A stretch of DNA of 63,950 bases, counting the filler, from Dirinaria sp. TL-2023a (Eukaryota): the NCBI GenBank assembly GCA_051941275.1. It is 4 parts of 4 records of this genome, joined end to end, with 100 filler letters (N's around TTAATTAATTAA, not from the genome) between each part and the next. Parts side by side here need not be neighbours in the genome. Positions count along the whole stretch, not along the records: positions 48,907 to 63,950 come from JAVEBF010000564.1; 3 more parts are not named here. One strand, written 5' to 3'. Of the stretch, positions 1 to 63,950 are shown piece after piece. Positions within the stretch are counted from its first letter, which is position 1, and the number at the start of each line of letters is the position of its first letter. The notes beneath the pieces are model-generated. The model searched no databases. It saw only the letters and a program-made list of their open reading frames with translations, and was not told the origin of the DNA. The translations under genes were made by a program, and so were the position numbers.

Positions 1-9
1 ACGTTGCCA

Positions 10-483
10 CTAAACGCCATTAGAATGAGACAGTTGGGACATGTCCATCCCCATTGAAATGTGAACATCGCTGTATCCAGGGACAAATGTCTTAATCTCA
101 ATCTCGAAGCCTGTTCGCTGCTTTACACGTGCCCTTCTTAAAACGGTGGAAGAAGACCTTCCACGCAGATATTTGATAGCTAACGGAGCTTTCGACCGTA
201 CAGCCTCAAACTGCAAGTCGAAGTTTGCATATAAGACCCCGTTTACAGCTTCCGATCCGCGAAGAAGATACCGACAACGTTGAAGGCGCAGAACAAGCCC
301 GTCGAAGTGGCCATTCGGACTTTCACGCTGATCCAGGTATTGAGATATAATGACCAGCTCATCGAGCCACATGTCGCTTCCTGAGATCTGATGCCGATTC
401 GAAATCTTGCTTGAGCGAAAAGGGTCGGACAAAGATCGTGTAGAGCGGATTAAATTGCTGAATGGCTGAAGTTTTGTGGCCAT
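10..483 (-). pseudogene. Degenerate protein-kinase-like sequence running toward the left contig edge
   Basis: IKYLRGRSSSTVLRRARVKQRTGFEIEIKTF resembles kinase subdomains I-II (LGxGxxxxVxxA...TG..VAIK), and MSQLSHSN resembles subdomain IV (MxxLxHPN). The Gly-loop is degenerate and a stop follows directly. The upstream ORF 527-811 may be part of the same relic. Confidence 0.35.
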
Positions 484-945
484 AGTGAGAAGCTGGAATC
501 GCCTCTATGAGTAATTAATGTATTAATCACATCTCAGCTGCGAGATATCCAGGATGGACCAAGGAATGATGAAGTCGCGAGGTCATGCCCTGATAAGCCA
601 TTTCGGATGCCGAGGAGATTGTGATCGCATCAAACTTAGGACTCGATTGATACGTGTCCTTGCTAGCTGCAAGCGTGTTGGGACCAAGATTCTCCGGATG
701 GAGCCTTGGTAGATAGGTTTCGCCGACAATGGAAGTAGATGCATACAGTCTGTTATAGACGATGCTAGATTTTGCCAGCCCCGTTTGACGGACGCCTGTC
801 CGTGGAGACAAGACATGCTCTCCAGCTCGGTCAATAGCAAATCTAGAAAAGCAGGTAACCTTGTAGTTAACACCTTAGTAGGTTCCATGCGCCCTTTGTA
901 TGGAGCTAATCGGCATAAACGCCGACAATCCACCAAAATATAGTT

Positions 946-3177
946 TTAATGAACGACGATCTTGAAGCTGTCCAGCGTTGTTTCCAGGTTTTTCACATCT
1001 TCATCTGTCATTGTCTTATAAATATCGCCATGCTTGTCAAGCAGATGGCTTTGCAGCTTTTTTCGATCCAGGTATTCTTTCTCGCCTCTTGGGCATCCGT
1101 CGACAGCGCATTGATACCAGGCACTGAAGCACGCCTTTTCCCACCTCTGAGGGTCCTTCAAGGCCCGGGCGCGGCGTCCTTCAACCAGGATTTTGGCACA
1201 CTTTTGGATCTGTTTTTGTACCTCGGCATTTTCGAGATAAAGATTCGTGTTTCTGGTAATCCTATCGATAGTTTTGTTTCGAAATTGGAGCCATTCCGGG
1301 ATGCACGCATCACAAGCCTTTAACGTCTCCGCTTGCAAGGTTGAGCCAGTCGAGTCATCGTTTTCAGCACCCTTTCCGCTACAATTGTCCTTTGCGAACC
1401 AATGCCTCCACTTACCTACGCACTTCCCAAGTCCTACTCGGATCCGAGCGGTTGTGCGCCACTCATCTAGCTTCATTGTGTCAAGCCCGTCCTCAACATT
1501 CAGACGCTCATATACAAAGCGGAACTTCTTCTCCTCCTTCATCATTGCCGTATGCTGTGTCTCGGATTGACTTGCCCACGCTTTCGCAAAGTTGATATAA
1601 TTGATGTACTGCAACCCCCGTAATTTCTTATCTGTCCACTGGCTCATCTTCTTGTTCTTACCAGTGCCAATACTGACTAGGATGCTGATACAGTCATTGG
1701 AATCGTTGTTCATCCTTCGGACCTCGTCATATATTTCTATGCTTGGGTTGTTGGTCTCGCCGAAGCCGCCGTCGAGGTACTTGCGGTGGTCAATCTTTGC
1801 AGGCTTGAAGTATGTTGGGGCTGCTGACGTGGCCCTCGCGACCTCCCAAATAGGGACGTCATGGGCAGGTCCAGGGTTTCTATCCAAGGCCTTTTCCTTG
1901 GGAACTTTGCTTCGATGCAGGTTTTTATAGGTGCGAAACAGGTATGGGCTGCGTACACCGCCGATCTTGGTCTCTTGGTTGGCAACTACAACACTAGAAG
2001 TTGTCAGCATGCTACCAACTGGCTGCACGAACAGATCATACACTCTACACCTATTTTCATCGAAGGCAAAGTTCCGGCCACCGGGAAAATCGGATACTTT
2101 GGGAATCCTCTGCCGGACGACATCTTGAACAACTTCTTGTAACACTCTGTGATTATACTTATCCCTGGGAAAGAAAAAGGGAGGAGGCTGTCGCAGATGA
2201 AACCAACGACTTTGCCCAAAGACCTTCTTTCCCAGTGTCTCATAGTCGCGTATACAATCGTCAATGTTCATGCGCAAGCGCCCAAGCATGATGCTAATGA
2301 GACTGTAAATGTTTAAGTAAAGTGCGGACAAATGGGAGGAGACATAGAGATACGAACCCCCCTGTAGATGTACCAGCCATATAATCAAAGTAATGACAAG
2401 GTAGCCAAGGTGAAGAGTCCGTAACCGGCGCATCGGCATAGTTTGAGCCATTTGATGAATCTGAGTCCGTTGCGGCTGTGACATCGGACGACAACGGATG
2501 GTAGCTAGATTCCGCCGGGCCATCTGATGTGTCTGATGATTGTTTGTAAGATTTTTCTATTTTGCCGATTTCTCTCATCAGTGCCCGAATAATCAGAAGC
2601 GCAGAAAAGCCTCGAATACCGCCGCCATCTATTTTTCAATGGAATGAGCACCATAATAAAGCGATTGATCTCGCAAGCAGTGAGACGTACCCAGTGACAG
2701 AATTGCCTTCTTGTCCCACACCTCAGTCTCATGGAAAGGGACGGAAGCATCCGTATCCATTGTCGAGTTGCGCCTTGGTTTCGCTGAAATACTGCTGCCA
2801 TCGTCGAGTTCGTTCCGCTTGAGATCGTCAGACCTCACGGAGCCTGGCGGTTGCTCCTGCATCAAGACTAGCCCGCATGGCTTTGGAGATTGCCGCGTAG
2901 AGTTATCAACAGTCTGTATAGCCTCGGTGTCATTGACTTTTCTGCCCAAGGGCTCGCTCAAGTCATTGACTCTGATAGGGGGGGCAGATGTTGTTGACGA
3001 AGTGTACTTTATGTGTACGTGCACATCCTGGGAGGTGGTGGTAGTCCCGGTTCGTACGTTGCTGTTTGAAAAACGGTTGTTGGATGAAGCTGGCAGTGAA
3101 TGTGGTGACGACAGTGTAGCCATTGCTCTGTCTCCGCCAGATGCGTAACTTGGTGAAACACTTGGAGAGGCATCCAT
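946..3177 (-). CDS. Patatin-like phospholipase (iPLA2/PNPLA type) with C-terminal C2H2-like zinc-finger motif; 4 exons
   Basis: Splicing out introns 2629-2690 (GTACGT..ATAG), 2303-2357 (GTTCGT..ACAG) and ~1994-2041 (GTATGA..CTAG) gives ILSLDGGGIRG, the nucleophile elbow MAGTSTGG, WEVARATSAAPTYF and the catalytic-Asp motif DGGFG..NNP. The C-terminus contains CAVDGC-x15-HLLDKH. Confidence 0.9.
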
Positions 3178-3615
3178 CCCATGGAACCAGAGGCAAGGTG
3201 GAAAATTTGTGAAATATTCTCAAGTGAACTATTAACAATGTTTTCAGTCTTCAGCCTCACGGATGTGCCTGCATTGCGAAAGCCCTTGCCACTGCCCATA
3301 CTGTTGAAAGCAGAGTCGTATGCAGCGGTGAAAGAGACGGTTGCCATCAACATATCCTATTCAAGGATTAGTGCCTGAGGCAAGGCAGCAGCCAGGAACT
3401 CATAGGTCGTCTTCTCCTGAAAAGCCGTGACGGAGATGAAAGGACTCGGTCGGAGCAGCAGGTTTGGGGCTGATTGAGGGATCTTGAAGCAGCCTAGAGT
3501 GAGGCAGGGCAGGGCAGAGAGTGACGGAGTGATGGAATGATGGAGTGTTCGTGCAACCGGGCCGGGTTTCCATCGAAGAGAACGAGTCGAAGAGAACGAG
3601 AACGCACTCACAGCA

Positions 3616-3616
<1 letters not shown>

Positions 3617-3657
<41 letters not shown>
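3617..3657. repeat. (ATT)n microsatellite
   Basis: About 13 perfect ATT units. Confidence 0.95.
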
Positions 3658-6329
3658 GACCGTACGCTAGAAAACTCATGTTGGAATGGAATCAGACTGA
3701 CCCGGAACTGTCATGCACGTCACCGAAAAGACACTGCCGATCGTCGTGATCGGGTCACACTGCATCGTATCAATGAACCCCCCCGCCCCAACTCCGCCTC
3801 TAAGGCAACCACTGGTCTACTTTCAGCTGGTCGCCTGAAATCGCATCCTCAGACACTTCGAGTGAAGGAAGAGACTCAAGCGGCAGTTAATATTAGAAAC
3901 CACCAAAGTGAGACCACGCGCATGCTGAGTGGGCTGCACGCTCCAAATGGTACGGCTCTGACTCCGAAGTATATATAGGAGACATAATGTCCTCCCCCGC
4001 GCGCACACATCTAAGAGAACCCATTTTGACCTTCATCGTGCTCGTGCAATATCCTTCCTGACACAGACCTGCGTGTCAGACCCTGTTTACTATGTCCCTC
4101 GGCTCCAACGAACCCCAGCCCATTTCTCGGACAGACAGTGGCAGTATCATAGTCTATGATCCTGCCAAGCAAAATCTCTCGGTGTGGAAACGGAAGCGGC
4201 TTGACAGTAGGCATGATAAGGGTCTGTAAAGTGCGTCGTAACCGAGCTAACTCGAACCCAGTGCGACAAGCTATCGAAACAATTCAAGCACCAAGATGGA
4301 GAAATCGCCTTGATATATATGTCAAACGCAGCGATAGTGAGACCGAGCGACTCGCAGCTTCACTGAGTCTCGCTACTCTCGGCTGGGCAACTAACGTCAA
4401 GCGTGCTTTGGGACAGGTCAGCCAGGTATGCGTAATGGAATTACCAGACGAGGGTCCGAAAGCAGTTGGAGGGGCAGAATAAGCCGGAGTGAGACGGTGG
4501 CGAGAACAGATCGCGAGGTAAGTTGAGCTCAAACATGCACCGAAAGTTGACGAATGAGATCCCAGGGAGTAGAACGAAAATTGGTGTTTTGGCCTCGAAG
4601 CCAAGTAAGCAACGTTTGGAGGTAGCGGGTATCATGCTTGGCTTGAGCGTTTCGAATGCACATACATATTGGGCAGCTTCAAATGCTAAAGCATGAAGGA
4701 AAGAAACAGAGTAGAATCCCATAAAAATTTAGCAACGCATTTCACCTACCCAAGATGCGACCTCAGATAAAATAAATTCATTTCTTTGACTGACTTGCGA
4801 CTGTGAATGATATACTTACACATGGATCATCAGACGCCCAGAGTCTTCCGTCAAGCGCGAACGGAGCAGAAAAGGCTTGGATTATTTCGTGACTGACCGC
4901 GAGTCGAGCAGAGTCCCAGTCCGTCAGGCCCTTCTTCGTAGTTGTACTGGAAGATCTCTGAAGGGATTGCTTTGATCTTTGAAACAGCGAGTAGGCGTGT
5001 CCATTAGGGCCTTTCCAGGCCCAAGCCGGGCACTTTGCCGTTGTATGGTCTGGTGATAAATCAGAGTGTCAAAGGCTATTAATAGCAATAGCCATCAATA
5101 ACCTTGTGACGAAAGTGCTAGCGGCCGAGAGCTGCCTCATTTTCCAGAAAGCAGGCTGATACTCGACGGCACGGAGCGGGGCGTAATGAGCAGGCACCAA
5201 TTGTACTCGTGTTTTGCAAAAACCCAGCCCTCTGGGAGTAGGCAACCAGTCACGCTCAAGGTTGCGTTACCAGGAGCTGCAGAATTTGCCACGCACAGTG
5301 GCTATGGAGGGAGGTCTGAGTGTGAGTGCTCTTCTGTTCTGATGGTTCAAAAGAAGATCCAGACTTTCCCTCGACTTTAGGCAGAATTTGTGATTTCGCA
5401 TGGCTCAGTGAGGTGCGAAAGTTGAACACTCACTGGCGAGTCAGTCATTAGCAAGATCCAAATCTGTATTGCTGTTTTCAATGGCAAATGGTAGTAACCA
5501 GGCAGATTTGTTGATGTATGTAAGATTACGTAAGATTACCTGCCCAGAGATCAAATGTTTGATGGGTTTGCACCAGGTTGCCTTATTAGGCTTAGCGTTT
5601 GCTTGGTCGTTCACAAATCGATAAGGTACCTTATCTCTTCACCTACTTTACTTTACGCATGCTCGCATGTACTCCGTACTTTCTCCTCTTTAGATGGTAA
5701 CATAGCTGCGATCATACCTTAGGTATTGGGCTACTACTCTACGGCTACTTTGGCAGTCTGCCGGATTTCAAGTTGTAACGAAGTATACACCTCTTGCACC
5801 CGTACGCAAGTAGTAGCTCGCGTTTCTCACCCTAGTCAGTACATTTACCATTGCCTCATATCCATCCATAGAATCGCAATGGATCAAATTGTTCTTTCAG
5901 GTTTCCTTGTTGAATACCTCGACACAAGCGGTCTGTGGAATATCGGAGAAGGGTTTACACTATTGGACTGCAAGCCCGCCAAAGTCCAGTGGATTTAGTC
6001 GCAAAATTTGCGCAAACATCATTGAACCATACGCATACTTATGTCTACGACGGTCCATCGTCTAGTTTTGGCAAGCATACCTAGATAAGTTATGTCTACT
6101 TAGATAGTGCATAGAGTGCCTCGGGTGCCTCGGGCTGCTTCTAAATCTTGCCGCGTGTGGTCGACGCGCTGTGCGCATCGCATAATCTAACGATCGGAAA
6201 CATAAGGTAGCTCGGGCATATTAAGCCCATAAATCTGTTCATGACGTTCCATACTTGAGGGAACTTCTCCCACATCAACCCCATATTGTTCGAAGAAAAG
6301 ACCAAGAAAGCTTTTGAAATTTGAAAAAC

Positions 6330-7214
6330 ATGCTTGCTCACTATTTTTGTGCATGTCTTTTTATTCTTTATTGCAGCCTAGCTGCAACGCCACCACTGTT
6401 GCAATCACTGAATACTCAAGATATCGTGGTACGCTTAGACACAAACTCGACAAGCCCTGACATCCCTCCTGTTCTGAATGCCCAGAACGGTTCGCGGAGC
6501 GGCGAACCCCTTGTACAGTGTCATGGTGGGCGCTTCGGCACAGATCTTGATATCGCCAGCTGTCAGGAAGTCGTGAACCGCATTGTTCCCTCACCCGTAA
6601 TGGTCACACTCCGTCCACGTCCACGTGGAGGACTACGGCCAGGTCTCCCATACCAGTTGGTTGCTCACGATGGACGCTGTACCGTTAATGTGTACCTGAT
6701 ATCCCCAGCCACCGAGGGACGCGCCACTTGGGCCGACATGGAGCAAGCCGCGCATGCGATCTTTGACAAATGTCTTCCTCGAAGGGGTGGTGTCGCGACG
6801 ACTATCGGTGGTGATAATGAGCTTGCCGTAACGATCCGACCAGCGAATTACCCAAATGTCAGATGTGCGAGCCAAGCGACCGGGTTGCGAACAACCTCAT
6901 GCATCTCCATCGCAGACTCTATGGACGCGGCGGTGGAGACTTTTCGCTTCGGGCCTAGTTCGGATCGGACAGCTGATGTCAAGCTTCCGAAGATTTACTC
7001 CTCGCACGATGATCTATGTTATGTGCGGATTTCAGGCCAAGCAGACACTTCGACTTTTTATCGTTTGTGGATGTCTGTGACGGCTATCCGAGATATGTGT
7101 GTTGTTGATGGGAAGGCTGGGTGGGAGGCTGGACTTGGTACTAATGGCGGACTGAAGGTCGAAGTCTTGCATCATTATCATGGAGAAGAGGATGATGGCA
7201 TCGACCAGGCGTAA
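6330..7214 (+). CDS. Secreted Cys-containing protein with two internally repeated ~125-aa domains (effector-like)
   Basis: ATG at 6330, hydrophobic signal peptide MLAHYFCACLFILYCSLAA, intronless 294 aa. The two repeats have the same 4-Cys spacing: VQC..SC..LP...DGRC.V..TW..A.AIFDKC...GG and VRC..SC..LP...DDLC.V..TF..V.AIRDMC...AG. Confidence 0.8.
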   Translation: MLAHYFCACLFILYCSLAATPPLLQSLNTQDIVVRLDTNSTSPDIPPVLNAQNGSRSGEPLVQCHGGRFGTDLDIASCQEVVNRIVPSPVMVTLRPRPRGGLRPGLPYQLVAHDGRCTVNVYLISPATEGRATWADMEQAAHAIFDKCLPRRGGVATTIGGDNELAVTIRPANYPNVRCASQATGLRTTSCISIADSMDAAVETFRFGPSSDRTADVKLPKIYSSHDDLCYVRISGQADTSTFYRLWMSVTAIRDMCVVDGKAGWEAGLGTNGGLKVEVLHHYHGEEDDGIDQA

Positions 7215-7522
7215 GATAGAGAGATCGATCGAACCGTTTCTCTCTATCGCATGGGATTCACTTGCTGCTCATGACACACGTCATCTCAGGATAGTCCCTC
7301 GTCAGTGAGAATCCAAGATTCAATCCAGGATGGAGTGATTTGATGTCTACGACAGTCCATGCCCACTTGTACCCTACGTATTTTCCTAGGTAGGTATGAG
7401 TGAAAGTAAGTTTCTTGCCACGGCAGAGAGCAGAGACATAAAAGAATGGAAGAGCTGCTCACTTGCACCTCCCCAGCTCGATTCCACAAACGCTCCAGCT
7501 TTCAATTCAACTCATATCCCCC

Positions 7523-7524
<2 letters not shown>

Positions 7525-7556
<32 letters not shown>
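7525..7556. repeat. poly(T) tract
   Basis: 32 consecutive T; a similar run lies at 10449-10478. Confidence 0.95.
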
Positions 7557-7560
<4 letters not shown>

Positions 7561-8379
7561 GCATCCCCAATCCAAACATAATTTTTCCAATTCCAAATCT
7601 TTGTACCATCTACTGTCTAAACGTTGCAACCCGTATGCATCGAAGCGATACATTCCAATCGATAAGATGTCCGACACCGAAGCATCCATCCTTCCAATCG
7701 CTTCATTTCCCGCCTCACTCAGCGAAAGATCTTTCGTTCACGTCAGCCGTTTCTACAATGTTTCGGCCTCACTTATCAGCATGATCGTGGGCTTCAAAAT
7801 GCTTGTCTCCGGCATCCTCCAAAACGAAAGCCTACTCTATCTGACCTGCGTGCTATTATCGTTTGCCTATCCGTCAGCCGGTTTCTGTTCAGCTTATTTC
7901 CAAAAGAAGATAAACGTGGCGATGAATTCCTCCTGTTTTTTTCTTAGCGCTGTACCAGTGCTTTATAAAGCCTCTAAGGGCATTCAGTCATGGGTTGGAT
8001 GGTTGCTGTGGATTGTCGTTATTATGACACTATCGAGGTTACTCATTGGGAGAGTAAGCTGGCCCAAATACTGGATATATCAAGGTATGACACTCTTCTA
8101 TCGCTCCTGATAGAGCTCAGCTAATTATCAATTTAGCTCCGGAGCCAGGGGAAAGACACATAGATGAAGAAATGGGTGCGGTAAGAGAAAGCATGTGGTG
8201 CACGCTGGATTTTGAAGGACGGCACAATTGCTGGTAAAAGGGTACTTTAGTACTGGTTGGGCTCTTGCTTATTACCTTTAACTTATCAAAATATCAGTGT
8301 TTCCACGTCCTCCGTATAGGAGGTAATTTCTAAACACAGTTTAATGCAAAACTACAACTTCATTCTTCCATCCATGAAC

Positions 8380-9307
8380 CCCGCCCAAGCCTCCGCTTTC
8401 AATACAATCAATCCGAGTTCGCAAAAAAAGACTTCTTGCTAGACAGCGTACTCAAAGGAGTTGCAAGAGTTTTTGTTGGCCCTGCCGATCATGAGGAAGT
8501 CGGTACACATTCAAGTGTTCGCCGTGAGCCGCAATGTACAGCCATAGTGAAGGATGGCGTTTGCATATGGATAGATGCCCTCCGAAATCTATCGACTGAC
8601 CCAGCTAGCATGGCTACTATACACATAGTACCTGGCCAGATTTTTTATAAAGACAAGAATCATATCTCGATATGGGACTTATCTCACGCGACACACAAAC
8701 TATACAGTAGCTTAACTCCAGCAGAATTTCGGGGAAGCACCCACGACTGCCCCTCAGGAAGCGCCCAATCAACCGATTTACGGACTTCATGTCCTTGCAC
8801 AGGAAAGATCTGAAAGCGGGACGATCAGGCTCGTGTGTGGATTACATGAAAGCCGATTTGAACGGACTTTGCAGCCAGGTGTTCTCACGGAAGAGATACT
8901 TATGGCAACCGCTCGAGTCCCATGTCCGCAAGCGCACACCTGTTCCGACGAGATAGCCTTGCGCTGCTGGCAAAGAAGGTCAGGGTGGGATTTCGAACGG
9001 AATACCGGACAAGGTCCCTGGTTCGCGTCCTGGAGAGAGCCTTTCCTCTGAGGTTACATGGAATGCATCAGCACCACTTGGTAAGCTGTTGGCAATTGAA
9101 GGCTGTCGAAGTCTGGCCTGGACCGAATTTGATACCTTCTGCCCTTCAGAAATTCTGATACGTTCTGATCAGTGCATGGCTTGCATAACACACTATATAA
9201 AGACCTTTGGGGACCAAGCCAGCTGGGAGCACGTACTCTACTACCGCGAAAAAGTGCATTTCCGGCTCACCAAAGGAAACTTGCGGTGCACCTTTCACAT
9301 TATATGA
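8380..9307 (+). pseudogene. Frameshifted C-terminal remnant of a conserved fungal hypothetical protein
   Basis: Three consecutive protein-like ORFs in different frames (8436-8813 CTAIVKDGVCIWIDALRNLSTDPASMATIHIVPGQI; 8833-9051 LQPGVLTEEILMATARVPC; 9089-9307 ILIRSDQCMAC) read as one protein with two frameshifts, near 8770 and near 9040. Confidence 0.5.
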
Positions 9308-9493
9308 GATGTCAGATGGCAGTATATAAGCGCTTGCGGAGCCGGTATGGTACCGATTATTTTTTTCTACTTGATGTCACCCTCTCCTTCCTGTCGTAGT
9401 GAACAGGCAAAGAACCAGGCGGTAGTTGTTTATTCCTAAGAAGAGGCGTCAGTTCACGGGATAATTCGAGGTCACCTCGGATCAAATGAGGTT

Positions 9494-9820
9494 AGCGGAG
9501 ACAATCACATCTACAACAGGACTTTATATTCCATTCGCAAAGTCCTTCACACTATCTGCTTCTCGGAATTCGCTGGACCCTTAAGACAAAAGCTTGACTA
9601 TATCGTCCCTATCAGTGGCGACCCTTAATTCTTAAGATTCGACCAACGCGTTTCTGCAGTAAAAAAACTTCATTTCGAAAACTAAAAAGCTCAGCGGAGA
9701 ATCACATCACCAGGATTTCCTACCCCATCGTTCGCAACCTGAGTCGGCCAGTGTCTATTTTTCACCTTCCTGTGATCCACTGAAATCTAGGACGAAGATT
9801 GAATATATCTCCATGTCAGT
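9494..9820. repeat. Diverged ~200-bp direct tandem duplication
   Basis: AGCGGAGACAATCACATC..CAGGACTT..TTCGCAA..TAAGACAAAAGCTTGACTATATC..TCAGT (from 9494) versus AGCGGAGAATCACATC..CAGGATTT..TTCGCAA..TAGGACGAAGATTGAATATATC..TCAGT (from 9693). Confidence 0.7.
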
Positions 9821-10446
9821 TTCGAGAGTGTCAAAGTGTTACTTGCAGCTCGAGAGGAAAGCGAAGAAGAAGAAGAAGATGGCGCGAGATCTCTGCTTTA
9901 ATATCGTTTTCGATCCATTCAGCAATTCTTGATTTTTAGATTTCCACAAGACATCATATCAAAAATTTCATACGCTGGATACTTCAAATTACTTAGATCT
10001 ACTCATCTGGCCTCATCATAGCTGTGGGCGCAGATCCCAAATAAGGGGGATTTTTGGGCGGCGGAGGTACCGCCCTGCAAGCCAGCAAGACACGAAAATG
10101 CAACACGGCCAAAAACAAGAACAAATAAAGAATTTCTTCCCATACACGCGCTCTCTCTCCCTCCCTCCCAACTAAACATCCTCTCTTGAAATTTCTTTCC
10201 AATCCAACCCTCCCCCCCAACCTCCACCACAACATTCACCAGCCACCTCCCTTCAAAGACCTTACCTCAGCACACACCCCCTTTTATACATACATTTAAT
10301 AACCGCCTAATATCCCTCCTTATACTGTTCTACCTTACCTTACCTTATGTGTCTATTTCCACATAATACAACATACAATTCCCATTAAATCTCCCAGAAC
10401 TCATCCTGACAAAGCAAACCAATCATATATCTACTATGACAATAAT

Positions 10447-10482
<36 letters not shown>

Positions 10483-10712
10483 ATAACCGATAGATACCTC
10501 CCGTATCATATTAAATATTCGATCACAGAAGAGACGGACCATGTAAGTACTCGTACATTATTTTCCGCTAGATTTCACTAAAGAAATAATGACGTGCAAA
10601 GCGCGAACGACCTCTCTCTCTCTTTTTTCTTTCGACCTTTTTTGATAGAACCCTCTCCTTCACTCGCCTACACAGGCTGACTATTTCTCAAATACGCTTT
10701 GTTTTTTGGCTC

Positions 10713-11112
10713 CCACTGCCGCCACACCACCCTTCTCTACTAGCACACCACCATCCCCCTCTAATCACTCCTCATTATAGCGTGATAATGCATCCGACGT
10801 CTTTAATGCCTCGAGTTTAAGATCCATCGATCTCCCTTACTTTGACAGACAAGAGTGCGAGAGTTTCAAGCAACGAATGATTTTACGAGATGACGATGAA
10901 CTAACTGATTCACCACGAATGTGTGTCATCGTCAAATAGACGAATCGTTAAAGTAGACTGAGGTTGTTAAGGGGGAAAAAAACACTTCTTTTGACACACA
11001 GAGAGAGAGTGAGAGAGTGAGAGAGAGAGAGAGAGAAAGGTATTGATAGATGAAAAACAGTAAGTGAAGGGGGCGGCGTGGGCAGCAAAGTAGAGTGGTG
11101 TGGCGATAGAGA
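10713..11112. repeat. Inverted pair of a dispersed repeat (arms ~10713-10770 and ~11038-11112) enclosing a (GA)n tract
   Basis: CGCCACACCAC..CTCTACT in the left arm is the reverse complement of GTAGAGTGGTGTGGCG in the right arm. The right arm shares an exact 17-mer, AGGTATTGATAGATGAA, with 16370-16386. Confidence 0.6.
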
Positions 11113-11503
11113 TTGTCTTTTTTTTCCCTTTTGCGCATACAAAGCTACCTTTTCTCTCTTTTTTTTTCTGAGAAAATTCTACACATAGAAATGTAACGTA
11201 TGTAAGAATAGCTAGCTTAGAGAAATCGCTTCGAAAGCCGCCAATCCCCATACAATTTTTATGTAAGATACACTATGAGCATAGTAGCCATCGCTGCGCT
11301 GTGCTTGCTACCTTAAGGACTCTATTTCCATACATAAATATGTTACATAAAGGCCAGAACCCAAGCTTCCAGAGCTCGTACTCTCGTATCCGCCAAATCA
11401 AATCAAATCATATGGCAAGCAAAAGCAAGCACGCAACAGAGCCCTCGCTCGGCCGGCTAACTCTAATCTAACTTACCCTTAACCTGTTGCCGCTCGGGAC
11501 TAT

Positions 11504-12680
11504 CTAAAACTCATGCACCCCCTCCGTCCCCCTCTTCGCGCGAAAAGCCATCATCTCCCTTGTCTCCTTCTCAAAGGCCATGTCCGCGATCTCACGTTCG
11601 CGTCTCCCCGCCCTTCGTTGCCGGACACAGCATAGAGCCGCGAAGGCGATGAGCGCGAGACAGAGCGCGCTGACGGAGACGCCGATGGCGATTTTCGCAC
11701 CCGGGGACACGGCGGCCCAGTGCTGCGCGAGGGTTTTGTGCGGTGGTTTGGAGAGGGTTTGCGCTGGTTTCGAGGTGCCCCTGAGTTGATTTTAGTATAT
11801 AGAGGGGGTTTTGACAGGGGGTGAAAAGGGAAGGGAAAGGGAAGGGGTGTGAGGGGACGTACTGCACCACCTGGATACTCTGCCACGACCCGGTTTCATC
11901 GCCATATTTATATTCTTTCCCCTGCGTGAAATCCGTGATCCGCGCGCTCTTCACGTACATCGTGTAGGGCCCGTCCGAGTAATCCGTTTCCCCGCCCGCC
12001 CACTGGATGGTGTAGTTATTATTCCTCTTATCGCCGGCGGCCCAGATACCCAAACGGACATTCATCGGTGTCTGCGGGAAACTCGCGCCGCCGTTCGCAT
12101 CTGCGTATTTCAGCTCGCGCACGGCAGCGCCGTCGATGAACCATTGGATACTCGCGTTCGTCCAGCGCGTGGTGTAGTTATGGAACCCCTGCTGCGGATC
12201 GTTGACCGGATGCCATTTCGCGCGCGTGGCCGCCGCGGTCGTGTTGCCCTTCCCGTAGTAATTCGTTTCCCCGTGCGTGGTGTTGGTGCCCGTGAACTCC
12301 CAGTCGATTTCGTCGAGGTCGTCGGATTCGAGCACGATGCTGCTGATGATTCCGCGGCCCGTGGCGGCTTTCAGCCACACCTCGACTTCCCCGAAGAAGA
12401 TGTAGAACCTCGTCTGTATGGTTGGCGCATCGCCCCTGTTCGCGATCGTGAATGCCGCGCCCGTGTCGCTGCTGTATTGGACGTTGCCGGCGGTGGTGTT
12501 CCAGGTGGAGCCGGCGGAGGATTGGGTGAAGTCGTAGGTGTGGTTCGTGCCCAGTGCTACGTCTGTGGGACAGTCGGTATGGTTTAGTGGATTGCATGAT
12601 GTCCAGGTTTGCGCGGCGACTGGAGTAAGGAGAGCGGATAGTATCAGCCCCAGGCTGATCAAGATGGGGGAAGCAGACAT
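11504..12680 (-). CDS. GH16 Crh1/Crf1-like cell-wall chitin transglycosylase with C-terminal transmembrane helix; 2 exons
   Basis: Signal peptide, QTWTSCNPL, catalytic DLDEIDWEF and FPQTPMNVRLGIWAAGD. Intron 11781-11862 (GTACGT..CTAAA..TCAG) joins in frame to IAIGVSVSALCLALIAFAALCCVRQRR. Confidence 0.92.
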
Positions 12681-13526
12681 AGTAGAGGTGGAAAAGGGAA
12701 AGATAATGTCTTCGGTGTTAAAGGAGTGGCTTGCGATTAGATCGCGATGGTAAGGACTGACTGTGCAGAAAGCGCACGAACACGTAAAAGAGCGACGAGA
12801 TTGAGGACGAATTGAATGCCAGACGAGGCGGAAATGAGAAAAAGGGGGCGTTCCCTCGGTTGTCTACTATGATAGATGCCAAGCGCAATGATCCTCGTGC
12901 CAAGAGATATCCATCGATAAGATTATTCCTTAGACGGTTTCATGATATGGTACGAGTACTCGTACCTAACTCCACCTTTCATACCCTCCAAAGTATCACC
13001 TGGCCATCTGTAGGACTGTGACGGATCGTACTCTATGGAAATAGCTTGGAAAATATCAATCCAGTACTAAACAACGATGAAGGTGGAGGCCCAGATCATC
13101 GTAAAAGGGGGACGACCGAGAGGACCAATTCAACTAACTTTGGAAATACTGCGGCCAACCATCCGGCCTGAGGAAAAGACATATTTTCTGCCCCAGGTAA
13201 TGTACAGGACTATCCAGTCAAGTCGTAGCGGCGGAATGAACTATATAAAACTTATCACCTAGCGAGTGGCTTGCGGTTATACCTTAGCTTGGAGCAGGAA
13301 GACATCTGAGATTCGGGTCGGACGAAACCGAAGTACCAGGTTCAGGATTTTGCCCTACTTCGGTCTTGCTATATGTGCACACCGCTGGAATCTTCACACG
13401 CTTGCACGGGAGTGGAGAGCCACATCATTCATGCATGTATGCCATTACCCACATGTACGTTGGAATTGGGGGTGTCTGATTCGGATATACGAGAGCTTCT
13501 GTTGAGACATACATCGGCCCACCCCA

Positions 13527-13574
13527 ATCCTCCAATCCTCCAATCCTCCGATCCTCCGATCCTCCGATCCTCCG
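13527..13574. repeat. 8-bp tandem repeat (ATCCTCCR)x6
   Basis: ATCCTCCA x2 followed by ATCCTCCG x4. Confidence 0.95.
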
Positions 13575-14878
13575 GGACAATAGTGTATTGGCTGAAACCA
13601 ACCTAGGCAAATTGCCACCGATTGAATCAGGCTTTGCAGTGTGCTCGCGAAGCTCAAATCTTGCTCTTGAAAACAAGAAAACAACCACCCTATCATGAAT
13701 CATGTGACAAGCGACGGGTGACTTTGTACTTTCATTCAATTTGTTTACGGCCGAAGAATAGATGCCAAAGGAAAAAAAAAAAGCCTCCAGTCCCTGCTTC
13801 ATTCCGTACCGGGATCCGCACTGCCCGGCACTGCAGGATTTCGATATCCAATTTTCCCCTGTAGGGCCCCGTAATTCACCGCCCCTTCTTGGCAACGGAC
13901 ATGCATCGGCATCTTTGTCAGGGAATAGTCGTTGCGAAAACTGTGCGTTTAATCCATCATGGTTGGAACCCTTTGCCGGCACGGTTGAAGAAACCAGGCT
14001 GTCGGGATGGGAGCTCACAGGAGTGGTATGACACCATTGATGCATAGTGATGGCCCGCCCCAAAAGCCCCATGATAGCCAATGAAAAGCTGTACGGTGCT
14101 TATGGACGTGGAGGCTCCATCTCGATGCATGCCCAAGCAGCCGTTTGGACCCCCACACCGGAGATGTTTCAAAAATGAAGCAGCTACACGAAAACTTCGT
14201 GCATTGAGTATGTATGTGTGTGCTCGGAGGCATGACGAAGTGAATAGCATGCTCGACATGCTCGGAAACGCGCAATCATAAATGTTCGTGCCTCTTGATT
14301 CCTTGAACGAAGAAACATTGGATTCGGGCCGATTCAGCCCCACTTTCTGGATGCCCACGTTCCTTTGTCAAGGATCTCGCGCCGAGCAAGCGAACTGGCG
14401 GATGCAATTTAGCGCGTTAAGGTAAGTAATGCTCATTTTTAGGTTCGTCATAAGCGGGAAAAGAGTATGCCGATGCGGCACTGCGTCTAGAAACGATGAA
14501 CAGGTATGTCAGGTAGCCAGCGTTTCGGCGTCCAAATTATGAAAGGCGACACTCATCGCACGCCCTGTATCACTCGACAAAGTATGATTGGTCGACTTTC
14601 CGCCCCCAACTCCGAAGTGTATGCCCTCATGCAGTGATCCAACCGAAAACCGTAACACGTTAGGATAGCAAGGTAGTTCTCTGAGCAGGTCGTGATTGCA
14701 TTCGGAATCCTACAAACGAACCTCCTCTGAGAGAGAGGTTTCATGAGCCTTCGAGCATTAGAAACATCGGCCGTAACATGAAAAACACGCGCTCGAAGGT
14801 TTCGCCGTAGTCGCCTGAAATTTGGTCGACAACGAGGTGGATGGAAAGGATTTAGAAGGCGAGAAACCCGACAAGCTG

Positions 14879-15754
14879 CTATTGTGGCAACTCCAGCACC
14901 CGCACCTGATTGTCGATATCGAGGATCTCGCAGCGCCGCGAGAAACGTTCCAGTGAACGATCATCAAGACAGGTCTTGTGATCAACGCCCCACTCGGCCA
15001 GCAGCGCTTGCCGCCTTTGGTATAACGACTCGAGTATAAGCTGGATCGGATCCTTTTTGATACCATAAAGGTTTTCTAGCTCTTCTCGAATCTTGCGTAG
15101 CAACTCGCGGCTCTTGAGATCAAGTAACATGAGGGTTTCGATGTACTCTTGGAGCGTTTGGCACGTGGTAGAAGTGACTATTGCTGCGTCGTGTCCTAAT
15201 GATTTGGTGGTATTCGAACCGGGGGTCCAGATTGGGGATGTCAGCGGAGGTGAAGGTTCTTGAAGCGAGGGTGGCGACATTGGGGGAGAAAGCATGATAG
15301 GGTCAGGTTGGCCGTAGGTTGCTTTCAAGTTGTGTTGAACCACAGGCGTGATGTTTAAAGGACCCTTTTTGTCCTTGCGACTATCATGGCTTTCAGAATC
15401 TTCCGAGTGCTCGAACGATGGACGTTCTTCCAGCGAGGATCTTGGCGAATTATTGACATCTATACAGTAGACGAGCGGGGACGACGGGGTGGGTCTGGGA
15501 ACCGAGACCTGGCCGCGGCTTCGAGGTCTATTGCAAAGCTGCGTATGGCGTGCCAATGCTGGACGCGAGTTTGAACCGAGTTCGGAAGACGACTGCTTAA
15601 GTATTAATTGCCCATACTTCCGCGTTTTGTGGGCTCCAGTGTACACGTACCTCCGCCATCTGCGATAAGGACGGCAGCCGCCTGGGCCTACTGGCTGATG
15701 AAGCGGTGATTGGAGGGAGTTGACGACCACCCGCCTGCCATAAGGTAAAGTCAC
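14879..15754 (-). CDS. Hypothetical protein (Ser/Pro-rich middle, helical C-terminus); start uncertain
   Basis: A 291-codon open frame with a plausible amphipathic helical C-terminal part. No recognisable domain and no clear ATG. Confidence 0.3.
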   Translation of the reverse strand: MTLPYGRRVVVNSLQSPLHQPVGPGGCRPYRRWRRYVYTGAHKTRKYGQLILKQSSSELGSNSRPALARHTQLCNRPRSRGQVSVPRPTPSSPLVYCIDVNNSPRSSLEERPSFEHSEDSESHDSRKDKKGPLNITPVVQHNLKATYGQPDPIMLSPPMSPPSLQEPSPPLTSPIWTPGSNTTKSLGHDAAIVTSTTCQTLQEYIETLMLLDLKSRELLRKIREELENLYGIKKDPIQLILESLYQRRQALLAEWGVDHKTCLDDRSLERFSRRCEILDIDNQVRVLELPQ

Positions 15755-16221
15755 CCATCGATGCAGTACTGTTGGAACCTGCTCGACGACGGCACGACGG
15801 GTGGATGGAAAGAGTTGTGGTGTGCTCCTGCCACAACTCGCAAAGACGGTTTTGGAATGTTCACCCTTTGGTAGATTCCGGATCGGCTAGGCGGTCACGG
15901 TTCGCTTTGCTCCCCCTTGCAGGCTTCGTGCATCAGCAGGTGATCCTGGCGACGCAAGAAGCATGCAGAGGGCCAAATCAGTTCAGTTCTTTCTGAAGAT
16001 GGCATAGGGCTTCCGTCCCCGGGACTGGAACATAGCGCCTGGGGAGCAGGGGGAAAAGCAGCGTTTTGTGCCGGAGTAGCCTCCAATTCCAGCTATAGCG
16101 TCCACATAAATGGGAGCGGATTGCGTTGGCGATAAGGAGAATCGGAAGCGCACGGAGGTACATCCCCCACAGCAGCGCACAATGAAGGATTGATTGGCTG
16201 AGTGATAGAGGATTGTCGGGG

Positions 16222-16321
16222 NNNNNNNNNNNNNNNNNNNNNNNNNNNNNNNNNNNNNNNNNNNNTTAATTAATTAANNNNNNNNNNNNNNNNNNNNNNN
16301 NNNNNNNNNNNNNNNNNNNNN
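16222..16321. other. Artificial contig spacer (N + TTAATTAATTAA + N)
   Basis: 100-nt block containing a six-frame stop linker. Confidence 0.98.
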
Positions 16322-16369
16322 ATCAGGAAGGGGGGGTGTGCGCCTAGCGGCGGTCTTTTTTTTTAAGAG

Positions 16370-16466
16370 AGGTATTGATAGATGAACACGGTGGAGTGGG
16401 GTGAGTGGCGTGATAGTAGAGAGAAGAGGGTGTGACAATAGAGTGGGGTGGTGTGGTGGCAGTAGG
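16370..16466. repeat. Third copy of the dispersed repeat seen at 10713-11112, at a contig start
   Basis: AGGTATTGATAGATGAA...GGCGTG...GGTGTG.C.ATAGAG matches 11038-11112. GGTGGTGTGGTGGCAGT is the near reverse complement of 10715-10731. Confidence 0.6.
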
Positions 16467-18140
16467 ATGCTTTTTCTGATGATGGGAAGTTAGAGTAACA
16501 GAGAGGTCTTTTTGGATTGACTATTTATGGTGTCTGCTTCCTCAATCTCTTAAATTATCAGATACGACGAGAACTATATTTTTCTCGTGTTTGGAATAAA
16601 TCATGAATTTTCTTGTATTCAGATATCAGAATTGAATGGGGAAATACGCATCTAGGGCACACATAGAGCCCAGAGCGATTCAAGTCTGGCTTTTTGGTGC
16701 TCGCTTCCCAGCTACGGAGGTCCAAACCATTAGTCCTGGCCAGTGTGGTCAGTGCCACTGGTGTGGGTCAATTGGAACTTGCTCGGGAGACCATCTGAGA
16801 TCATCGCTCGGACACGCCAGTTTACTATCTAAGTTAGGAGGTCAATTGTGCTCACCAAAGGGCAACTGATAGTCATATATCGTACACGACAACAGAGTCT
16901 TGGCGTATATGGCGAATTTTCGTAGTATGAGCCCTATGATAAGGCTGATCAACGCCAAGAAAAATACCCTCCTTTGATCTCCCGCTAACACGCAACCTAC
17001 TTTAAGATATCAACCGCTCGCAAGTCTTCTTGTGAATAATGAACCTAGACTTCTATGAGCGATGTTGGAGAAAAACGTGTTGAGCAAGGAGAATCTACGA
17101 TGAATTTGCTCCAAGTGAAATATCTCAACATCGCTGATGAGAGTTAGGAAGCCTGATGTGATCGAAGCGTCTATGAATATGTGTGCGCTTGTTCATTATT
17201 TCAGGAAAATGCAATTCGTGGTGATGTCCTCTGGTTTGAGAACGGAGGGTTATTCCGTAATAGGATTTAGCAGAGCGTTGCATCTCGGGAGAGTGGGGAT
17301 GGTTGGCTGGTGGCGATGTTATACGTCTGCAAGAGTCTTACATGCATGACTACCTTAGAGGAAGTTGTTTTAATAAGAACAGCGATCATTGGATTAGATA
17401 AGGTAAGGGTAATTACAGCGTAGGTTCGGTACCGTGTTGGCATTGGAAACCTTCTAGTGTCGCCTAGGAGATGTTGAGCTAATGCATGATACTGAGACGA
17501 GACTTAGCTTTCTTCTTTACCCACCGCTGCTAGAAGGCAGATCCTTTACTTGAGCTGCTGGGAGGAGGTCTTGATGTATTGCTTTGACGATTGGGTCGGC
17601 CATCGACTTGATGAATTGATGGTTTTGGTGGTTCTAATTGGGCGGTTCTGTTATCATCGTTATGGTTCTAATTTGCAATGTGTGTACACGAGTGGTATGA
17701 ATTTCAGATAGCGGATGTGGAAGGGGACGAAATGCTTTATTGCGGGACGTAGACGAGGAGTAGTAGTAAACTTCTTGTGTCTCTGAGTAAGGACCACTCG
17801 CTAGAAGGAGTTGTGTTTGGGATCTCACGAGTATCACACGTGGGAAGGGGGCAATGGTGGAGATAAGAAGGGTTAGAACCCTTAGCGATTGCCACCAAGA
17901 CTCGCCATTGAGGCAAGGGACATAAGCTATCAGCGTGAACCATAGCATAACGGCGTGTATCATTCAAGCAGCTCATATAGCGTTATATAATCCTCCTACC
18001 ACAAGAAATTGAGAGAAAGAAAGCAAGTACCCCATCCACATTGATGTTCAGCTTCGACGTGTTGCATCTGGTGCTGAGTAGCGACGACCCATTAGGTCGC
18101 GCCTTGGGCTCCGTACAGCCTGGTGATTTGGCAGGGAGCG

Positions 18141-18736
18141 CTAGTCAATGTTGTGTGCACCCGAATGTTCGTTGCGGAGCACTTGACCTTCGCCGTCACG
18201 CCGTAAATCAGTAAGGCTGGACCCTTCATCAATTGTGGTCCTGAACCTCGCCTCAGATGTTTGGTAAGGACTAGCCGTGGTGGCAGGACCGTCCTTGTCT
18301 GGGCATGAGTCCGTGCTGGTGTTTCCCGGCTCAGTCGTCTGGTCGCCGGAAGGTGCACGAGCGGGGTTATCCTCAGCTGGTGCGATGCTTTCGATGTCTT
18401 CCAACTGCTGTGGGGGTGGATGGGCTTCATGAGAAGGTGTAGAAGCAATCCGCTCGGACAGATGATGGGCTTGGTCTAACGGAAGCATGAATAGTCAGCG
18501 GCCTTGTAGTCCGAGCTGTCAGGCTACGACGTACCACCATGCGACAAGGTACGTCCGTCATGTTGGCCTACATGCCGTAGCTTCCATACTCGGCGGCCTT
18601 GCCATATAGTTATCACTCCAATGACGACGGCGCAGGAGCCGAAGAAAGCGTTGGTAGTGGTATCGGAGGAGGTCGAAGCCTTGAGCGTATTACTAATCTG
18701 AGCCTTGTCTACCGGCAGAGAGAGTGTGGGTGCCAT
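18141..18736 (-). CDS. Small single-pass membrane protein with disordered acidic C-terminal tail; 2 exons
   Basis: ATG at 18736 and TM segment AFFGSCAVVIGVITIW. Intron 18476-18534 (GTACGT..GCTGAC..TTAG) joins HG/DQAHH in frame with ORF 18141-18488. Confidence 0.65.
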
Positions 18737-21700
18737 TGGTGTCACGGTATTGTGAGGTGACTATGAGTAGTTGAGGTTTCGAGAAGAAGCAGGAGAACTG
18801 CCACTCTATATAGTCCCCCATAGCGTAGCAATTGCAGAGAAGCTGGGGTAGCAGAGCCTCTAAGATTGACTGATACGAACCAAAGGGACTGAGACGAAGG
18901 ATCAGCATTGTGTGAATTGCTAGATTCAGCTTAGCGACCCGAACGCCCACCCAACTGTACCCATAAGAGTAGACAAGCGAGGCGCGGCAAAAACTTTCTT
19001 CAATTGCAAAATCCTCGTAGGATTTTCCACTTTTGCAAGTCGAAATTTACATTTGCGACGATGACAGCGACCGCTCGGCAGGTCTAGTGATTTACTTACT
19101 TGGACTGTGCTCCTGATAAGGCATGCTCGATACTATGCGTCCAAAACCGAAAGCCTCAATCAATGTGACGTTATTGGTACACTGAGATCGAAATTCTTGT
19201 CGCACTTTGACTGAGAATTGCAAAAATGAAAATTGCATCAGATTTCTGCAAATGACAGTACTTGCCTGACAACACAAGGCAACATGCAGCAATATGCAAC
19301 AAATGCAAGCGCCAGCGTGGTTGCAGAAGCAGCTAAACCAAACCAGGTAATAATGACAAGTGGAGCCACTTTGCGGCACGAGATGGACATCAACAAGCCT
19401 TGACTGACATCTAAGGTAATTCGCATCTAACTTATGTACGAAGCGTAAGTACATGAATAATCCTTGTCCCAACACCCTGGAATGTGCGTCCCACCACGGG
19501 CCACAAACCAATGAGTTGAAATGATTCCTCCATCAGTGGGCGGTTTGACACCCACACCATCGGAATTCAGGGATTCACCATTCGTCCCACGATGAAAACG
19601 GCAGAGTACGATTTGTTTCTACAGATGGATCTTCGACCTCACCTCGGAACTCTTCAGGTTGTCAGGGCCAGTGTTGTCAGAGTACTTCTACACCACCAGC
19701 CTCTTCGATCCCGCCAATGAGCTTGACTTGATTCGAACGCTGTGTCCCGGATTATATCACTATGCTGATCTTTTCAAAGCACTGAAATTGCGTCCTTGAT
19801 CTATCCCACGTAAGTAGGCGCTCTCTCCTCAACAACATCTGTTTCGGGCAGCAAATTGTAATGAGCGAAGTGATGATACGGTCGTGGCTCGCTGAGTCTA
19901 TGCCTAATCCGCACTAGCTTTTTGGAATTGCACTAAGATAAGACACCTTAGATACTCTGGTCTCGCCGTATAAGACCAGGTCGTCTGCAGATACGATAGG
20001 CAGGTATCCTAGACGGACTAGCTTATGCAGCTTCAACATAGGTAGATGTAGTCTTGATGGCCTAGGTGGGTCGTGCAGCGTCAACTGATGCGCCGCATGA
20101 AACTATCATGCTCTGGCATTTCCAAGACCCTGATGCTGTGTCCTTTGCCTATTCTATGTTCCCAAATCTCCTCTCCTTAATGATATCTCGAAAATTGACC
20201 CTACTTCAGACGTCAATTCTTAACGAAGTAACTCATAACTACCATCCAGGCTTGATCGCCCCCATAATGCAAGCAGGAGTTCCGAGCCCAGCGATGTCTC
20301 CGCACACGAAGCTGCTTGTCAATCACATCAGCGCTGACCAATGATGAATCTTCCCTGGGTACGGTGCCATGGAATATCTTACCTGACTAACTTCTCTCTT
20401 TAACTTCACATGGCTGAGAAGAAATCAAACGTCATCGTTGGAAGTACGAATCTCATGAGTTCAATATACGACGGGCCCGAGACCCGCGATAGCCTTAGCG
20501 GACCCCACATCTTACGATTTATTGTAGCAGAGGACATTCTGCCAATTTGAGTGGACGGCGAACCGCTGATATGGTGTACAATGATTTTTCAATGGTACAT
20601 TGAGTTGCTCATGACAGACCTACTAAGCACACCTTTACCTTTGAGCTTTTACTTCGAGATATGGTACTCGTCGCCGCAATTTTGCCTGAGCTTGTTTCTC
20701 TCGCCGCCCTCCGTCGGCGTTGTCAGTTCATGAATCATAGCTATAGCTGTAGCTGCCGGCTGTCAATCATCGGATCATGCTTCATTGGAAATACGAAGCG
20801 CTCCGACGAGAGCCCCCTTATCTTTCTTTTGCGCTTCCAAAAAAGAAAAGAATCTTCTGGTTGATAATATATGTCATTCCTCTAACACCGCAGAATACAT
20901 ATGTGAGGATTATTGCCGGGTGAGACATAGATTACGCCTAGTTGAACAGATTCAAATAAGGCTGGTCGTGGGGCGACAGTAGTGGGATCCCAAAAGAAAA
21001 AAAAAAAAAAAAAGAAAACGGACGGAATATGTATACAGCAGTGTGGTGAAGCAAATCTCAGCCTTCTTTCGATTGTATCATACAGAGAACCCGACGAAAT
21101 GTCCAAGCCCAAAAAAAATCATATTCTTTTTTGGCGACATACAAGCTAATCCTCGAACACGTACCTCGACGTAGATATCAATACGTCTATTTCATGCACC
21201 TTTCTTCACTTACTGCTGTGTTCCAGAATTACGAGAATACTATGATGCTCATTATTTCCATCGTTTCAAAGAAAAACCCGATTCGAGAAACATCCTGTTC
21301 ATCATTGATGCAGGAATCACAACAGACACCCATACGCAAAACAAACATCTGTTAACGCGCAAACGATCATTTCATTAGATACCCACTCTCTTATCCTCGT
21401 CTCCCAATACCTCAGAATGAGGATATTCACAAAAAACATGTTTTTTTATAAAACCATTTAATGATTTGACATCGGCGCTTGCATGGTGAATCGATCCATC
21501 GTCATTTCGTGAAACCGTGTTTGTACTTGAAACTGAGGTATGACGGTGTCGGAGGTACTAATCCATGTAGGTAAAAAAGATATTGTGGGGAGTGGGGCAC
21601 TGTGCGGGGCTCCCCTTTTTTTGCCCTTCTGGTTGTGGTTTTTCAGAAGTGGGAAGCCTCATCGCGGACTTTTTTAGACTGGGGTTTGGGCTCTTTGGGA

Positions 21701-22019
21701 GGTTATGTGAGGAGATGCGGTGCTAGTGGATGGATGAACGAGGAAGCGTCTACGATTTCTCGAGATGAAAGACGTCCCTTGGTACGACAATTTGGAAAGA
21801 GAGTATGCTATTAAAGTCAAGAGGAAAAAGAGACCGAACTGGCAAGAAGAAATCTTGTAACCATGTATAAAGATGTGAACAATCCTAGTCTGCCTTATGC
21901 TCATCATGCTAATGTGTGCGTGGATAGATCATAGATTTATGTTTCTTACTTCAGCCGCTAGGTCAATAGCCTATTACCTCCAAGTACTATTCTACACGGA
22001 CGAAGCTTTCTACACTGCG

Positions 22020-22600
22020 CTAGTGATAGACCGATGCCGGGTATCCGACCAGACGGGCATTGTTAACCGGCAAGAACTTCGACTCCTTGCAGAATTCATG
22101 AGCTGATTTCGAGAGCTCCTCACCCTCCGAGAATGCAAACTCCTGCTTCAGCAGCAGATCGTAATCGGCTTTGCGATACTCGGGCGCGATGTTGTAGATC
22201 TGGGCCAAGTATTTTTTCTGTTGCGGGGATGTAGTCAGTCAAAAGGAAAATACTGATACGTTTGTAGAGAATCATGAAATGAGAGCGTACCTGAATAATG
22301 GGATAATTGGCCTTGGCCACATTCTTTTGACCGTGTTCTGATGCAAGTTCGCTCTCGCCTTGTCGCTCATGACCCGCTTGTACAACTCCGTGGCTTGAGC
22401 ATACTCACTCTTCTGGGCTTCGTGCATGTAGTGGCTCTTCCGAGACACCACGTTCTCAGCGACAGAGTAAGAGACCTCCGTAGGATCCAGAAGGGACGCG
22501 ACCTTGAAAGAGTTCAGGACATAATGTTTGTTACCGGCGTGGTTGGCGCCGACACGCATCGGCTCTGATGGAATAATTGCGGGCCATGAAAGGGTGCTTG
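22020..22600 (-). pseudogene. 5'-truncated catalase pseudogene (C-terminal region only)
   Basis: HPFMARNYS / PMRVGANH..YVLNSF..SRKSHYMHEAQKSEYAQATELYKRVM..RANLHQNT / NYPIIQ / KYLAQIYNIAPEY resembles the C-terminal part of fungal small-subunit catalases. It has frameshifts, a retained intron (~22220-22290, GTACGC..ACTGAC..CAG), and no heme-binding N-terminal part upstream. Confidence 0.75.
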
Positions 22601-23000
22601 CTCGACATCACGATGAAATTTCTTCGAGAACTTTTTCAAGACAAGATTGCTTGATTCATGCATAAAAAAGTGGCGCCGAGGCTAAACATGCTCTGAACGT
22701 TAATCTTTCATAAAATCTCTTCCCCTTTCTCTATAGCTTCCCCTAGCTGTCGTTTGGAATAAATCAGGTCTTCACGCGAGGTGATAATGGCTTGAGGCTG
22801 CGTCATCTGCTTCTGATCATGGGTAGCTAGGGAGATGGAAATGGGCTGTTAGATTCTAGTTAGTTTTTCATTAAATTACTTCTGTGCCTAAGCATAAAGT
22901 ATATACTTAATTTATGCGCCTACAATATCATGGCTGCCCTCAGCTGTATAGAATTGGATGGCTGCGAGCGGAGGTCGGGGAATTCGCGTCCACCAACTAC

Positions 23001-23480
23001 CCTCGATACTGTTAGCGTGATCCTGGTTGAAAAGATGGGACACTCTACAATAGGTACCTTACTTTACACGCCCAGACTGCCAGGCTTCGCTTGAAGAAAG
23101 CTAGGGTTACGTGTGAGCTAAGCCATTTCCGCGTTTCACTTTGGTCTTCGTTGGGTTGTAAACCTTTCTCGGGTAGGATTCAGGCCTGAAAACACAGTCC
23201 TGGATACTGTTAGCGCGGTCCGAGTTGAAAAGATGGGACACACCACCTACTCCAGCGCACCCCGTAGTCGCTCTGCTCCTATTCTACCTTACCTACCTTA
23301 CAGGCCTAGACTGTCAAGCCTCGCTCGAAGGAATCTAGGGTTGAATTTGCGGGTGAGCTAATCCATTTCCGGGTTTCACTTTGGTCTTCGTTGGATTGTA
23401 AACCTTTGTTGGGTAGGATTTGGACCTGAAAGCACAGTCCCGATGCTGTTAGCGTGGCTGGGGTTGAAAGATTGGAAGGG
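23001..23480. repeat. Tandem array A of a ~125-nt conserved-core repeat (one partial plus two full units; periods 198 and 239 bp)
   Basis: Cores start GAGCTAA at 23115 and 23355; CTGTTAGCG occurs at 23009, 23207 and 23446. Homologous to array B at 57068-57942. Confidence 0.9.
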
Positions 23481-24562
23481 GACGCCACCGCACGTATCTG
23501 AGCCAATGATGTGTATTGTATTGGCTTAAGTTGCTCATGCCGCATCGATAACATCATTTCATGGTTATGCCTTGATCATGCTTTCTACCCAGGTTCAGTC
23601 TTGAGATCTTTGCAGCAATCTCCGCCGGTCCTTCGATTGCGCTCATAGAGAGAGATACGACTCGGACCCGGGTTGTTACTTGAAGCTCTAATAGTCGTCG
23701 CTGTAGTTTGCAGTGGGTGCTCAAAATTGTTAACGCCTAAAATTGCCATTGTATTTCTTCAAGAATACGAATGTGCTTGCTGATAACGGGTAAGAGGTAA
23801 GTTGAAAGTAAGGGAGCAGAGACGCGGATGTGAGCTTGGAGTGCGAGTCAAAAAATGTTATTTGATCGTTCCCATTGAGCTCTTGAATCACTGCAATATC
23901 CTCAAGTATCTCAGATTTGCCAATGTCCCGAGACTCCTACTTCTCTCCCTGCTTCCAGCATGCTAAATTCTTCATCTACCGCTTTGGCCCACGAGCTAAT
24001 CCAGGTTCAGAATCTCATCGCCATTCGAAGCGCACACGGTCTAAAATCACGACTGCAATAAGGTCCTATGTTTTACTAAGCTCTGACATCGGCATACCAG
24101 TTAGCACTGATCCTGTCCTTGCAATAATTAGTTTTCCGGGCCGCCCAAGGATAAGGCTGAGAGATATTCAAATCTGACCGCCTGCACATGGCTATCTCAA
24201 TTTGGACCAGAATGAAGATGAGCTGATTGCGCCAGGTTTTGAACATCTTCTTTCAACTTTGTTCGATGAATGCAAATGATTTTGGCTGAATGGGTTTGCA
24301 GAACCCTCCCGATTCTAGAAAGTACTGCCTGAACAATACACGGAGGCTTCTTGACAGATGCCTTGTCAATAATGATGCAATGGAAGCTTTGGAACTTGAC
24401 TACGGTTTCAATTCCATGTCCGGTATTTGAGTCCTAGGGTCCAAACTTAAGTACAGTGGGTCACACCTTCAATAACTCACCAAGCAGCGAGATAGAGACC
24501 TTTCCGAGAATGTGGGAAGCCCTTTGAAGCTGTGCGTAACAACATCAGCATCCAGACCGTGC

Positions 24563-25765
24563 TCAATCCTCCTCCTCGTCCTCCGAGTCCTCCGAGTCTG
24601 TACCGAACTCCTTTAATATTCTTCTCGCAATCTCGTCGCTTTCCTTATCGCCCAGCTTCAATGTTGTGTCATCATCGTGGATCGCCTCTCCTTCCTTGAT
24701 CATTCTCTGCGTTACCTCACCGACATCTCCAGCCTGACGCGCCAAAGCAAGCAGCACAGACTTGCGAAAATATGGCCCCATTGTCGCAAATGGCTTCTCG
24801 TTAGAGAGTCTGAGGGAATATTCTGCAGACCCTTGAGACTTGTAATGGTTAATGCGGAGTAGTGTTACCACGAAATGATAGTAAAGAAACCGAGCAGCAG
24901 GACGTTCCTCATTCTTCCAGACCAACACTCGTCCTTGGTAGTCTCTGAGCTGTTCGCGTGCATTTCCGACTTGGTTTTTGAGTGCGTCATCATTGGTGAT
25001 TTGGACCTTCCATCGTTTGATTGGCCGTTCTGTCAGGTCCACTGGTAGAAGCACAAAGTGTCCCAGTTCAAACTGCCTCTCCAGTTTTGATTCCATCAAC
25101 AAGCAGTTGTCAGCGGTGTTAAGTCTCAAACCCGCTCCGGGGCCGCAGATATACTCTACAAGCTCTGATCCTAGTGCAAATGGCACTATTTGCCCTGCAG
25201 TAACATTTTCTTTATCATGGTAAGCGTGGGAAATAGCACACCATTGGCAGAGTTTCTTTGACTTATCCTGATCTGTGCCATAGCGAGCGATAGCCTCACC
25301 CTTCATCTGTGTCTGAATCTTGCTTCGCTTGCTATATTGTGTCTGGTCTTTGTACAACTTCAGCAGCGCTGCAGTGAATGCCCCTTCTGTGTCCGAGCCT
25401 AGGGCAGGGAGTTCATTTGCTGCTTCTTCCAGCATTCGATGCTTCTTTCTCTCCTGCCATATCTCTGCTCCCAAGGAGATAAGACGAATATTGGCATCGC
25501 GGTGGGCCTTTCGATGGTCTTCCTCCGTCATCAGTCGTTGTTCGTACTCACATCGGAAGCCTTCCTTTTGATGGCGCTGCGCCTCTGCTTCGTTCTCTAG
25601 CTGCTCTATCATTACCATCTGGTGTTCAATGGGAAGTTTTTCCATCGCGATGTTCAATATATTCCTGTTCAAACGCTCTCGAGTCACCTTAATCTGAAAC
25701 TCTTTCTCATTCCACTGATCAAGAGAAGAATTACGAAGTGGAATAAAGGGATAGCTCGTCGCCAT
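24563..25765 (-). CDS. Fungal HNH-endonuclease-domain protein with N-terminal coiled coil (possibly catalytically altered)
   Basis: Intronless 400-aa ORF. WCAIS...VTAGQIVPF...NTADNCLLMESKLERQFELGHFVLLP fits the HNH_2-type pattern C..S...AAHIVP...N.LL.....FD; RPAARFLYYHF lies downstream. Confidence 0.8.
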   Translation of the reverse strand: MATSYPFIPLRNSSLDQWNEKEFQIKVTRERLNRNILNIAMEKLPIEHQMVMIEQLENEAEAQRHQKEGFRCEYEQRLMTEEDHRKAHRDANIRLISLGAEIWQERKKHRMLEEAANELPALGSDTEGAFTAALLKLYKDQTQYSKRSKIQTQMKGEAIARYGTDQDKSKKLCQWCAISHAYHDKENVTAGQIVPFALGSELVEYICGPGAGLRLNTADNCLLMESKLERQFELGHFVLLPVDLTERPIKRWKVQITNDDALKNQVGNAREQLRDYQGRVLVWKNEERPAARFLYYHFVVTLLRINHYKSQGSAEYSLRLSNEKPFATMGPYFRKSVLLALARQAGDVGEVTQRMIKEGEAIHDDDTTLKLGDKESDEIARRILKEFGTDSEDSEDEEED

Positions 25766-28700
25766 TAGTTGTGAAGATCCTTAAGAAATGGGAGAAGTAG
25801 TGAACCCGATACTGAGAGAGATAAAGGGAGCGTATAAAGTAAGTTGGAATGTTAGCTTTGATGAGGATGGAGTTGAGCCAGAATATATACTTATATTCAT
25901 TAAACTTTAATGAGAGGCTCAGAGTAAGTGGTTTAAATATATCATAATATCCGAGTGGCAGTGTGTACCTGGAGGTATGAGTCAGATGGTGGTGGCAATT
26001 TCCGTCAACCACATGTTGATGGTCATTGTTGGGAAATGAGTGTGGTATGCCTAAATTGCCGTTGGGTAGGCATTGCCCCAGCATATATTTATTCCAATAA
26101 TGCAATGAACTAAGCCCAATTAGGCATAGACTCCGCAAACTCCAATCCTACCTCTACAAAGGATCTCTCACAGTCAATCAATGCAGTGCCTACACCTTCC
26201 CATTGAATAACGACGAGGAAATAGGGGGGTGCGCGGTATTGGAAAAGCCTCGTGGCTCAGAGAACGAAGAAGAACCCTTATAGTCAGATCTACTACTCGT
26301 GAAACCGTCACGGCGTTCCCATCGATCTAGCAAAGATGATGTTCTTCACAAGATATCGTCGTCTTTCAAGAAAGAGGAAACGTCTATCATGCACATTGCG
26401 AGCCTGAATTCTTCAGCCGTGTTGAAAAACATTCCCGACCCTTTCTTGCTTTATGCATTTTCCAGACAACTTCAGGTGACGGGCGCACGATCGCCACTGA
26501 GCTATTTATGCGCGAGTCCATTTCCGTCCGGTGCGTGATATAGAGGTTTGTGGAAACAAAAATGATTCATAAAACAATTATTCGTCCCAGAACATCAAGC
26601 AGGAAAGTATGGGATTGGGAGAAGGATGATCTTATATAAGCGTACGAAAGCTGTATATTGTAAGAAGGAAGTGGATCGAGGAGCGGGATTCATGTCCCAG
26701 ACTTCTGGCCTGTTCAGTGTCTATTAGGATATGGAGTCATCTATCGGATAGAAGAGTTCGAAGCTATGAATGCTCTTGGCTTGGAGTTGGAGTTATCGGT
26801 GGTATGGCATTTCTCTCTATGTCTAGCCAAGGCGATCATCCTATCCTCCCCTATGCAGGAGAAACTCAAGAATGGAAAGCTTCACCAATGCCACTCTGTT
26901 TTGAGAATTTATACTTCAGGTTATTAGCAATGCTTCATTAAGCGTTGTGGGATCTGATCGATTTTGTCACATTGCGGAGTATTGAAAGAATCTTTGTCCT
27001 CAAACTCGCACTTGTTATTCTCCAATCCCCTTGACTGAGCTCAAAATCACCCTAATATTTTTTGTCAAAGATTTGAAACAAATATGCATCTTTCCTTTTT
27101 CGATTTTGTCCTTATTCTCATTCAATAGATAGTCGTTTGTCTATTTCAAATTTCAACAGAGGATAATTGCCTTCTGATCTCCACTGGCTATTCCCATTAT
27201 CGAATTTACATAGCTCTGTTTTAGGTCGATACAATACATATCCAGAAGCAGTTGTAAAAGCACAAGGTATGCTGATTGATGAAGTAGACTGTTCCATGAT
27301 TGACTATCAGAGGAGAGAATTACAGGTGTTTCTTAACAATCAAGCATGATTCAAACGACTTGAAAGAATAAATGCTCTTCAAGCACACAAACCACCGAGC
27401 CAAGGAAGTTATTTGAATAAAAAAGTATCTTGCCAGTTCATTGTGTGATAATAGGTCAACAGACTAGCACAAAAAAGAACTTTGTTGAGTGTAAGTATGT
27501 ACGTACCCATCTGTGCAGATGTGCCCTCCAGTTCTGATTATTTGGCACTGCACAGTTAGCGCCGAGAACTCAACTACTTCAAAAACAAATCAGGGTCTAA
27601 AGATGCAAGTGGATATATATATCTTCCTCTCCAAATGATCAACATCGAGCACTCAACTGCAAACCTGTGATCAGAGAAAACATCTGCGAGAATATTTCTT
27701 GCTGGCTCATTTCCTGAGAGCCAACCTTCACACAAAGGCCAAATACCAGTGCCCGGGTGTTATCAGAACCAAAGAGCAGCTGTCTTCTTCGCTGGGCTGA
27801 TCAACGCCGAGAAGTCAGAGCCGAGAACCTAGCAAGGACCTGGTATTCACCTTTCTATGTCCTTTCTGCTTCTTGCAAGATTAGCCTTTCACACCCCTTT
27901 CTCATACCCAACAATCACTTCTATCTTGCAACCCGGAATCGCCAAAGTGGCACAGCGGCCTTTGATCAAACTAGGGTCGCCTGGCCTTTTTTCTTGTCTG
28001 CTTCTGCTCTTTGCTCTGGAAGTACGACTCGGTGGTCTCCACATCTCTGTGCTAGGACTAAAAATGGTACTAGGCTCAGTAGCGGATCCACATGGTGCCA
28101 AGTGGCTATCGTCTGGGGTATTGCAACTGATAGCAAAGCAGGTAAGACCATATATCGTCCTTGAGAATTCGAGGCTCACAGATAGCTTGACGCTGGTCAG
28201 AACCAACTTCGTGCTGCTAAACACGACTTCTTACCAAAAATCAGCAGTTCAAGTCCAGACGCTAATGGCTGATATAGATTTACGATTCCTGAGAGTCACA
28301 AGACTTCTGGACCTTCTCCATCGTATCACGAAACTTCTACAGTGCTTCCACCTCCTCAGCATAAGTCGTGGGACAAACGCAGAAAGTGCAGTGGCGAAGC
28401 GGGTTGAGCGTCTAGGAAAGGCGCTCGAGATGTCGTATTCCTTACCCGTATATGATTCCAACTGCGGACTACAAAGAAGTCGAGAGCTTGGGAGGGAGCG
28501 ACTGAAGAGAAAATAATCATGGAAACATATTCTCACCTGGCTGCTAGGAGTTTATTCAAAACAACGCTATTCTGATATAACGAGGATTTACTGAAGCGAA
28601 GCATATCACTCATCCGTGCAGAAGGACAATCGTCTGCCTATACAGCATAAGAACTTTTGGGGATCTCAGGGACGAAGGGTCCTCTTTCACAGAATACCAC

Positions 28701-31700
28701 ACTGCAGACGGTTACTTTTTCGCTCTTCTTGATTATCCGAACGGGAAAGGCATTGTGCGCATGCTCATCGAGCATTGTGATGAACTGAGACAAGAAAGAA
28801 TCACAAGTGTGAGAGTACTTGAAAATATACAGAAATTCGGGTCGCCGACTTCTACTTCGTTCTTGTTGATCATAGCGTCTCAAGCGAGCCAAAGGATCTA
28901 AGAGGCCGGCTGCAGGCCATCCTCTACCACTGAGCAAGCACCCAATCCCCATGCGTCTCCACCGCAGAGCACGAGCCTCTGTGCACGTCCTTCTTTGATA
29001 TCATAACCCAAAAGCCATAGCATTCTGCGATACTGTCAGCATTCCGATCTCGAGCGTGCATCTCTGCTCGAGGCAGAAATTACATCCCAAAGGTCTGCCC
29101 ACCGATGGATTCTTTGTTCTTAGGCCGGAATTCGCGCCCAAATGAGGTCGATCATCCGACTGTGCAAGAGCAAGATGTACGAATAAAGCACTCAGTGTGC
29201 TGAGACCGCAGCGATTATTCTTCGACAAATCGGGCTGAGCCACATAGGAAGATGATGTGGACTTCTGCTCAACGGGTAACTGATAGTGGCTCATGAGCAT
29301 TATGATCATACCAGAAAAGTGGACGAGCTATTACTTTAGGGCCACACGGCACTATGGAGATACGATCGTTGAAGAAGGCTCTCAACGCTCGTTTCAGAAC
29401 GACCGATATATGGCCATGCCATCATTACTTTTGTCATGGAAACCACGCGCGATAGACCGAGTGGAACTCCAAAAACTTTGCAATATACTGATCCAGAGGA
29501 GGTGCTAGAACTTTTCAGGGTCTCAAATTTTCAACCTGACAACCTCCTTCACATCTTTTCAACAAATCGTCCACACATAACCTCTACACCAGTCAAAACC
29601 CGGGAATGCAACAAAATAATGCAGCCAGAACGTAGCCAGGATGGCCTTATCCGGACTCCGTCATACCTCTTTTCAGATAGGACTTCCACTTACCTAGAAC
29701 TGCGGGTATTCTTACAAGCCAGACGTTACTCCTACAAACAAACCAGTACATCTCGTGCCTGAAGTGGGTCATCAGGAGCTGATTCTGGTAAATGAGCTTT
29801 ATGAATCGATTTTCGGCTCACCTATGTATGCAATGGTTGCAACACGGTCAGAAAATACATATGCAGTCTCAATCCTGATCATTTTTGGCACCAATTTCAA
29901 CTAAAACTCATGAACAAGGCACTCGAACTCATCTCGAAACATCCCCACAACAGAATAAGGGCGTACTATACCCTATAATTTCACATAAAGGACGAACAAC
30001 ACTTGTCTGTACAATAGAACAACTGTAAAGCACAAAAAAATCATAATCTTCGGAACAAGACATTCGAGAAGAACATAATGATCTAAACAAGCTCTCACAA
30101 AGGTCTAGACATTCGATTTTCTCACTTCTTTCTGTTTCTCAGAGGTGAACTAGTGCAGAAGAGGGACCAGTGCAAGTATACAAACTTGGACCCAGGCTAC
30201 CTATACTTCGGGTCCTCGCCATTCTCGATGCTTTGGCAGGAACTGACTTTCGGACGACTTAATTGCTTCCTGCAAGAAAGCTTGCATTTACTAAATAAGA
30301 ACTACAAGCGCACATTACATCAAGGATAATTAATCCGTCAAGTCTGCGAGGAATTAAATGCTCTTTGATAGATTCGCTGTTTTCGTGATATCAAGGGTCA
30401 ACCGTCGTATACGACAACGAGATTCGTCATACCCTCGTCATCGCCGCTTTCTGAACGACATTTTCCGTCAATCGCATTGAAGATAATGCGTTAAGCATGA
30501 TCAAACTCCGAATCCTTCTCGTTCGCGAACCGGTCAGCGCATACCGTGGCTACTGGAATGCGATGCTTCAGTACAAGCATGCTCGTCATGGAAGGCTTGA
30601 TATTCCTGTTCTAAATGCTAAAGATTCGTGAAAAGACTGGCGGTCTAGATTGAAGGGAACGAATATACAAGTATAAGCCTCAATCTCACGCACTAAACTG
30701 AACTCAACTTATCCGAGCTACTTATTAAGAAACCCTCGCTAAAGTCACAGCGTACAAAACCTCACCTACCAGGATGACATTCTATTCAACACGTGCTTAC
30801 TTGCCTCTAACGGTTCAGACACTATGTTTCCTTGCCTTAGCAACGGTCACCGTTTGACGCTTTTACGAAGTTACGAAGGGAGCGCGTTGGTAGAAGACGA
30901 CAACTAGTCAACGGGTCGATAAGTTAGAAGACAACAATTAGAAGCAATGCCATGGCTTGCCGAGGGTCACAACAGGTGTTTTCGCTAGATAAGGACCTGC
31001 GGGATTGCTTCGAGTACCTGATGAAGAAGACAGAAATCCGGCGACTCTCTGTGATACCTCACTTGTCCGACAGCCCAGGCGATTAAATCTCTCTCTGCCT
31101 TCACAAAGCTGACACCCTATTACCTATTAAATCTTTGTAGCTCATAATCCAGCGAGTCCATCTTTCCGATCGCTGAAGATGGATGAGCCTCACCTACAAG
31201 CAAAGCGTCTCAAAGAACTGAAATTTTTTACTCAGTCATCTTCATAGTTGATTTGAGCACCGCATCAAAAAACTACGACTCGAAACATCGCTTGACTTCA
31301 GATCATCTCAAATGAATCACAAAACTTTACGATCAATGACACTTTTATGAAATTGACAGTCTGAATGACTATCGTAGACGTTGCTACGATCGCGGAAAAA
31401 GGGTTTTGAGAGCATTGATATGACGAAAATCTGACCGACGATGCTCAGAAACCAATCAACGAATACGAAGGAACGCATGACGTATCAATCAGTCTGAGCA
31501 ACATGAAATCTCAATCTCATGCTCTCTTCTTGAATCAAATTATTGTCATCAGATCATCGAAATAACCCAGTGACAGTCACTCAATATCATCGAGCAACGA
31601 AACAATACTAATATCAACATTTTCATGCCACGAAATAGATCATCGCAACCAAACTAGCGGATCAGATTACTGTTTTCCTTGTCAGAAATGAACTAGTCAC

Positions 31701-32519
31701 TATTGCTGCGATCACATTCGCACGATTAAAACGTCACGAACGACCTCGAGAAGCAGAAAGCAAACTCATCCGAAGGGAGAAAGATACAGATTCGACGTTA
31801 GAATAGCATGACAAGACTAAATCCACGTCAACCACACGATCACTCACATATCCGACCCTCTAGAGTTCAATCTGCCTCGTTCTGTCTGCCTCGATTTTAT
31901 CGTCATGGACGTGACAAATCAGTCATCAGTCCTAATAAACCCACAACAGTCAAGCTAAGATCTTCTACCTATTTCCTCTAGGTTTAATATGGTCTAAGCG
32001 TTTTAGAAAATAACTCAAAAGAAAAGACTTAAAAAAGAAATTTGAGATCTTACTGACATCGAACCAGACAGGTTCCAGAGAACCTAAGTATACAGACTGC
32101 TGGATGTGGTCAATCTCGCTATACAATTTCACGCCGAAGGACCCCATTTCAGGCTTATAGTCGCTAACCAAGCAAATGAGTCTCGGATATAAAGCGAAAA
32201 AACGTCCATCTACCTCGTTCATGAACCGCTCTATCGACAGCCTCCTACTCTATCCACACTAGAAATAAAGTTTGGATCATTCGTCACTATTACGATGCAA
32301 ACATTCAAAGTCATACAGCATAATCCTCCCCTGTTATTTAAAAATATGGATAGAAACGCCGCTTCTAAGGCGGAGGAAAAGGCAGGTGGGTGTGATAATA
32401 GAAACTTATCAAGGAGAAGTATACATAAGAATTTTGATTCTCGGCGCCATAGAGATATAGAGATACAAACTCAATCAAAACCACTCCCTTCCTATTTCTT
32501 ATACCCTGCTTCCCCAGCC

Positions 32520-32619
32520 NNNNNNNNNNNNNNNNNNNNNNNNNNNNNNNNNNNNNNNNNNNNTTAATTAATTAANNNNNNNNNNNNNNNNNNNNNNNNN
32601 NNNNNNNNNNNNNNNNNNN
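32520..32619. other. Artificial contig spacer
   Basis: N + TTAATTAATTAA + N, 100 nt. Confidence 0.98.
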
Positions 32620-32961
32620 CCGTAGGCACGAATCGATGGCCAATTTTTTTTCTTACGGGAGGTAAGTTGGTTGATGACGGGGCAATATATAAAAAGGTCA
32701 ACGAGTCGCATTTCTCAGGAGTTTCTGCTTCCGCCATGAATGTACTGTTAGCACCCGCAAAAACGAGCGAAGGCCGGCTGTATCTAATTGTTCGTTGGGC
32801 TACCAATGTTTTGATATCTGTGCTACTATCCGTCTCTCAACCGTCCACGGTCGGTTTGTTTGTGATATGCCGCGGTACCCAGATGTATACCCATTGAACA
32901 AGATCATCATCATCGCCCGATTAAGGAGCATACCTAGACTCCGCTTCCGCTTCCTTGACAT
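32620..32961 (-). CDS. Possible 5' end of a gene truncated by the contig edge (MSRKRKRSL...)
   Basis: ATG at 32961 encodes a basic NLS-like peptide. Donor GTATGC at 32933, branch GCTAAC and acceptor CAG at 32725 continue in an open frame (ETPEKCDSLTF...) to the gap. Confidence 0.35.
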
Positions 32962-33102
32962 ATTTTAGGCATGCATGCCGTGCTGAAGTTCGGTAGTGCT
33001 GGCTTGCTTGCTTGCTTCAAATCTCCCGCGCATCAAGTTTCTGCTGAATCGCGAACCGGCGCTCTCTCCCATCCACCCCCTTTGAGAATTCCAAACTGGA
33101 GC

Positions 33103-33113
33103 AAAATTTTTCA
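33103..33113 (-). promoter_or_regulatory. RRPE-like element TGAAAAATTTT
   Basis: Exact match to the fungal ribosome-biogenesis RRPE consensus, ~140 bp upstream of the ATG at 32961. Confidence 0.35.
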
Positions 33114-33138
33114 CAGCCGAGTCTCGAAAGCAAAAAAT

Positions 33139-34762
33139 TCATGACTGGATAACTTTCTCAGTCGTCTCGAGGAAGATATCCGCTGTTCAGAAAAACAAAT
33201 ACATCAGCACAAGGATTTTTCTACTTATCGAGAATTAGAAAAAAGATAAGGGAACACTCACCGTGATGTTTCTGGAAAATCAACATCGGCCTCAAGCGCA
33301 CAGCCCGCTCTCCACTGCCCCCGACCAGAACGCCGTGGCTCTTGGCTTTCTTCAAGAACTCGTCCCTCCGCGGACTGTCAAACGCCAGGAATGTGCCCTG
33401 GCCTTGGCCTCTCAGGTTCTGGATCTCGTGCGCGTACTGCTGCGCCAGCCGCTCCAGCCCGCTATACAGGTATTCTCCGGTCCTGGCCGTGTTCTCCACC
33501 AGGCCCAGGCGCTCGATCTCGTTGATGATGGCTCGGAACAGGATGGCACGGGCCGGGTCGCCCATCCAGGTGTTGAATTGGCGGTAGGGTTTGTTGGGGC
33601 GGAGTTCTTCGTTGCCGAAGTAGTAGCCTGCCGTTTGCGCTTTCTTGCTGAAGGTGACCATGTCCGGGGGCTCGGCCATGTCCCAGTGCTCGTGGGCCCA
33701 GAACTTGCCCGTAGCCCCTACGCCGGTCTGGACTTCGTCCACGATCATGAGCACTCCGTTCCGCTTTGTGATTTCGCGCAGGCTGCGGAAAAATGCGGGG
33801 GATGCGTGGTTGTCGCCGCCTTCGGACTGGATTGGCTCAACCACCAAGGCAGCGACGGGGTTGTGGAAGTTCTTGATTAAGTCTTCCGTCTCGGCAAGGC
33901 AGCGCGCTTCTTCCTGGGCGTTTTCAGTCGTGTGTTCGGTCAGAGGGTATTTGATGTGTGGGAAGGTGGCCTGTGGCCAGTCGAAGGCCGGGATATCGAG
34001 TTTGTGGATTGGCTTGCTGCGGGTGGTGGAGAGAGAGCCGAAGAGGCGGCCATGGAAGGCGGATTTGAAGGACAGAATTGACATATGTGGCGAACCTGGC
34101 GATTGATTATGCATCGCTGTATCGATCTCTTCCGGTGTAAATTCGACCTGAGGACCGCCACGCTCTTGCCGGCGCTTCCACATGAAAGCCGCCTTGTAGG
34201 CTGTTTCATTTGCATCAGAGCCGGCCATGGCAGTGAAGACTTGGTCAAGGCCTTTCGGTGCGACCTTCAGGATACCCGTCTCAAGTATATCAGCCCAATC
34301 ATGCTGAGGGAAGTTGCCGAGGGCGGGGCGGTTGATAAGAGCACTGGCCATTTCGGGGGACGTGGCAGCTGCGAGCAGAGCAGGATTGCTGTAGCCGACG
34401 GGGATTGATGCAATCTGGGCGTACACATCCAAGAGGACATTACCATCCGGATCTGCAATGTAATTCCCAAAGCTGTTCTGATAGTTGGCCATCATGTTCA
34501 GACTCCGGATGTCGAATGTTTTGTCCAAATGCTCAATTGCCTTCTTGCTCTCAGGTCCGGGGATCGTTGTTCTAATCCGTGGCCCTTGCGGCTCATCAGG
34601 AAAGAATACCTCGCCGGTAGATGAGGCTTGAGACTTGATCGCGGCGGCAACATTGGCGGCTGGCTTAGCTGTGGTGGTCACAGAGCGGCTAGCAATACAT
34701 CGTGCTGCAGCGAGCGGACCAAGAGGCCGAAGCTTAGAAGCACTGCGAAGTAGAGACGCCAT
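33139..34762 (-). CDS. gatA: 4-aminobutyrate aminotransferase (GABA transaminase) with probable mitochondrial presequence; 2 exons
   Basis: AFHGRLFGSLSTTRSKPIHKLDIPAFDWP, EPIQSEGGDNHAS, DEVQTGVGATG, PLP-lysine motif TFSKK and RQFNTWMGDP. Intron 33183-33261 (GTGAGT..ACAG) gives the C-terminus HHADIFLETTEKVIQS*. Confidence 0.97.
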
Positions 34763-35467
34763 GGTCCTGATACCAATGTAGAAATTAGCCACCTGGTCTG
34801 CACGTCTTATCGGCGGTCAATCGCCGCTGGAAACAATCGAAATCCCAGGAGAATGGGGGGTCGTAAAGGGTTTTGTTTATGAAATAGAGAAAAGCATGAG
34901 TTTCCGGTGCCAGGAGGTGAACGGAGGCTTTTTTTTAGGTGGGAGGTTGGCAAATGACGTTAATATCTAAGTGTCAGGAGGGAAGATGTGCAAAATTTCT
35001 GCCATGTTATGCTTCAGTTGCTTTATATTTTGGTGTTGGTGAATATCAAAGGCACAAACCGTTGCCAAGCGAGGGGTAGGGGAACGACGTCATTTTACCG
35101 TCGCTAGCCGCGGATCAACCGAAGCACATCCGAACGATATGTTACCTGATGTACAGTACAGTATGTAATCTTTGAGGCCACTAAGGTACATATGTAAAGG
35201 CAAGTAAGGTACTATTAGCAGGCAAGGTAGTCCCCCAATCTATCACCTCATTTCCCCTTTGATTGTTTCGTGGCCTTTGGGTAAAGCAGATTGATCGACT
35301 CCAAGATCGAGCCCATTGCGAAGGGCGAACGAAAGTCGCTAACCCACAGCATCCGTCCATCCAGCCGCTTTCGCCAAAGGTCAAATGCTCCGGTCCTTTT
35401 TTCCAAATCGCAGCCGCACGCCTGCTCTAATTCTTACGCACTGTATGTACACATGCTTCGGGGGTAT

Positions 35468-38400
35468 CTATGACCGGCCATCATGCACCCGCACCTCCTG
35501 AACGCCTTGTAGATGCTTCGTTGCAAATGCTTCCTCTGCTTGCCCTCCCACCTCAGCACCCGCACTGGCCAAATCGGTCCTACCTGCTTCACCCATCGCA
35601 AAATCTGTTACACTGTCCCCGCGCGCTTCCAGCTTATCATCCAAGATCGATGGTGGGGGCGAGCCTTCTATGTACTGGGGAAATTCGGTAAGTGCGTCTG
35701 GCTCGGGGACAGAATTAATTCCGTTGGGGAGATAGTCGGATCTCTCCACATCCATACCCTGATCCTCCATGTTCGGCTCATTATGTGCTTGCTCTGCATT
35801 TTGGGCTGGAGCAGTCGCCGCAGGGGGAGGTGGTGGAGGTGGGGGAGGTGGTGTCTCCGACCTCTGACGCTTCGTGGGCGTGGCATCATCTCCAAACGTG
35901 CTCATCTCGTTACCATCGTCTTCCGCTTCCCGCTTCCTCTTGAGTAAGTCGGCGCTCGTTGGCGGCTCCATGGGCGTAATCGGTGTAGCGGATTCTTGCT
36001 TGCTCCTATCGCCGCCTTCTTTGTCCGAGAGGTCTAGACCTGGCTCCACATCGCTTTGCGTCTCCTTGTCCGCTTCTGCCGGCGTTGGTAGAACAGGAGA
36101 CGCTGAGGTGTTGGCCTCTTTCCGCTCACGTGCCGCTCGATATGCAGCCTTTTTCTGCTCGTGCGCCTTCTTCTGGGCGACAACCTTGTCGAAGAAGTCT
36201 TTGACATATTTCTTGACCTGATTCTCTTGACGGGAAGAGATGCGAGTTGGATCATCGACCCGATGGTTCTTGAAGTCTGAGTCGACAAGCTTCTTTGCTA
36301 CCTGGCACAACGATTAGTATCCAAGGCGAGTCTTACTTGCACGGCCTTAGACATACCTGCTTAGCAAACCTCTTGAGATCATCTTTGGGCAGTTTATGTT
36401 TGAACTTGTCCATAATGTATTTGACATGAGGGTGAAGCTAGCTCTTCGGTTAGCGGAGCTTCAATGAATACAGACTGTGGATAAAGAAACACACTGTGTT
36501 CTCATAGAGCTTTTTCTGCTTCTCCTCAGGATATGACCGCCATTTCTCATTGCCTTCTTTCGTCTTGCCCTTATTGTCTGCGGCAGAAGCTTGCGGAGTT
36601 GCAGAAGCTGAGGCCCTCTCTTTTCGTTCATTGGCTTTTGATTCCTCGATTTCTCTGATGATAGCGTCTAACGCTGGATTGGCGGAAGTCGGTTTAGGTG
36701 GTGGAGGAGGCGGGGCAGCTGGCGTTGTAGGCCTGGTCCATGTCGTTTCGCCAGTCGCCGTGTAGTAGTACGGAGTACCATTCGATAGGGCAGAATGCCA
36801 CCCAGCAGGTAATGGTGGATGGAATGGTCTCGGTCGGGGCGGAGGCCGTGGGCCACTGAAGAAGCCTGCACCACGTTGGGGGAAATTTCCTCGTGGACCG
36901 CTGGGAGCTGCTGGACCACGAGGGGCATCGATCGATTTCGAGCGGGAACGACTTCGCGACCTAGATCTCGACCTAGAACGGCCCCTTCTCTCCTTTGCTG
37001 CTGGTTCTCTACGCGCATTCAGCGAGTAGCGGTCAGGCTTCTCAGACGTAGTGGTATCGTTCATCTCCTTCTTCTTTCGGGGTATTCGATAGGCCACCTC
37101 AAGCGTACTCCACTCTGCTAAGAGGGCCGCGGCCTGGGTCTCCACTCGCCCATTACCACAGTTCATGAGGCTTTCAACAGTGCTCTCTATGCCTGAGTCG
37201 CTGATCTTGTTACGTGTAAGGCGCGGCAGCTTGTCGACAATATCCAAGATTTGCAGTACGACGTTGAAGTCGTCCTTCCACAAAGACATTGTAGAGCTTA
37301 AAATCCTATAGCCATGCATTCGGACGACACGATTGCGCACTTTCTCGTCGTCGCAGCGCTGTATACGGCTAAGGACTTTGACAGCGATCCATTTTTCTTT
37401 ACATTGCATCAAAGTGGCCATGACTTTGGTAACGCCGTCGACGTCCAATGATTTAGGCTGCACATTATTGACGTACTCCTCGTCATCTTCACCTGCTTTC
37501 TTCTTGCGAGGCTTCTTAGCGACGGCAGTGTCCCAACCATCTCCATCGTCAATGCCGAGGGCTTCGATGGTGACTAGGGATAATTGGGTCGCACGCTCGG
37601 TCTGAGTCTTGCCACCGATATACCCTGTACAGTTTGGTTCGCCACAGTAGCAGGGTTGTGGATCAGCTCCATATCGATCGACGTTGTAGTTGAAGACCAG
37701 CTCCTCGCCTGCTTTGATTTTCCGCTCGGCAAAAATTCCCATCCGCAATTTGTCACCGACCACCCATTTATCGACATAGCAGTTGGGATTGCAGGAGTGG
37801 TTGCAGAATCGACCCAGATTTCCTTTCTTAGTAGCATCAACAAATTCGTTCTTCGTGAGTGACATGAAGTAAAAATGCTTGATGCCCTCATCGTTGTACT
37901 GGATTGTGCGTCGTCGAAAATTGGCTTCATTAATAACCTCTCCAATATACTCAAAAATGAATTCATGAGGTCTCAAGTCAGTATCAGCTCGTAAGCCGTA
38001 GCCTTTCTTCTCTGTTTTTATCACTGTGACATTGGCGTATTGGTGCTTCTGGAAGCGTTGGTTTTGGCACTCGGGCCCGCATCCGCAATCCCCAACACAC
38101 TCAATTTTTGTAGCCCGGTTGATGCAGTCAGAATCATCCCCACAGGCAGCATTGGTCTTGGTAGAGCTGTCTGGAGTAGAGAATTAGAAAATATGACTAT
38201 CAGTCGACTTCGAGTCTCTCATGAGCTTACCCCACTCCTCTGAGCAGTCACAGTCCATGCCATGCTCGGTAGAGCCCATGTACTTCGAACCGTAGATGCA
38301 TGTTGGTATTACTTCAAACTTAGTCTTGGACTCTTCAGTCTTACTTAGATAATCATGGAAGAGCGGAGCTGGTCGAGACCAGATTTTCTGTGACGAGCTC

Positions 38401-38723
38401 CGTGCAAGTTTAGGTGGCTGCCCTGGTTCTAGCTTTACCGTTACTTGACCACCCACCGTCTCTTCATGTTCGGATTTAGTCATTTCCGATTCATGAGGAG
38501 ATTTTGAGGGACCGGAAAGTTTGCTAGGTGATCGCGAGGTGGATTTGAGGGGCTTCTCTGGAGAGATGTCGGTGTTGCCGCCCGTGGCTCCCTCCTCCTT
38601 AATACTGTTGGACTGTGACCTACTCCGATCCTTTCCCGCCCTGTATTCGTTTTTCAAATTCATTTCCCCTATAGTTTCCTCCAAACCCTTTCCGTTGTTC
38701 AAGTGGTTGTTGCTGGTAGACAT
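35468..38723 (-). CDS. SET2: Histone H3K36 methyltransferase Set2 (AWS-SET-postSET, WW, SRI); 4 coding exons
   Basis: [60 protein letters not shown] domain [17 protein letters not shown], and SRI region KLVDSDFK. Introns 38171-38230, 36438-36494 and 36302-36356 all splice in frame. Confidence 0.97.
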
Positions 38724-39720
38724 CTTTTGGGGGCCGTTGAAGTTGGAGGTAGGGCGATGGTAGGCTCACCGGCGTTTACGAAAAGAAAGTGAGTTAAGCG
38801 ATCAAAGCCTCAATTCGCGGAATACAGCATGTGCCCAAGATCCGGATCTCTGCAACCGCAAAACTCAATGTCAACCCGTCTCTTTCCCAGTGGCCGAATC
38901 ATGTCACGGACCGCTTCAGAAGGGCATGTTCTCCTCCCCAAGGGGATCTCGTATGGAAACGGTGTTGGAGAAGGTGAATGGTCTAGTAACACCCGGGGGG
39001 CCCAAGATCAGAAGTGGTCGTGTGGAAAGAAACTAAGCTAGAGAGTGACGAGAATTTTGCGCAGACAGGATTGCAAATGCAGATGCTTTGGAGCTGGCTC
39101 ACAGGATCGGGAATGGCAAGGACGGGACTTCGGCGTAACCGGCAAGTAGAGTCATCAGTCAGATTTGGACTGCTGTCGTAGCAAGGCGTGATGCGATAAT
39201 GAAGGTGGTTGTACAGAGTGCAAATGGCGCCCTGAGGCATCGATGGTAAGAATGAAATGGTGGGAAGATTTGGCTTGCACAACTTTCAACGATGTTGCGC
39301 TTCTCGGCATATCCCGCCGAGCCTCTCCATCGACTTCAATAAATGCTTTGACTATCTGGTTATTGTAGATTACAATTGTGAGTGAATATGAATCAGAAAT
39401 GCATCAAGCGCACAACAAGCCCGATAGGTCGCAGAAACAGAGAAAACGCTGTAAATAGGCGAGAAGTTGAAAGTGCTCCAGGTGGGGGAGGGTGCTCGTA
39501 CCCAACCAAAGCCAGTGCAAAACTGCGCCCCACACCATCGCACCAACGAAGCTCTCAAGTTCTCAATAATGAAACAGACGAGGAAAGTTGCATCAGGTGT
39601 AATAATGGCGCATTGAAAACTCGTCGGACAACTTGATATAATGACCCTATACATCAGCTACACTTCATGTCGTTCATAATTTGAAAGCGCTATTCCGCCT
39701 AGTCCCGCGTAACGGCTGAC

Positions 39721-39743
39721 TGGCTGGCTGGCTGGCTGGCTGG
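39721..39743. repeat. (TGGC)n microsatellite
   Basis: About 6 tandem TGGC units. Confidence 0.9.
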
Positions 39744-41023
39744 GTCTTATGGTAGAAGGCCCTGGTTGTAGCGCAACCCACCAATTCCATATTCCCTATT
39801 AGAGAGATATATACTAGCCCATCCATTCCGAAAAGGAAGGCCCAGAGTACATGTATTCATTGTTATCGTGAATGATCTACCCGACCGCTCCCAAGAAGTC
39901 GAGTCTGTAAGGGCCATGAGGGTGACACCACGGACGGGATGATGTGTCTTGCTCCGACTGGTCTACTAGGAGTAGTAGAGTAAGACGGTGAGACGGCGGG
40001 AGGAGAGGTATATAGTCGGCCTTCCAGGTGGATTTCTTCCCAGATCCCAGATCCCCCAATGTAAAGTCGACATGGGCGTTCGCATGTATACCTTGTACCT
40101 CCGAGTTCCATGGCGAGAATTATTCGATCAGTTCCGACAGATCAGCTCGCTTCTTTTGGGGCGTTAGCCTATGATGATATCCATGCTCGATACCACACAC
40201 CCAGGTGCCGGGTTTGGTAGGCTGGCGTGCAGACCAGGGGGTTTGGGGCTCGGACAGGTCCGTCTGATTCGACGGCGTCACCAAACACCACCGGCCAATC
40301 GGGGCGTGGGAGCAGACATGGAATATTAATATCAGATCGTTTGAAGATGTCGGCCTGAAAATCATGGTTCGCTAGCTTGAGTCTTTTGGATCCAAGAACC
40401 CCAAAATTCCCAATGCAACCTCAAAATGCAAGCATGTTCAGCTGCACAGTCTAGGAAATCTAGGAGATTTGTTCGCGTGGGCGGGAGAAGGGGGTTGTAA
40501 ATCTGGCAGTCGGCAGGGGAATTTATGAGGTCCGAAAAGACCCAAGCGTACAAACCACCCGAGTCCAAAGCGCCGCCCTTCCCCATCTGCTGCACGCTGC
40601 TGCTGCTGCTTGCATAAAGGCGCTGCAGCTTCGCTCGACAGACTGTCCTATTTTTCACTCTCTACTTTACTTGACTTGACTCGTTTTTTTCTCGCATTTG
40701 CTCGTTCCCATTCCAGTCAACCCCACCGAGCTCGGGGGCTTCTTTGTCTTTCTTTTGCTTTGCTACAACACGCTCGTTAGCATCCCGCTTTCATCTTCCC
40801 CTTCAAGAACTTTCCTTCAAAAAAAAAAAAAACACCCTTGACCCACTCAAGTTATGGCCTTATGATACTTGCCATCTTTCTGCCCTTTTTACCACTCTAC
40901 TTTGAATCCGCAGCCCTTTCGACCTCCCACGCCAGCCTGACACGGATTGGGTGTGATGTGACCGAACGCAGTGAGGGATACTATCAGATCCGCAGAGCGC
41001 CTCAACTGGAAAGGTGATTAGTC

Positions 41024-42107
41024 ATGACTGAGCAGCCTTTCGACGAGCGCGAAGAGGTACGACTTGTGTTCATTTGAGGTTTCAGCATACAGGATCAGAG
41101 ACCTTGATCCTGAATCGAGCATCACGTGCTTCAGTGGTGGCTAATCAGTCTTGTTGTCGCAGCGCTACTTCCTCGCCGAAATACTCAAGGATGCTCCAGT
41201 ACCTCCAAGATATCTCATGAATTGCATTCAACAGCTGAATATTCAGCCGCGGTGGAATGAGATAGCTCTACCGAACGGTGCGCCCACCTGACTTTGAAAA
41301 CTTGCAGACGCACAATCTGCCTCCAACCCAGCTCGAAACTAACTTAATACTTCAGGTCGCTCAGTGACCTCTTGTCAAAGAGCCTTCAGCCAGCTCCTCA
41401 GCCAGGTATCAGCCGATTATCCTGCTGCTGCCCGGCCGGTAGCGGTCTCACCAGCGCCCGTTAGACCTAGGAAGCGCCCTCCTGTAGGTGAAACATCGCT
41501 TCCGTTACAAACAGCTCCCGGAGCCTTCTCATCTTTCGCCTCAGTCAACGATCCTAGTACGCCGCATGCACCCACAACGACGACACAAAGCCCAGGAGGA
41601 AAGGTCCCAAAAAAGCGCGGGAGACCCAGCAAGGCTGAAGCAGAGATTCGAGCTGCTGAAGCTGCAGAGCGAGGAGAAATCTACCCAAGGCCCAAGAAAG
41701 TCAAGGCAAAGCCTCCAACAGAAGGCAGCACTGTATCCCTTCCAGCCTTCACGGCCGCCTCGGGTGAGGCGGACGATCCTTCCATTGGCGAGGACCCTCC
41801 ACCTACAAGTGCTTCGGGTGGACCAGCATCGAAGAAACGCATGCCAAAACCAAAAGCTACGAAGGAGGTGCGCACCAATCTCGAGGCCACAGCGAGTGCC
41901 GCCAGCGCTCTAGATGGCCATGGTGAAGCGTCGGGGACACAGAACTTACTGGCCGGGATCCAGGAGCATGCAGCTTCGAGCGAGCCAAGCACGACTGGAA
42001 GGACATCTCTCCCTATAGCTATTTCTCAGCCAGAGCAGATACCCACATCACGAGAGCCCCCTACATCAAACACAGAAACCGAACCTTACAAAACGCCATA
42101 CCAATAA
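41024..42107 (+). CDS. AT-hook motif protein; 3 exons
   Basis: ATG at 41024: MTEQPFDEREE / RYFLAEILKD..QPRWNEIALPNG / RSVTSCQRAF.., via introns ~41057-41162 and ~41278-41355. AT-hook KKRGRPSK. Confidence 0.8.
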
Positions 42108-43103
42108 GCGTTAGCAGCACAGCATAATAGCGTACGCGAGGATCTAGATTCTTCCATTTCGGTACACGACATCACGATATGAAGCATGCACGCACAGAAA
42201 CCAGGGGCGGCAACAGTCCAGCAAACTAGCACGAATGGGTACCACACGGAATTGCATACTGTACGCTCATGATTGAATATAGGCCGAGCTTCGAAGGATA
42301 TTTTCCATGATTCATCTCACATTGCAAGCGGGCGGGGGGTGTCTTTCCTTGGTCGGTTTGCACAGGGGCAGGGCAAAAGTTGACAATATTTCGGTATCTC
42401 ATGCTTTCATATGGATGCATCATTGGCGCAGGCGATACCCGACGGCTGCGCCTTGCACCACTAAGTCTTTTCTTTTGCTGCTCCAATCTCCATAGGCTTG
42501 AATATGTGTGTGTACTTTAGGGATGAAACGATGTCCGACAGCGAATATTCCGACCGGATGCTGTTTTGCTTGTTTTCGTTCACAAGAAAAGTGCATACTT
42601 GCAGCCGGGGTGGATATTGCCGCTGCTTCTTGGTGCTGCAGAAGGGATGATGGGATGGTGAGCAGGTCGGAGAGTCACCCGGAAGCGCAACAAAACAATT
42701 CAAATATTCATCAGTGGCTCCTGCATTCGATCGACCTCACCATGGTCACGTCCATTCGAAATTTGGCCCCAAGCAGTCACTGTACAGCCCCTTTTCTATG
42801 CGTCTCTGAAGTTTGGATCGCAAAACTTCTCTACGGACCGTCTTGTGCAGGCGTTGGATCGCCTTAGGTCGTTCTTGAAACGTTTGTTTTGTGACACCTT
42901 TTTGCCTCGTATATCGAGAGCTTTAGGTTGAGTGCAGGTCTCGAATCATGCACCACGAATGTTTCAAGGGAACCGGTACAACCCGACCTTTCGTTTTTCT
43001 GTAGGCTTGGCAGGTACGTACCCGTCGAACCTGTACATAAGGTCCAGTAAGGTAGACCAGTAAAGAGTAGATCGACGCTAGTACACGGTAGGCATTGGGG
43101 GCT

Positions 43104-43170
43104 TACCTTACCTTAAGGTAAGGTACCTAGAGGTACGGAGTACTCGTACCTTACCTTACTCGTACCTTAG
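43104..43170. repeat. Palindrome-rich (ACCTT/AAGGT) cluster
   Basis: Perfect 22-bp palindrome TACCTTACCTTAAGGTAAGGTA (43104-43125), then the near-palindrome AGGTACGGAGTACTCGTACCT and further TACCTT units. Confidence 0.85.
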
Positions 43171-44289
43171 CTCTGAGGTAGCGCTCGCCTGCACCCGGAT
43201 TTGAGATCCAGTTCCCCTGCTGTTTTCTCGGAATCCGCCGTCGCCTCTTCATGTACGGAATACCCGGGTTCCCAATTAGGTTTTGCCAAAAAGCCCAGTC
43301 CCATACCCGATAGCGGTTTTTCCTGTACCTTACACTGTGGCTTGCGGAGATACTACATACTAGGTATGCTCGATTGTCTTCGGGTTGTTGACCTTTCATC
43401 TTTCCCCACAAACAAGATTCAGAAACTAGTCTCTGTCCAACATTTCTGCAACGGCTCGAGCGCTGCGAATATTATAATGGGTACAGTGTTTTTCTCGATT
43501 TTCCTAATAGACCCCACCACAGTTCTTGAATCGCGAGCGACGGAATTGCAATGAGCAACTTTATTTCTTGCAATTAGCTTCACTTTACTTTCTTTTTTAA
43601 GGCCCTTTACGAAAGCTTCGAAGCAGCAATGATGTAAGCCGGGCCACGCACAAGCTACTGTGAGACAGATGATACGCAGGTAGCGTTCATCAGAGAATTC
43701 AAGAGAATTGAAAATCAGGCTCTACCTCCATGTACCAAGCCTTTCATCAGTGTGCAAGCACACAATGTTAAATTTAAAATAGAATGACCCGCTAAGCACT
43801 CTCTTGCAGTGCAGGTTGAAAGATGTGTACCCCGACGAAGGCTCATGCTTTCACTGCCTCAAGTATATATACAGAGATTTGTTCTCTCCTCAACCTGCTA
43901 ATGTTGGTCATAAGGATCACATGATAATGATTACTAAATCGTGGAATATTTTGGCAATTGCCAAAGGAATCGTGTAGGAGTTTGCTCTCCACACCAAGAA
44001 GGATTGGAGGAGCTTGATACAATATTCTACGCCACGCATTGTTCGGCACATTTGAAAATTTGCTGTAAGCCTTGGAATATAGAAGCCAGCACAAGAGACG
44101 CGATGTTCATGGTTCCGTTGAGTAAATTGAATTGATTGGCAGTCTCGAGAATGAGTCGATGGCTTGCGTGGTTGCACAGCTAGACTGGACCAATTAGCAG
44201 ATTTTAGACCAGAGGTACCACACAATAATATCAAGCCTCCAACAAGTGCTCCAGGTGCGATGGCCCTTCCCATGGATTCCAGGGAATCT

Positions 44290-44582
44290 CTCTGAAGTTG
44301 GGATGGTCAGCCCTGGCCGAATGCCCAATAGCATCTGCTGCTGGGAAGGGTTCCTGCATGGTGCTAACTCAATCAGTGATTAACGAGATCGCAGCTGATG
44401 ATCTTGGCCGAACGCCGCTGTCATTTGCCACGAAGATGGGACCACCAAAACCATTCGACCACTTCCTCAAACGGGTGTCGAATCATTCTCGAACCCCAAT
44501 AATCCGGAGAATCTGCGAGCGTCGCTACAAATACTCATGTGGTGGCGTTGCCGGTGACCGATTCGGTCTACCAGCACAGTGA
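44290..44582 (+). pseudogene. Ankyrin-repeat gene relic
   Basis: DDLGRTPLSFATKMG and PIASAAGKG resemble ankyrin repeats (D..GRTPLx.A...G). No intact gene around them. Confidence 0.35.
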
Positions 44583-45513
44583 GTGGAGGCCACGATCGCC
44601 GCCGAAAATGCTCCAAGATCTGGCGGAACGGAGGCGAATACGTTACCTCCAGCAGATACGGCGCTTTATTCGGCATATGCACGTTATATGAATCATGATC
44701 GGCTTACTTGGGAAACAGTTTAAGAGGAGGTACGGAAACCGGCCTACCGAAAGAAGTACTGTACGGCTTGCAGTGAGCTTTGCAAGGCGGCGCGGCCAAC
44801 AAAGTCAAAAGGTGTAACAGTCGCGAGATAACTGGAACATACTTATCCGCAAGGCCGTAAATATGGAGGCAGTGGAGCATATAACGCTCCGGCTCAGTCA
44901 GTACCAGTAGAACTCTTTGATCCAACAGCTGGCGAACATTTAGCGAAATCCAGTCAACCTCCCTAACAAGGAGTTGTCTTAGAAGAGCATCGGAGTTCAA
45001 CCCGCAAAAGAATCATCGTCAATTCGACCAATCTCTAGAACTGTTTAAGTCATCGTGAGCGCGTCAAAAGAGCAATCACAAACATGAATCAAGACGCCGC
45101 TCAATCTGGTCAGTCAAATTAATCCTCCAAATGAGGAAGGAAAATGTAGAAATCTGCCTGCACTGTAATAGGTTGCACATCACCCACCTCACAGTGCCAG
45201 TGTCTTAAGATACTTTGATAAGCCCACTTCAGTCTGGGGCCCGTGGCACCCATGCTCGCCATGCAGCCTACATACTCTAGGTATCATCTAGGTGTCATCT
45301 AGGTATCACGGCCCGTGCCTCGACCCCGTCGAATAGCCCAAGATCAGTCCAAGGCTGAAAGTCTCCAGTGCCAGCATCCTTGTCATTCTAATTTAAATCA
45401 TCAGATTTCACGTTATCCTGGAGATGTTCCTCGATACAAGGCACTTCTTCTATGCTACATATGGCATGGAAAGCCTGAATTGAGAATCATCATCCACCGC
45501 ATCAATATCCCAA

Positions 45514-47902
45514 ATGAGCTCGATCGTGTTTGGCAACGGCACTGACCTGGTGCACTGGAAATCTAGTCCAAGCACTCGTGGTACCTTTGATATCTTAACC
45601 ACATGTATCATTACCATACTGCTTTGCATATGGTCCGCCGTACATCTTAACGTTCCTCCACCAGGAAGCGTTTGGAGACCGAAACTGAGGAAAGTCGGAT
45701 GGTTGATTCTGGCACTTCTTGCACCGGAAATGATTGCTTACACTGCGTGGTGAGTGTTTCTCGCGCAGTAATTCGAAAGCAGCAGTGGTACTGTCGGCCA
45801 GTGGGTCTTATGCTCTGGCTGCTGTTTCAGACAAATGCTCATAGCAACATCATTGTGTCAGCACAGAGCCCCATATGTTTTGGCCAGGCGCCAGCAGTGG
45901 GTATTTTTTCAACTGATCTCTTTCAGAGCCATCCGATTTCTATACCTTGCTTCCGCAACTATGTGTATATGAGAACAGTATTGACTGGTTTTCGTAACCT
46001 ACAGGATGGCACGATTCCCAGAGATAGTGCTGACATACACTAGGTATCAGAGACGATTGGCGCTCCGCGTAATGCATACAGTCAACGAGGCATACCATTT
46101 ACCAGACCCTGCTGCATGGCATAAGGTAACACTGGAATATATCAAAAGTGCTGTCCAGCGACTTGAACGGATATTTAGAAATCAGGAGCAGGAACCACTG
46201 AGGGTGAATTGAGACTTCAGAGTTGCCTCATCTGAACCACGTCCATTGATCGTCTTCTAGCAACCGACCCTTGAATCTCAGAATCCTTCATCTGAAAATC
46301 GTCATGCATGGACACTAATGCATGGATTTTATGCCGTAATGGGGGGAATAGCTTTTGAGATCCCCGGAAAATATCTCACATCCCACACTGGAGAAATTTG
46401 GTTTATCAATGATATGTGGTTAAGCTTTTTATTAGAGGAAGACTCCGGCCGCAAAGTAATTCCAAATCTTTCAGAGGAAGAAATTAAAGCAAGGAGCAAA
46501 GCCAATGCACTTGCGAAGGCTTTTGTTTGCATTCAGGCTCTATGGTTCATTGCACAATGCTTGACGCGTCGTACGTAGAGAATGAATCCTTTTCAATCTT
46601 CTTGCGGAATAGACGACAGCTATTCTGACATTTTCGTACAGTCGTACATCACATTCCCATCAGTTTACTAGAGCTCAATACATTTGGTCATGCTGTCTGC
46701 GCGCTGCTGATATATCTTCTCTGGTGGGAAAAGCCTTTCGAAGTCGATTATCCTACGATGGTCGAGAGTCACCTTCTTTGGAGCATTGGCGCTTTACACT
46801 GGATGCTTAACAATCAATCACCCGCTGCCGAGTCGTTCTTTCGTGATCTGAGAGATTCTCTAGCAGGCGATGGATGGTATCAGACACTGTCAGCGGTAAG
46901 TTTCTTCCAGTCAACGTTATGCAACATTTTTCTGGTAGTGCCTTCTTCTTTGAAGACAGAGAGTCTGAGTAACCATCGAGTTATTTTTTTCTTTTCTTTA
47001 AGAACTATAATTTTCGCATTTGTTTCTTTAATAAAAATTTTGGAGCAATCCCTGCGCATTTTCCTAAACTATCGCTGCGCTCTCAACCACACCTGCTTAT
47101 AGTGAACCTGCAGAAAGAACGGCGGTCTCTTTTAGATTCATGGAGCGAATTTTCTCTTTTGGAAAGTCTAACCGACATTGAAGAGCGCAAGGTCAATTAC
47201 GAATCAATTTCAGCGCAAGAAACAGAGCACAGCGGAGATCACGAAGCGGGCTCGACCATTCTGATGCCGGGCCAAACTTTACATGGAACAGGCTTCAGGA
47301 TGGTGGATTTGAGAAGCCTGGCAAGGAAAGCTGGGATCTTGAAGTCTTTTGACGATTACGCCGGATCACACTCACCTTTTCCAGTCCTTAGCCTCACAAC
47401 CGAAGACGTCAACCGTTTTAAGATAGCGTGGCACGCTGTTAGATACCTGAAGGAAAGCAAACATGGATGGAACACGTCAACGAAGTGGACCACATTGCTA
47501 GTGTCACCAGTTCGGCGATGTGAAGATTGGCCCGACTTACGCGATATTCGGAAGCTTCCAATAACGCTCGGATTCATCGCTGCAGCATTGATGTACGGTG
47601 GACTCCACGCATTAGCATGGAACGCACACTTTGACTCATCTGCTCAGCAGCTGTTGTGGCGCATTTCCGCATGTGTGGTGATGGGCGGGTTTCCTGCCTT
47701 TTCCATCATATGGGCTTCTCCGGATCTGTTTAATCAAAAACACATGTTACTGCCCCAACTCATTGCAACGGGCTTATTACTAGTGGCGTATATACTGGCA
47801 CGAGCGTACCTGGTCGTCGAATCCTTTATCAACCTCTCGCATCTCCCAGCAGGGGTGTACGACGTCCCAAGCTGGGCTGCTTACTTCCCTCACATCTCTT
47901 GA
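45514..47902 (+). CDS. Conserved fungal multi-pass membrane protein of unknown function; 5 exons
   Basis: Family motifs W..SP..RGT.DILTTC..T..LC.WSAVHLNVP, WTLMHGFYAVMGG, SKANALAKAFVCIQALWF, ISLLELNTFGH, YGGLHALAWN and LARAYLVVESF..L..LP..VY.VPSW..YFPHI. Four GT-AG introns keep the frame. Confidence 0.88.
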
Positions 47903-48806
47903 GAGAGTGTGTCTCTCCGTTCGAAGAAAGGTTCAACTGCTCTCCGCACACCCTCAGCCACCAAAATACGGCGGATATATAAAAAGTCTGGAATCTGGAT
48001 AGGTTGAAAAAGAGCCAGAATAGGAATGAGGATGAACCAGGCGAAACAAAGAAGCGGTTTCATCATTGTTGGCCAGAGATTTCCAATCAGAAGAGATCAA
48101 ATCTAGCAAATATTCATAGACGGCCTGATATATATATATATATACATCCTTTCCTTACCAAAATCACCAAAATCATCGCATGTTCCAATGAAAATCCCCC
48201 CCCCCTCCCCGGGGCGCCACAAAAAAAGGATAAAAAAAAGATGGGGGAAAGAAAAACCTGGACTTCGAACACAAAAACACCGACTCGCACCTCGATAGTA
48301 TAGTCCCTTGAATCCGAAACAATAATTTCCTCCAAATATAAAATCGCTCATCCACTCCAGATTGGCGAGCATATGTCACAAAGGTACCATACTGTGCAAT
48401 GATATTAGCTGCAGAGCAATTTCACGCAATACCTAGATTCTCAACGGAGGTAAGAAGAAGCGCTATACTTAAGTAGCAGAAACCCCAGCTTTTGCCGTAT
48501 TCGAATCTCTTCAGTGGCAGGATTGATTTTCCCCCCCTGCTCTCCCCGGCTATCGCGTCAGAGTTTCGAGATTGGTATCTTACATGATCCGATATGATTT
48601 TCAGAATCTGTGAACCGTTTCCTCGTTCATTTAAAAAAGGATATTTCCCGTCGTCCCCCGTCTGGCCATATCAGATGCAGAGGTACTTTACAGTTCTTCT
48701 CCTCTCTCCCCTCCCCAAAAATCAAAACACCTCAAACTCCCATCCCTCTCTCCCTGAAACCTTGACAAAACAAAACAGCCGTGTATCCCCCGCCCACTCC
48801 CCCATC

Positions 48807-48906
48807 NNNNNNNNNNNNNNNNNNNNNNNNNNNNNNNNNNNNNNNNNNNNTTAATTAATTAANNNNNNNNNNNNNNNNNNNNNNNNNNNNNNNNNNNNNN
48901 NNNNNN
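48807..48906. other. Artificial contig spacer
   Basis: N + TTAATTAATTAA + N, 100 nt. Confidence 0.98.
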
Positions 48907-49756
48907 TCATTATTTCTTGTGTAACCGAGATTTCATTGGTCGGGAACACGCTCGGCGTTCACGGGTCATGCTTCGGGCCTCTGTAGGAGACCAGCCACGC
49001 GCTCAAGTACCTGCAAGCCTGCAGTGTATGCGGGCTTCAATGCGGCCTTCATCGAGCATTTGCCAAAAGCAGAACGTCCTTTGCTAACCTCTTCGCTTGC
49101 AGTTGCAATACCCATCTTTACCATGGGTCCGCTACATTACTCAGTCCGGAGATATAGCTGTGAGGTTACCCGATGTGCAATAGTAATGACTTGGCAGCCC
49201 ACTGCGGCATAGAGAGAATAGAGTGCGCTGGCCTGGCTGCAATGTACAGTAGTGCCATCTGTATGTGGCTAGCTGAACAAAAGCAACTAGAGCGAGCTCT
49301 GCAGGCGCTTGCCACCTTCAGCCATTGCTGCAAGGAACAGACTGAAGAGGTTATCATGGTGTGATAATTGTGCCACAACTGCAACGACACATCCAAAAGC
49401 GACAATATTGGAAAGGACCCCAGGGTCAAGGCTCTTGCCGGCCTCTGTATCGCCCGAGCTCGAGGGGAAACTGGCCGCCTCACCAGTCATTACTCGGAAA
49501 TGAACAGCTGGACATGTTTTGTAGTAGAAATGTATATGTATATGTGCAAATCCTTCCAAAAATACCTGAGAAGATGGGTATCGCCGTTGGGGTTCGGAAA
49601 TCTTATGCCTGACGCCGTTGCATAACCACACACCAACAACTAAAAAGCCATGCTGAGACGCACGCAACAGCAGTCAGAGCTGTCCAAGCTCAGTCAGACC
49701 GCGCGCCACCGGTCGGAGTATGTCAAGCGTATATAAAGCGGATCAACGCTCAGGGG

Positions 49757-50603
49757 TTATGGACCGTAGAAAGGTCCATAGTGTCCCTCTTCAAGCTTGT
49801 CGAGGTGGGCCGCAGTTGAGTATGTAGGGTTAGAAGGATCTAGGTAGATGGTCACAATCATTCCTCGTTCTGGTGTACCTTCAAGAAAGTCAGAATTGTG
49901 CCACCTTCATGTTGAAAGACTCACGGCCAGTGGGCAGCTGATGAGATCTCCAGATTTGAAGACCGATACAGCTAGTCAGAACGTTGGGGAGCTTATTCCG
50001 GGGCGCCGAAAAGGCAGCCAATGCTAGAAGGATAGCTAGATTTCCTATCAGACCAGCTGACCTGGTGTCTGACGGGATTGGATCGTCGTGAGGCCCTGTA
50101 CGCCGATAGTTGTACTCCGAAGGGAGCAATTGCGGCATCCAGTGCGGAGATCCCGGAGCTGCCAGTTTCTTCTCATCCCCAAAAATTTTCACCTTGGAAT
50201 AAGTGCTGCCGGGCGTCCGGCGGACGTGTTCGAAACTAAGTGTATTCCAGCCTGCAGATGCATGTCGCACGTTCTGCAGCCTCACATTGTACTCCACTGC
50301 TAAGAGATGGTCTGTATCATCCTGTTGGCTGAAGATTGTTGCCTCTCGATATTGCTGCGATGGACCTGGCAGGCCTTGGACACTGACCACATTCCCGCCG
50401 GACCACCAAAACCAATGTGTGGTCGTACTGGTGTAGGCGTTCTGGATATCTGGAGGTGCCCAGTATCCTTGGGGATTGTGTGGCGCTCGATTCGGCTGTA
50501 CGGCATAGTTGGGTTGTAGGCCTTCGATCTTGAAGTAAAAAGTCAAGAATTGTGTTGGCAGAGGATTTACTGGTGAGGCAGGCACTCCTTGCCCTCCGGA
50601 CAT
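49757..50603 (-). CDS. Conserved hypothetical protein; 2 exons
   Basis: A 237-codon ORF from ATG 50603. Intron 49879-49924 (GTGAGT..CTGAC..AAG) continues RTPERGMIVTIYLDPSNP...GPFYGP*. Confidence 0.7.
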
Positions 50604-53334
50604 AGCTCCAGAAAAGACCGATGCTCACGTCGTACAAAGAATATCAGCCCGTGGCAAGCGATTCGTTCGGAGCCAGACAAAGGGGCTGCCGGCGGACTGT
50701 GTGCTCCACACCAGATGACTGAACGGCATCTTAAGCTCCTCATTGGAGCAGAGCCGCATTTTCCAGATCCTGAACGTTGTCGACGATGAGGGGTTGTAGT
50801 TCCACGGCTTGTTGGACGAGTGGGAGTGCAGCCGACGAAGACAACAGTGGCCAACCAGCTGTGCAGATGGACGAAGGTTCGCGCTGTGGCGTGGGAATCC
50901 GTATACGGGCAGCGGTCCTAATGCACTTGGAGGTCAGCTGGTCGCATTAAGACCCTATAGATAAGACTGCCATGCACACCGTCGCTATGGGATCTTGCTG
51001 ATTGGATCTTTCAGTCGTCCTTCGCCGTCCTGCAGCATGGACATCCCAGTCGACTGGACCTCTACGTTGCAATTGCTGACCCCACTCAATAGTGCTAAGT
51101 TAGTCTAGCAAACGGTTGGTGCTTAGTACACGGGACTGTGTATGGCCGATCTTCCCACGTTCTAAGCCTAGTAGGTCGCAGCTGTCCGCCGGATGGGGTA
51201 TAGATGTGAGCGTGCAGTGATGCTATGGAGCGTGGCATTGCCGCCGTAAGAGGGTTGAAGCTTTTCGAAAAGAAGAGCAGTGAATGAGACGATATGACCA
51301 AAGTTGTAAGTTGACATAGGTAGGCCAAGGACCTCGGTGCGGCAGCAACGTAAGTAGGGACACGGTGTGTTGTAAAGGCAGTAAAAGTAGTACCCTTTGA
51401 CCGCAGCCCTTGGTCGACATCTTCAACTAATTGAGGCAAAGTCTTTGTAACGCTGTCTGGCTCGGCTGAAGCACTTATAGTATTCAGTCAACCAAAATGG
51501 CCACTGTTATTATCGAGTTTTAGGAAGAGGGGACGCTCCATTAAGTATCCATTCCTGCATTACACATTCGTATCAATGGGCCCCAAAGATCTCGTAGATA
51601 TGCTGGGCTGTTTGCCTAGAGTTGCCTAATTTGCAGAGCCTCCTGTAAGCCAAAGCAAACGAGGTTAATGAACCCTTTGTTCTTGCTCGAAGTACAGGAC
51701 TAGATACGGCACCACCGCAGCAGGGCGTCCAACCCAAATGGATAACTGCATCATGACTGGTCCGGACCTATGAACACCGAGTATGATAGGTCAGACCTCG
51801 TCATACATGCAGCTATGAGCAGTCCCGTGCGGTCATCGCTCCTCAACTGCGAAATTTGCGAACCGAGCACCTCTTCTATCTCGCATATTGCCTCAATTGC
51901 TGCTTGCAACCCGCCTATCATTGTGCCAGCATGGCTTCTTGAGTCTCGTGATTCATGAGCGCACCGGATCATTAGACGAGATGCTGCCATGTTACATGGT
52001 CGGGGAGCGGATACCACGTTGAGTCTCCTGATACGCCCGTCATGCGTGAAGGATTTCATTCTTAACGTACTTGCAGGAGCCGATTCGCTGTTCTGTAACC
52101 GAAGCAACCATCCCACAAGACCTTCTCCAAAACAAGCTGTTGGATTCGGACAGTTAGTAAAGCCTCTTCAGAAGTGCGTCGGATATCTATGGGCTCGGTT
52201 GAAGACCCTCCAATGAACGGAGCATCTATTGAGAGATTCAGATATCATTCCAGGCCAATGCGTGTCCAACTTGTGCCGCTGGCAGAAACCTTGATCCCAG
52301 AGTGGTTTGGTTACAAGCTACATCTATGTAAGCTCTGCGGAATCAGAGCCACGAGACGTAAAGCTATCGGACAACTGAGATCGAGGGGAATTTAGCACTA
52401 CTTGAGCTCGAAAATGTAGGGGCTTCTTGCGGCCTAAGGGTTGAAAAATCAATTTGGTTCGAAGGCCAAGACCAAACCTCGCCGCATTCTTATACACGAA
52501 TGGTCTATGAGCATGCCCGGGTGATACAAGGAAGATTGATAGGAAACGCAAGTTACAGGTAGTCCCCACGCGGCTAAGGTCCCAACATTGACTGTGCCAG
52601 AGTGAGTATATTGAGAGCTAGCATCACCAGCGAAGTCTCTTTGCAGCTTATTCTTCGCTCCTTCGTTGGCTCGAGAACTTCCGAGGATGGCATAGCGTTG
52701 CATTGAAGCCAGAATCTCGGTTTCGACTGCTAGGCATTAATTGCTACCAATCAGGACACCGGACGAATGTCTTTGCTAGTCTATCGATCGCTCTGAAATC
52801 GATAGCGTCAGAGGGAGAATGTCCAGCGCAGCGCTCAGTCCCAAGCTTTAGACCAGTGATCTAGCCTAGCTGACCTGTGGGAGTCAGTGGAGGTTCGGAT
52901 TGAAGGGATGCTGTCGTCGAGTTTGGCTTCGACTAAGGCCCGTGAGGCGCAGCCCACGCGGATCAATGCACGCAACAGCCGCCAAGCAATCGTACAGATC
53001 CTACGGCCTGAAGCTGATGATTGGTGAAGGGCAAAAAGAAGGTGTTGGCTATTATACAGAAGCGTAGACCGAGTAAAGAAATAGGAATGAACGGGCTGTG
53101 CCTTTCTTTCCCTGGTATCTTCCATGAGAGATAGGGGTGTATTTTTGCGCTAGTGGCAATAAATTACGGAAACATTCAGTATTGAATGAACTACAAGGTA
53201 AAGTAAGATCTTATGTTAGGATGATTTTTTCCCACGCTAGAGACGCGTACTTCACTAAGGTATTACATCTATGATGATTGCGTCCTGATAAATAGTACTT
53301 CCAAGTACATTATCCGTGATACCGTTGTGAAACA

Positions 53335-54642
53335 ATGGCTACATCGTACCAAAAGCCGGTGCATTCCATCGTCCTAGATGCAGGACCGATTTTGAAAAAC
53401 GATCCGCCAATATCTACCCTCCTAGCGAAGTCGGAGCAGCTGTTTTCAATTCCGTCAGTAGTGTCTGAAATAAGGGATCTCAATGCTCGCTCGCGGATTG
53501 AGACAACTTTGATCCCTTTTCTTACCATCAGAGACCCCAGCATAAACAGCATCAAATTAGTCACAGAGTTCGCTCGGAAGACTGGTGACTTAGCTGTTCT
53601 CAGCAACACAGATGTAGCAGTTTTAGCTTTGGCATACGAACTCGAATGTGACAGGAATGGCGGAGACTGGAGGCTTAGAAGATCGCCTGGACAGCAGGGC
53701 ATTAATGGTCCGGTACCGCAGAAAATCGAGTCTCAGGTTACCAAGGAGTCCACGGAGGGCAAACAGTTGACATTAGCCGAACATACCCAGCAAGAGCCCG
53801 ACTGCCACAATGACGTAGCATTTGTAGGAAACAGCATTGATGACTCGATATCACGTGACCTACAGAAGTGCAAGATTGCGGAAGAGGGATCCTCTACTGC
53901 AGTACAAACCACCATTATATACAAGGTTCACCAAGAGTCAAATGACGAGTCTACGATAACTACCGGGCAAAGTGTAGAACATACCTCGGAAACAGACAAT
54001 TCGGACTCGGACGGTTGGATCACCCCTTCCAACCTAAAAAAACACCAGTCGAGAGATACAAATGGCAAGTCACTAGCACTGTCAGAGAATAAGATTTTGC
54101 AAGTTGCTACAATAACATCCGATTTTGCCATGCAAAATGTACTCCTTCAAATGGGCCTCAACCTGCTATCAACGTCCATACAGCAGGTCCGCCACATCAA
54201 AACGTACATCTTGCGATGCCATGCTTGCTTTCAAAAGACGAAGGACATGAGTAAGCAGTTCTGCCCTCGCTGTGGTAAACCGACCTTGACCCGAGTGTCC
54301 TGTTCCACAAATTCAAAGGGCGAATTCCAGATGCATTTGAAGAAAAACATGCAATGGAGCCACAGGGGTGATCGCTACAGCATACCCAAGCCAGTATCAG
54401 GCACAGCTAGTGGTAAAGTAGGCAAGGGTAAGAAAGGAGGCAAAGGTGGATGGGGTCAAGAGCTAATCCTTGCCGAAGACCAGAAGGAGTATGTGCGTGC
54501 AATACAAGAAGAGGGCCGGAGCAAGGAAAAGAACTTGATGGACGAAGACTATCTGCCCAGCATCCTGACCGGAGAGCGCTCAAGAGCAGGCGGCCGGCCA
54601 AAAGTCGGTGCTGGCCGAAATGTAAATTCCAAGAAGCGATAG
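53335..54642 (+). CDS. NOB1: 20S pre-rRNA D-site endonuclease Nob1 (PIN domain plus Zn ribbon)
   Basis: IVLDAGP, ARKTGDLAVLSNTDVAVLALAYELE, GWITPSN, TSDFAMQNVLLQMGL, LRCHACF..FCPRCG. Intronless. Confidence 0.97.
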   Translation: MATSYQKPVHSIVLDAGPILKNDPPISTLLAKSEQLFSIPSVVSEIRDLNARSRIETTLIPFLTIRDPSINSIKLVTEFARKTGDLAVLSNTDVAVLALAYELECDRNGGDWRLRRSPGQQGINGPVPQKIESQVTKESTEGKQLTLAEHTQQEPDCHNDVAFVGNSIDDSISRDLQKCKIAEEGSSTAVQTTIIYKVHQESNDESTITTGQSVEHTSETDNSDSDGWITPSNLKKHQSRDTNGKSLALSENKILQVATITSDFAMQNVLLQMGLNLLSTSIQQVRHIKTYILRCHACFQKTKDMSKQFCPRCGKPTLTRVSCSTNSKGEFQMHLKKNMQWSHRGDRYSIPKPVSGTASGKVGKGKKGGKGGWGQELILAEDQKEYVRAIQEEGRSKEKNLMDEDYLPSILTGERSRAGGRPKVGAGRNVNSKKR

Positions 54643-54934
54643 CATGAACTCAGTCGTCCTTTGCCCCTTCCAAGGTATGCGGGTACAGCAATTGCTTTCG
54701 AGACAAATGTGTGTTTAGCTAGTGAAGAATCCTACTCCTGTGCGGGTCGCTAAAGGTCGTGATATAACCCTGATTCTGTGTTGCGATCTTCCGTATAGCT
54801 CTTACGACCGTCCGGCACCGCCTGCAACGTTCCTCTCCAGCACCATGGACCGTTGAAAGAGCTCGTATTCCCAAGCGCCTCGCAAATCAATTCAAATTTC
54901 CTCCAATGCACTCGCTAGATCCCAAACCCAATTC

Positions 54935-55276
54935 TTACAAGCCAAGCACCTTCTCATTCCCTATAATCCGTCAGCATCCCAACTCCTCAGCATCTCGGAC
55001 TCGACGGACTTTGTTGGGTCAAAAGCAAGCCGTATCGCTTCTTCAACGTGACACGATGCCTGTGATTAGATGCTCAGTCAGCCTCAGAGATCATTACTAG
55101 GTAGACAGTCTGATCCGGGAACCCTTGGGGCACACCCTCTCTGGCACATACCTCGAATATTTATCATCAGGGGAGAACCGTGCCGGATGCGCCGACTTCG
55201 TGACCTCGCCGGCCTGGATTTTCTTTAGGGTGTAGATGCGTTTGCCATTGGCATCGAGGGTGTACATGAGATGCAT
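54935..55276 (-). CDS. NOP10: H/ACA snoRNP subunit Nop10; 3 exons (absent from the ORF track)
   Basis: [42 protein letters not shown] / [16 protein letters not shown] / RNEKVLGL*. Introns 55060-55151 (GTATGT..CAG) and 54961-55009 (GTCCGT..GCTGAC..TAG). Confidence 0.95.
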
Positions 55277-56265
55277 CTTGAGGTAAGGGAGCTGTGAGGG
55301 TTACGCTTGTACAACAAGTATGTACTTGATCGCATCAGCTCGAATGCCTGGAGAATGTTTGATTGAACGCCCAAGATCGGGGTAGTCACGTTTGATGTGG
55401 TCAGGGTTAGGGTTGGAAGAATTTGTCCAGTCCGCACTTTTTATGTACTTTACGCCCCCCCCGAACTTTGTTAAGACATAGCTCTTTGGACTACGGAGTC
55501 TATCTGTCTTTGATACCGCATTTTTGACATGGTCAGCGCAATATCATAGGATCTCCGTCATTTCGAAGCTTTTAAGATGCACGGGCTGGAAGTACGAGCA
55601 CCAATCTATATACCAAGCCTAAACAGAAGACATCGAGTGGTATCGGGACAAACTATCATACTTTGAAGCGCCACAGATATATATACCGGATGGAAACACG
55701 TGTGTTCAGGTATTCAAGATATCCGGAAATCTTATGTGCCCGTCTTTACCGACTGGTGTTTCTGCAACATCCCCTGGCCCACAATGAATATAGGTATGTC
55801 AGGTCGCTTACATGCAGTCAGATTGACTAGGGATGTTGTTTTCGTCGAGCCTGGCGAACTCAGAACCCTCTGTGGCGATAACAACGAGAATCAACACGAG
55901 TCATAAAAGTGTCGTGTTCTATATCTATATACCCAAGATCGAGAGTCTGCTCTACCTGTTCTGTGCCTTGTAAAGCGTAGAGCGCAGATCAACAGGACTC
56001 TCTTCTCTCCAGGCTATAATATGCTCTTTATTCCGAGAGCATACTTTTTCTGATTGTTGCTCTAATCTTAGTTTCATTAGCATGTGCAGGGTTCGTACTA
56101 AGTCGATACGACAAGACATGCTTTGCTTAATATTCAGTTATCTATGTGTGACTAAAGCAACGCAGCAGTACGATTACAATGTAGGTCTTTCCTGCATGAA
56201 TGTCCTCTCATCATTTGCTCTATATTATGTCAAGCGCCAACAGTAATACGTAACTATAAGACACG

Positions 56266-58520
56266 CTAACTGATAAATTTACGGAGATTTAAAATAGTTG
56301 GACGACGCGCTATATGCAAAATCCTAGCTGACTGAGCTTCACTTCCAGTGTATAATTCTCTTCGCATCCGGCGGCGGCTTGCAAATGACGAATCATCATG
56401 GGCTCTAATGCAGTATCTCAAGTCGCTTGTGGGGTCAGACTTCATCTGGCTGATGTCGTTTTTCAATCAATTGAATCGGTTCCATTGTATGTAATATCTC
56501 AGTCGTCCGAACGAAGCTCTTTTATAGCTTCCAAGTAGTGGAGTGTGCTCCCGGGCCACAATGTGGGCATTTTACCGTGACTAGAGTTATTCTTGAAAAT
56601 TGATCGGCAGGCTTCTGACCAGACTGTCTTAGGCATATAGCTGCGAACATGCTGTGTGAAATCTTCGACGGCAGCAGTCTTCGGGCAGAAAGAGTGTGTG
56701 TTCTCAGTCTGATAACGGTCGGTAAGCAGGAGGAAATAGTCAGCTTGAGCTTCTAGGGTGGTACAACGCCGCCCATTAATGTGATCTCGTTTCCCTTGGA
56801 ATCTGATGTTTATCAATTGCGATGATTGTAGGGCCATTGCTGACTGTGGAGTTGAGCCCCCAAGAACGTTAGCATTCGGGAACCCAGGTATGCCCATACC
56901 AAGGTATGATCTGGGCTGTCCTGCCCATGCGTGCTGTAAATTTACTTCGTTCGAGCGAATTAACCGGGAATCGAGGTATGAAGGATCTCTCATAGCCGGT
57001 GGCACAAATTATCGCATCGAAAAAGTGCTCTGTGTCATCTTCGGACCTGCGTCCACGTTTTGTGAAAGGGGAAACACAGGGCAGAGCTAACCGCTTTCGA
57101 GCTTCACAAGGTGTTCTGTCGGGTTGTAAACGTCCTTCGGGTAGTTTTTCGAAGTACAACCGTAGTCCTAGTGCTGCTAGCGTCGGTTAAAGTCATAGAG
57201 ATGGGAGGGTACCTTACATATACTTTGCCTGTGATGATTTTCGCGAGAAAAGAAGAGACAAATGAACTAACCGCTTTCAGGCTTCACAGAGTGTTCTGTC
57301 GAATTGTAATCTTCCTTCGAGTAGATTTTCGAGGTAAAGGCCTAGTCCTAGTGCTGCTAGCGCCTGTTAAAGTCATAAAGATGGAGGGTAAGATAAGGTA
57401 GCTCACAAATACGTGGCTCCCTTACCGAGAGAAAACAGGAACGAGCTAACCACTCTCGAGCTTCACAGAGTATTATGTCGGGTTGTAAACGTCCTCTGGG
57501 TAGTTTTTCGAGGGAAAAACCTAGTCCTAGTGCCATTAGCGCTGATTAAATTCATGAAAGTGGGAGGGTAACCTCAGGAGATCAGAAAAGAGAGAAATGA
57601 GCTAACCGCTTCCGAGCTTCACAGAGTATTTTGTCGGGTTGTAAACATGTCTCAGGTAGGTTTTCGAGGGCAAAACGTAGTCCTAGTGCTGTTAGCGCCT
57701 GTTGGAGTCATAATGAGGGATGGTAAAGTAAGGGAGCTTACCTTTCAGATAGGTGGCTCTCTTATCAAGAGAAAGGGGGAAGTAAGCTAACCGCTTCCGA
57801 GCTTCACAAGGTGTTCTGTCGGATTGTAAACGTCCTTCGGGTAGTTTTCCGAGGTGAAAATGCAGTCACAATGCTGTTAGCGCCTTTTAAAGTCATGAAA
57901 ATGGGAGGGTACCTTACCTTACATGCAGTGATGTCCAGATAGAACGCGTAACATCTTCATGAGCGATCTGGACATTGTCTTCAGCCAAGCTCTATCAGAG
58001 AAGGTAAGTGCTAACACTAGCCCTACGAGGTTGGTGCTGGACTACACATGTAGATATCCTGTGTCAGGTGTCACTCTTAGACAGCCTACCCCAGTAGTCC
58101 GAATAAACTGCTCCCCTAAAGGAACCCCAGGCAATTTTTTCTTCATATCGTCTGTCAATTCCATCTTGACTTGTTGCTGTAGTATCGAGTCCCGGAGATA
58201 TACGTCTAAGCCCAGACATACTAAATAGCTATTAAAGAATGCTTCCTTCATTCGAAGCTTCGTGAGCGTCCTCGAATTCTTAGAGTATTTCGCAATCTCT
58301 TTTTAGTGTAAAAAGACTGATCTCCACCAACGGACGGTAGAAGCCACATTGATGATCGGATGAAAATGGTTAAACTTTCAGCGAAAGACTGAATCTGAGA
58401 CAGAATATGGACAGTTGAAGACCTGTATCGGCTATAAGAAGGGGCCATTGAAAGACTTCGCCTGCAAGGAGTCATACCCGTTCCCAATCAGCTACAATTA
58501 CAGATTCACGGTCTTAGAGG
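56266..58520 (-). pseudogene. Flavin-binding (Baeyer-Villiger/FMO-type) monooxygenase pseudogene interrupted by repeat array B
   Basis: Collinear BVMO motifs: LIGNG/SS..IL..IQ..FIRS..W, GVGCLRVTP..GYL, SLAEDNVQIAHEDVTR [insert] FTKRG..DAIICATGY..FIPRFP, W..QPRSYLG..PGFPN, CRS.FKN...LWPGSTLHYLEAI and YNGNRF. Several frameshifts and stops; the N-terminal part is missing. Confidence 0.85.
57068..57942. mobile_element. ~875-bp insertion consisting of tandem array B (5 units of the ~125-nt core; periods 180, 179, 156, 185 bp)
   Basis: Cores start at 57084, 57264, 57443, 57599 and 57784. Removing the block restores monooxygenase codons ...GTT ACG CGT TTC ACA... (VTRFT) on the minus strand. Homologous to array A. 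Confidence 0.8.
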
Positions 58521-60708
58521 CCAGAACCGGAGAGCCACGGACTGTCAAAGTGAATTTCGAAATAATCTCTGAAGTCTTTAGGCTAAGCATAAGGCTGAAA
58601 CATCGGCATCAATCCAAACGACGTGGATCGGGCGCTCATTATGGATTGCTTGACAATGCTCTGAATCCAAATCGACAATCTATCCACGTCTAGCTCAATA
58701 TTTGCAGGATCATAGAACACAGACAATCATAGCATCTCACATTCCAGAGACCCAAAGCGGACCCAGCGTATCGTGGCCAAAAGAGGCTTCTCGAAGTACT
58801 AGTCTGAAAGTATCAAAAGTAAAGGAAGAGAAAAGAGACAAAGAAAAAGGCCAGAAGCTAGGCAAAGGGCGCTTACCTGCAGATGTCAATCTTCACCTCA
58901 TTCTGCGTACCAGAGGATGAGTCCATGGCTGTCATGGCTGTTGGCATGTCAGAGTAGGCAGGAGCTGAGTGCTACAAACGAGGCCAGCATCCACACTACC
59001 TACCTTATATATTTTAAACTTTCTCTGGCGATGCATATATGTAATCTTACCTTACCTTTAACCTTAGATACAGTTGCCTCAAGCGCTACTCCTATTCACC
59101 CCCTTTCTTGTTTCGTCTATTTATTATACTTTCTTCTTAGAGTTAGACTTACAGAGAATAATTTCATGTTCATTCAATAATCTGCTGCTTCTGAGTGTCT
59201 CAGATGCATCAAGTTATGAATGATCATCGACCTGAGAACGATTATGACCATCGAAATTGTTACTCGAAGCAGTCTATGAGATGATTCATACGAAGAACAA
59301 CGTCATAAGTTCTGAGTCAAGACTAGTCGTTCAGGTGACTAGAAATCTAATAGATGGAATTTGCAGAGTCTAGAACAAGGTTCTGTGGACAGTAAGTTGA
59401 AGCATTTGAGTGATATAGGTCGTGATATTAGATGATCCCTCGAACTACTTTTCAGGTAATCCCATCTGTGGCATTGACCGCGTTAGTCAGGGTTTATGAC
59501 ATCGAAACCCGTATTATTTATGGCATAGAATACCAGAATAATTACTACTATAGTCCAAATCGATATTAGATCGATTATTTCGTAAATTGAAGTACTTAGG
59601 AACAGCAGATTATTTGATGATGATGAAAGGTAGTTTGGTGGACTGAGAACAGTTTTATAACCCTAACCCTAACAAGAAAGTAAGCGTCCTTGGATTGAAT
59701 GAAACGTTGCTTTCTTACCCACTAGCACTAGTAACTCCTAAGCACCTCTATGGTGGTATTTGAGCTCTGGCTTACGTAGTGTTGCGACTCAGTTCAATCA
59801 GGTCGGCGAATCCCCTTCAAATCCGGTTCCTCCGTAGTTAGGGGGTGATCAAACATCATCTTCCGCGTACCATTGCGGGGTGTGGATGCAAAACAGTATT
59901 AGCGCCGGAAATGCCACTATAAACCACATCGGCTCACTATTTACTTTATCTTTTGCTGCCTCAAGTGAGTACTCCATGATCTGCATTGCGGCATACGTAC
60001 GAATGTCACTCACGTCAATACCACAGCTTCCTTTTCTCTATGCGAGACCATTCATCGAGGGAGACGCTAAGCGACAAGTCCGATGTACATGGACACAAGG
60101 AGAATGGGGTGGTTGTCGAAACACTCATCCCTGCGCTCAGATTGTGGCCGCTTTATCCGGGGTTTTTCCACATCAGATATTCGCTCTCTCCGATATGAGC
60201 GTTGGTCTCCGGCCGCGCTAACAGAGGGTTCTATAAGTATAAGGTAGGTGGGGAGCTGAAAGCATCAAAGCCGAAAAGAGGCATCCAAGCTAAAAATCAG
60301 GCAGGTGAATGAGGGAAAGTCAAGCTGACAAGCGTCGCAGGACAACCAAGGTCATATGCAATGCTCCACTAAAACAAGGATCCCACACTGGGAGCATCAT
60401 GTTGGAGTGCATTCGTCTCTGATTGATATGTTAGGACCTGGAACCCGTTTATATTCTGTAAGGTAAGCAAAGGATTATCCGTTTATGTCCTATCAATGCA
60501 CAGCTCGACATGAATCCCTCACAACATCAACGATCTACGGTGGCTTTTGTATCGTAGATCATGTGCCTTTAGATTGTATTGCCTTTACCTTGCATTGGAT
60601 GCTGTTTCTTCGACATGGCGCGCTAATTGTTTGACAAAGCATTCTTTTACCCTTATAACGCTTTCGTTTCCCATAGCAGGGGAGGCTTATCTTCTGTCAT
60701 ATTCACGC

Positions 60709-62093
60709 ATGTATTCCTCTCTTTCTACTGCGTTAGTCTCTGCCGTGGTAATCTTTTCAGTCATCTCATCTGTCGCGGTCGGTCTCCGATTTAAAGCGCG
60801 ACTCAGTGCAGCCGTTGGAGTAGCCACCGACGACTTTGTGATACTGACCGCATTGGTATGGCACAGTCTATGCTCTTAGCCTTAGTTTTGGAGAGCTGTT
60901 GGCTGTTGTACTGACATCCAAAGAGCTGATACAGTATGCTGCCGTTGCCATCTCGATCTATGGTGCTGTAGCGGGGGGAGAAGGGGATTCAAAGCGAAAC
61001 CTTGCGGACCATCCATCCGAAGTAGTAAGGAACGCATAAGTATGGATTGAACATCCACTTGGAATCTCCCTGCTAAATGCCCATTAGCTCCTTTTCATCG
61101 AGCCTTTCTTATTTTCTATTTTCTACGACTGTTGCCTTGATTAAGTTATTGACCTTGATTTTGTATATGCGAATTTTTGTTAAGAAGAATTTCCGCTTTG
61201 CATGCTACATTATGATGGCCGTTGTTGCAGAATGTTATGTAGCCGCGATAATAGTAAGTTCGCTGCAAGCTATCTGAGCGAGCTTTGTCTAAGGTATGGG
61301 ATCCAGCCTCAAATCTTCTCGAGTAGGCCGATTTCACGAGCTTGGACCATGCCTGGCTACGGTCGTAGATTCGATTATGCCGCTTATTTACTAGCATTGG
61401 CTGCTATCAATACAGTCATGGACGTTGCCATTGTTTTTATGCCCTTATTCGTAATCAGGGCATTGCAAATGTCCCGAAGTCGCAAAGCTTCCGTGTCTGG
61501 AATCTTCTTGCTAGGTCTATTGTAAGTTTTACTAGGTAATCTCGTGCTTCGTAAAATCACTAACTTCAATGTTCATGTAGCTGCATCATTGCGTCCGCGG
61601 TCCGTCTCCATTATTGTGTAGAATTGAAGGACACGCCAACAAATACAAGTAAGCTTGCTGCGTTCTCCAAGCCAAAGAAAAGATATTTTGCGCTGATGAA
61701 GATCTAGATGTGATTACAGAAGATACGATGTGGTCTTTTATTGAGCTATCAATGTCGATCATAGCTGCTTGTCTCCTAACTCTTGCGCCTCTTTTTAGGG
61801 GTGGGCGCGATGCGTCTTCGCTGATTCGAAGCGTCAAGTCTGTGCTCTCGATTTCGTGCACTCTTTCCTTTTCCAAAAAGAGCAAAAGAGGGACTGCTAG
61901 CAACACTAATCCAGCAGGTCAGGATAATCAAGGTGCAAAGCATGCATGGCTACAAATGAGTTCAAAGCTGGGCCGTAGCGATACCATTGGCTACCAGTGT
62001 GACGTTCAGTTGGACGAAAGCCGGACTGCTGGACAGCAACTGCACGGCATAGTAGTTCAGAAGAGCCTGCAATCTGTATCCGACTCAGTTTGA
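60709..62093 (+). pseudogene. PTH11-like/rhodopsin-domain integral membrane protein gene with disabling lesions
   Basis: VAVGLRFKAR..DD..I, LIKL..L.LY.RIF, D..IV.MP..I..LQMS..RK..V..IFLLG, CIIASAVRL and WS.IE..MSIIAACL across 6 exons. In-frame TAA at 61037-61039 and a 7-bp duplication TATTTTC (61110-61123) that shifts the frame. Confidence 0.8.
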
Positions 62094-63950
62094 TAGTAAT
62101 CAGGGTACTGATGAGGAGATTCTTCCTGTGCTGCTTACAGAAAGTTGGCACCAGATTGTTAACGGTCTTTCTCTTCCCTCTGCATTAAATTTACATGAAA
62201 CCTTCCTTGCTAATTAGGGGAATCCAAGAGGGGAGGCTACACTTACTTTTAATAGGCAATGTCATTCCAAGGATGTATCGAAGACTTGCTTTCTCCACTT
62301 TACATATTTACACAGAACTCTTAAACACCTATACAATATTATAGCTACGCTTTATGATCCAACTGCCTTGATCAATTAACAACTTAATTGGTCTTTGATC
62401 GAATTCGCTTAACTTCGTCTCAGCTCCTCGCTCGAGCTTATGCACTATCGGTCGATGACTAAACGATTGACAGCCTGACGTCCGCCCTGTACTCCCTTGA
62501 TCTTCTGCTTCGCCTCCTTCTTTTGCTGACTAGACGCTGCTCGGCGAGCCGGTCAAGATTCAGCCAATGACGTAGCCTTCGCGATAGCTATAGTTGAGTG
62601 GATGGGCGAGCAGAAGTATGCTTTCGACATGCAATATCGAATGCGATATTCAGGTAATCGAGGAAACCAGGCAATGCACTAAATTCTCTATTTCTCCCTT
62701 AAGATGGCCACTGAACATCCGTTAAATGTATCAGAAAGACCCATGCAATCTCGTTTTGATTATGCGACCATATAGAATGTCACAAGGCCCATCGTACCGA
62801 TGTCAGCTGACTGCATATACCGCAGTCTGACATACATATGCGCACACGAGGTGGGCCTTGACATTTAGATCCATTCTCCTAGCCAAATTAGTAGAGGCTC
62901 CGCGATCTAGAGACGCTCAGCGGAGTAATATTGGACGGTATCGCCCCGTCGGTTGCATCCCCCAATTTATCGCTTCGCCCGAGGCGCTCGCTGTTGCCGG
63001 CCGCAAAGCTTTGCAAGAAAGCTTCTTCCATTGATCCCTTTAGCTTGCGAATACTTGCTTACTCCCCACAAAGGATTCGACACTTCAAATTTTTATAGGA
63101 AGTCGCTGCTTTGAAGCCTTAGATTACTGTTCTAACGTCCCTCCCAATTTGCCGTAGATCGATTTACCCCGTTGCCACCGCGGGTTTACTCTACCCAAAA
63201 AGCGGTAGATAATACCGTTTACGATCTCAACTTCGAACAGAACGTCTATATGGTGAAATATATCTACGGTACGTGGACTCTTCTTTACTATTAAGATGCC
63301 AACCTCCGTTTGATATTGACTTTTTTGCAAGCTTTGGCAGTGACAGAGTTCAGGGACTTTGTGCTCGAAGAACACAAATTGACGGCTCTATTGCAGTTGC
63401 TCTGCCATTTTTTCTCTCTTCATTCGGATCCAATAGGAGAGGAGATGTGAAAAAAGTAATACAGGGTATCTATCCCAGCAACTGTCCTTTCTCTATTTGG
63501 CTATCAGCTCCTTGTCTGTAACACAATCAGCTTACAGCCTCCCCCCCAAAACCCATATGAACCCGTTGTGGGTCCCTTACAAATCCGATACGAGGCACTC
63601 TGTAGTGACATGAATCGTGGAATTGTTTCCTAATTCTATGCTAGGGATCGTATCGATTCCACGATTCTTACCACAGAGACAAGGCAACCAACCCACCTCC
63701 AGCTGTCACCCAAAACTCAGCCTACTCTTCCGCTCCGTATTCGCGTGGCCTCGTTTAAATTCTCCAAAGACTATTAGATCAGTGCATGCTCCTTTCTTTT
63801 ATATAAAACCCCCATCACACTCTCGCACTTTCCTCTCACTACCCAAAAAAAAACCATCTTTTCCTCCTTCTTTCCCTGAACCAAACAAGAATCCACCAAT
63901 TCCCCCCTCATAACCAAAATCCACCACTCATATATCCGACCATGAAACTC

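Follow-up and report, generated by a model that had tools for sequence, protein, structure and literature searches.

The two short tandem arrays in this stretch of Dirinaria DNA raise the question of what their repeat unit is, a non-coding element held in place by selection, as the original prediction proposed, or a repeat that was inserted, multiplied on the spot and left to decay. The window, by which we mean the whole stretch of 63,950 nt that was analysed, consists of four pieces joined by N runs around a TTAATTAATTAA spacer, and the arrays, A and B, lie on pieces 4 and 2 respectively (Table 1). The repeat family is real and its units are non-coding, set head to tail and built around a core of about 125 nt. 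A profile made from the seven cores (nhmmer, 63,950 nt) recovered seven full copies with E values from 9e-42 to 1.4e-33 and a partial copy of the same family at the start of array B (E 0.00097), with no further significant copies in the window. A four-block pattern with fixed spacing matched seven times in the window and not once in 100 shuffles. The recovery of exactly these copies by the profile, together with the seven matches against none for the pattern, confirmed the repeat and bore out the unit counts that had been claimed, five in array A and 2.3 in array B.

Table 1. Repeat arrays, their units, host genes and intron-like motifs, in window coordinates
Feature	Position	Strand	Description	Basis
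Array A	57077..57949	+	873-bp block, five head-to-tail units	sequence, TRF, profile, pattern, blastn
Cores A1-A3	57082-57218, 57262-57397, 57440-57575	+	array A	
Cores A4, A5	57596-57731, 57782-57918	+	array A	
Array B	23004..23490	+	truncated unit then two full units; period ~240 nt	sequence, profile, blastn
Unit B1 (truncated)	23004-23044	+	model positions 90-131	
Units B2, B3	23112-23247, 23353-23489	+	full, array B	
Host of array A	56290..58646	-	decayed StcW-like Baeyer-Villiger (flavin) monooxygenase gene	profile, tblastn
Host of array B	22023..23749	-	decayed catalase gene	profile, tblastn
AACA flanking array A	57073..57076 and 57950..57953	+	possible short target duplication	sequence
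Intron-like segment, unit A5	57876..57922	-	GTAAGG at 57922 and 57917; CGCTAACAG with CTAAC from 57880	
Equivalent motif pairs	A4 57741/57695; B2 23301 or 23292/23213; B1 23062/23015	-		

Tandem repeat detection with TRF gave two calls in array A, a period of 180 at 57084-57572 (2.7 copies, 75% matches) and a period of 335 at 57253-57911 (1.9 copies, 77% matches). TRF made no call in array B, where a blastn self-match paired 23290-23476 with 23055-23238 at 80.5% over 190 nt. Units of array A measure ~156-185 bp, and those of array B are longer, at ~240 bp. With the TRF periods and seven collinear cores, the copies form head-to-tail repeats of one non-coding unit, as in satellite-like or minisatellite DNA, and they occur at more than one locus, on two pieces with unrelated flanks and in a third copy seen at the protein level. 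The arrays were the only sequence that blastn found in common between the four pieces of the window.

The third copy was found when a profile of the plus-strand frame of the units was compared with 1.84 billion representative proteins. The best match, P0194, is a predicted protein of 144 aa from a 12-kb ENA contig (E = 3.7e-15) that aligned with each of the five A units (49-57% identity) and with part of a linker, and it is closer to array A than array B is. This relative places the family at three or more loci, the third at the protein level. The two separate loci of the original prediction hold, on pieces 2 and 4, with one more in a public assembly. The copies considered below are eight units at two loci and this one protein-level copy. 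The second profile match, P0195 (E 1.2e-4, six stretches), is a different and internally repetitive protein and was taken as spurious. Among metagenome contigs, a 3'-half pattern gave no matches and a 5'-half pattern matched five loci, none of them confirmed by the profile (best E 0.69, off the matched site). Among viral contigs, a looser pattern gave 15 single matches in which the profile scored the anchored stretch only (best 10.1 bits), and no arrays.

Both arrays lie inside decayed genes and on the opposite strand to them, a context that the original prediction missed. The ORF to the left of array A matched the C-terminal part of Baeyer-Villiger monooxygenases (BVMO; in the PDB, steroid and phenylacetone monooxygenases) and, with identities of up to 47%, 125 StcW-like proteins of fungi. 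Of 88 near-full-length homologues (540-640 aa), 50 went into the profile with which the gene was mapped, and tblastn with three full-length homologues agreed. The host sequence reads ...GCRRLTPGxGYL at 58098-58045, continues after a short intron with profile positions 321-335 at 57988-57944, and resumes on the other side of array A with positions 333-372 (VSPFTKRGRRSEDDTEHFFDAIICATGYE) at 57075-56956. Profile positions 305-319, 321-335 and 333-372 map directly either side of the 873-bp block, with positions 333-335 aligned in both flanks. From these flanking positions it follows that array A interrupts an exon with zero host codons lost, and we read it as a probable near-clean insertion in the BVMO exon. 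In addition to the AACA found on both sides, a 9-bp version of the duplication (57067-57075 compared with 57944-57952) agreed at only 6 of 9 positions. The BVMO gene carries in-frame TGA and TAA stops, is missing homologue residues ~39-194 and is dead.

Array B lies in the catalase gene. Catalase residues 1-60 were found at 23749-23575 and residues 144-184 at 23027-22918, followed by residues 274-321, 343-373 and 432-587. The stretch that contains the catalytic region, residues 61-143, is absent, with array B in its place, and three more internal segments are missing. In-frame TGA/TAA stops and large deletions are present in both hosts, and both genes are dead. The catalase fragment had its best matches in the lichen-forming Heterodermia, Letharia, Lecanora and Psora (56-72% identity), and the window comes from the nuclear genome of a lichen-forming ascomycete of Lecanoromycete-like type. 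An intact NOB1-type gene is located at 53320-54642.

The surroundings of the two arrays have nothing in common by alignment. Alignment scores of the flanks of array A with those of array B did not exceed those of shuffles (p = 0.18 and 0.48), the left and right flanks of array A gave p = 0.09-0.94 against the linkers between units, and no conserved flanking carrier sequence common to both loci was found. Duplication of host exons was ruled out as the source of the units, as the catalase and BVMO profiles matched only the flanks among 136 six-frame fragments. In local DNA alignments the catalase exon, set against five units, did no better than shuffles (p of 0.84 or more), and true unit pairs scored 33.5 against a shuffle mean of 7.9. 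Matches of the units to catalase residues 157-176 by tblastn (E 0.09-4) were supported by neither the profile nor the DNA alignment.

Identity between units was 76-84% within an array and 59-68% between arrays. The linkers, put at ~30-115 nt in the original prediction, were 31-116 nt long. Array A has two kinds of linker, type I following A1 and A5 and type II following A2 and A4, in addition to a single short linker behind A3; by eye, the type II linkers form an imperfect palindrome with arms of ~12-14 nt. Homologous linkers within an array were 76-81% identical (A2/A4 81%, the two B linkers 76%) as compared to 78-82% for cores, and linkers of array A failed to align with those of array B. 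The strong linker divergence that had been described is therefore found only between arrays, and within arrays the linkers have diverged to the same degree as the cores, which limits the contrast of conserved core and divergent linker to the between-array comparison. Higher identity within than between arrays, with linkers as similar as cores, fits local amplification followed by uniform decay.

We therefore favour a dispersed, satellite-like repeat of selfish or neutral nature, which was inserted, multiplied in place and then decayed, and give this reading a probability of about 0.5. We infer that insertion came before local amplification and that the later changes were neutral. One unit or a short multimer would have entered each locus by insertion. 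At locus A it may have landed cleanly in the coding exon, possibly with a 4-bp target duplication, and at locus B the insertion may have come with, or preceded, the loss of ~83 codons. The arrays would have grown in place by unequal exchange or replication slippage and would since have decayed in a roughly neutral manner to ~20% divergence between neighbouring units. The blocks common to all units would then be mostly inherited similarity with mild site-to-site rate variation, and the element would do nothing for the cell, its sole visible effect being the interruption of two genes that are now dead. Some observations go against the satellite-like reading, in that rate heterogeneity between sites was above chance, a plus-strand frame was open in all seven cores, and the array ends showed neither terminal repeats nor a tail nor a clear target duplication. 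Against pure neutrality, splice-like motifs were among the best conserved blocks and were co-oriented with both hosts, which neutrality does not predict.

The alternative put forward originally was a functional non-coding element under selection, which could be a protein-binding array (chromatin, replication or regulatory) or an RNA that acts independently of a fold. Fifty of 127 core columns were invariant in all seven units. The blocks that had been named as nearly invariant are real, but A2, A3, A4 and B3 each break at least one of them. Invariant columns were clustered beyond shuffles (p about 0.01), and columns that vary within array A were over-represented where A and B differ from each other (26/28 against 18/55; Fisher p = 0.008), both of which favour selection. 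The longest identical runs between the A and B consensus sequences (11, 11, 7 and 7 nt) were in turn no longer than in column shuffles (p = 0.30). Site-rate heterogeneity is modest and the block conservation is not striking, and heterogeneity above chance leaves room for constraint on some blocks. At the protein level P0194 keeps most blocks (LT, LH, RVVF, LA and KME), consistent with selection, but the strongest A/B block, GRTTGTAAAC, which reads RVVN in this frame, is RAIN in P0194. Since linkers have decayed no faster than cores within arrays, run lengths are at chance and heterogeneity is modest, the inference of selection from block conservation held only in part, and the argument for it comes down in effect to a single A-versus-B comparison and is weak. 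Two loci inside dead genes are also an odd place for a selected element.

A structured RNA, which had been suggested as the selected function, was not supported. Folds of single units (n=6) had z values from -1.47 to +0.76. The alifold consensus of the plus strand reached -8.89 kcal/mol against a column-shuffle mean of -9.28 (z 0.15, SCI 0.27) and that of the minus strand -5.56 kcal/mol (z -0.72, SCI 0.24). Compensatory change was seen in 2 of 26 predicted pairs, a low-power test with seven sequences, and at that power a conserved RNA fold in the units is not supported. At the gathering score, the covariance models of Rfam 15 matched nothing in the window; with the limit relaxed to E of 10, array A had two chance-level matches (HOTAIR_2 and a plastid 3' UTR) and array B had none. 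Hammerhead and other self-cleaving ribozyme families of Rfam had no match on either strand at E up to 10, and ARAGORN found no tRNA genes. Identity as a tRNA, 5S, 7SL, snoRNA or ribozyme was rejected, with no support from ARAGORN or from Rfam to E up to 10, and C/D-box and H/ACA motifs were not conserved across units by eye. With no covariation, no fold beyond shuffles and no Rfam match set against the clustering of invariant columns, we regard a selected element as unlikely.

Another reading starts from the minus strand, the one that encodes both host genes. In most units this strand carries GTAAGG...(44-95 nt)...CGCTAACAG, which we take to be motifs of the fungal donor and branch/acceptor types, and these splice-like motifs are among the best conserved blocks of the unit. 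Of the eight linkers, six have GTAAGG or GTAAGC on the minus strand, and five of the eight units keep CGCTAACAG intact; the other three have degraded branch-like motifs, CTAGC in A1 and A2 and CTAAT without CAG in A3. The truncated unit B1 ends ...CGCTAACAG|TATCG exactly where the catalase coding sequence (SRVVGGREFPD) resumes. These features are consistent with an intron-like mobile element, that is an introner-like family that has multimerised and that survives in genes only in the sense orientation through partial splicing. The agreement in orientation with minus-strand hosts at both loci (2/2), the coincidence of the end of B1 with the restart of catalase coding and the position of array A in a coding exon with all host codons kept point the same way, and proliferating introns are known in fungi (PMC4457414, PMC8469720).

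Several features speak against intron-like behaviour. The intron-like part makes up 44-95 nt of a 156-240-nt unit, and its removal, which restores the host frame in an introner, would here leave 100-190 nt per unit in the mRNA, so that the host reading frame would not be restored. The branch A is only 3 nt from the AG and the motifs, co-oriented with both hosts as they are, have degenerated in three of the eight units. Two loci would agree in orientation by chance half of the time, and both hosts are dead in any case, given their stops and large deletions. We consider an introner-like origin doubtful, and the more specific proposal of a new array-forming intron-like mobile element of lichen-forming fungi, with a minimal intron in each unit and kept only on the sense strand, improbable. 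If it were true, partial splicing of every unit would be a possible route from repeats to introns and small exons, and if the splice-like signals are used the family would bear on the origin of new introns in fungi.

A defined non-autonomous transposon with a tandemly repeated body, whether a SINE-like retroposon, a MITE or a Helitron/Helentron-type carrier, would account for the clean exon insertion with AACA on both sides of array A and for the imperfect palindrome of the type II linkers. The ends of the arrays however have no terminal inverted repeats and no A-rich or microsatellite tail. The AACA at array A is duplicated exactly in its 4-bp form. No tRNA-derived SINE head was found, A/B-box-like words being imperfect and their order fitting weakly against the consensus, whose conserved C is absent from the box-B-like GGTTGTAAAC; the searches for tRNA, 5S and 7SL described above were likewise negative. 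Helitron ends follow the consensus TC...CTRR, which the array ends do not read. Among the 23 ORFs of at least 110 aa on the two pieces, none carried a transposon-type domain (transposase, reverse transcriptase or helicase). Helentron-type elements of the oyster are reported to carry short satellite-like arrays (PMC7492417), which gives the idea a precedent. Taken with the missing ends and domains, we think a defined transposon improbable as well.

RIP was rejected as the source of the divergence between units, as transitions are not in CpA/TpG context. In array A, C/T columns were followed by A in 1 of 14 cases and G/A columns were preceded by T in 5 of 23. Transitions were dominant within array A (185:76). 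The TpA/ApT value of 1.6 is high as a property of the conserved blocks, and the flanking pseudogenes had no RIP-type indices.

The statement that no reading frame is conserved between units needs correction in one respect, as one plus-strand frame is open in all seven cores, and it stands in another, as this frame has no coding signature. Variable columns at codon positions 1, 2 and 3 numbered 20, 17 and 16 of 40, synonymous and non-synonymous codon differences stood at 42:150, and 7.8% of column shuffles likewise gave a frame that is open across the five A units. Pfam matched none of 44 six-frame fragments at E up to 0.1, a word-indexed search with the plus-frame alignment brought up no protein of greater length (none of 2276 candidates at E up to 10) and the Atlas had no usable match for this frame. 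That the units are the relic of a repeated protein-coding exon, with a plus frame reading ...LHKVFCRVVNVLRVVFRGKN...KMGG, is very improbable, as the open frame and the 144-aa protein that a gene caller made around one unit (P0194) are outweighed by the lack of a third-position excess, by the frame changes that B2 and B3 need to stay aligned with A, by these empty searches and by the selection effect of having recovered P0194 through its open frame. For annotation, this open frame has already given at least one spurious predicted protein in the public set.

The original prediction did not recognise the family, and neither Rfam nor Pfam matched it. No paper was found with both block strings of the repeat, the matches listed for the satellite and tandem-repeat literature of Lecanoromycetes concerned only non-fungal satellites, and a paper on lichen Helitrons has no mention of 'tandem' or 'satellite'. 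Compared with Pfam, Rfam and the literature, no description of the family was found. For lichen-forming fungi, whose repeats are poorly described, the satellite-like repeat is one more uncharacterised family, and it provides two concrete cases of a tandem repeat lodged in coding exons of genes that have since decayed. Should the blocks prove to be truly constrained in a larger set of copies, the family would count as a functional element of unknown kind.

Known systems resemble this repeat in different respects. Retrozymes and other tandem repeats give rise to unit-length circular RNAs by way of hammerhead ribozymes. Repeats of this type, which the original prediction had in mind, are likewise tandem non-coding units of 150-400 nt, and the Dirinaria units differ from them in having no match to a self-cleaving ribozyme. 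The introner-like elements of fungi and the proliferating 'sister (stw)introns' of Hypoxylaceae are reported to be single complete introns whose removal restores the frame (PMC4457414, PMC8469720). They are like the Dirinaria repeat in having donor and branch/acceptor motifs on the host sense strand and a coding position without codon loss, and in the palindromic segment that is found in some linkers here; they are unlike it in that the Dirinaria units stand in tandem, only a quarter to a third of each unit is intron-like and splicing of the units cannot restore the host frame. The satellite-like reading has its parallels in Tribolium, where tandem-repeat families are reported to form short dispersed satellite-like arrays in gene-rich chromosome arms (PMC4675708), and in the oyster, where arrays are reportedly carried by Helentron-type elements (PMC7492417). 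Unlike these arrays, the Dirinaria loci are in a fungus, lie inside coding exons of decayed genes and have no common flanking carrier. The resemblance extends to approximately nucleosome-length monomers (about 156-240 bp here), to few units at several loci, and to repeats that are non-coding and amplified locally.

At three sites where homologues carry a conserved tryptophan, two in the decayed StcW-like Baeyer-Villiger monooxygenase (BVMO) gene and one in the decayed catalase gene, the reading frame contained an in-frame TGA. These codons are most simply explained by TGG to TGA decay in genes that are dead. Both of these TGA-bearing dead genes had also suffered large deletions. The BVMO pseudogene was missing homologue residues ~39-194, replaced by ~130 nt at 58421-58554 (minus strand), and its GxGxxG motif region read DADVSA followed by a stop. 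The catalase pseudogene (22023-23749, minus strand) had lost four internal segments, residues 61-143, 185-273, 322-342 and 374-431 as numbered on a 588-aa homologue, and the surviving pieces remained collinear on a single strand.

Features of the window outside the repeat arrays
Feature	Position	Strand	Remarks
In-frame TGA, BVMO pseudogene	56501, 56469	minus	conserved tryptophan in homologues at the exact sites
In-frame TGA, catalase pseudogene	22710	minus	conserved tryptophan in homologues at the exact site
TAA, fourth stop	58580	minus	tyrosine position
440-aa frame, intact-looking	53320-54642	plus	NOB1 PIN (E 1e-32) and zinc-ribbon (E 5e-29) domains
405-aa open frame	24563-25780	minus	immediately right of catalase pseudogene
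Two neighbouring frames	61184-62090	plus	both match PF20684, the fungal rhodopsin domain (E 4e-12; E 2.5e-4)
Homopolymer runs, 27-32 T or A	7525-7556, 10449-10478, 20992-21018		pieces 1 and 2

Among the other frames in the window, the two with rhodopsin domains are probably a single gene with an intron between them. The 405-aa frame encoded an acidic tail, and its only domain match was a sub-threshold hit to HNH_2 (E 0.006).

The window is an artificial join of four distinct ~16 kb pieces. Runs of N flanking a TTAATTAATTAA spacer were seen at 16222-16321, 32520-32619 and 48807-48906. The only sequence shared between pieces was the two repeat arrays and the 27-32-nt T/A homopolymer runs.

The second match from searching the + frame profile against representative proteins, P0195 (ENA, a predicted protein of 289 aa), is unrelated to the array family and surfaced through repeated weak matches only. 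It consists of short peptide repeats, FQYPLSGRVWWS and FSTLCRVGFGGA, in alternation and looks like a translated DNA repeat array.

Follow-up and report, generated by a model that had tools for sequence, protein, structure and literature searches.

A block of five tandem repeat units, here called array B, interrupts a flavin monooxygenase gene between two of its codons. The array, or its founder unit, got there by insertion, and is neither an intron nor extra coding sequence. Its probable route of entry was either a circular multimer that reintegrated or a capture during break repair. The original prediction was that the array probably moves; arrival in one insertion event, probably by a repair-type route, stands, but transposon-like movement is not supported. 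The repeat family is best read as old and dispersed, satellite-like and non-coding, in a lichen-forming ascomycete (Lecanoromycetes). The window is the whole stretch of DNA that was analyzed, 63,950 bases in length, and the coordinates of the features are given in Table 1.

Table 1. Features of the insertion site, the two arrays and the host gene (positions along the window)
Feature	Position	Strand	Basis
Array B, inserted block of five head-to-tail units	57067..57943	+	TRF, core profile, alignment, host frame
Head, 3' half of spacer, left end of block	57068..57083	+	aligns with pre-core purine tracts of B2-B5
Core of unit B1, ~128 nt	57084..57211	+	nhmmer E 3.2e-38; alignment
Core of unit B2	57264..57391	+	nhmmer E 1.1e-35
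Core of unit B3, followed by shortest spacer (27 nt)	57443..57571	+	nhmmer E 1.2e-35
Core of unit B4	57599..57725	+	nhmmer E 3.7e-37
Core of unit B5	57784..57911	+	nhmmer E 1.3e-37
Tail, 5' half of spacer, right end of block	57912..57942	+	with head, colinear to spacer between B1 and B2
10-nt arm, perfect complement of flank 57966-57975; pair spans right junction	57931..57940	.	inverted-repeat pair I10
Phe codon, first host codon past insert	57064..57066	-	host translation and homologue alignment
Arg codon, last host codon ahead of insert	57944..57946	-	host translation and homologue alignment
Dead StcW-type flavin monooxygenase (BVMO/FMO) gene, host	56290..58646	-	tblastn pieces of P0002, P0010
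Ordinary host intron, 56 nt, GT..AG, between ...GYLH and SLAEDNV	57992..58047	-	exon join gapless versus P0010
Array A, other contig: partial core 23003-23040, full cores 23115-23241 and 23355-23481	22982..23495	+	core profile, alignment
Strict intron-pattern places in the arrays	57683-57741; 23200-23301; 22997-23062	-	pattern search

The inserted block is 877 bp long, and its placement can shift by one base in either direction. Placements at 57066-57942, 57067-57943 and 57068-57944 fit equally well, as does an insert of 875 bp with a duplication of AA. Translation of the minus strand bore out the host frame originally described, which reads ...HEDVTR up to 57944 and picks up from 57066 as FTKRG...DAIICATGY. 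The predicted clean insertion between two codons was upheld by the homologues. The residues aligned to the host Arg and Phe are adjacent in 86 of the 104 homologues used (16 of the initial 120 were excluded for a length below 480 aa or an alignment score below 40), and the join is thus gapless. The remaining 18 homologues gave offsets of -15 (three), +1 (three), -1 (two) and ten single values, because the 16-residue upstream piece aligned poorly. The inferred empty site of the monooxygenase frame reads ...GTGAAACGCGT..., and no host bases were lost at insertion. The block is read as an insertion because of this gapless join, the lack of a GT..AG boundary and the related array on a different contig.

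The flanks carry three and two A, and an in-frame empty site requires three. This count fits the 875-bp insert with a 2-bp AA/TT duplication that had been proposed, but the duplication cannot be told apart from microhomology within the A-run. A 2-bp repeat at a single junction pair is expected by chance in about one case in 16, and is therefore no evidence by itself. On the minus strand the flanks of the insert read ...gcgTT and TTTcac..., with at least two T at either end. The flank sequence GTGAAA/GGGG compares with GAGAAA/GGGGG in an internal spacer. The 10-nt arm at the right junction and its complement in the flank are possibly repair filler, or possibly due to chance. An inverted similarity of the left flank to the unit (14/17, pairs I1-I3) was judged to be chance.

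Units of array B are about 175 bp long (range 156-185 bp) and consist of a 128-nt core and a spacer of 27-58 nt that ends in a purine/A-rich tract. By profile search, array B contains five complete cores (E between 3e-38 and 1e-35). TRF reported two tandem repeats: 57084-57572, with a period of 180, 2.7 copies and a score of 503, and 57253-57911, with a period of 335, 1.9 copies and a score of 793. The 16-nt head and the 31-nt tail of the block are the two halves of one ordinary spacer. Tail, A-run and head add up to 50 nt, inside the range of the internal spacers, and score 33 against the 52-nt spacer between B1 and B2. Shuffles scored 9.5 on average (sd 6.4, maximum 35), and 1 of 500 equalled or beat the observed score. 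The same B1-B2 spacer scored 17, 13 and 18 against the other internal spacers, in each case below the score of the rejoined ends. Since the two ends are halves of the same spacer, the block amounts to five complete units in circularly permuted form, without termini of its own.

The favored reading, held at somewhat less than even confidence, is that five whole satellite-like units entered the gene in one DNA-level insertion, as a circular multimer or as a repair capture. A circular multimer would have been cut out of another array of the family via recombination between units. End joining of this circle, or of a linear copy, into a break in the gene would then have used 1-4 nt of microhomology, and the AA "target duplication" would be that microhomology. 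The circular intermediate, the pathway of repair and the sequence of these steps are inferred. The truncated first and last monomers of array B sum to one unit, the signature of circle reintegration. In the available text of PMC7403614 such a sum is what is expected for reintegrated satellite circles, and junctions of satellite insertions with 4-7 bp of microhomology are described. Against this reading, crossing over within GAAA should give three A at both edges of the insert, but the right edge has two, and a T-run target with two or more T per side is also seen with Helentron-type elements (PMC4067079). The mechanism is read from one junction pair and two loci, and the ends of array A are eroded.

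The whole-unit permutation is predicted equally by the main rival, in which a single unit was inserted and then amplified in place. In this scheme the ~175-bp unit would be a small non-autonomous element (SINE- or MITE-like) that entered the TTT/AAA run, duplicating 2 bp, and later grew to five copies by unequal exchange or slippage. As in-place amplification predicts, array B starts and stops at the same unit phase, and units are closer to each other within an array (75-84% identity) than between arrays (58-66%). The 335-bp TRF period and the likeness of the B2-B3 and B4-B5 spacers, the most alike of all (score 53), suggest a local duplication of a dimer. Nevertheless, array A begins and ends at other phases, although it is eroded, and the core profile found no solo unit in the window. 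The most similar cores are those of B1 and B5 (84%), whose spacers are also alike; yet the two units stand at opposite ends of the array, and would be adjacent only if they had lain on a circle or come from a longer array. The unit also lacks terminal inverted repeats, a tRNA-like part and a Pol III box shared by all units. A and B box consensus sequences served for the check on tRNA-derived SINEs; as read from the alignment, the units do not conserve strings resembling these boxes, and ARAGORN found no tRNA genes in the window. MITE-type or cut-and-paste movement is likewise not indicated, with no terminal inverted repeats and an ambiguous duplication of 0-2 bp. On balance, single-unit insertion with later amplification is considered rather unlikely.

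The second array of the family, array A, has a period of about 240 bp and contains two full cores and one partial core, which are about 60% identical to those of array B. Outside the two arrays, the sole core match found by the profile search in the window is weak (E 0.08). As in satellites, the monomers are head-to-tail, non-coding and roughly 140-240 bp in size, and occur at more than one locus. Array A was the one other copy in which shared termini could be sought; its ends are eroded and lie in a unit phase that differs from that of array B. Homology to the unit beyond the ends of array A did not exceed that of shuffles (27 versus 24.7 ± 4.4, and 19 versus 22.2 ± 3.8). A catalase-related relic lies 400 bp from array A (PF06628, E 4e-5, below the cut-off). 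Array A was considered as an interruption of a second gene and rejected, with no catalase piece on either side and 12 further ORFs checked.

Since the units are 16-25% diverged, the insertion event is old. Changes within array B comprise 21 G>A (6 of them after G), 6 C>T, 13 A>G and 11 T>C, with directions inferred weakly, from the majority of five copies; this spectrum gives no sign of a repeat-directed bias toward C-to-T mutation. A strict pattern of the core had no matches in metagenome contigs. A looser pattern matched 16 loci, once each, and these were dismissed as chance (best blastn E 0.12).

It had been stated that the array holds no ORF. A stop-free frame of the plus strand, 111 aa in length, does cross every core, but coding was rejected, with 20, 17 and 17 variable sites at the three codon positions and no sign of codon periodicity. 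No Pfam family was found for four ORFs of the array. For the 111-aa ORF, none of 11 protein candidates sharing words with it matched at E up to 10.

A more far-reaching model, which we regard as improbable, is that of a mobile tandem array without terminal structure. Circular multimers of whole units would integrate at short A/T-run microhomologies. The unit would be a decayed exon-intron cassette with splice-like signals on the strand of the host gene, and new insertions could then be partly removed from host transcripts.

The origin of the unit as a decayed exon-plus-intron cassette of a repeat-protein gene, on the minus strand like the host, concerns the source of the repeat and not the route of insertion. 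Taken by itself, it is thought very unlikely. A strict intron pattern has 15 matches on both strands of the window, 4 of which fall on the minus strand of the arrays, in three places. The intron-like segments of that strand have the form GTAAGG...CTAAC...YAG. The peptide of the adjoining frame has 50% amino-acid identity between arrays A and B, as against 27% and 36% for the other frames, and differences between the arrays in that frame number 70, 92 and 140 at codon positions 1, 2 and 3 (ten non-independent pairs). This signal corresponds to about 14, 9 and 7 of 26 sites, however, with a hand-estimated p of about 0.05 before correction for three frames. Within array B the differences are flat (49/50/54), B2 and B3 have stops, the frame hits a stop in every unit, and the inferred exon lengths are not multiples of three. 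Among 1.84 billion proteins profiled there was one borderline match to the minus-frame peptide profile, a 177-aa repeat ORF (E 3.5e-4), which has only a 9-residue motif in common and was not accepted as homology. A model of the plus-strand spacer as an intron was dropped, as only one of four spacers fits the strict pattern and array A is without a donor.

Insertion by a Helentron-type mechanism, one of the two routes originally suggested, is given equally little weight. Here array B would form the repeated middle part of a HINE/DINE-1-like non-autonomous element, mobilized by a Rep/helicase whose gene lies elsewhere. The T-run on the gene strand, with two T on one side and three on the other, agrees with HINEs, which, as described in the available text of PMC4067079, are flanked by at least two T per end in variable number. 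The available text of PMC7492417 adds that HINEs may hold satellite-like central repeats of 140-180 bp. Non-autonomous Helentron elements are also described there as having non-repeat left and right modules around the central repeats (PMC7492417). Such elements also need subterminal inverted repeats of 12-15 bp (PMC4067079, PMC7492417), at a distance of 2-4 nt from the 5' terminus and of 38-60 bp from the 3' terminus. A palindrome of 5-10 bp is expected as well, 8-35 bp from the 3' end. In array B an inverted-repeat scan (56900-58100, seed 7, minimum 10 nt) found 11 pairs, none of which joins the two ends of the block, so neither terminal nor subterminal inverted repeats are present. There is no non-repeat flank to the left or right, where head and tail are spacer halves. 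In that range near the 3' end lie no more than a stem of 4 bp (ACAT/ATGT) and the palindrome GGTACC, both compatible with chance. Canonical Helitrons insert between A and T and have the ends 5' TC and 3' CTRR, a pair that no boundary placement gives on either strand; the ends by placement are AA..ATAG, AG..TAGA and GG..AGAA on the plus strand and CT..CCTT, TC..CCCT and TT..CCCC on the minus strand. No Rep/helicase was identified by Pfam among the 14 larger ORFs of the contig. The Helentron/DINE-1 suggestion is thus not supported.

The other suggested route, the retrozyme, fared no better. An RNA-mediated origin would require reverse transcription, at a nick in the TTT-run, of a multimeric transcript, which might be retrozyme-like or just an array transcript with a purine-rich AGAAA end. 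The insert end ...AGAA does adjoin the A-run of the target, the spacers have purine/A-rich ends and the other strand of the target is T-rich. Target-primed reverse transcription usually leaves a duplication of 7-20 bp, whereas the duplication here is just 0-2 bp. As originally reported, array B has no LTR, poly(A) or terminal inverted repeat, and no primer-binding site was found in it. At gathering score Rfam gave no match, hammerhead or other ribozyme, in the whole window, and at E up to 10 it gave two unrelated matches in 56900-58100, with 18.8 and 17.2 bits, far short of the respective cut-offs (60 and 56.8). RNAalifold of the seven units yielded -7.82 kcal/mol on the plus strand (1 of 24 pairs compensated) and -4.99 kcal/mol on the minus strand (1 of 15), and a conserved fold is unsupported on both strands. 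An RNA intermediate is accordingly judged highly improbable. Scarcely credible is the idea that a tandem repeat swelled an old intron of the monooxygenase. The position between codons (phase 0) and minus-strand GTAAGG and TTAG motifs within 21-26 nt and 20 nt of the two ends would suit it, but none of the three boundary placements has GT..AG, GC..AG or AT..AC ends, and use of the nearest workable sites would disrupt the frame through an extra 41 or 46 nt. The ordinary intron of the gene measures 56 nt, and in head and tail the repeat sequence extends as far as the codons.

The host had been taken for a monooxygenase gene. It is of the StcW type, and it is a pseudogene. At least three in-frame stops and a frameshift near 56950 were detected by tblastn, and homologue residues 38-195 are reduced to about 130 nt, with about 157 codons missing. 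The best homologues of the host protein are 47% identical. It is proposed that the insertion hit a gene that was already dead, and that array and gene would later have decayed neutrally. The order of genes in the interval is NOB1 - monooxygenase - Fung_rhodopsin, and the closest NOB1 in the database is only 81% identical.

It is uncommon that clean entry of a satellite-type array into unique sequence can be shown, with junctions resolved to the base and an empty site that can be inferred, and no such case in a lichen fungus appeared among the papers listed by a literature search. The locus offers an exact junction pair for the question of how short tandem arrays spread without a transposase, and the 128-nt core profile is a means to find the family across the full genome. 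Taken alone it is a modest addition, with a dead host gene, two loci and a pattern that fits known ideas.

Several known systems resemble array B in part. In intron-carrying tandem repeats of fungal genes, as in the gene-strand unit of array B, an intron-like segment is combined with a short open frame; in contrast, array B is foreign to its host gene and its frames hold stops. Captured or templated insertions at repaired double-strand breaks are one-off events without element ends and with 1-4 nt of junction microhomology, and the 10-nt inverted match to nearby flank at the array B junction, if a copy, would also fit them. Unlike such captures, array B came with no host base gone, and unlike a random capture it comprises exact whole units, an outcome estimated at about 4% by chance (about 7 of 175 phases). 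DINE-1/HINE elements (PMC4067079) and Cg_HINE of the Pacific oyster (PMC7492417), as far as the available text describes them, share with array B the tandem units of ~175 bp and the T-run target, with two or more T on either side of the insert and no clear target duplication. Array B differs from them in having no subterminal inverted repeats, no flanking or microsatellite module, no convincing 3' palindrome and no Rep/helicase partner in the window. The Rsp-like and 1.688 satellites of the Drosophila simulans clade (Sproul et al. 2020, PMC7403614) are those of an insect, whereas array B is fungal and its family was seen at two loci. Compared with the insertions described in the available text of that paper, array B entered unique coding sequence and not another satellite, and its diverged units mark an old event. 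End joining and FoSTeS/MMBIR, as routes to insertion at repaired double-strand breaks, are discussed there as well (PMC7403614). Like array B, these satellites have head-to-tail non-coding monomers of satellite size, in short arrays at dispersed loci with junction microhomology of a few bases, and show end monomers summing to one, local expansion and higher-order units.

Array B, a tandem-repeat block of about 877 bp, lies on the fourth (48907-63950) of the four contigs of the window, each about 15-16 kb long. The related array A is on the second. Because the contigs are separate and joined by linkers, the two arrays do not share a contig, and a distance measured across a linker has no meaning. 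Feature coordinates are shown in the table. Two long T homopolymers were seen on the first contig, at 7525-7556 (32 T) and 10449-10478 (30 T).

Coordinates of the features in the window
Feature	Position	Strand	Remarks
Linkers N44-TTAATTAATTAA-N44	16222-16321, 32520-32619, 48807-48906		contig joins
Catalase-related relic, PF06628	22272-22607	-	E 4e-5, under curated cut-off
Array A, partial core	23003-23040	+	second contig
Array A, full cores	23115-23241, 23355-23481	+	period ~240
Intron-like segments (donor, branch, acceptor)	22997-23062, 23200-23301, 57683-57741	-	within units
405-aa open frame	24563-25780	-	acidic tail
NOB1 gene (PIN_6 + Zn_ribbon_NOB1)	53335-54639	+	apparently ordinary, intact; neighbour of pseudogene
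Host monooxygenase pseudogene	56290-58646	-	
Array B, 128-nt cores B1-B5 (starts)	57084, 57264, 57443, 57599, 57784		
Ordinary host intron, 56 nt, GT..AG	57992-58047	-	between ...GYLH and SLAEDNV; join gapless against P0010, a homologue used as tblastn query
Fung_rhodopsin-domain gene, pieces	61184-62093	+	neighbour of pseudogene; looks ordinary and intact

The minus strand around array B contains pieces of a StcW-type flavin monooxygenase, with top homologues reaching only 47% identity, over the C-terminal piece. Comparison with homologues by tblastn identified the host gene as a dead relic. It contains at least three in-frame stops (e.g., ...SDD*DITYNG, NRFN*LKN and LCLA*RLQ), and near 56950 the frame shifts between ...RFPV and the residues that come next. 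The region matching homologue residues 38-195, some 157 codons in the N-terminal half, has shrunk to about 130 nt. Near 56800-56870 there is a possible additional 21-codon stretch, or an unrecognised intron. The nearest database match of the neighbouring NOB1 protein is 81% identical; the values for the nearest named relatives, Heterodermia speciosa and Physcia stellaris, are 67% and 65%, in keeping with a lichen-forming ascomycete.

According to the original prediction, array B is a clean insertion between two codons of this gene and probably mobile. The analysis confirmed the observation, with corrections, and supported the interpretation in part. TRF reported repeats at 57084-57572 (period 180, score 503) and 57253-57911 (period 335, score 793), which the alignment resolved into five units with internal spacers of 52, 51, 27 and 58 nt between the conserved cores. 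A profile of the seven full cores recovered the same array A and B copies from the whole window and, beyond them, one weak match (E 0.08). The B cores share 75-84% identity with one another, and the two full A cores, A1 and A2, share 82%; across the two arrays the figure is 58-66%. The ends of array A are eroded. The catalase-related relic is some 400 bp away from array A, and no further catalase pieces were found around it. The 405-aa open frame on the same contig has a weak match to the HNH_2 endonuclease family (E 0.006, under cut-off).

The host frame reads ...SLAEDNVQIAHEDVTR as far as 57944 and picks up again with FTKRGRRSEDDTEHFFDAIICATGY from 57066. Both pieces were aligned to 120 homologues, of which 104 were used after exclusion of 16 (<480 aa or score <40). 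In 86 of these, the residues aligned to R and F sit side by side; the remaining 18 gave scattered offsets, a product of weak alignments of the 16-residue piece. The insertion is exact, the host frame having neither lost nor gained codons. The empty site requires three A but the flanks carry 3 + 2, so the insert has several equivalent descriptions: 57066-57942, 57067-57943, 57068-57944, or 875 bp with an AA duplication. In every placement GT..AG, GC..AG and AT..AC ends are absent on the gene strand, and thus the block is not an intron; 5'TC/3'CTRR ends are absent on both strands, and thus it is not a canonical Helitron. The right junction is bridged by a perfect 10-nt inverted repeat (57931-57940 and 57966-57975, 25 nt apart; chance about 0.01 in a rough post-hoc estimate), which may be templated repair filler or chance. 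Among 11 inverted-repeat pairs in 56900-58100, none connects the two ends of the insert.

The first 16 bases of the block (57068-57083) align to the purine-rich stretch before every core, and the last 31 (57912-57942) to the stretch after every core. Tail, A-run and head joined make 50 nt, within the 27-58 nt of the internal spacers, and are colinear with the B1>B2 spacer (that between cores B1 and B2). The score is 33 (shuffles: mean 9.5, sd 6.4, max 35), whereas the B1>B2 spacer scores just 13-18 against the other internal spacers. The ends are thus two halves of one spacer, and the insert is a circular permutation of five whole units without a terminal module. The left junction (GTGAAA/GGGG) resembles the B4>B5 spacer (GAGAAA/GGGGG), so up to 4 nt (GAAA) can be assigned to flank or repeat.

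From one junction pair and two loci, we favour reintegration of a circle, which would have been excised from another array through recombination between units and then joined into a break. This is favoured because the block lacks terminal sequences of its own and because the most similar cores, B1 and B5 (84%), lie with their similar spacers at opposite ends of the array, positions that would be adjacent only on a circle or within a longer array of origin. Sections of Sproul et al. 2020 (PMC7403614) describe first and last truncated monomers that sum to one monomer after reintegration, as well as microhomology at satellite insertion junctions. A crossover within GAAA predicts three A per side but the right side shows two, so a simple circle model needs a one-base slip or another joining register. 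A serious rival is the insertion of a single unit, afterwards amplified in place, which likewise predicts a whole number of units and agrees with the higher similarity within than between arrays, the near-copy spacers B2>B3 and B4>B5 (score 53) and the 335-bp TRF period. By our own estimate, a linear fragment captured at random would comprise a whole number of units in only about 4% of cases. As to mobility, one insertion and a related array on another contig speak for movement; any wider sense of the term is not supported.

Rfam gave no matches in the whole window at the gathering score and, around the array with E up to 10, only two unrelated matches far below threshold. No tRNA was found in the window. 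RNAalifold on the seven cores gave weak consensus folds (-7.82 and -4.99 kcal/mol, compensated pairs 1/24 and 1/15). Four array ORFs matched no Pfam family. In 57066-57942 (+) one frame is stop-free inside all five B cores, and in two A cores once +1/-1 indels compensate; its variable sites by codon position are 20/17/17. Several frames are open on both strands of the array, which indicates stop-poor sequence and not coding. Mutations scored as departures from the B majority (G>A 21, C>T 6, A>G 13, T>C 11) showed no repeat-directed bias.

The minus strand of the units, which is the host gene strand, carries intron-like triplets of GTAAGG or GTAAGC, GCGCTAAC (branch) and YAG. The strict pattern has 15 matches on both strands of the whole window, four of them on the minus strand of the arrays at three places. 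Directly downstream, one frame yields a peptide with 50% identity between the two arrays, where the other frames reach 27% and 36%. In this frame, codon positions 1/2/3 carry 70/92/140 differences between A and B, an excess at the third position (counted over ten pairs that are not independent, equivalent to roughly 7, 9 and 14 of 26 sites); differences within B are flat (49/50/54), and B2 and B3 contain stops. When 1.84 billion proteins were searched with a profile, one borderline match came up (E 3.5e-4), a repeat ORF with a short motif in common. The repeat unit may have originated as an exon-intron cassette.

Neither known element type suggested in the original prediction is supported. Retrozymes require hammerheads, absent here. 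Helentron-type elements, as described in sections of PMC4067079 and PMC7492417, resemble array B in targeting a run of T, with two or more T on either side, but they also need subterminal inverted repeats plus left and right modules of non-repeat sequence, and array B lacks both. Array B belongs to a known kind, the dispersed satellite-like arrays, and its junctions within the dead host gene are clean.
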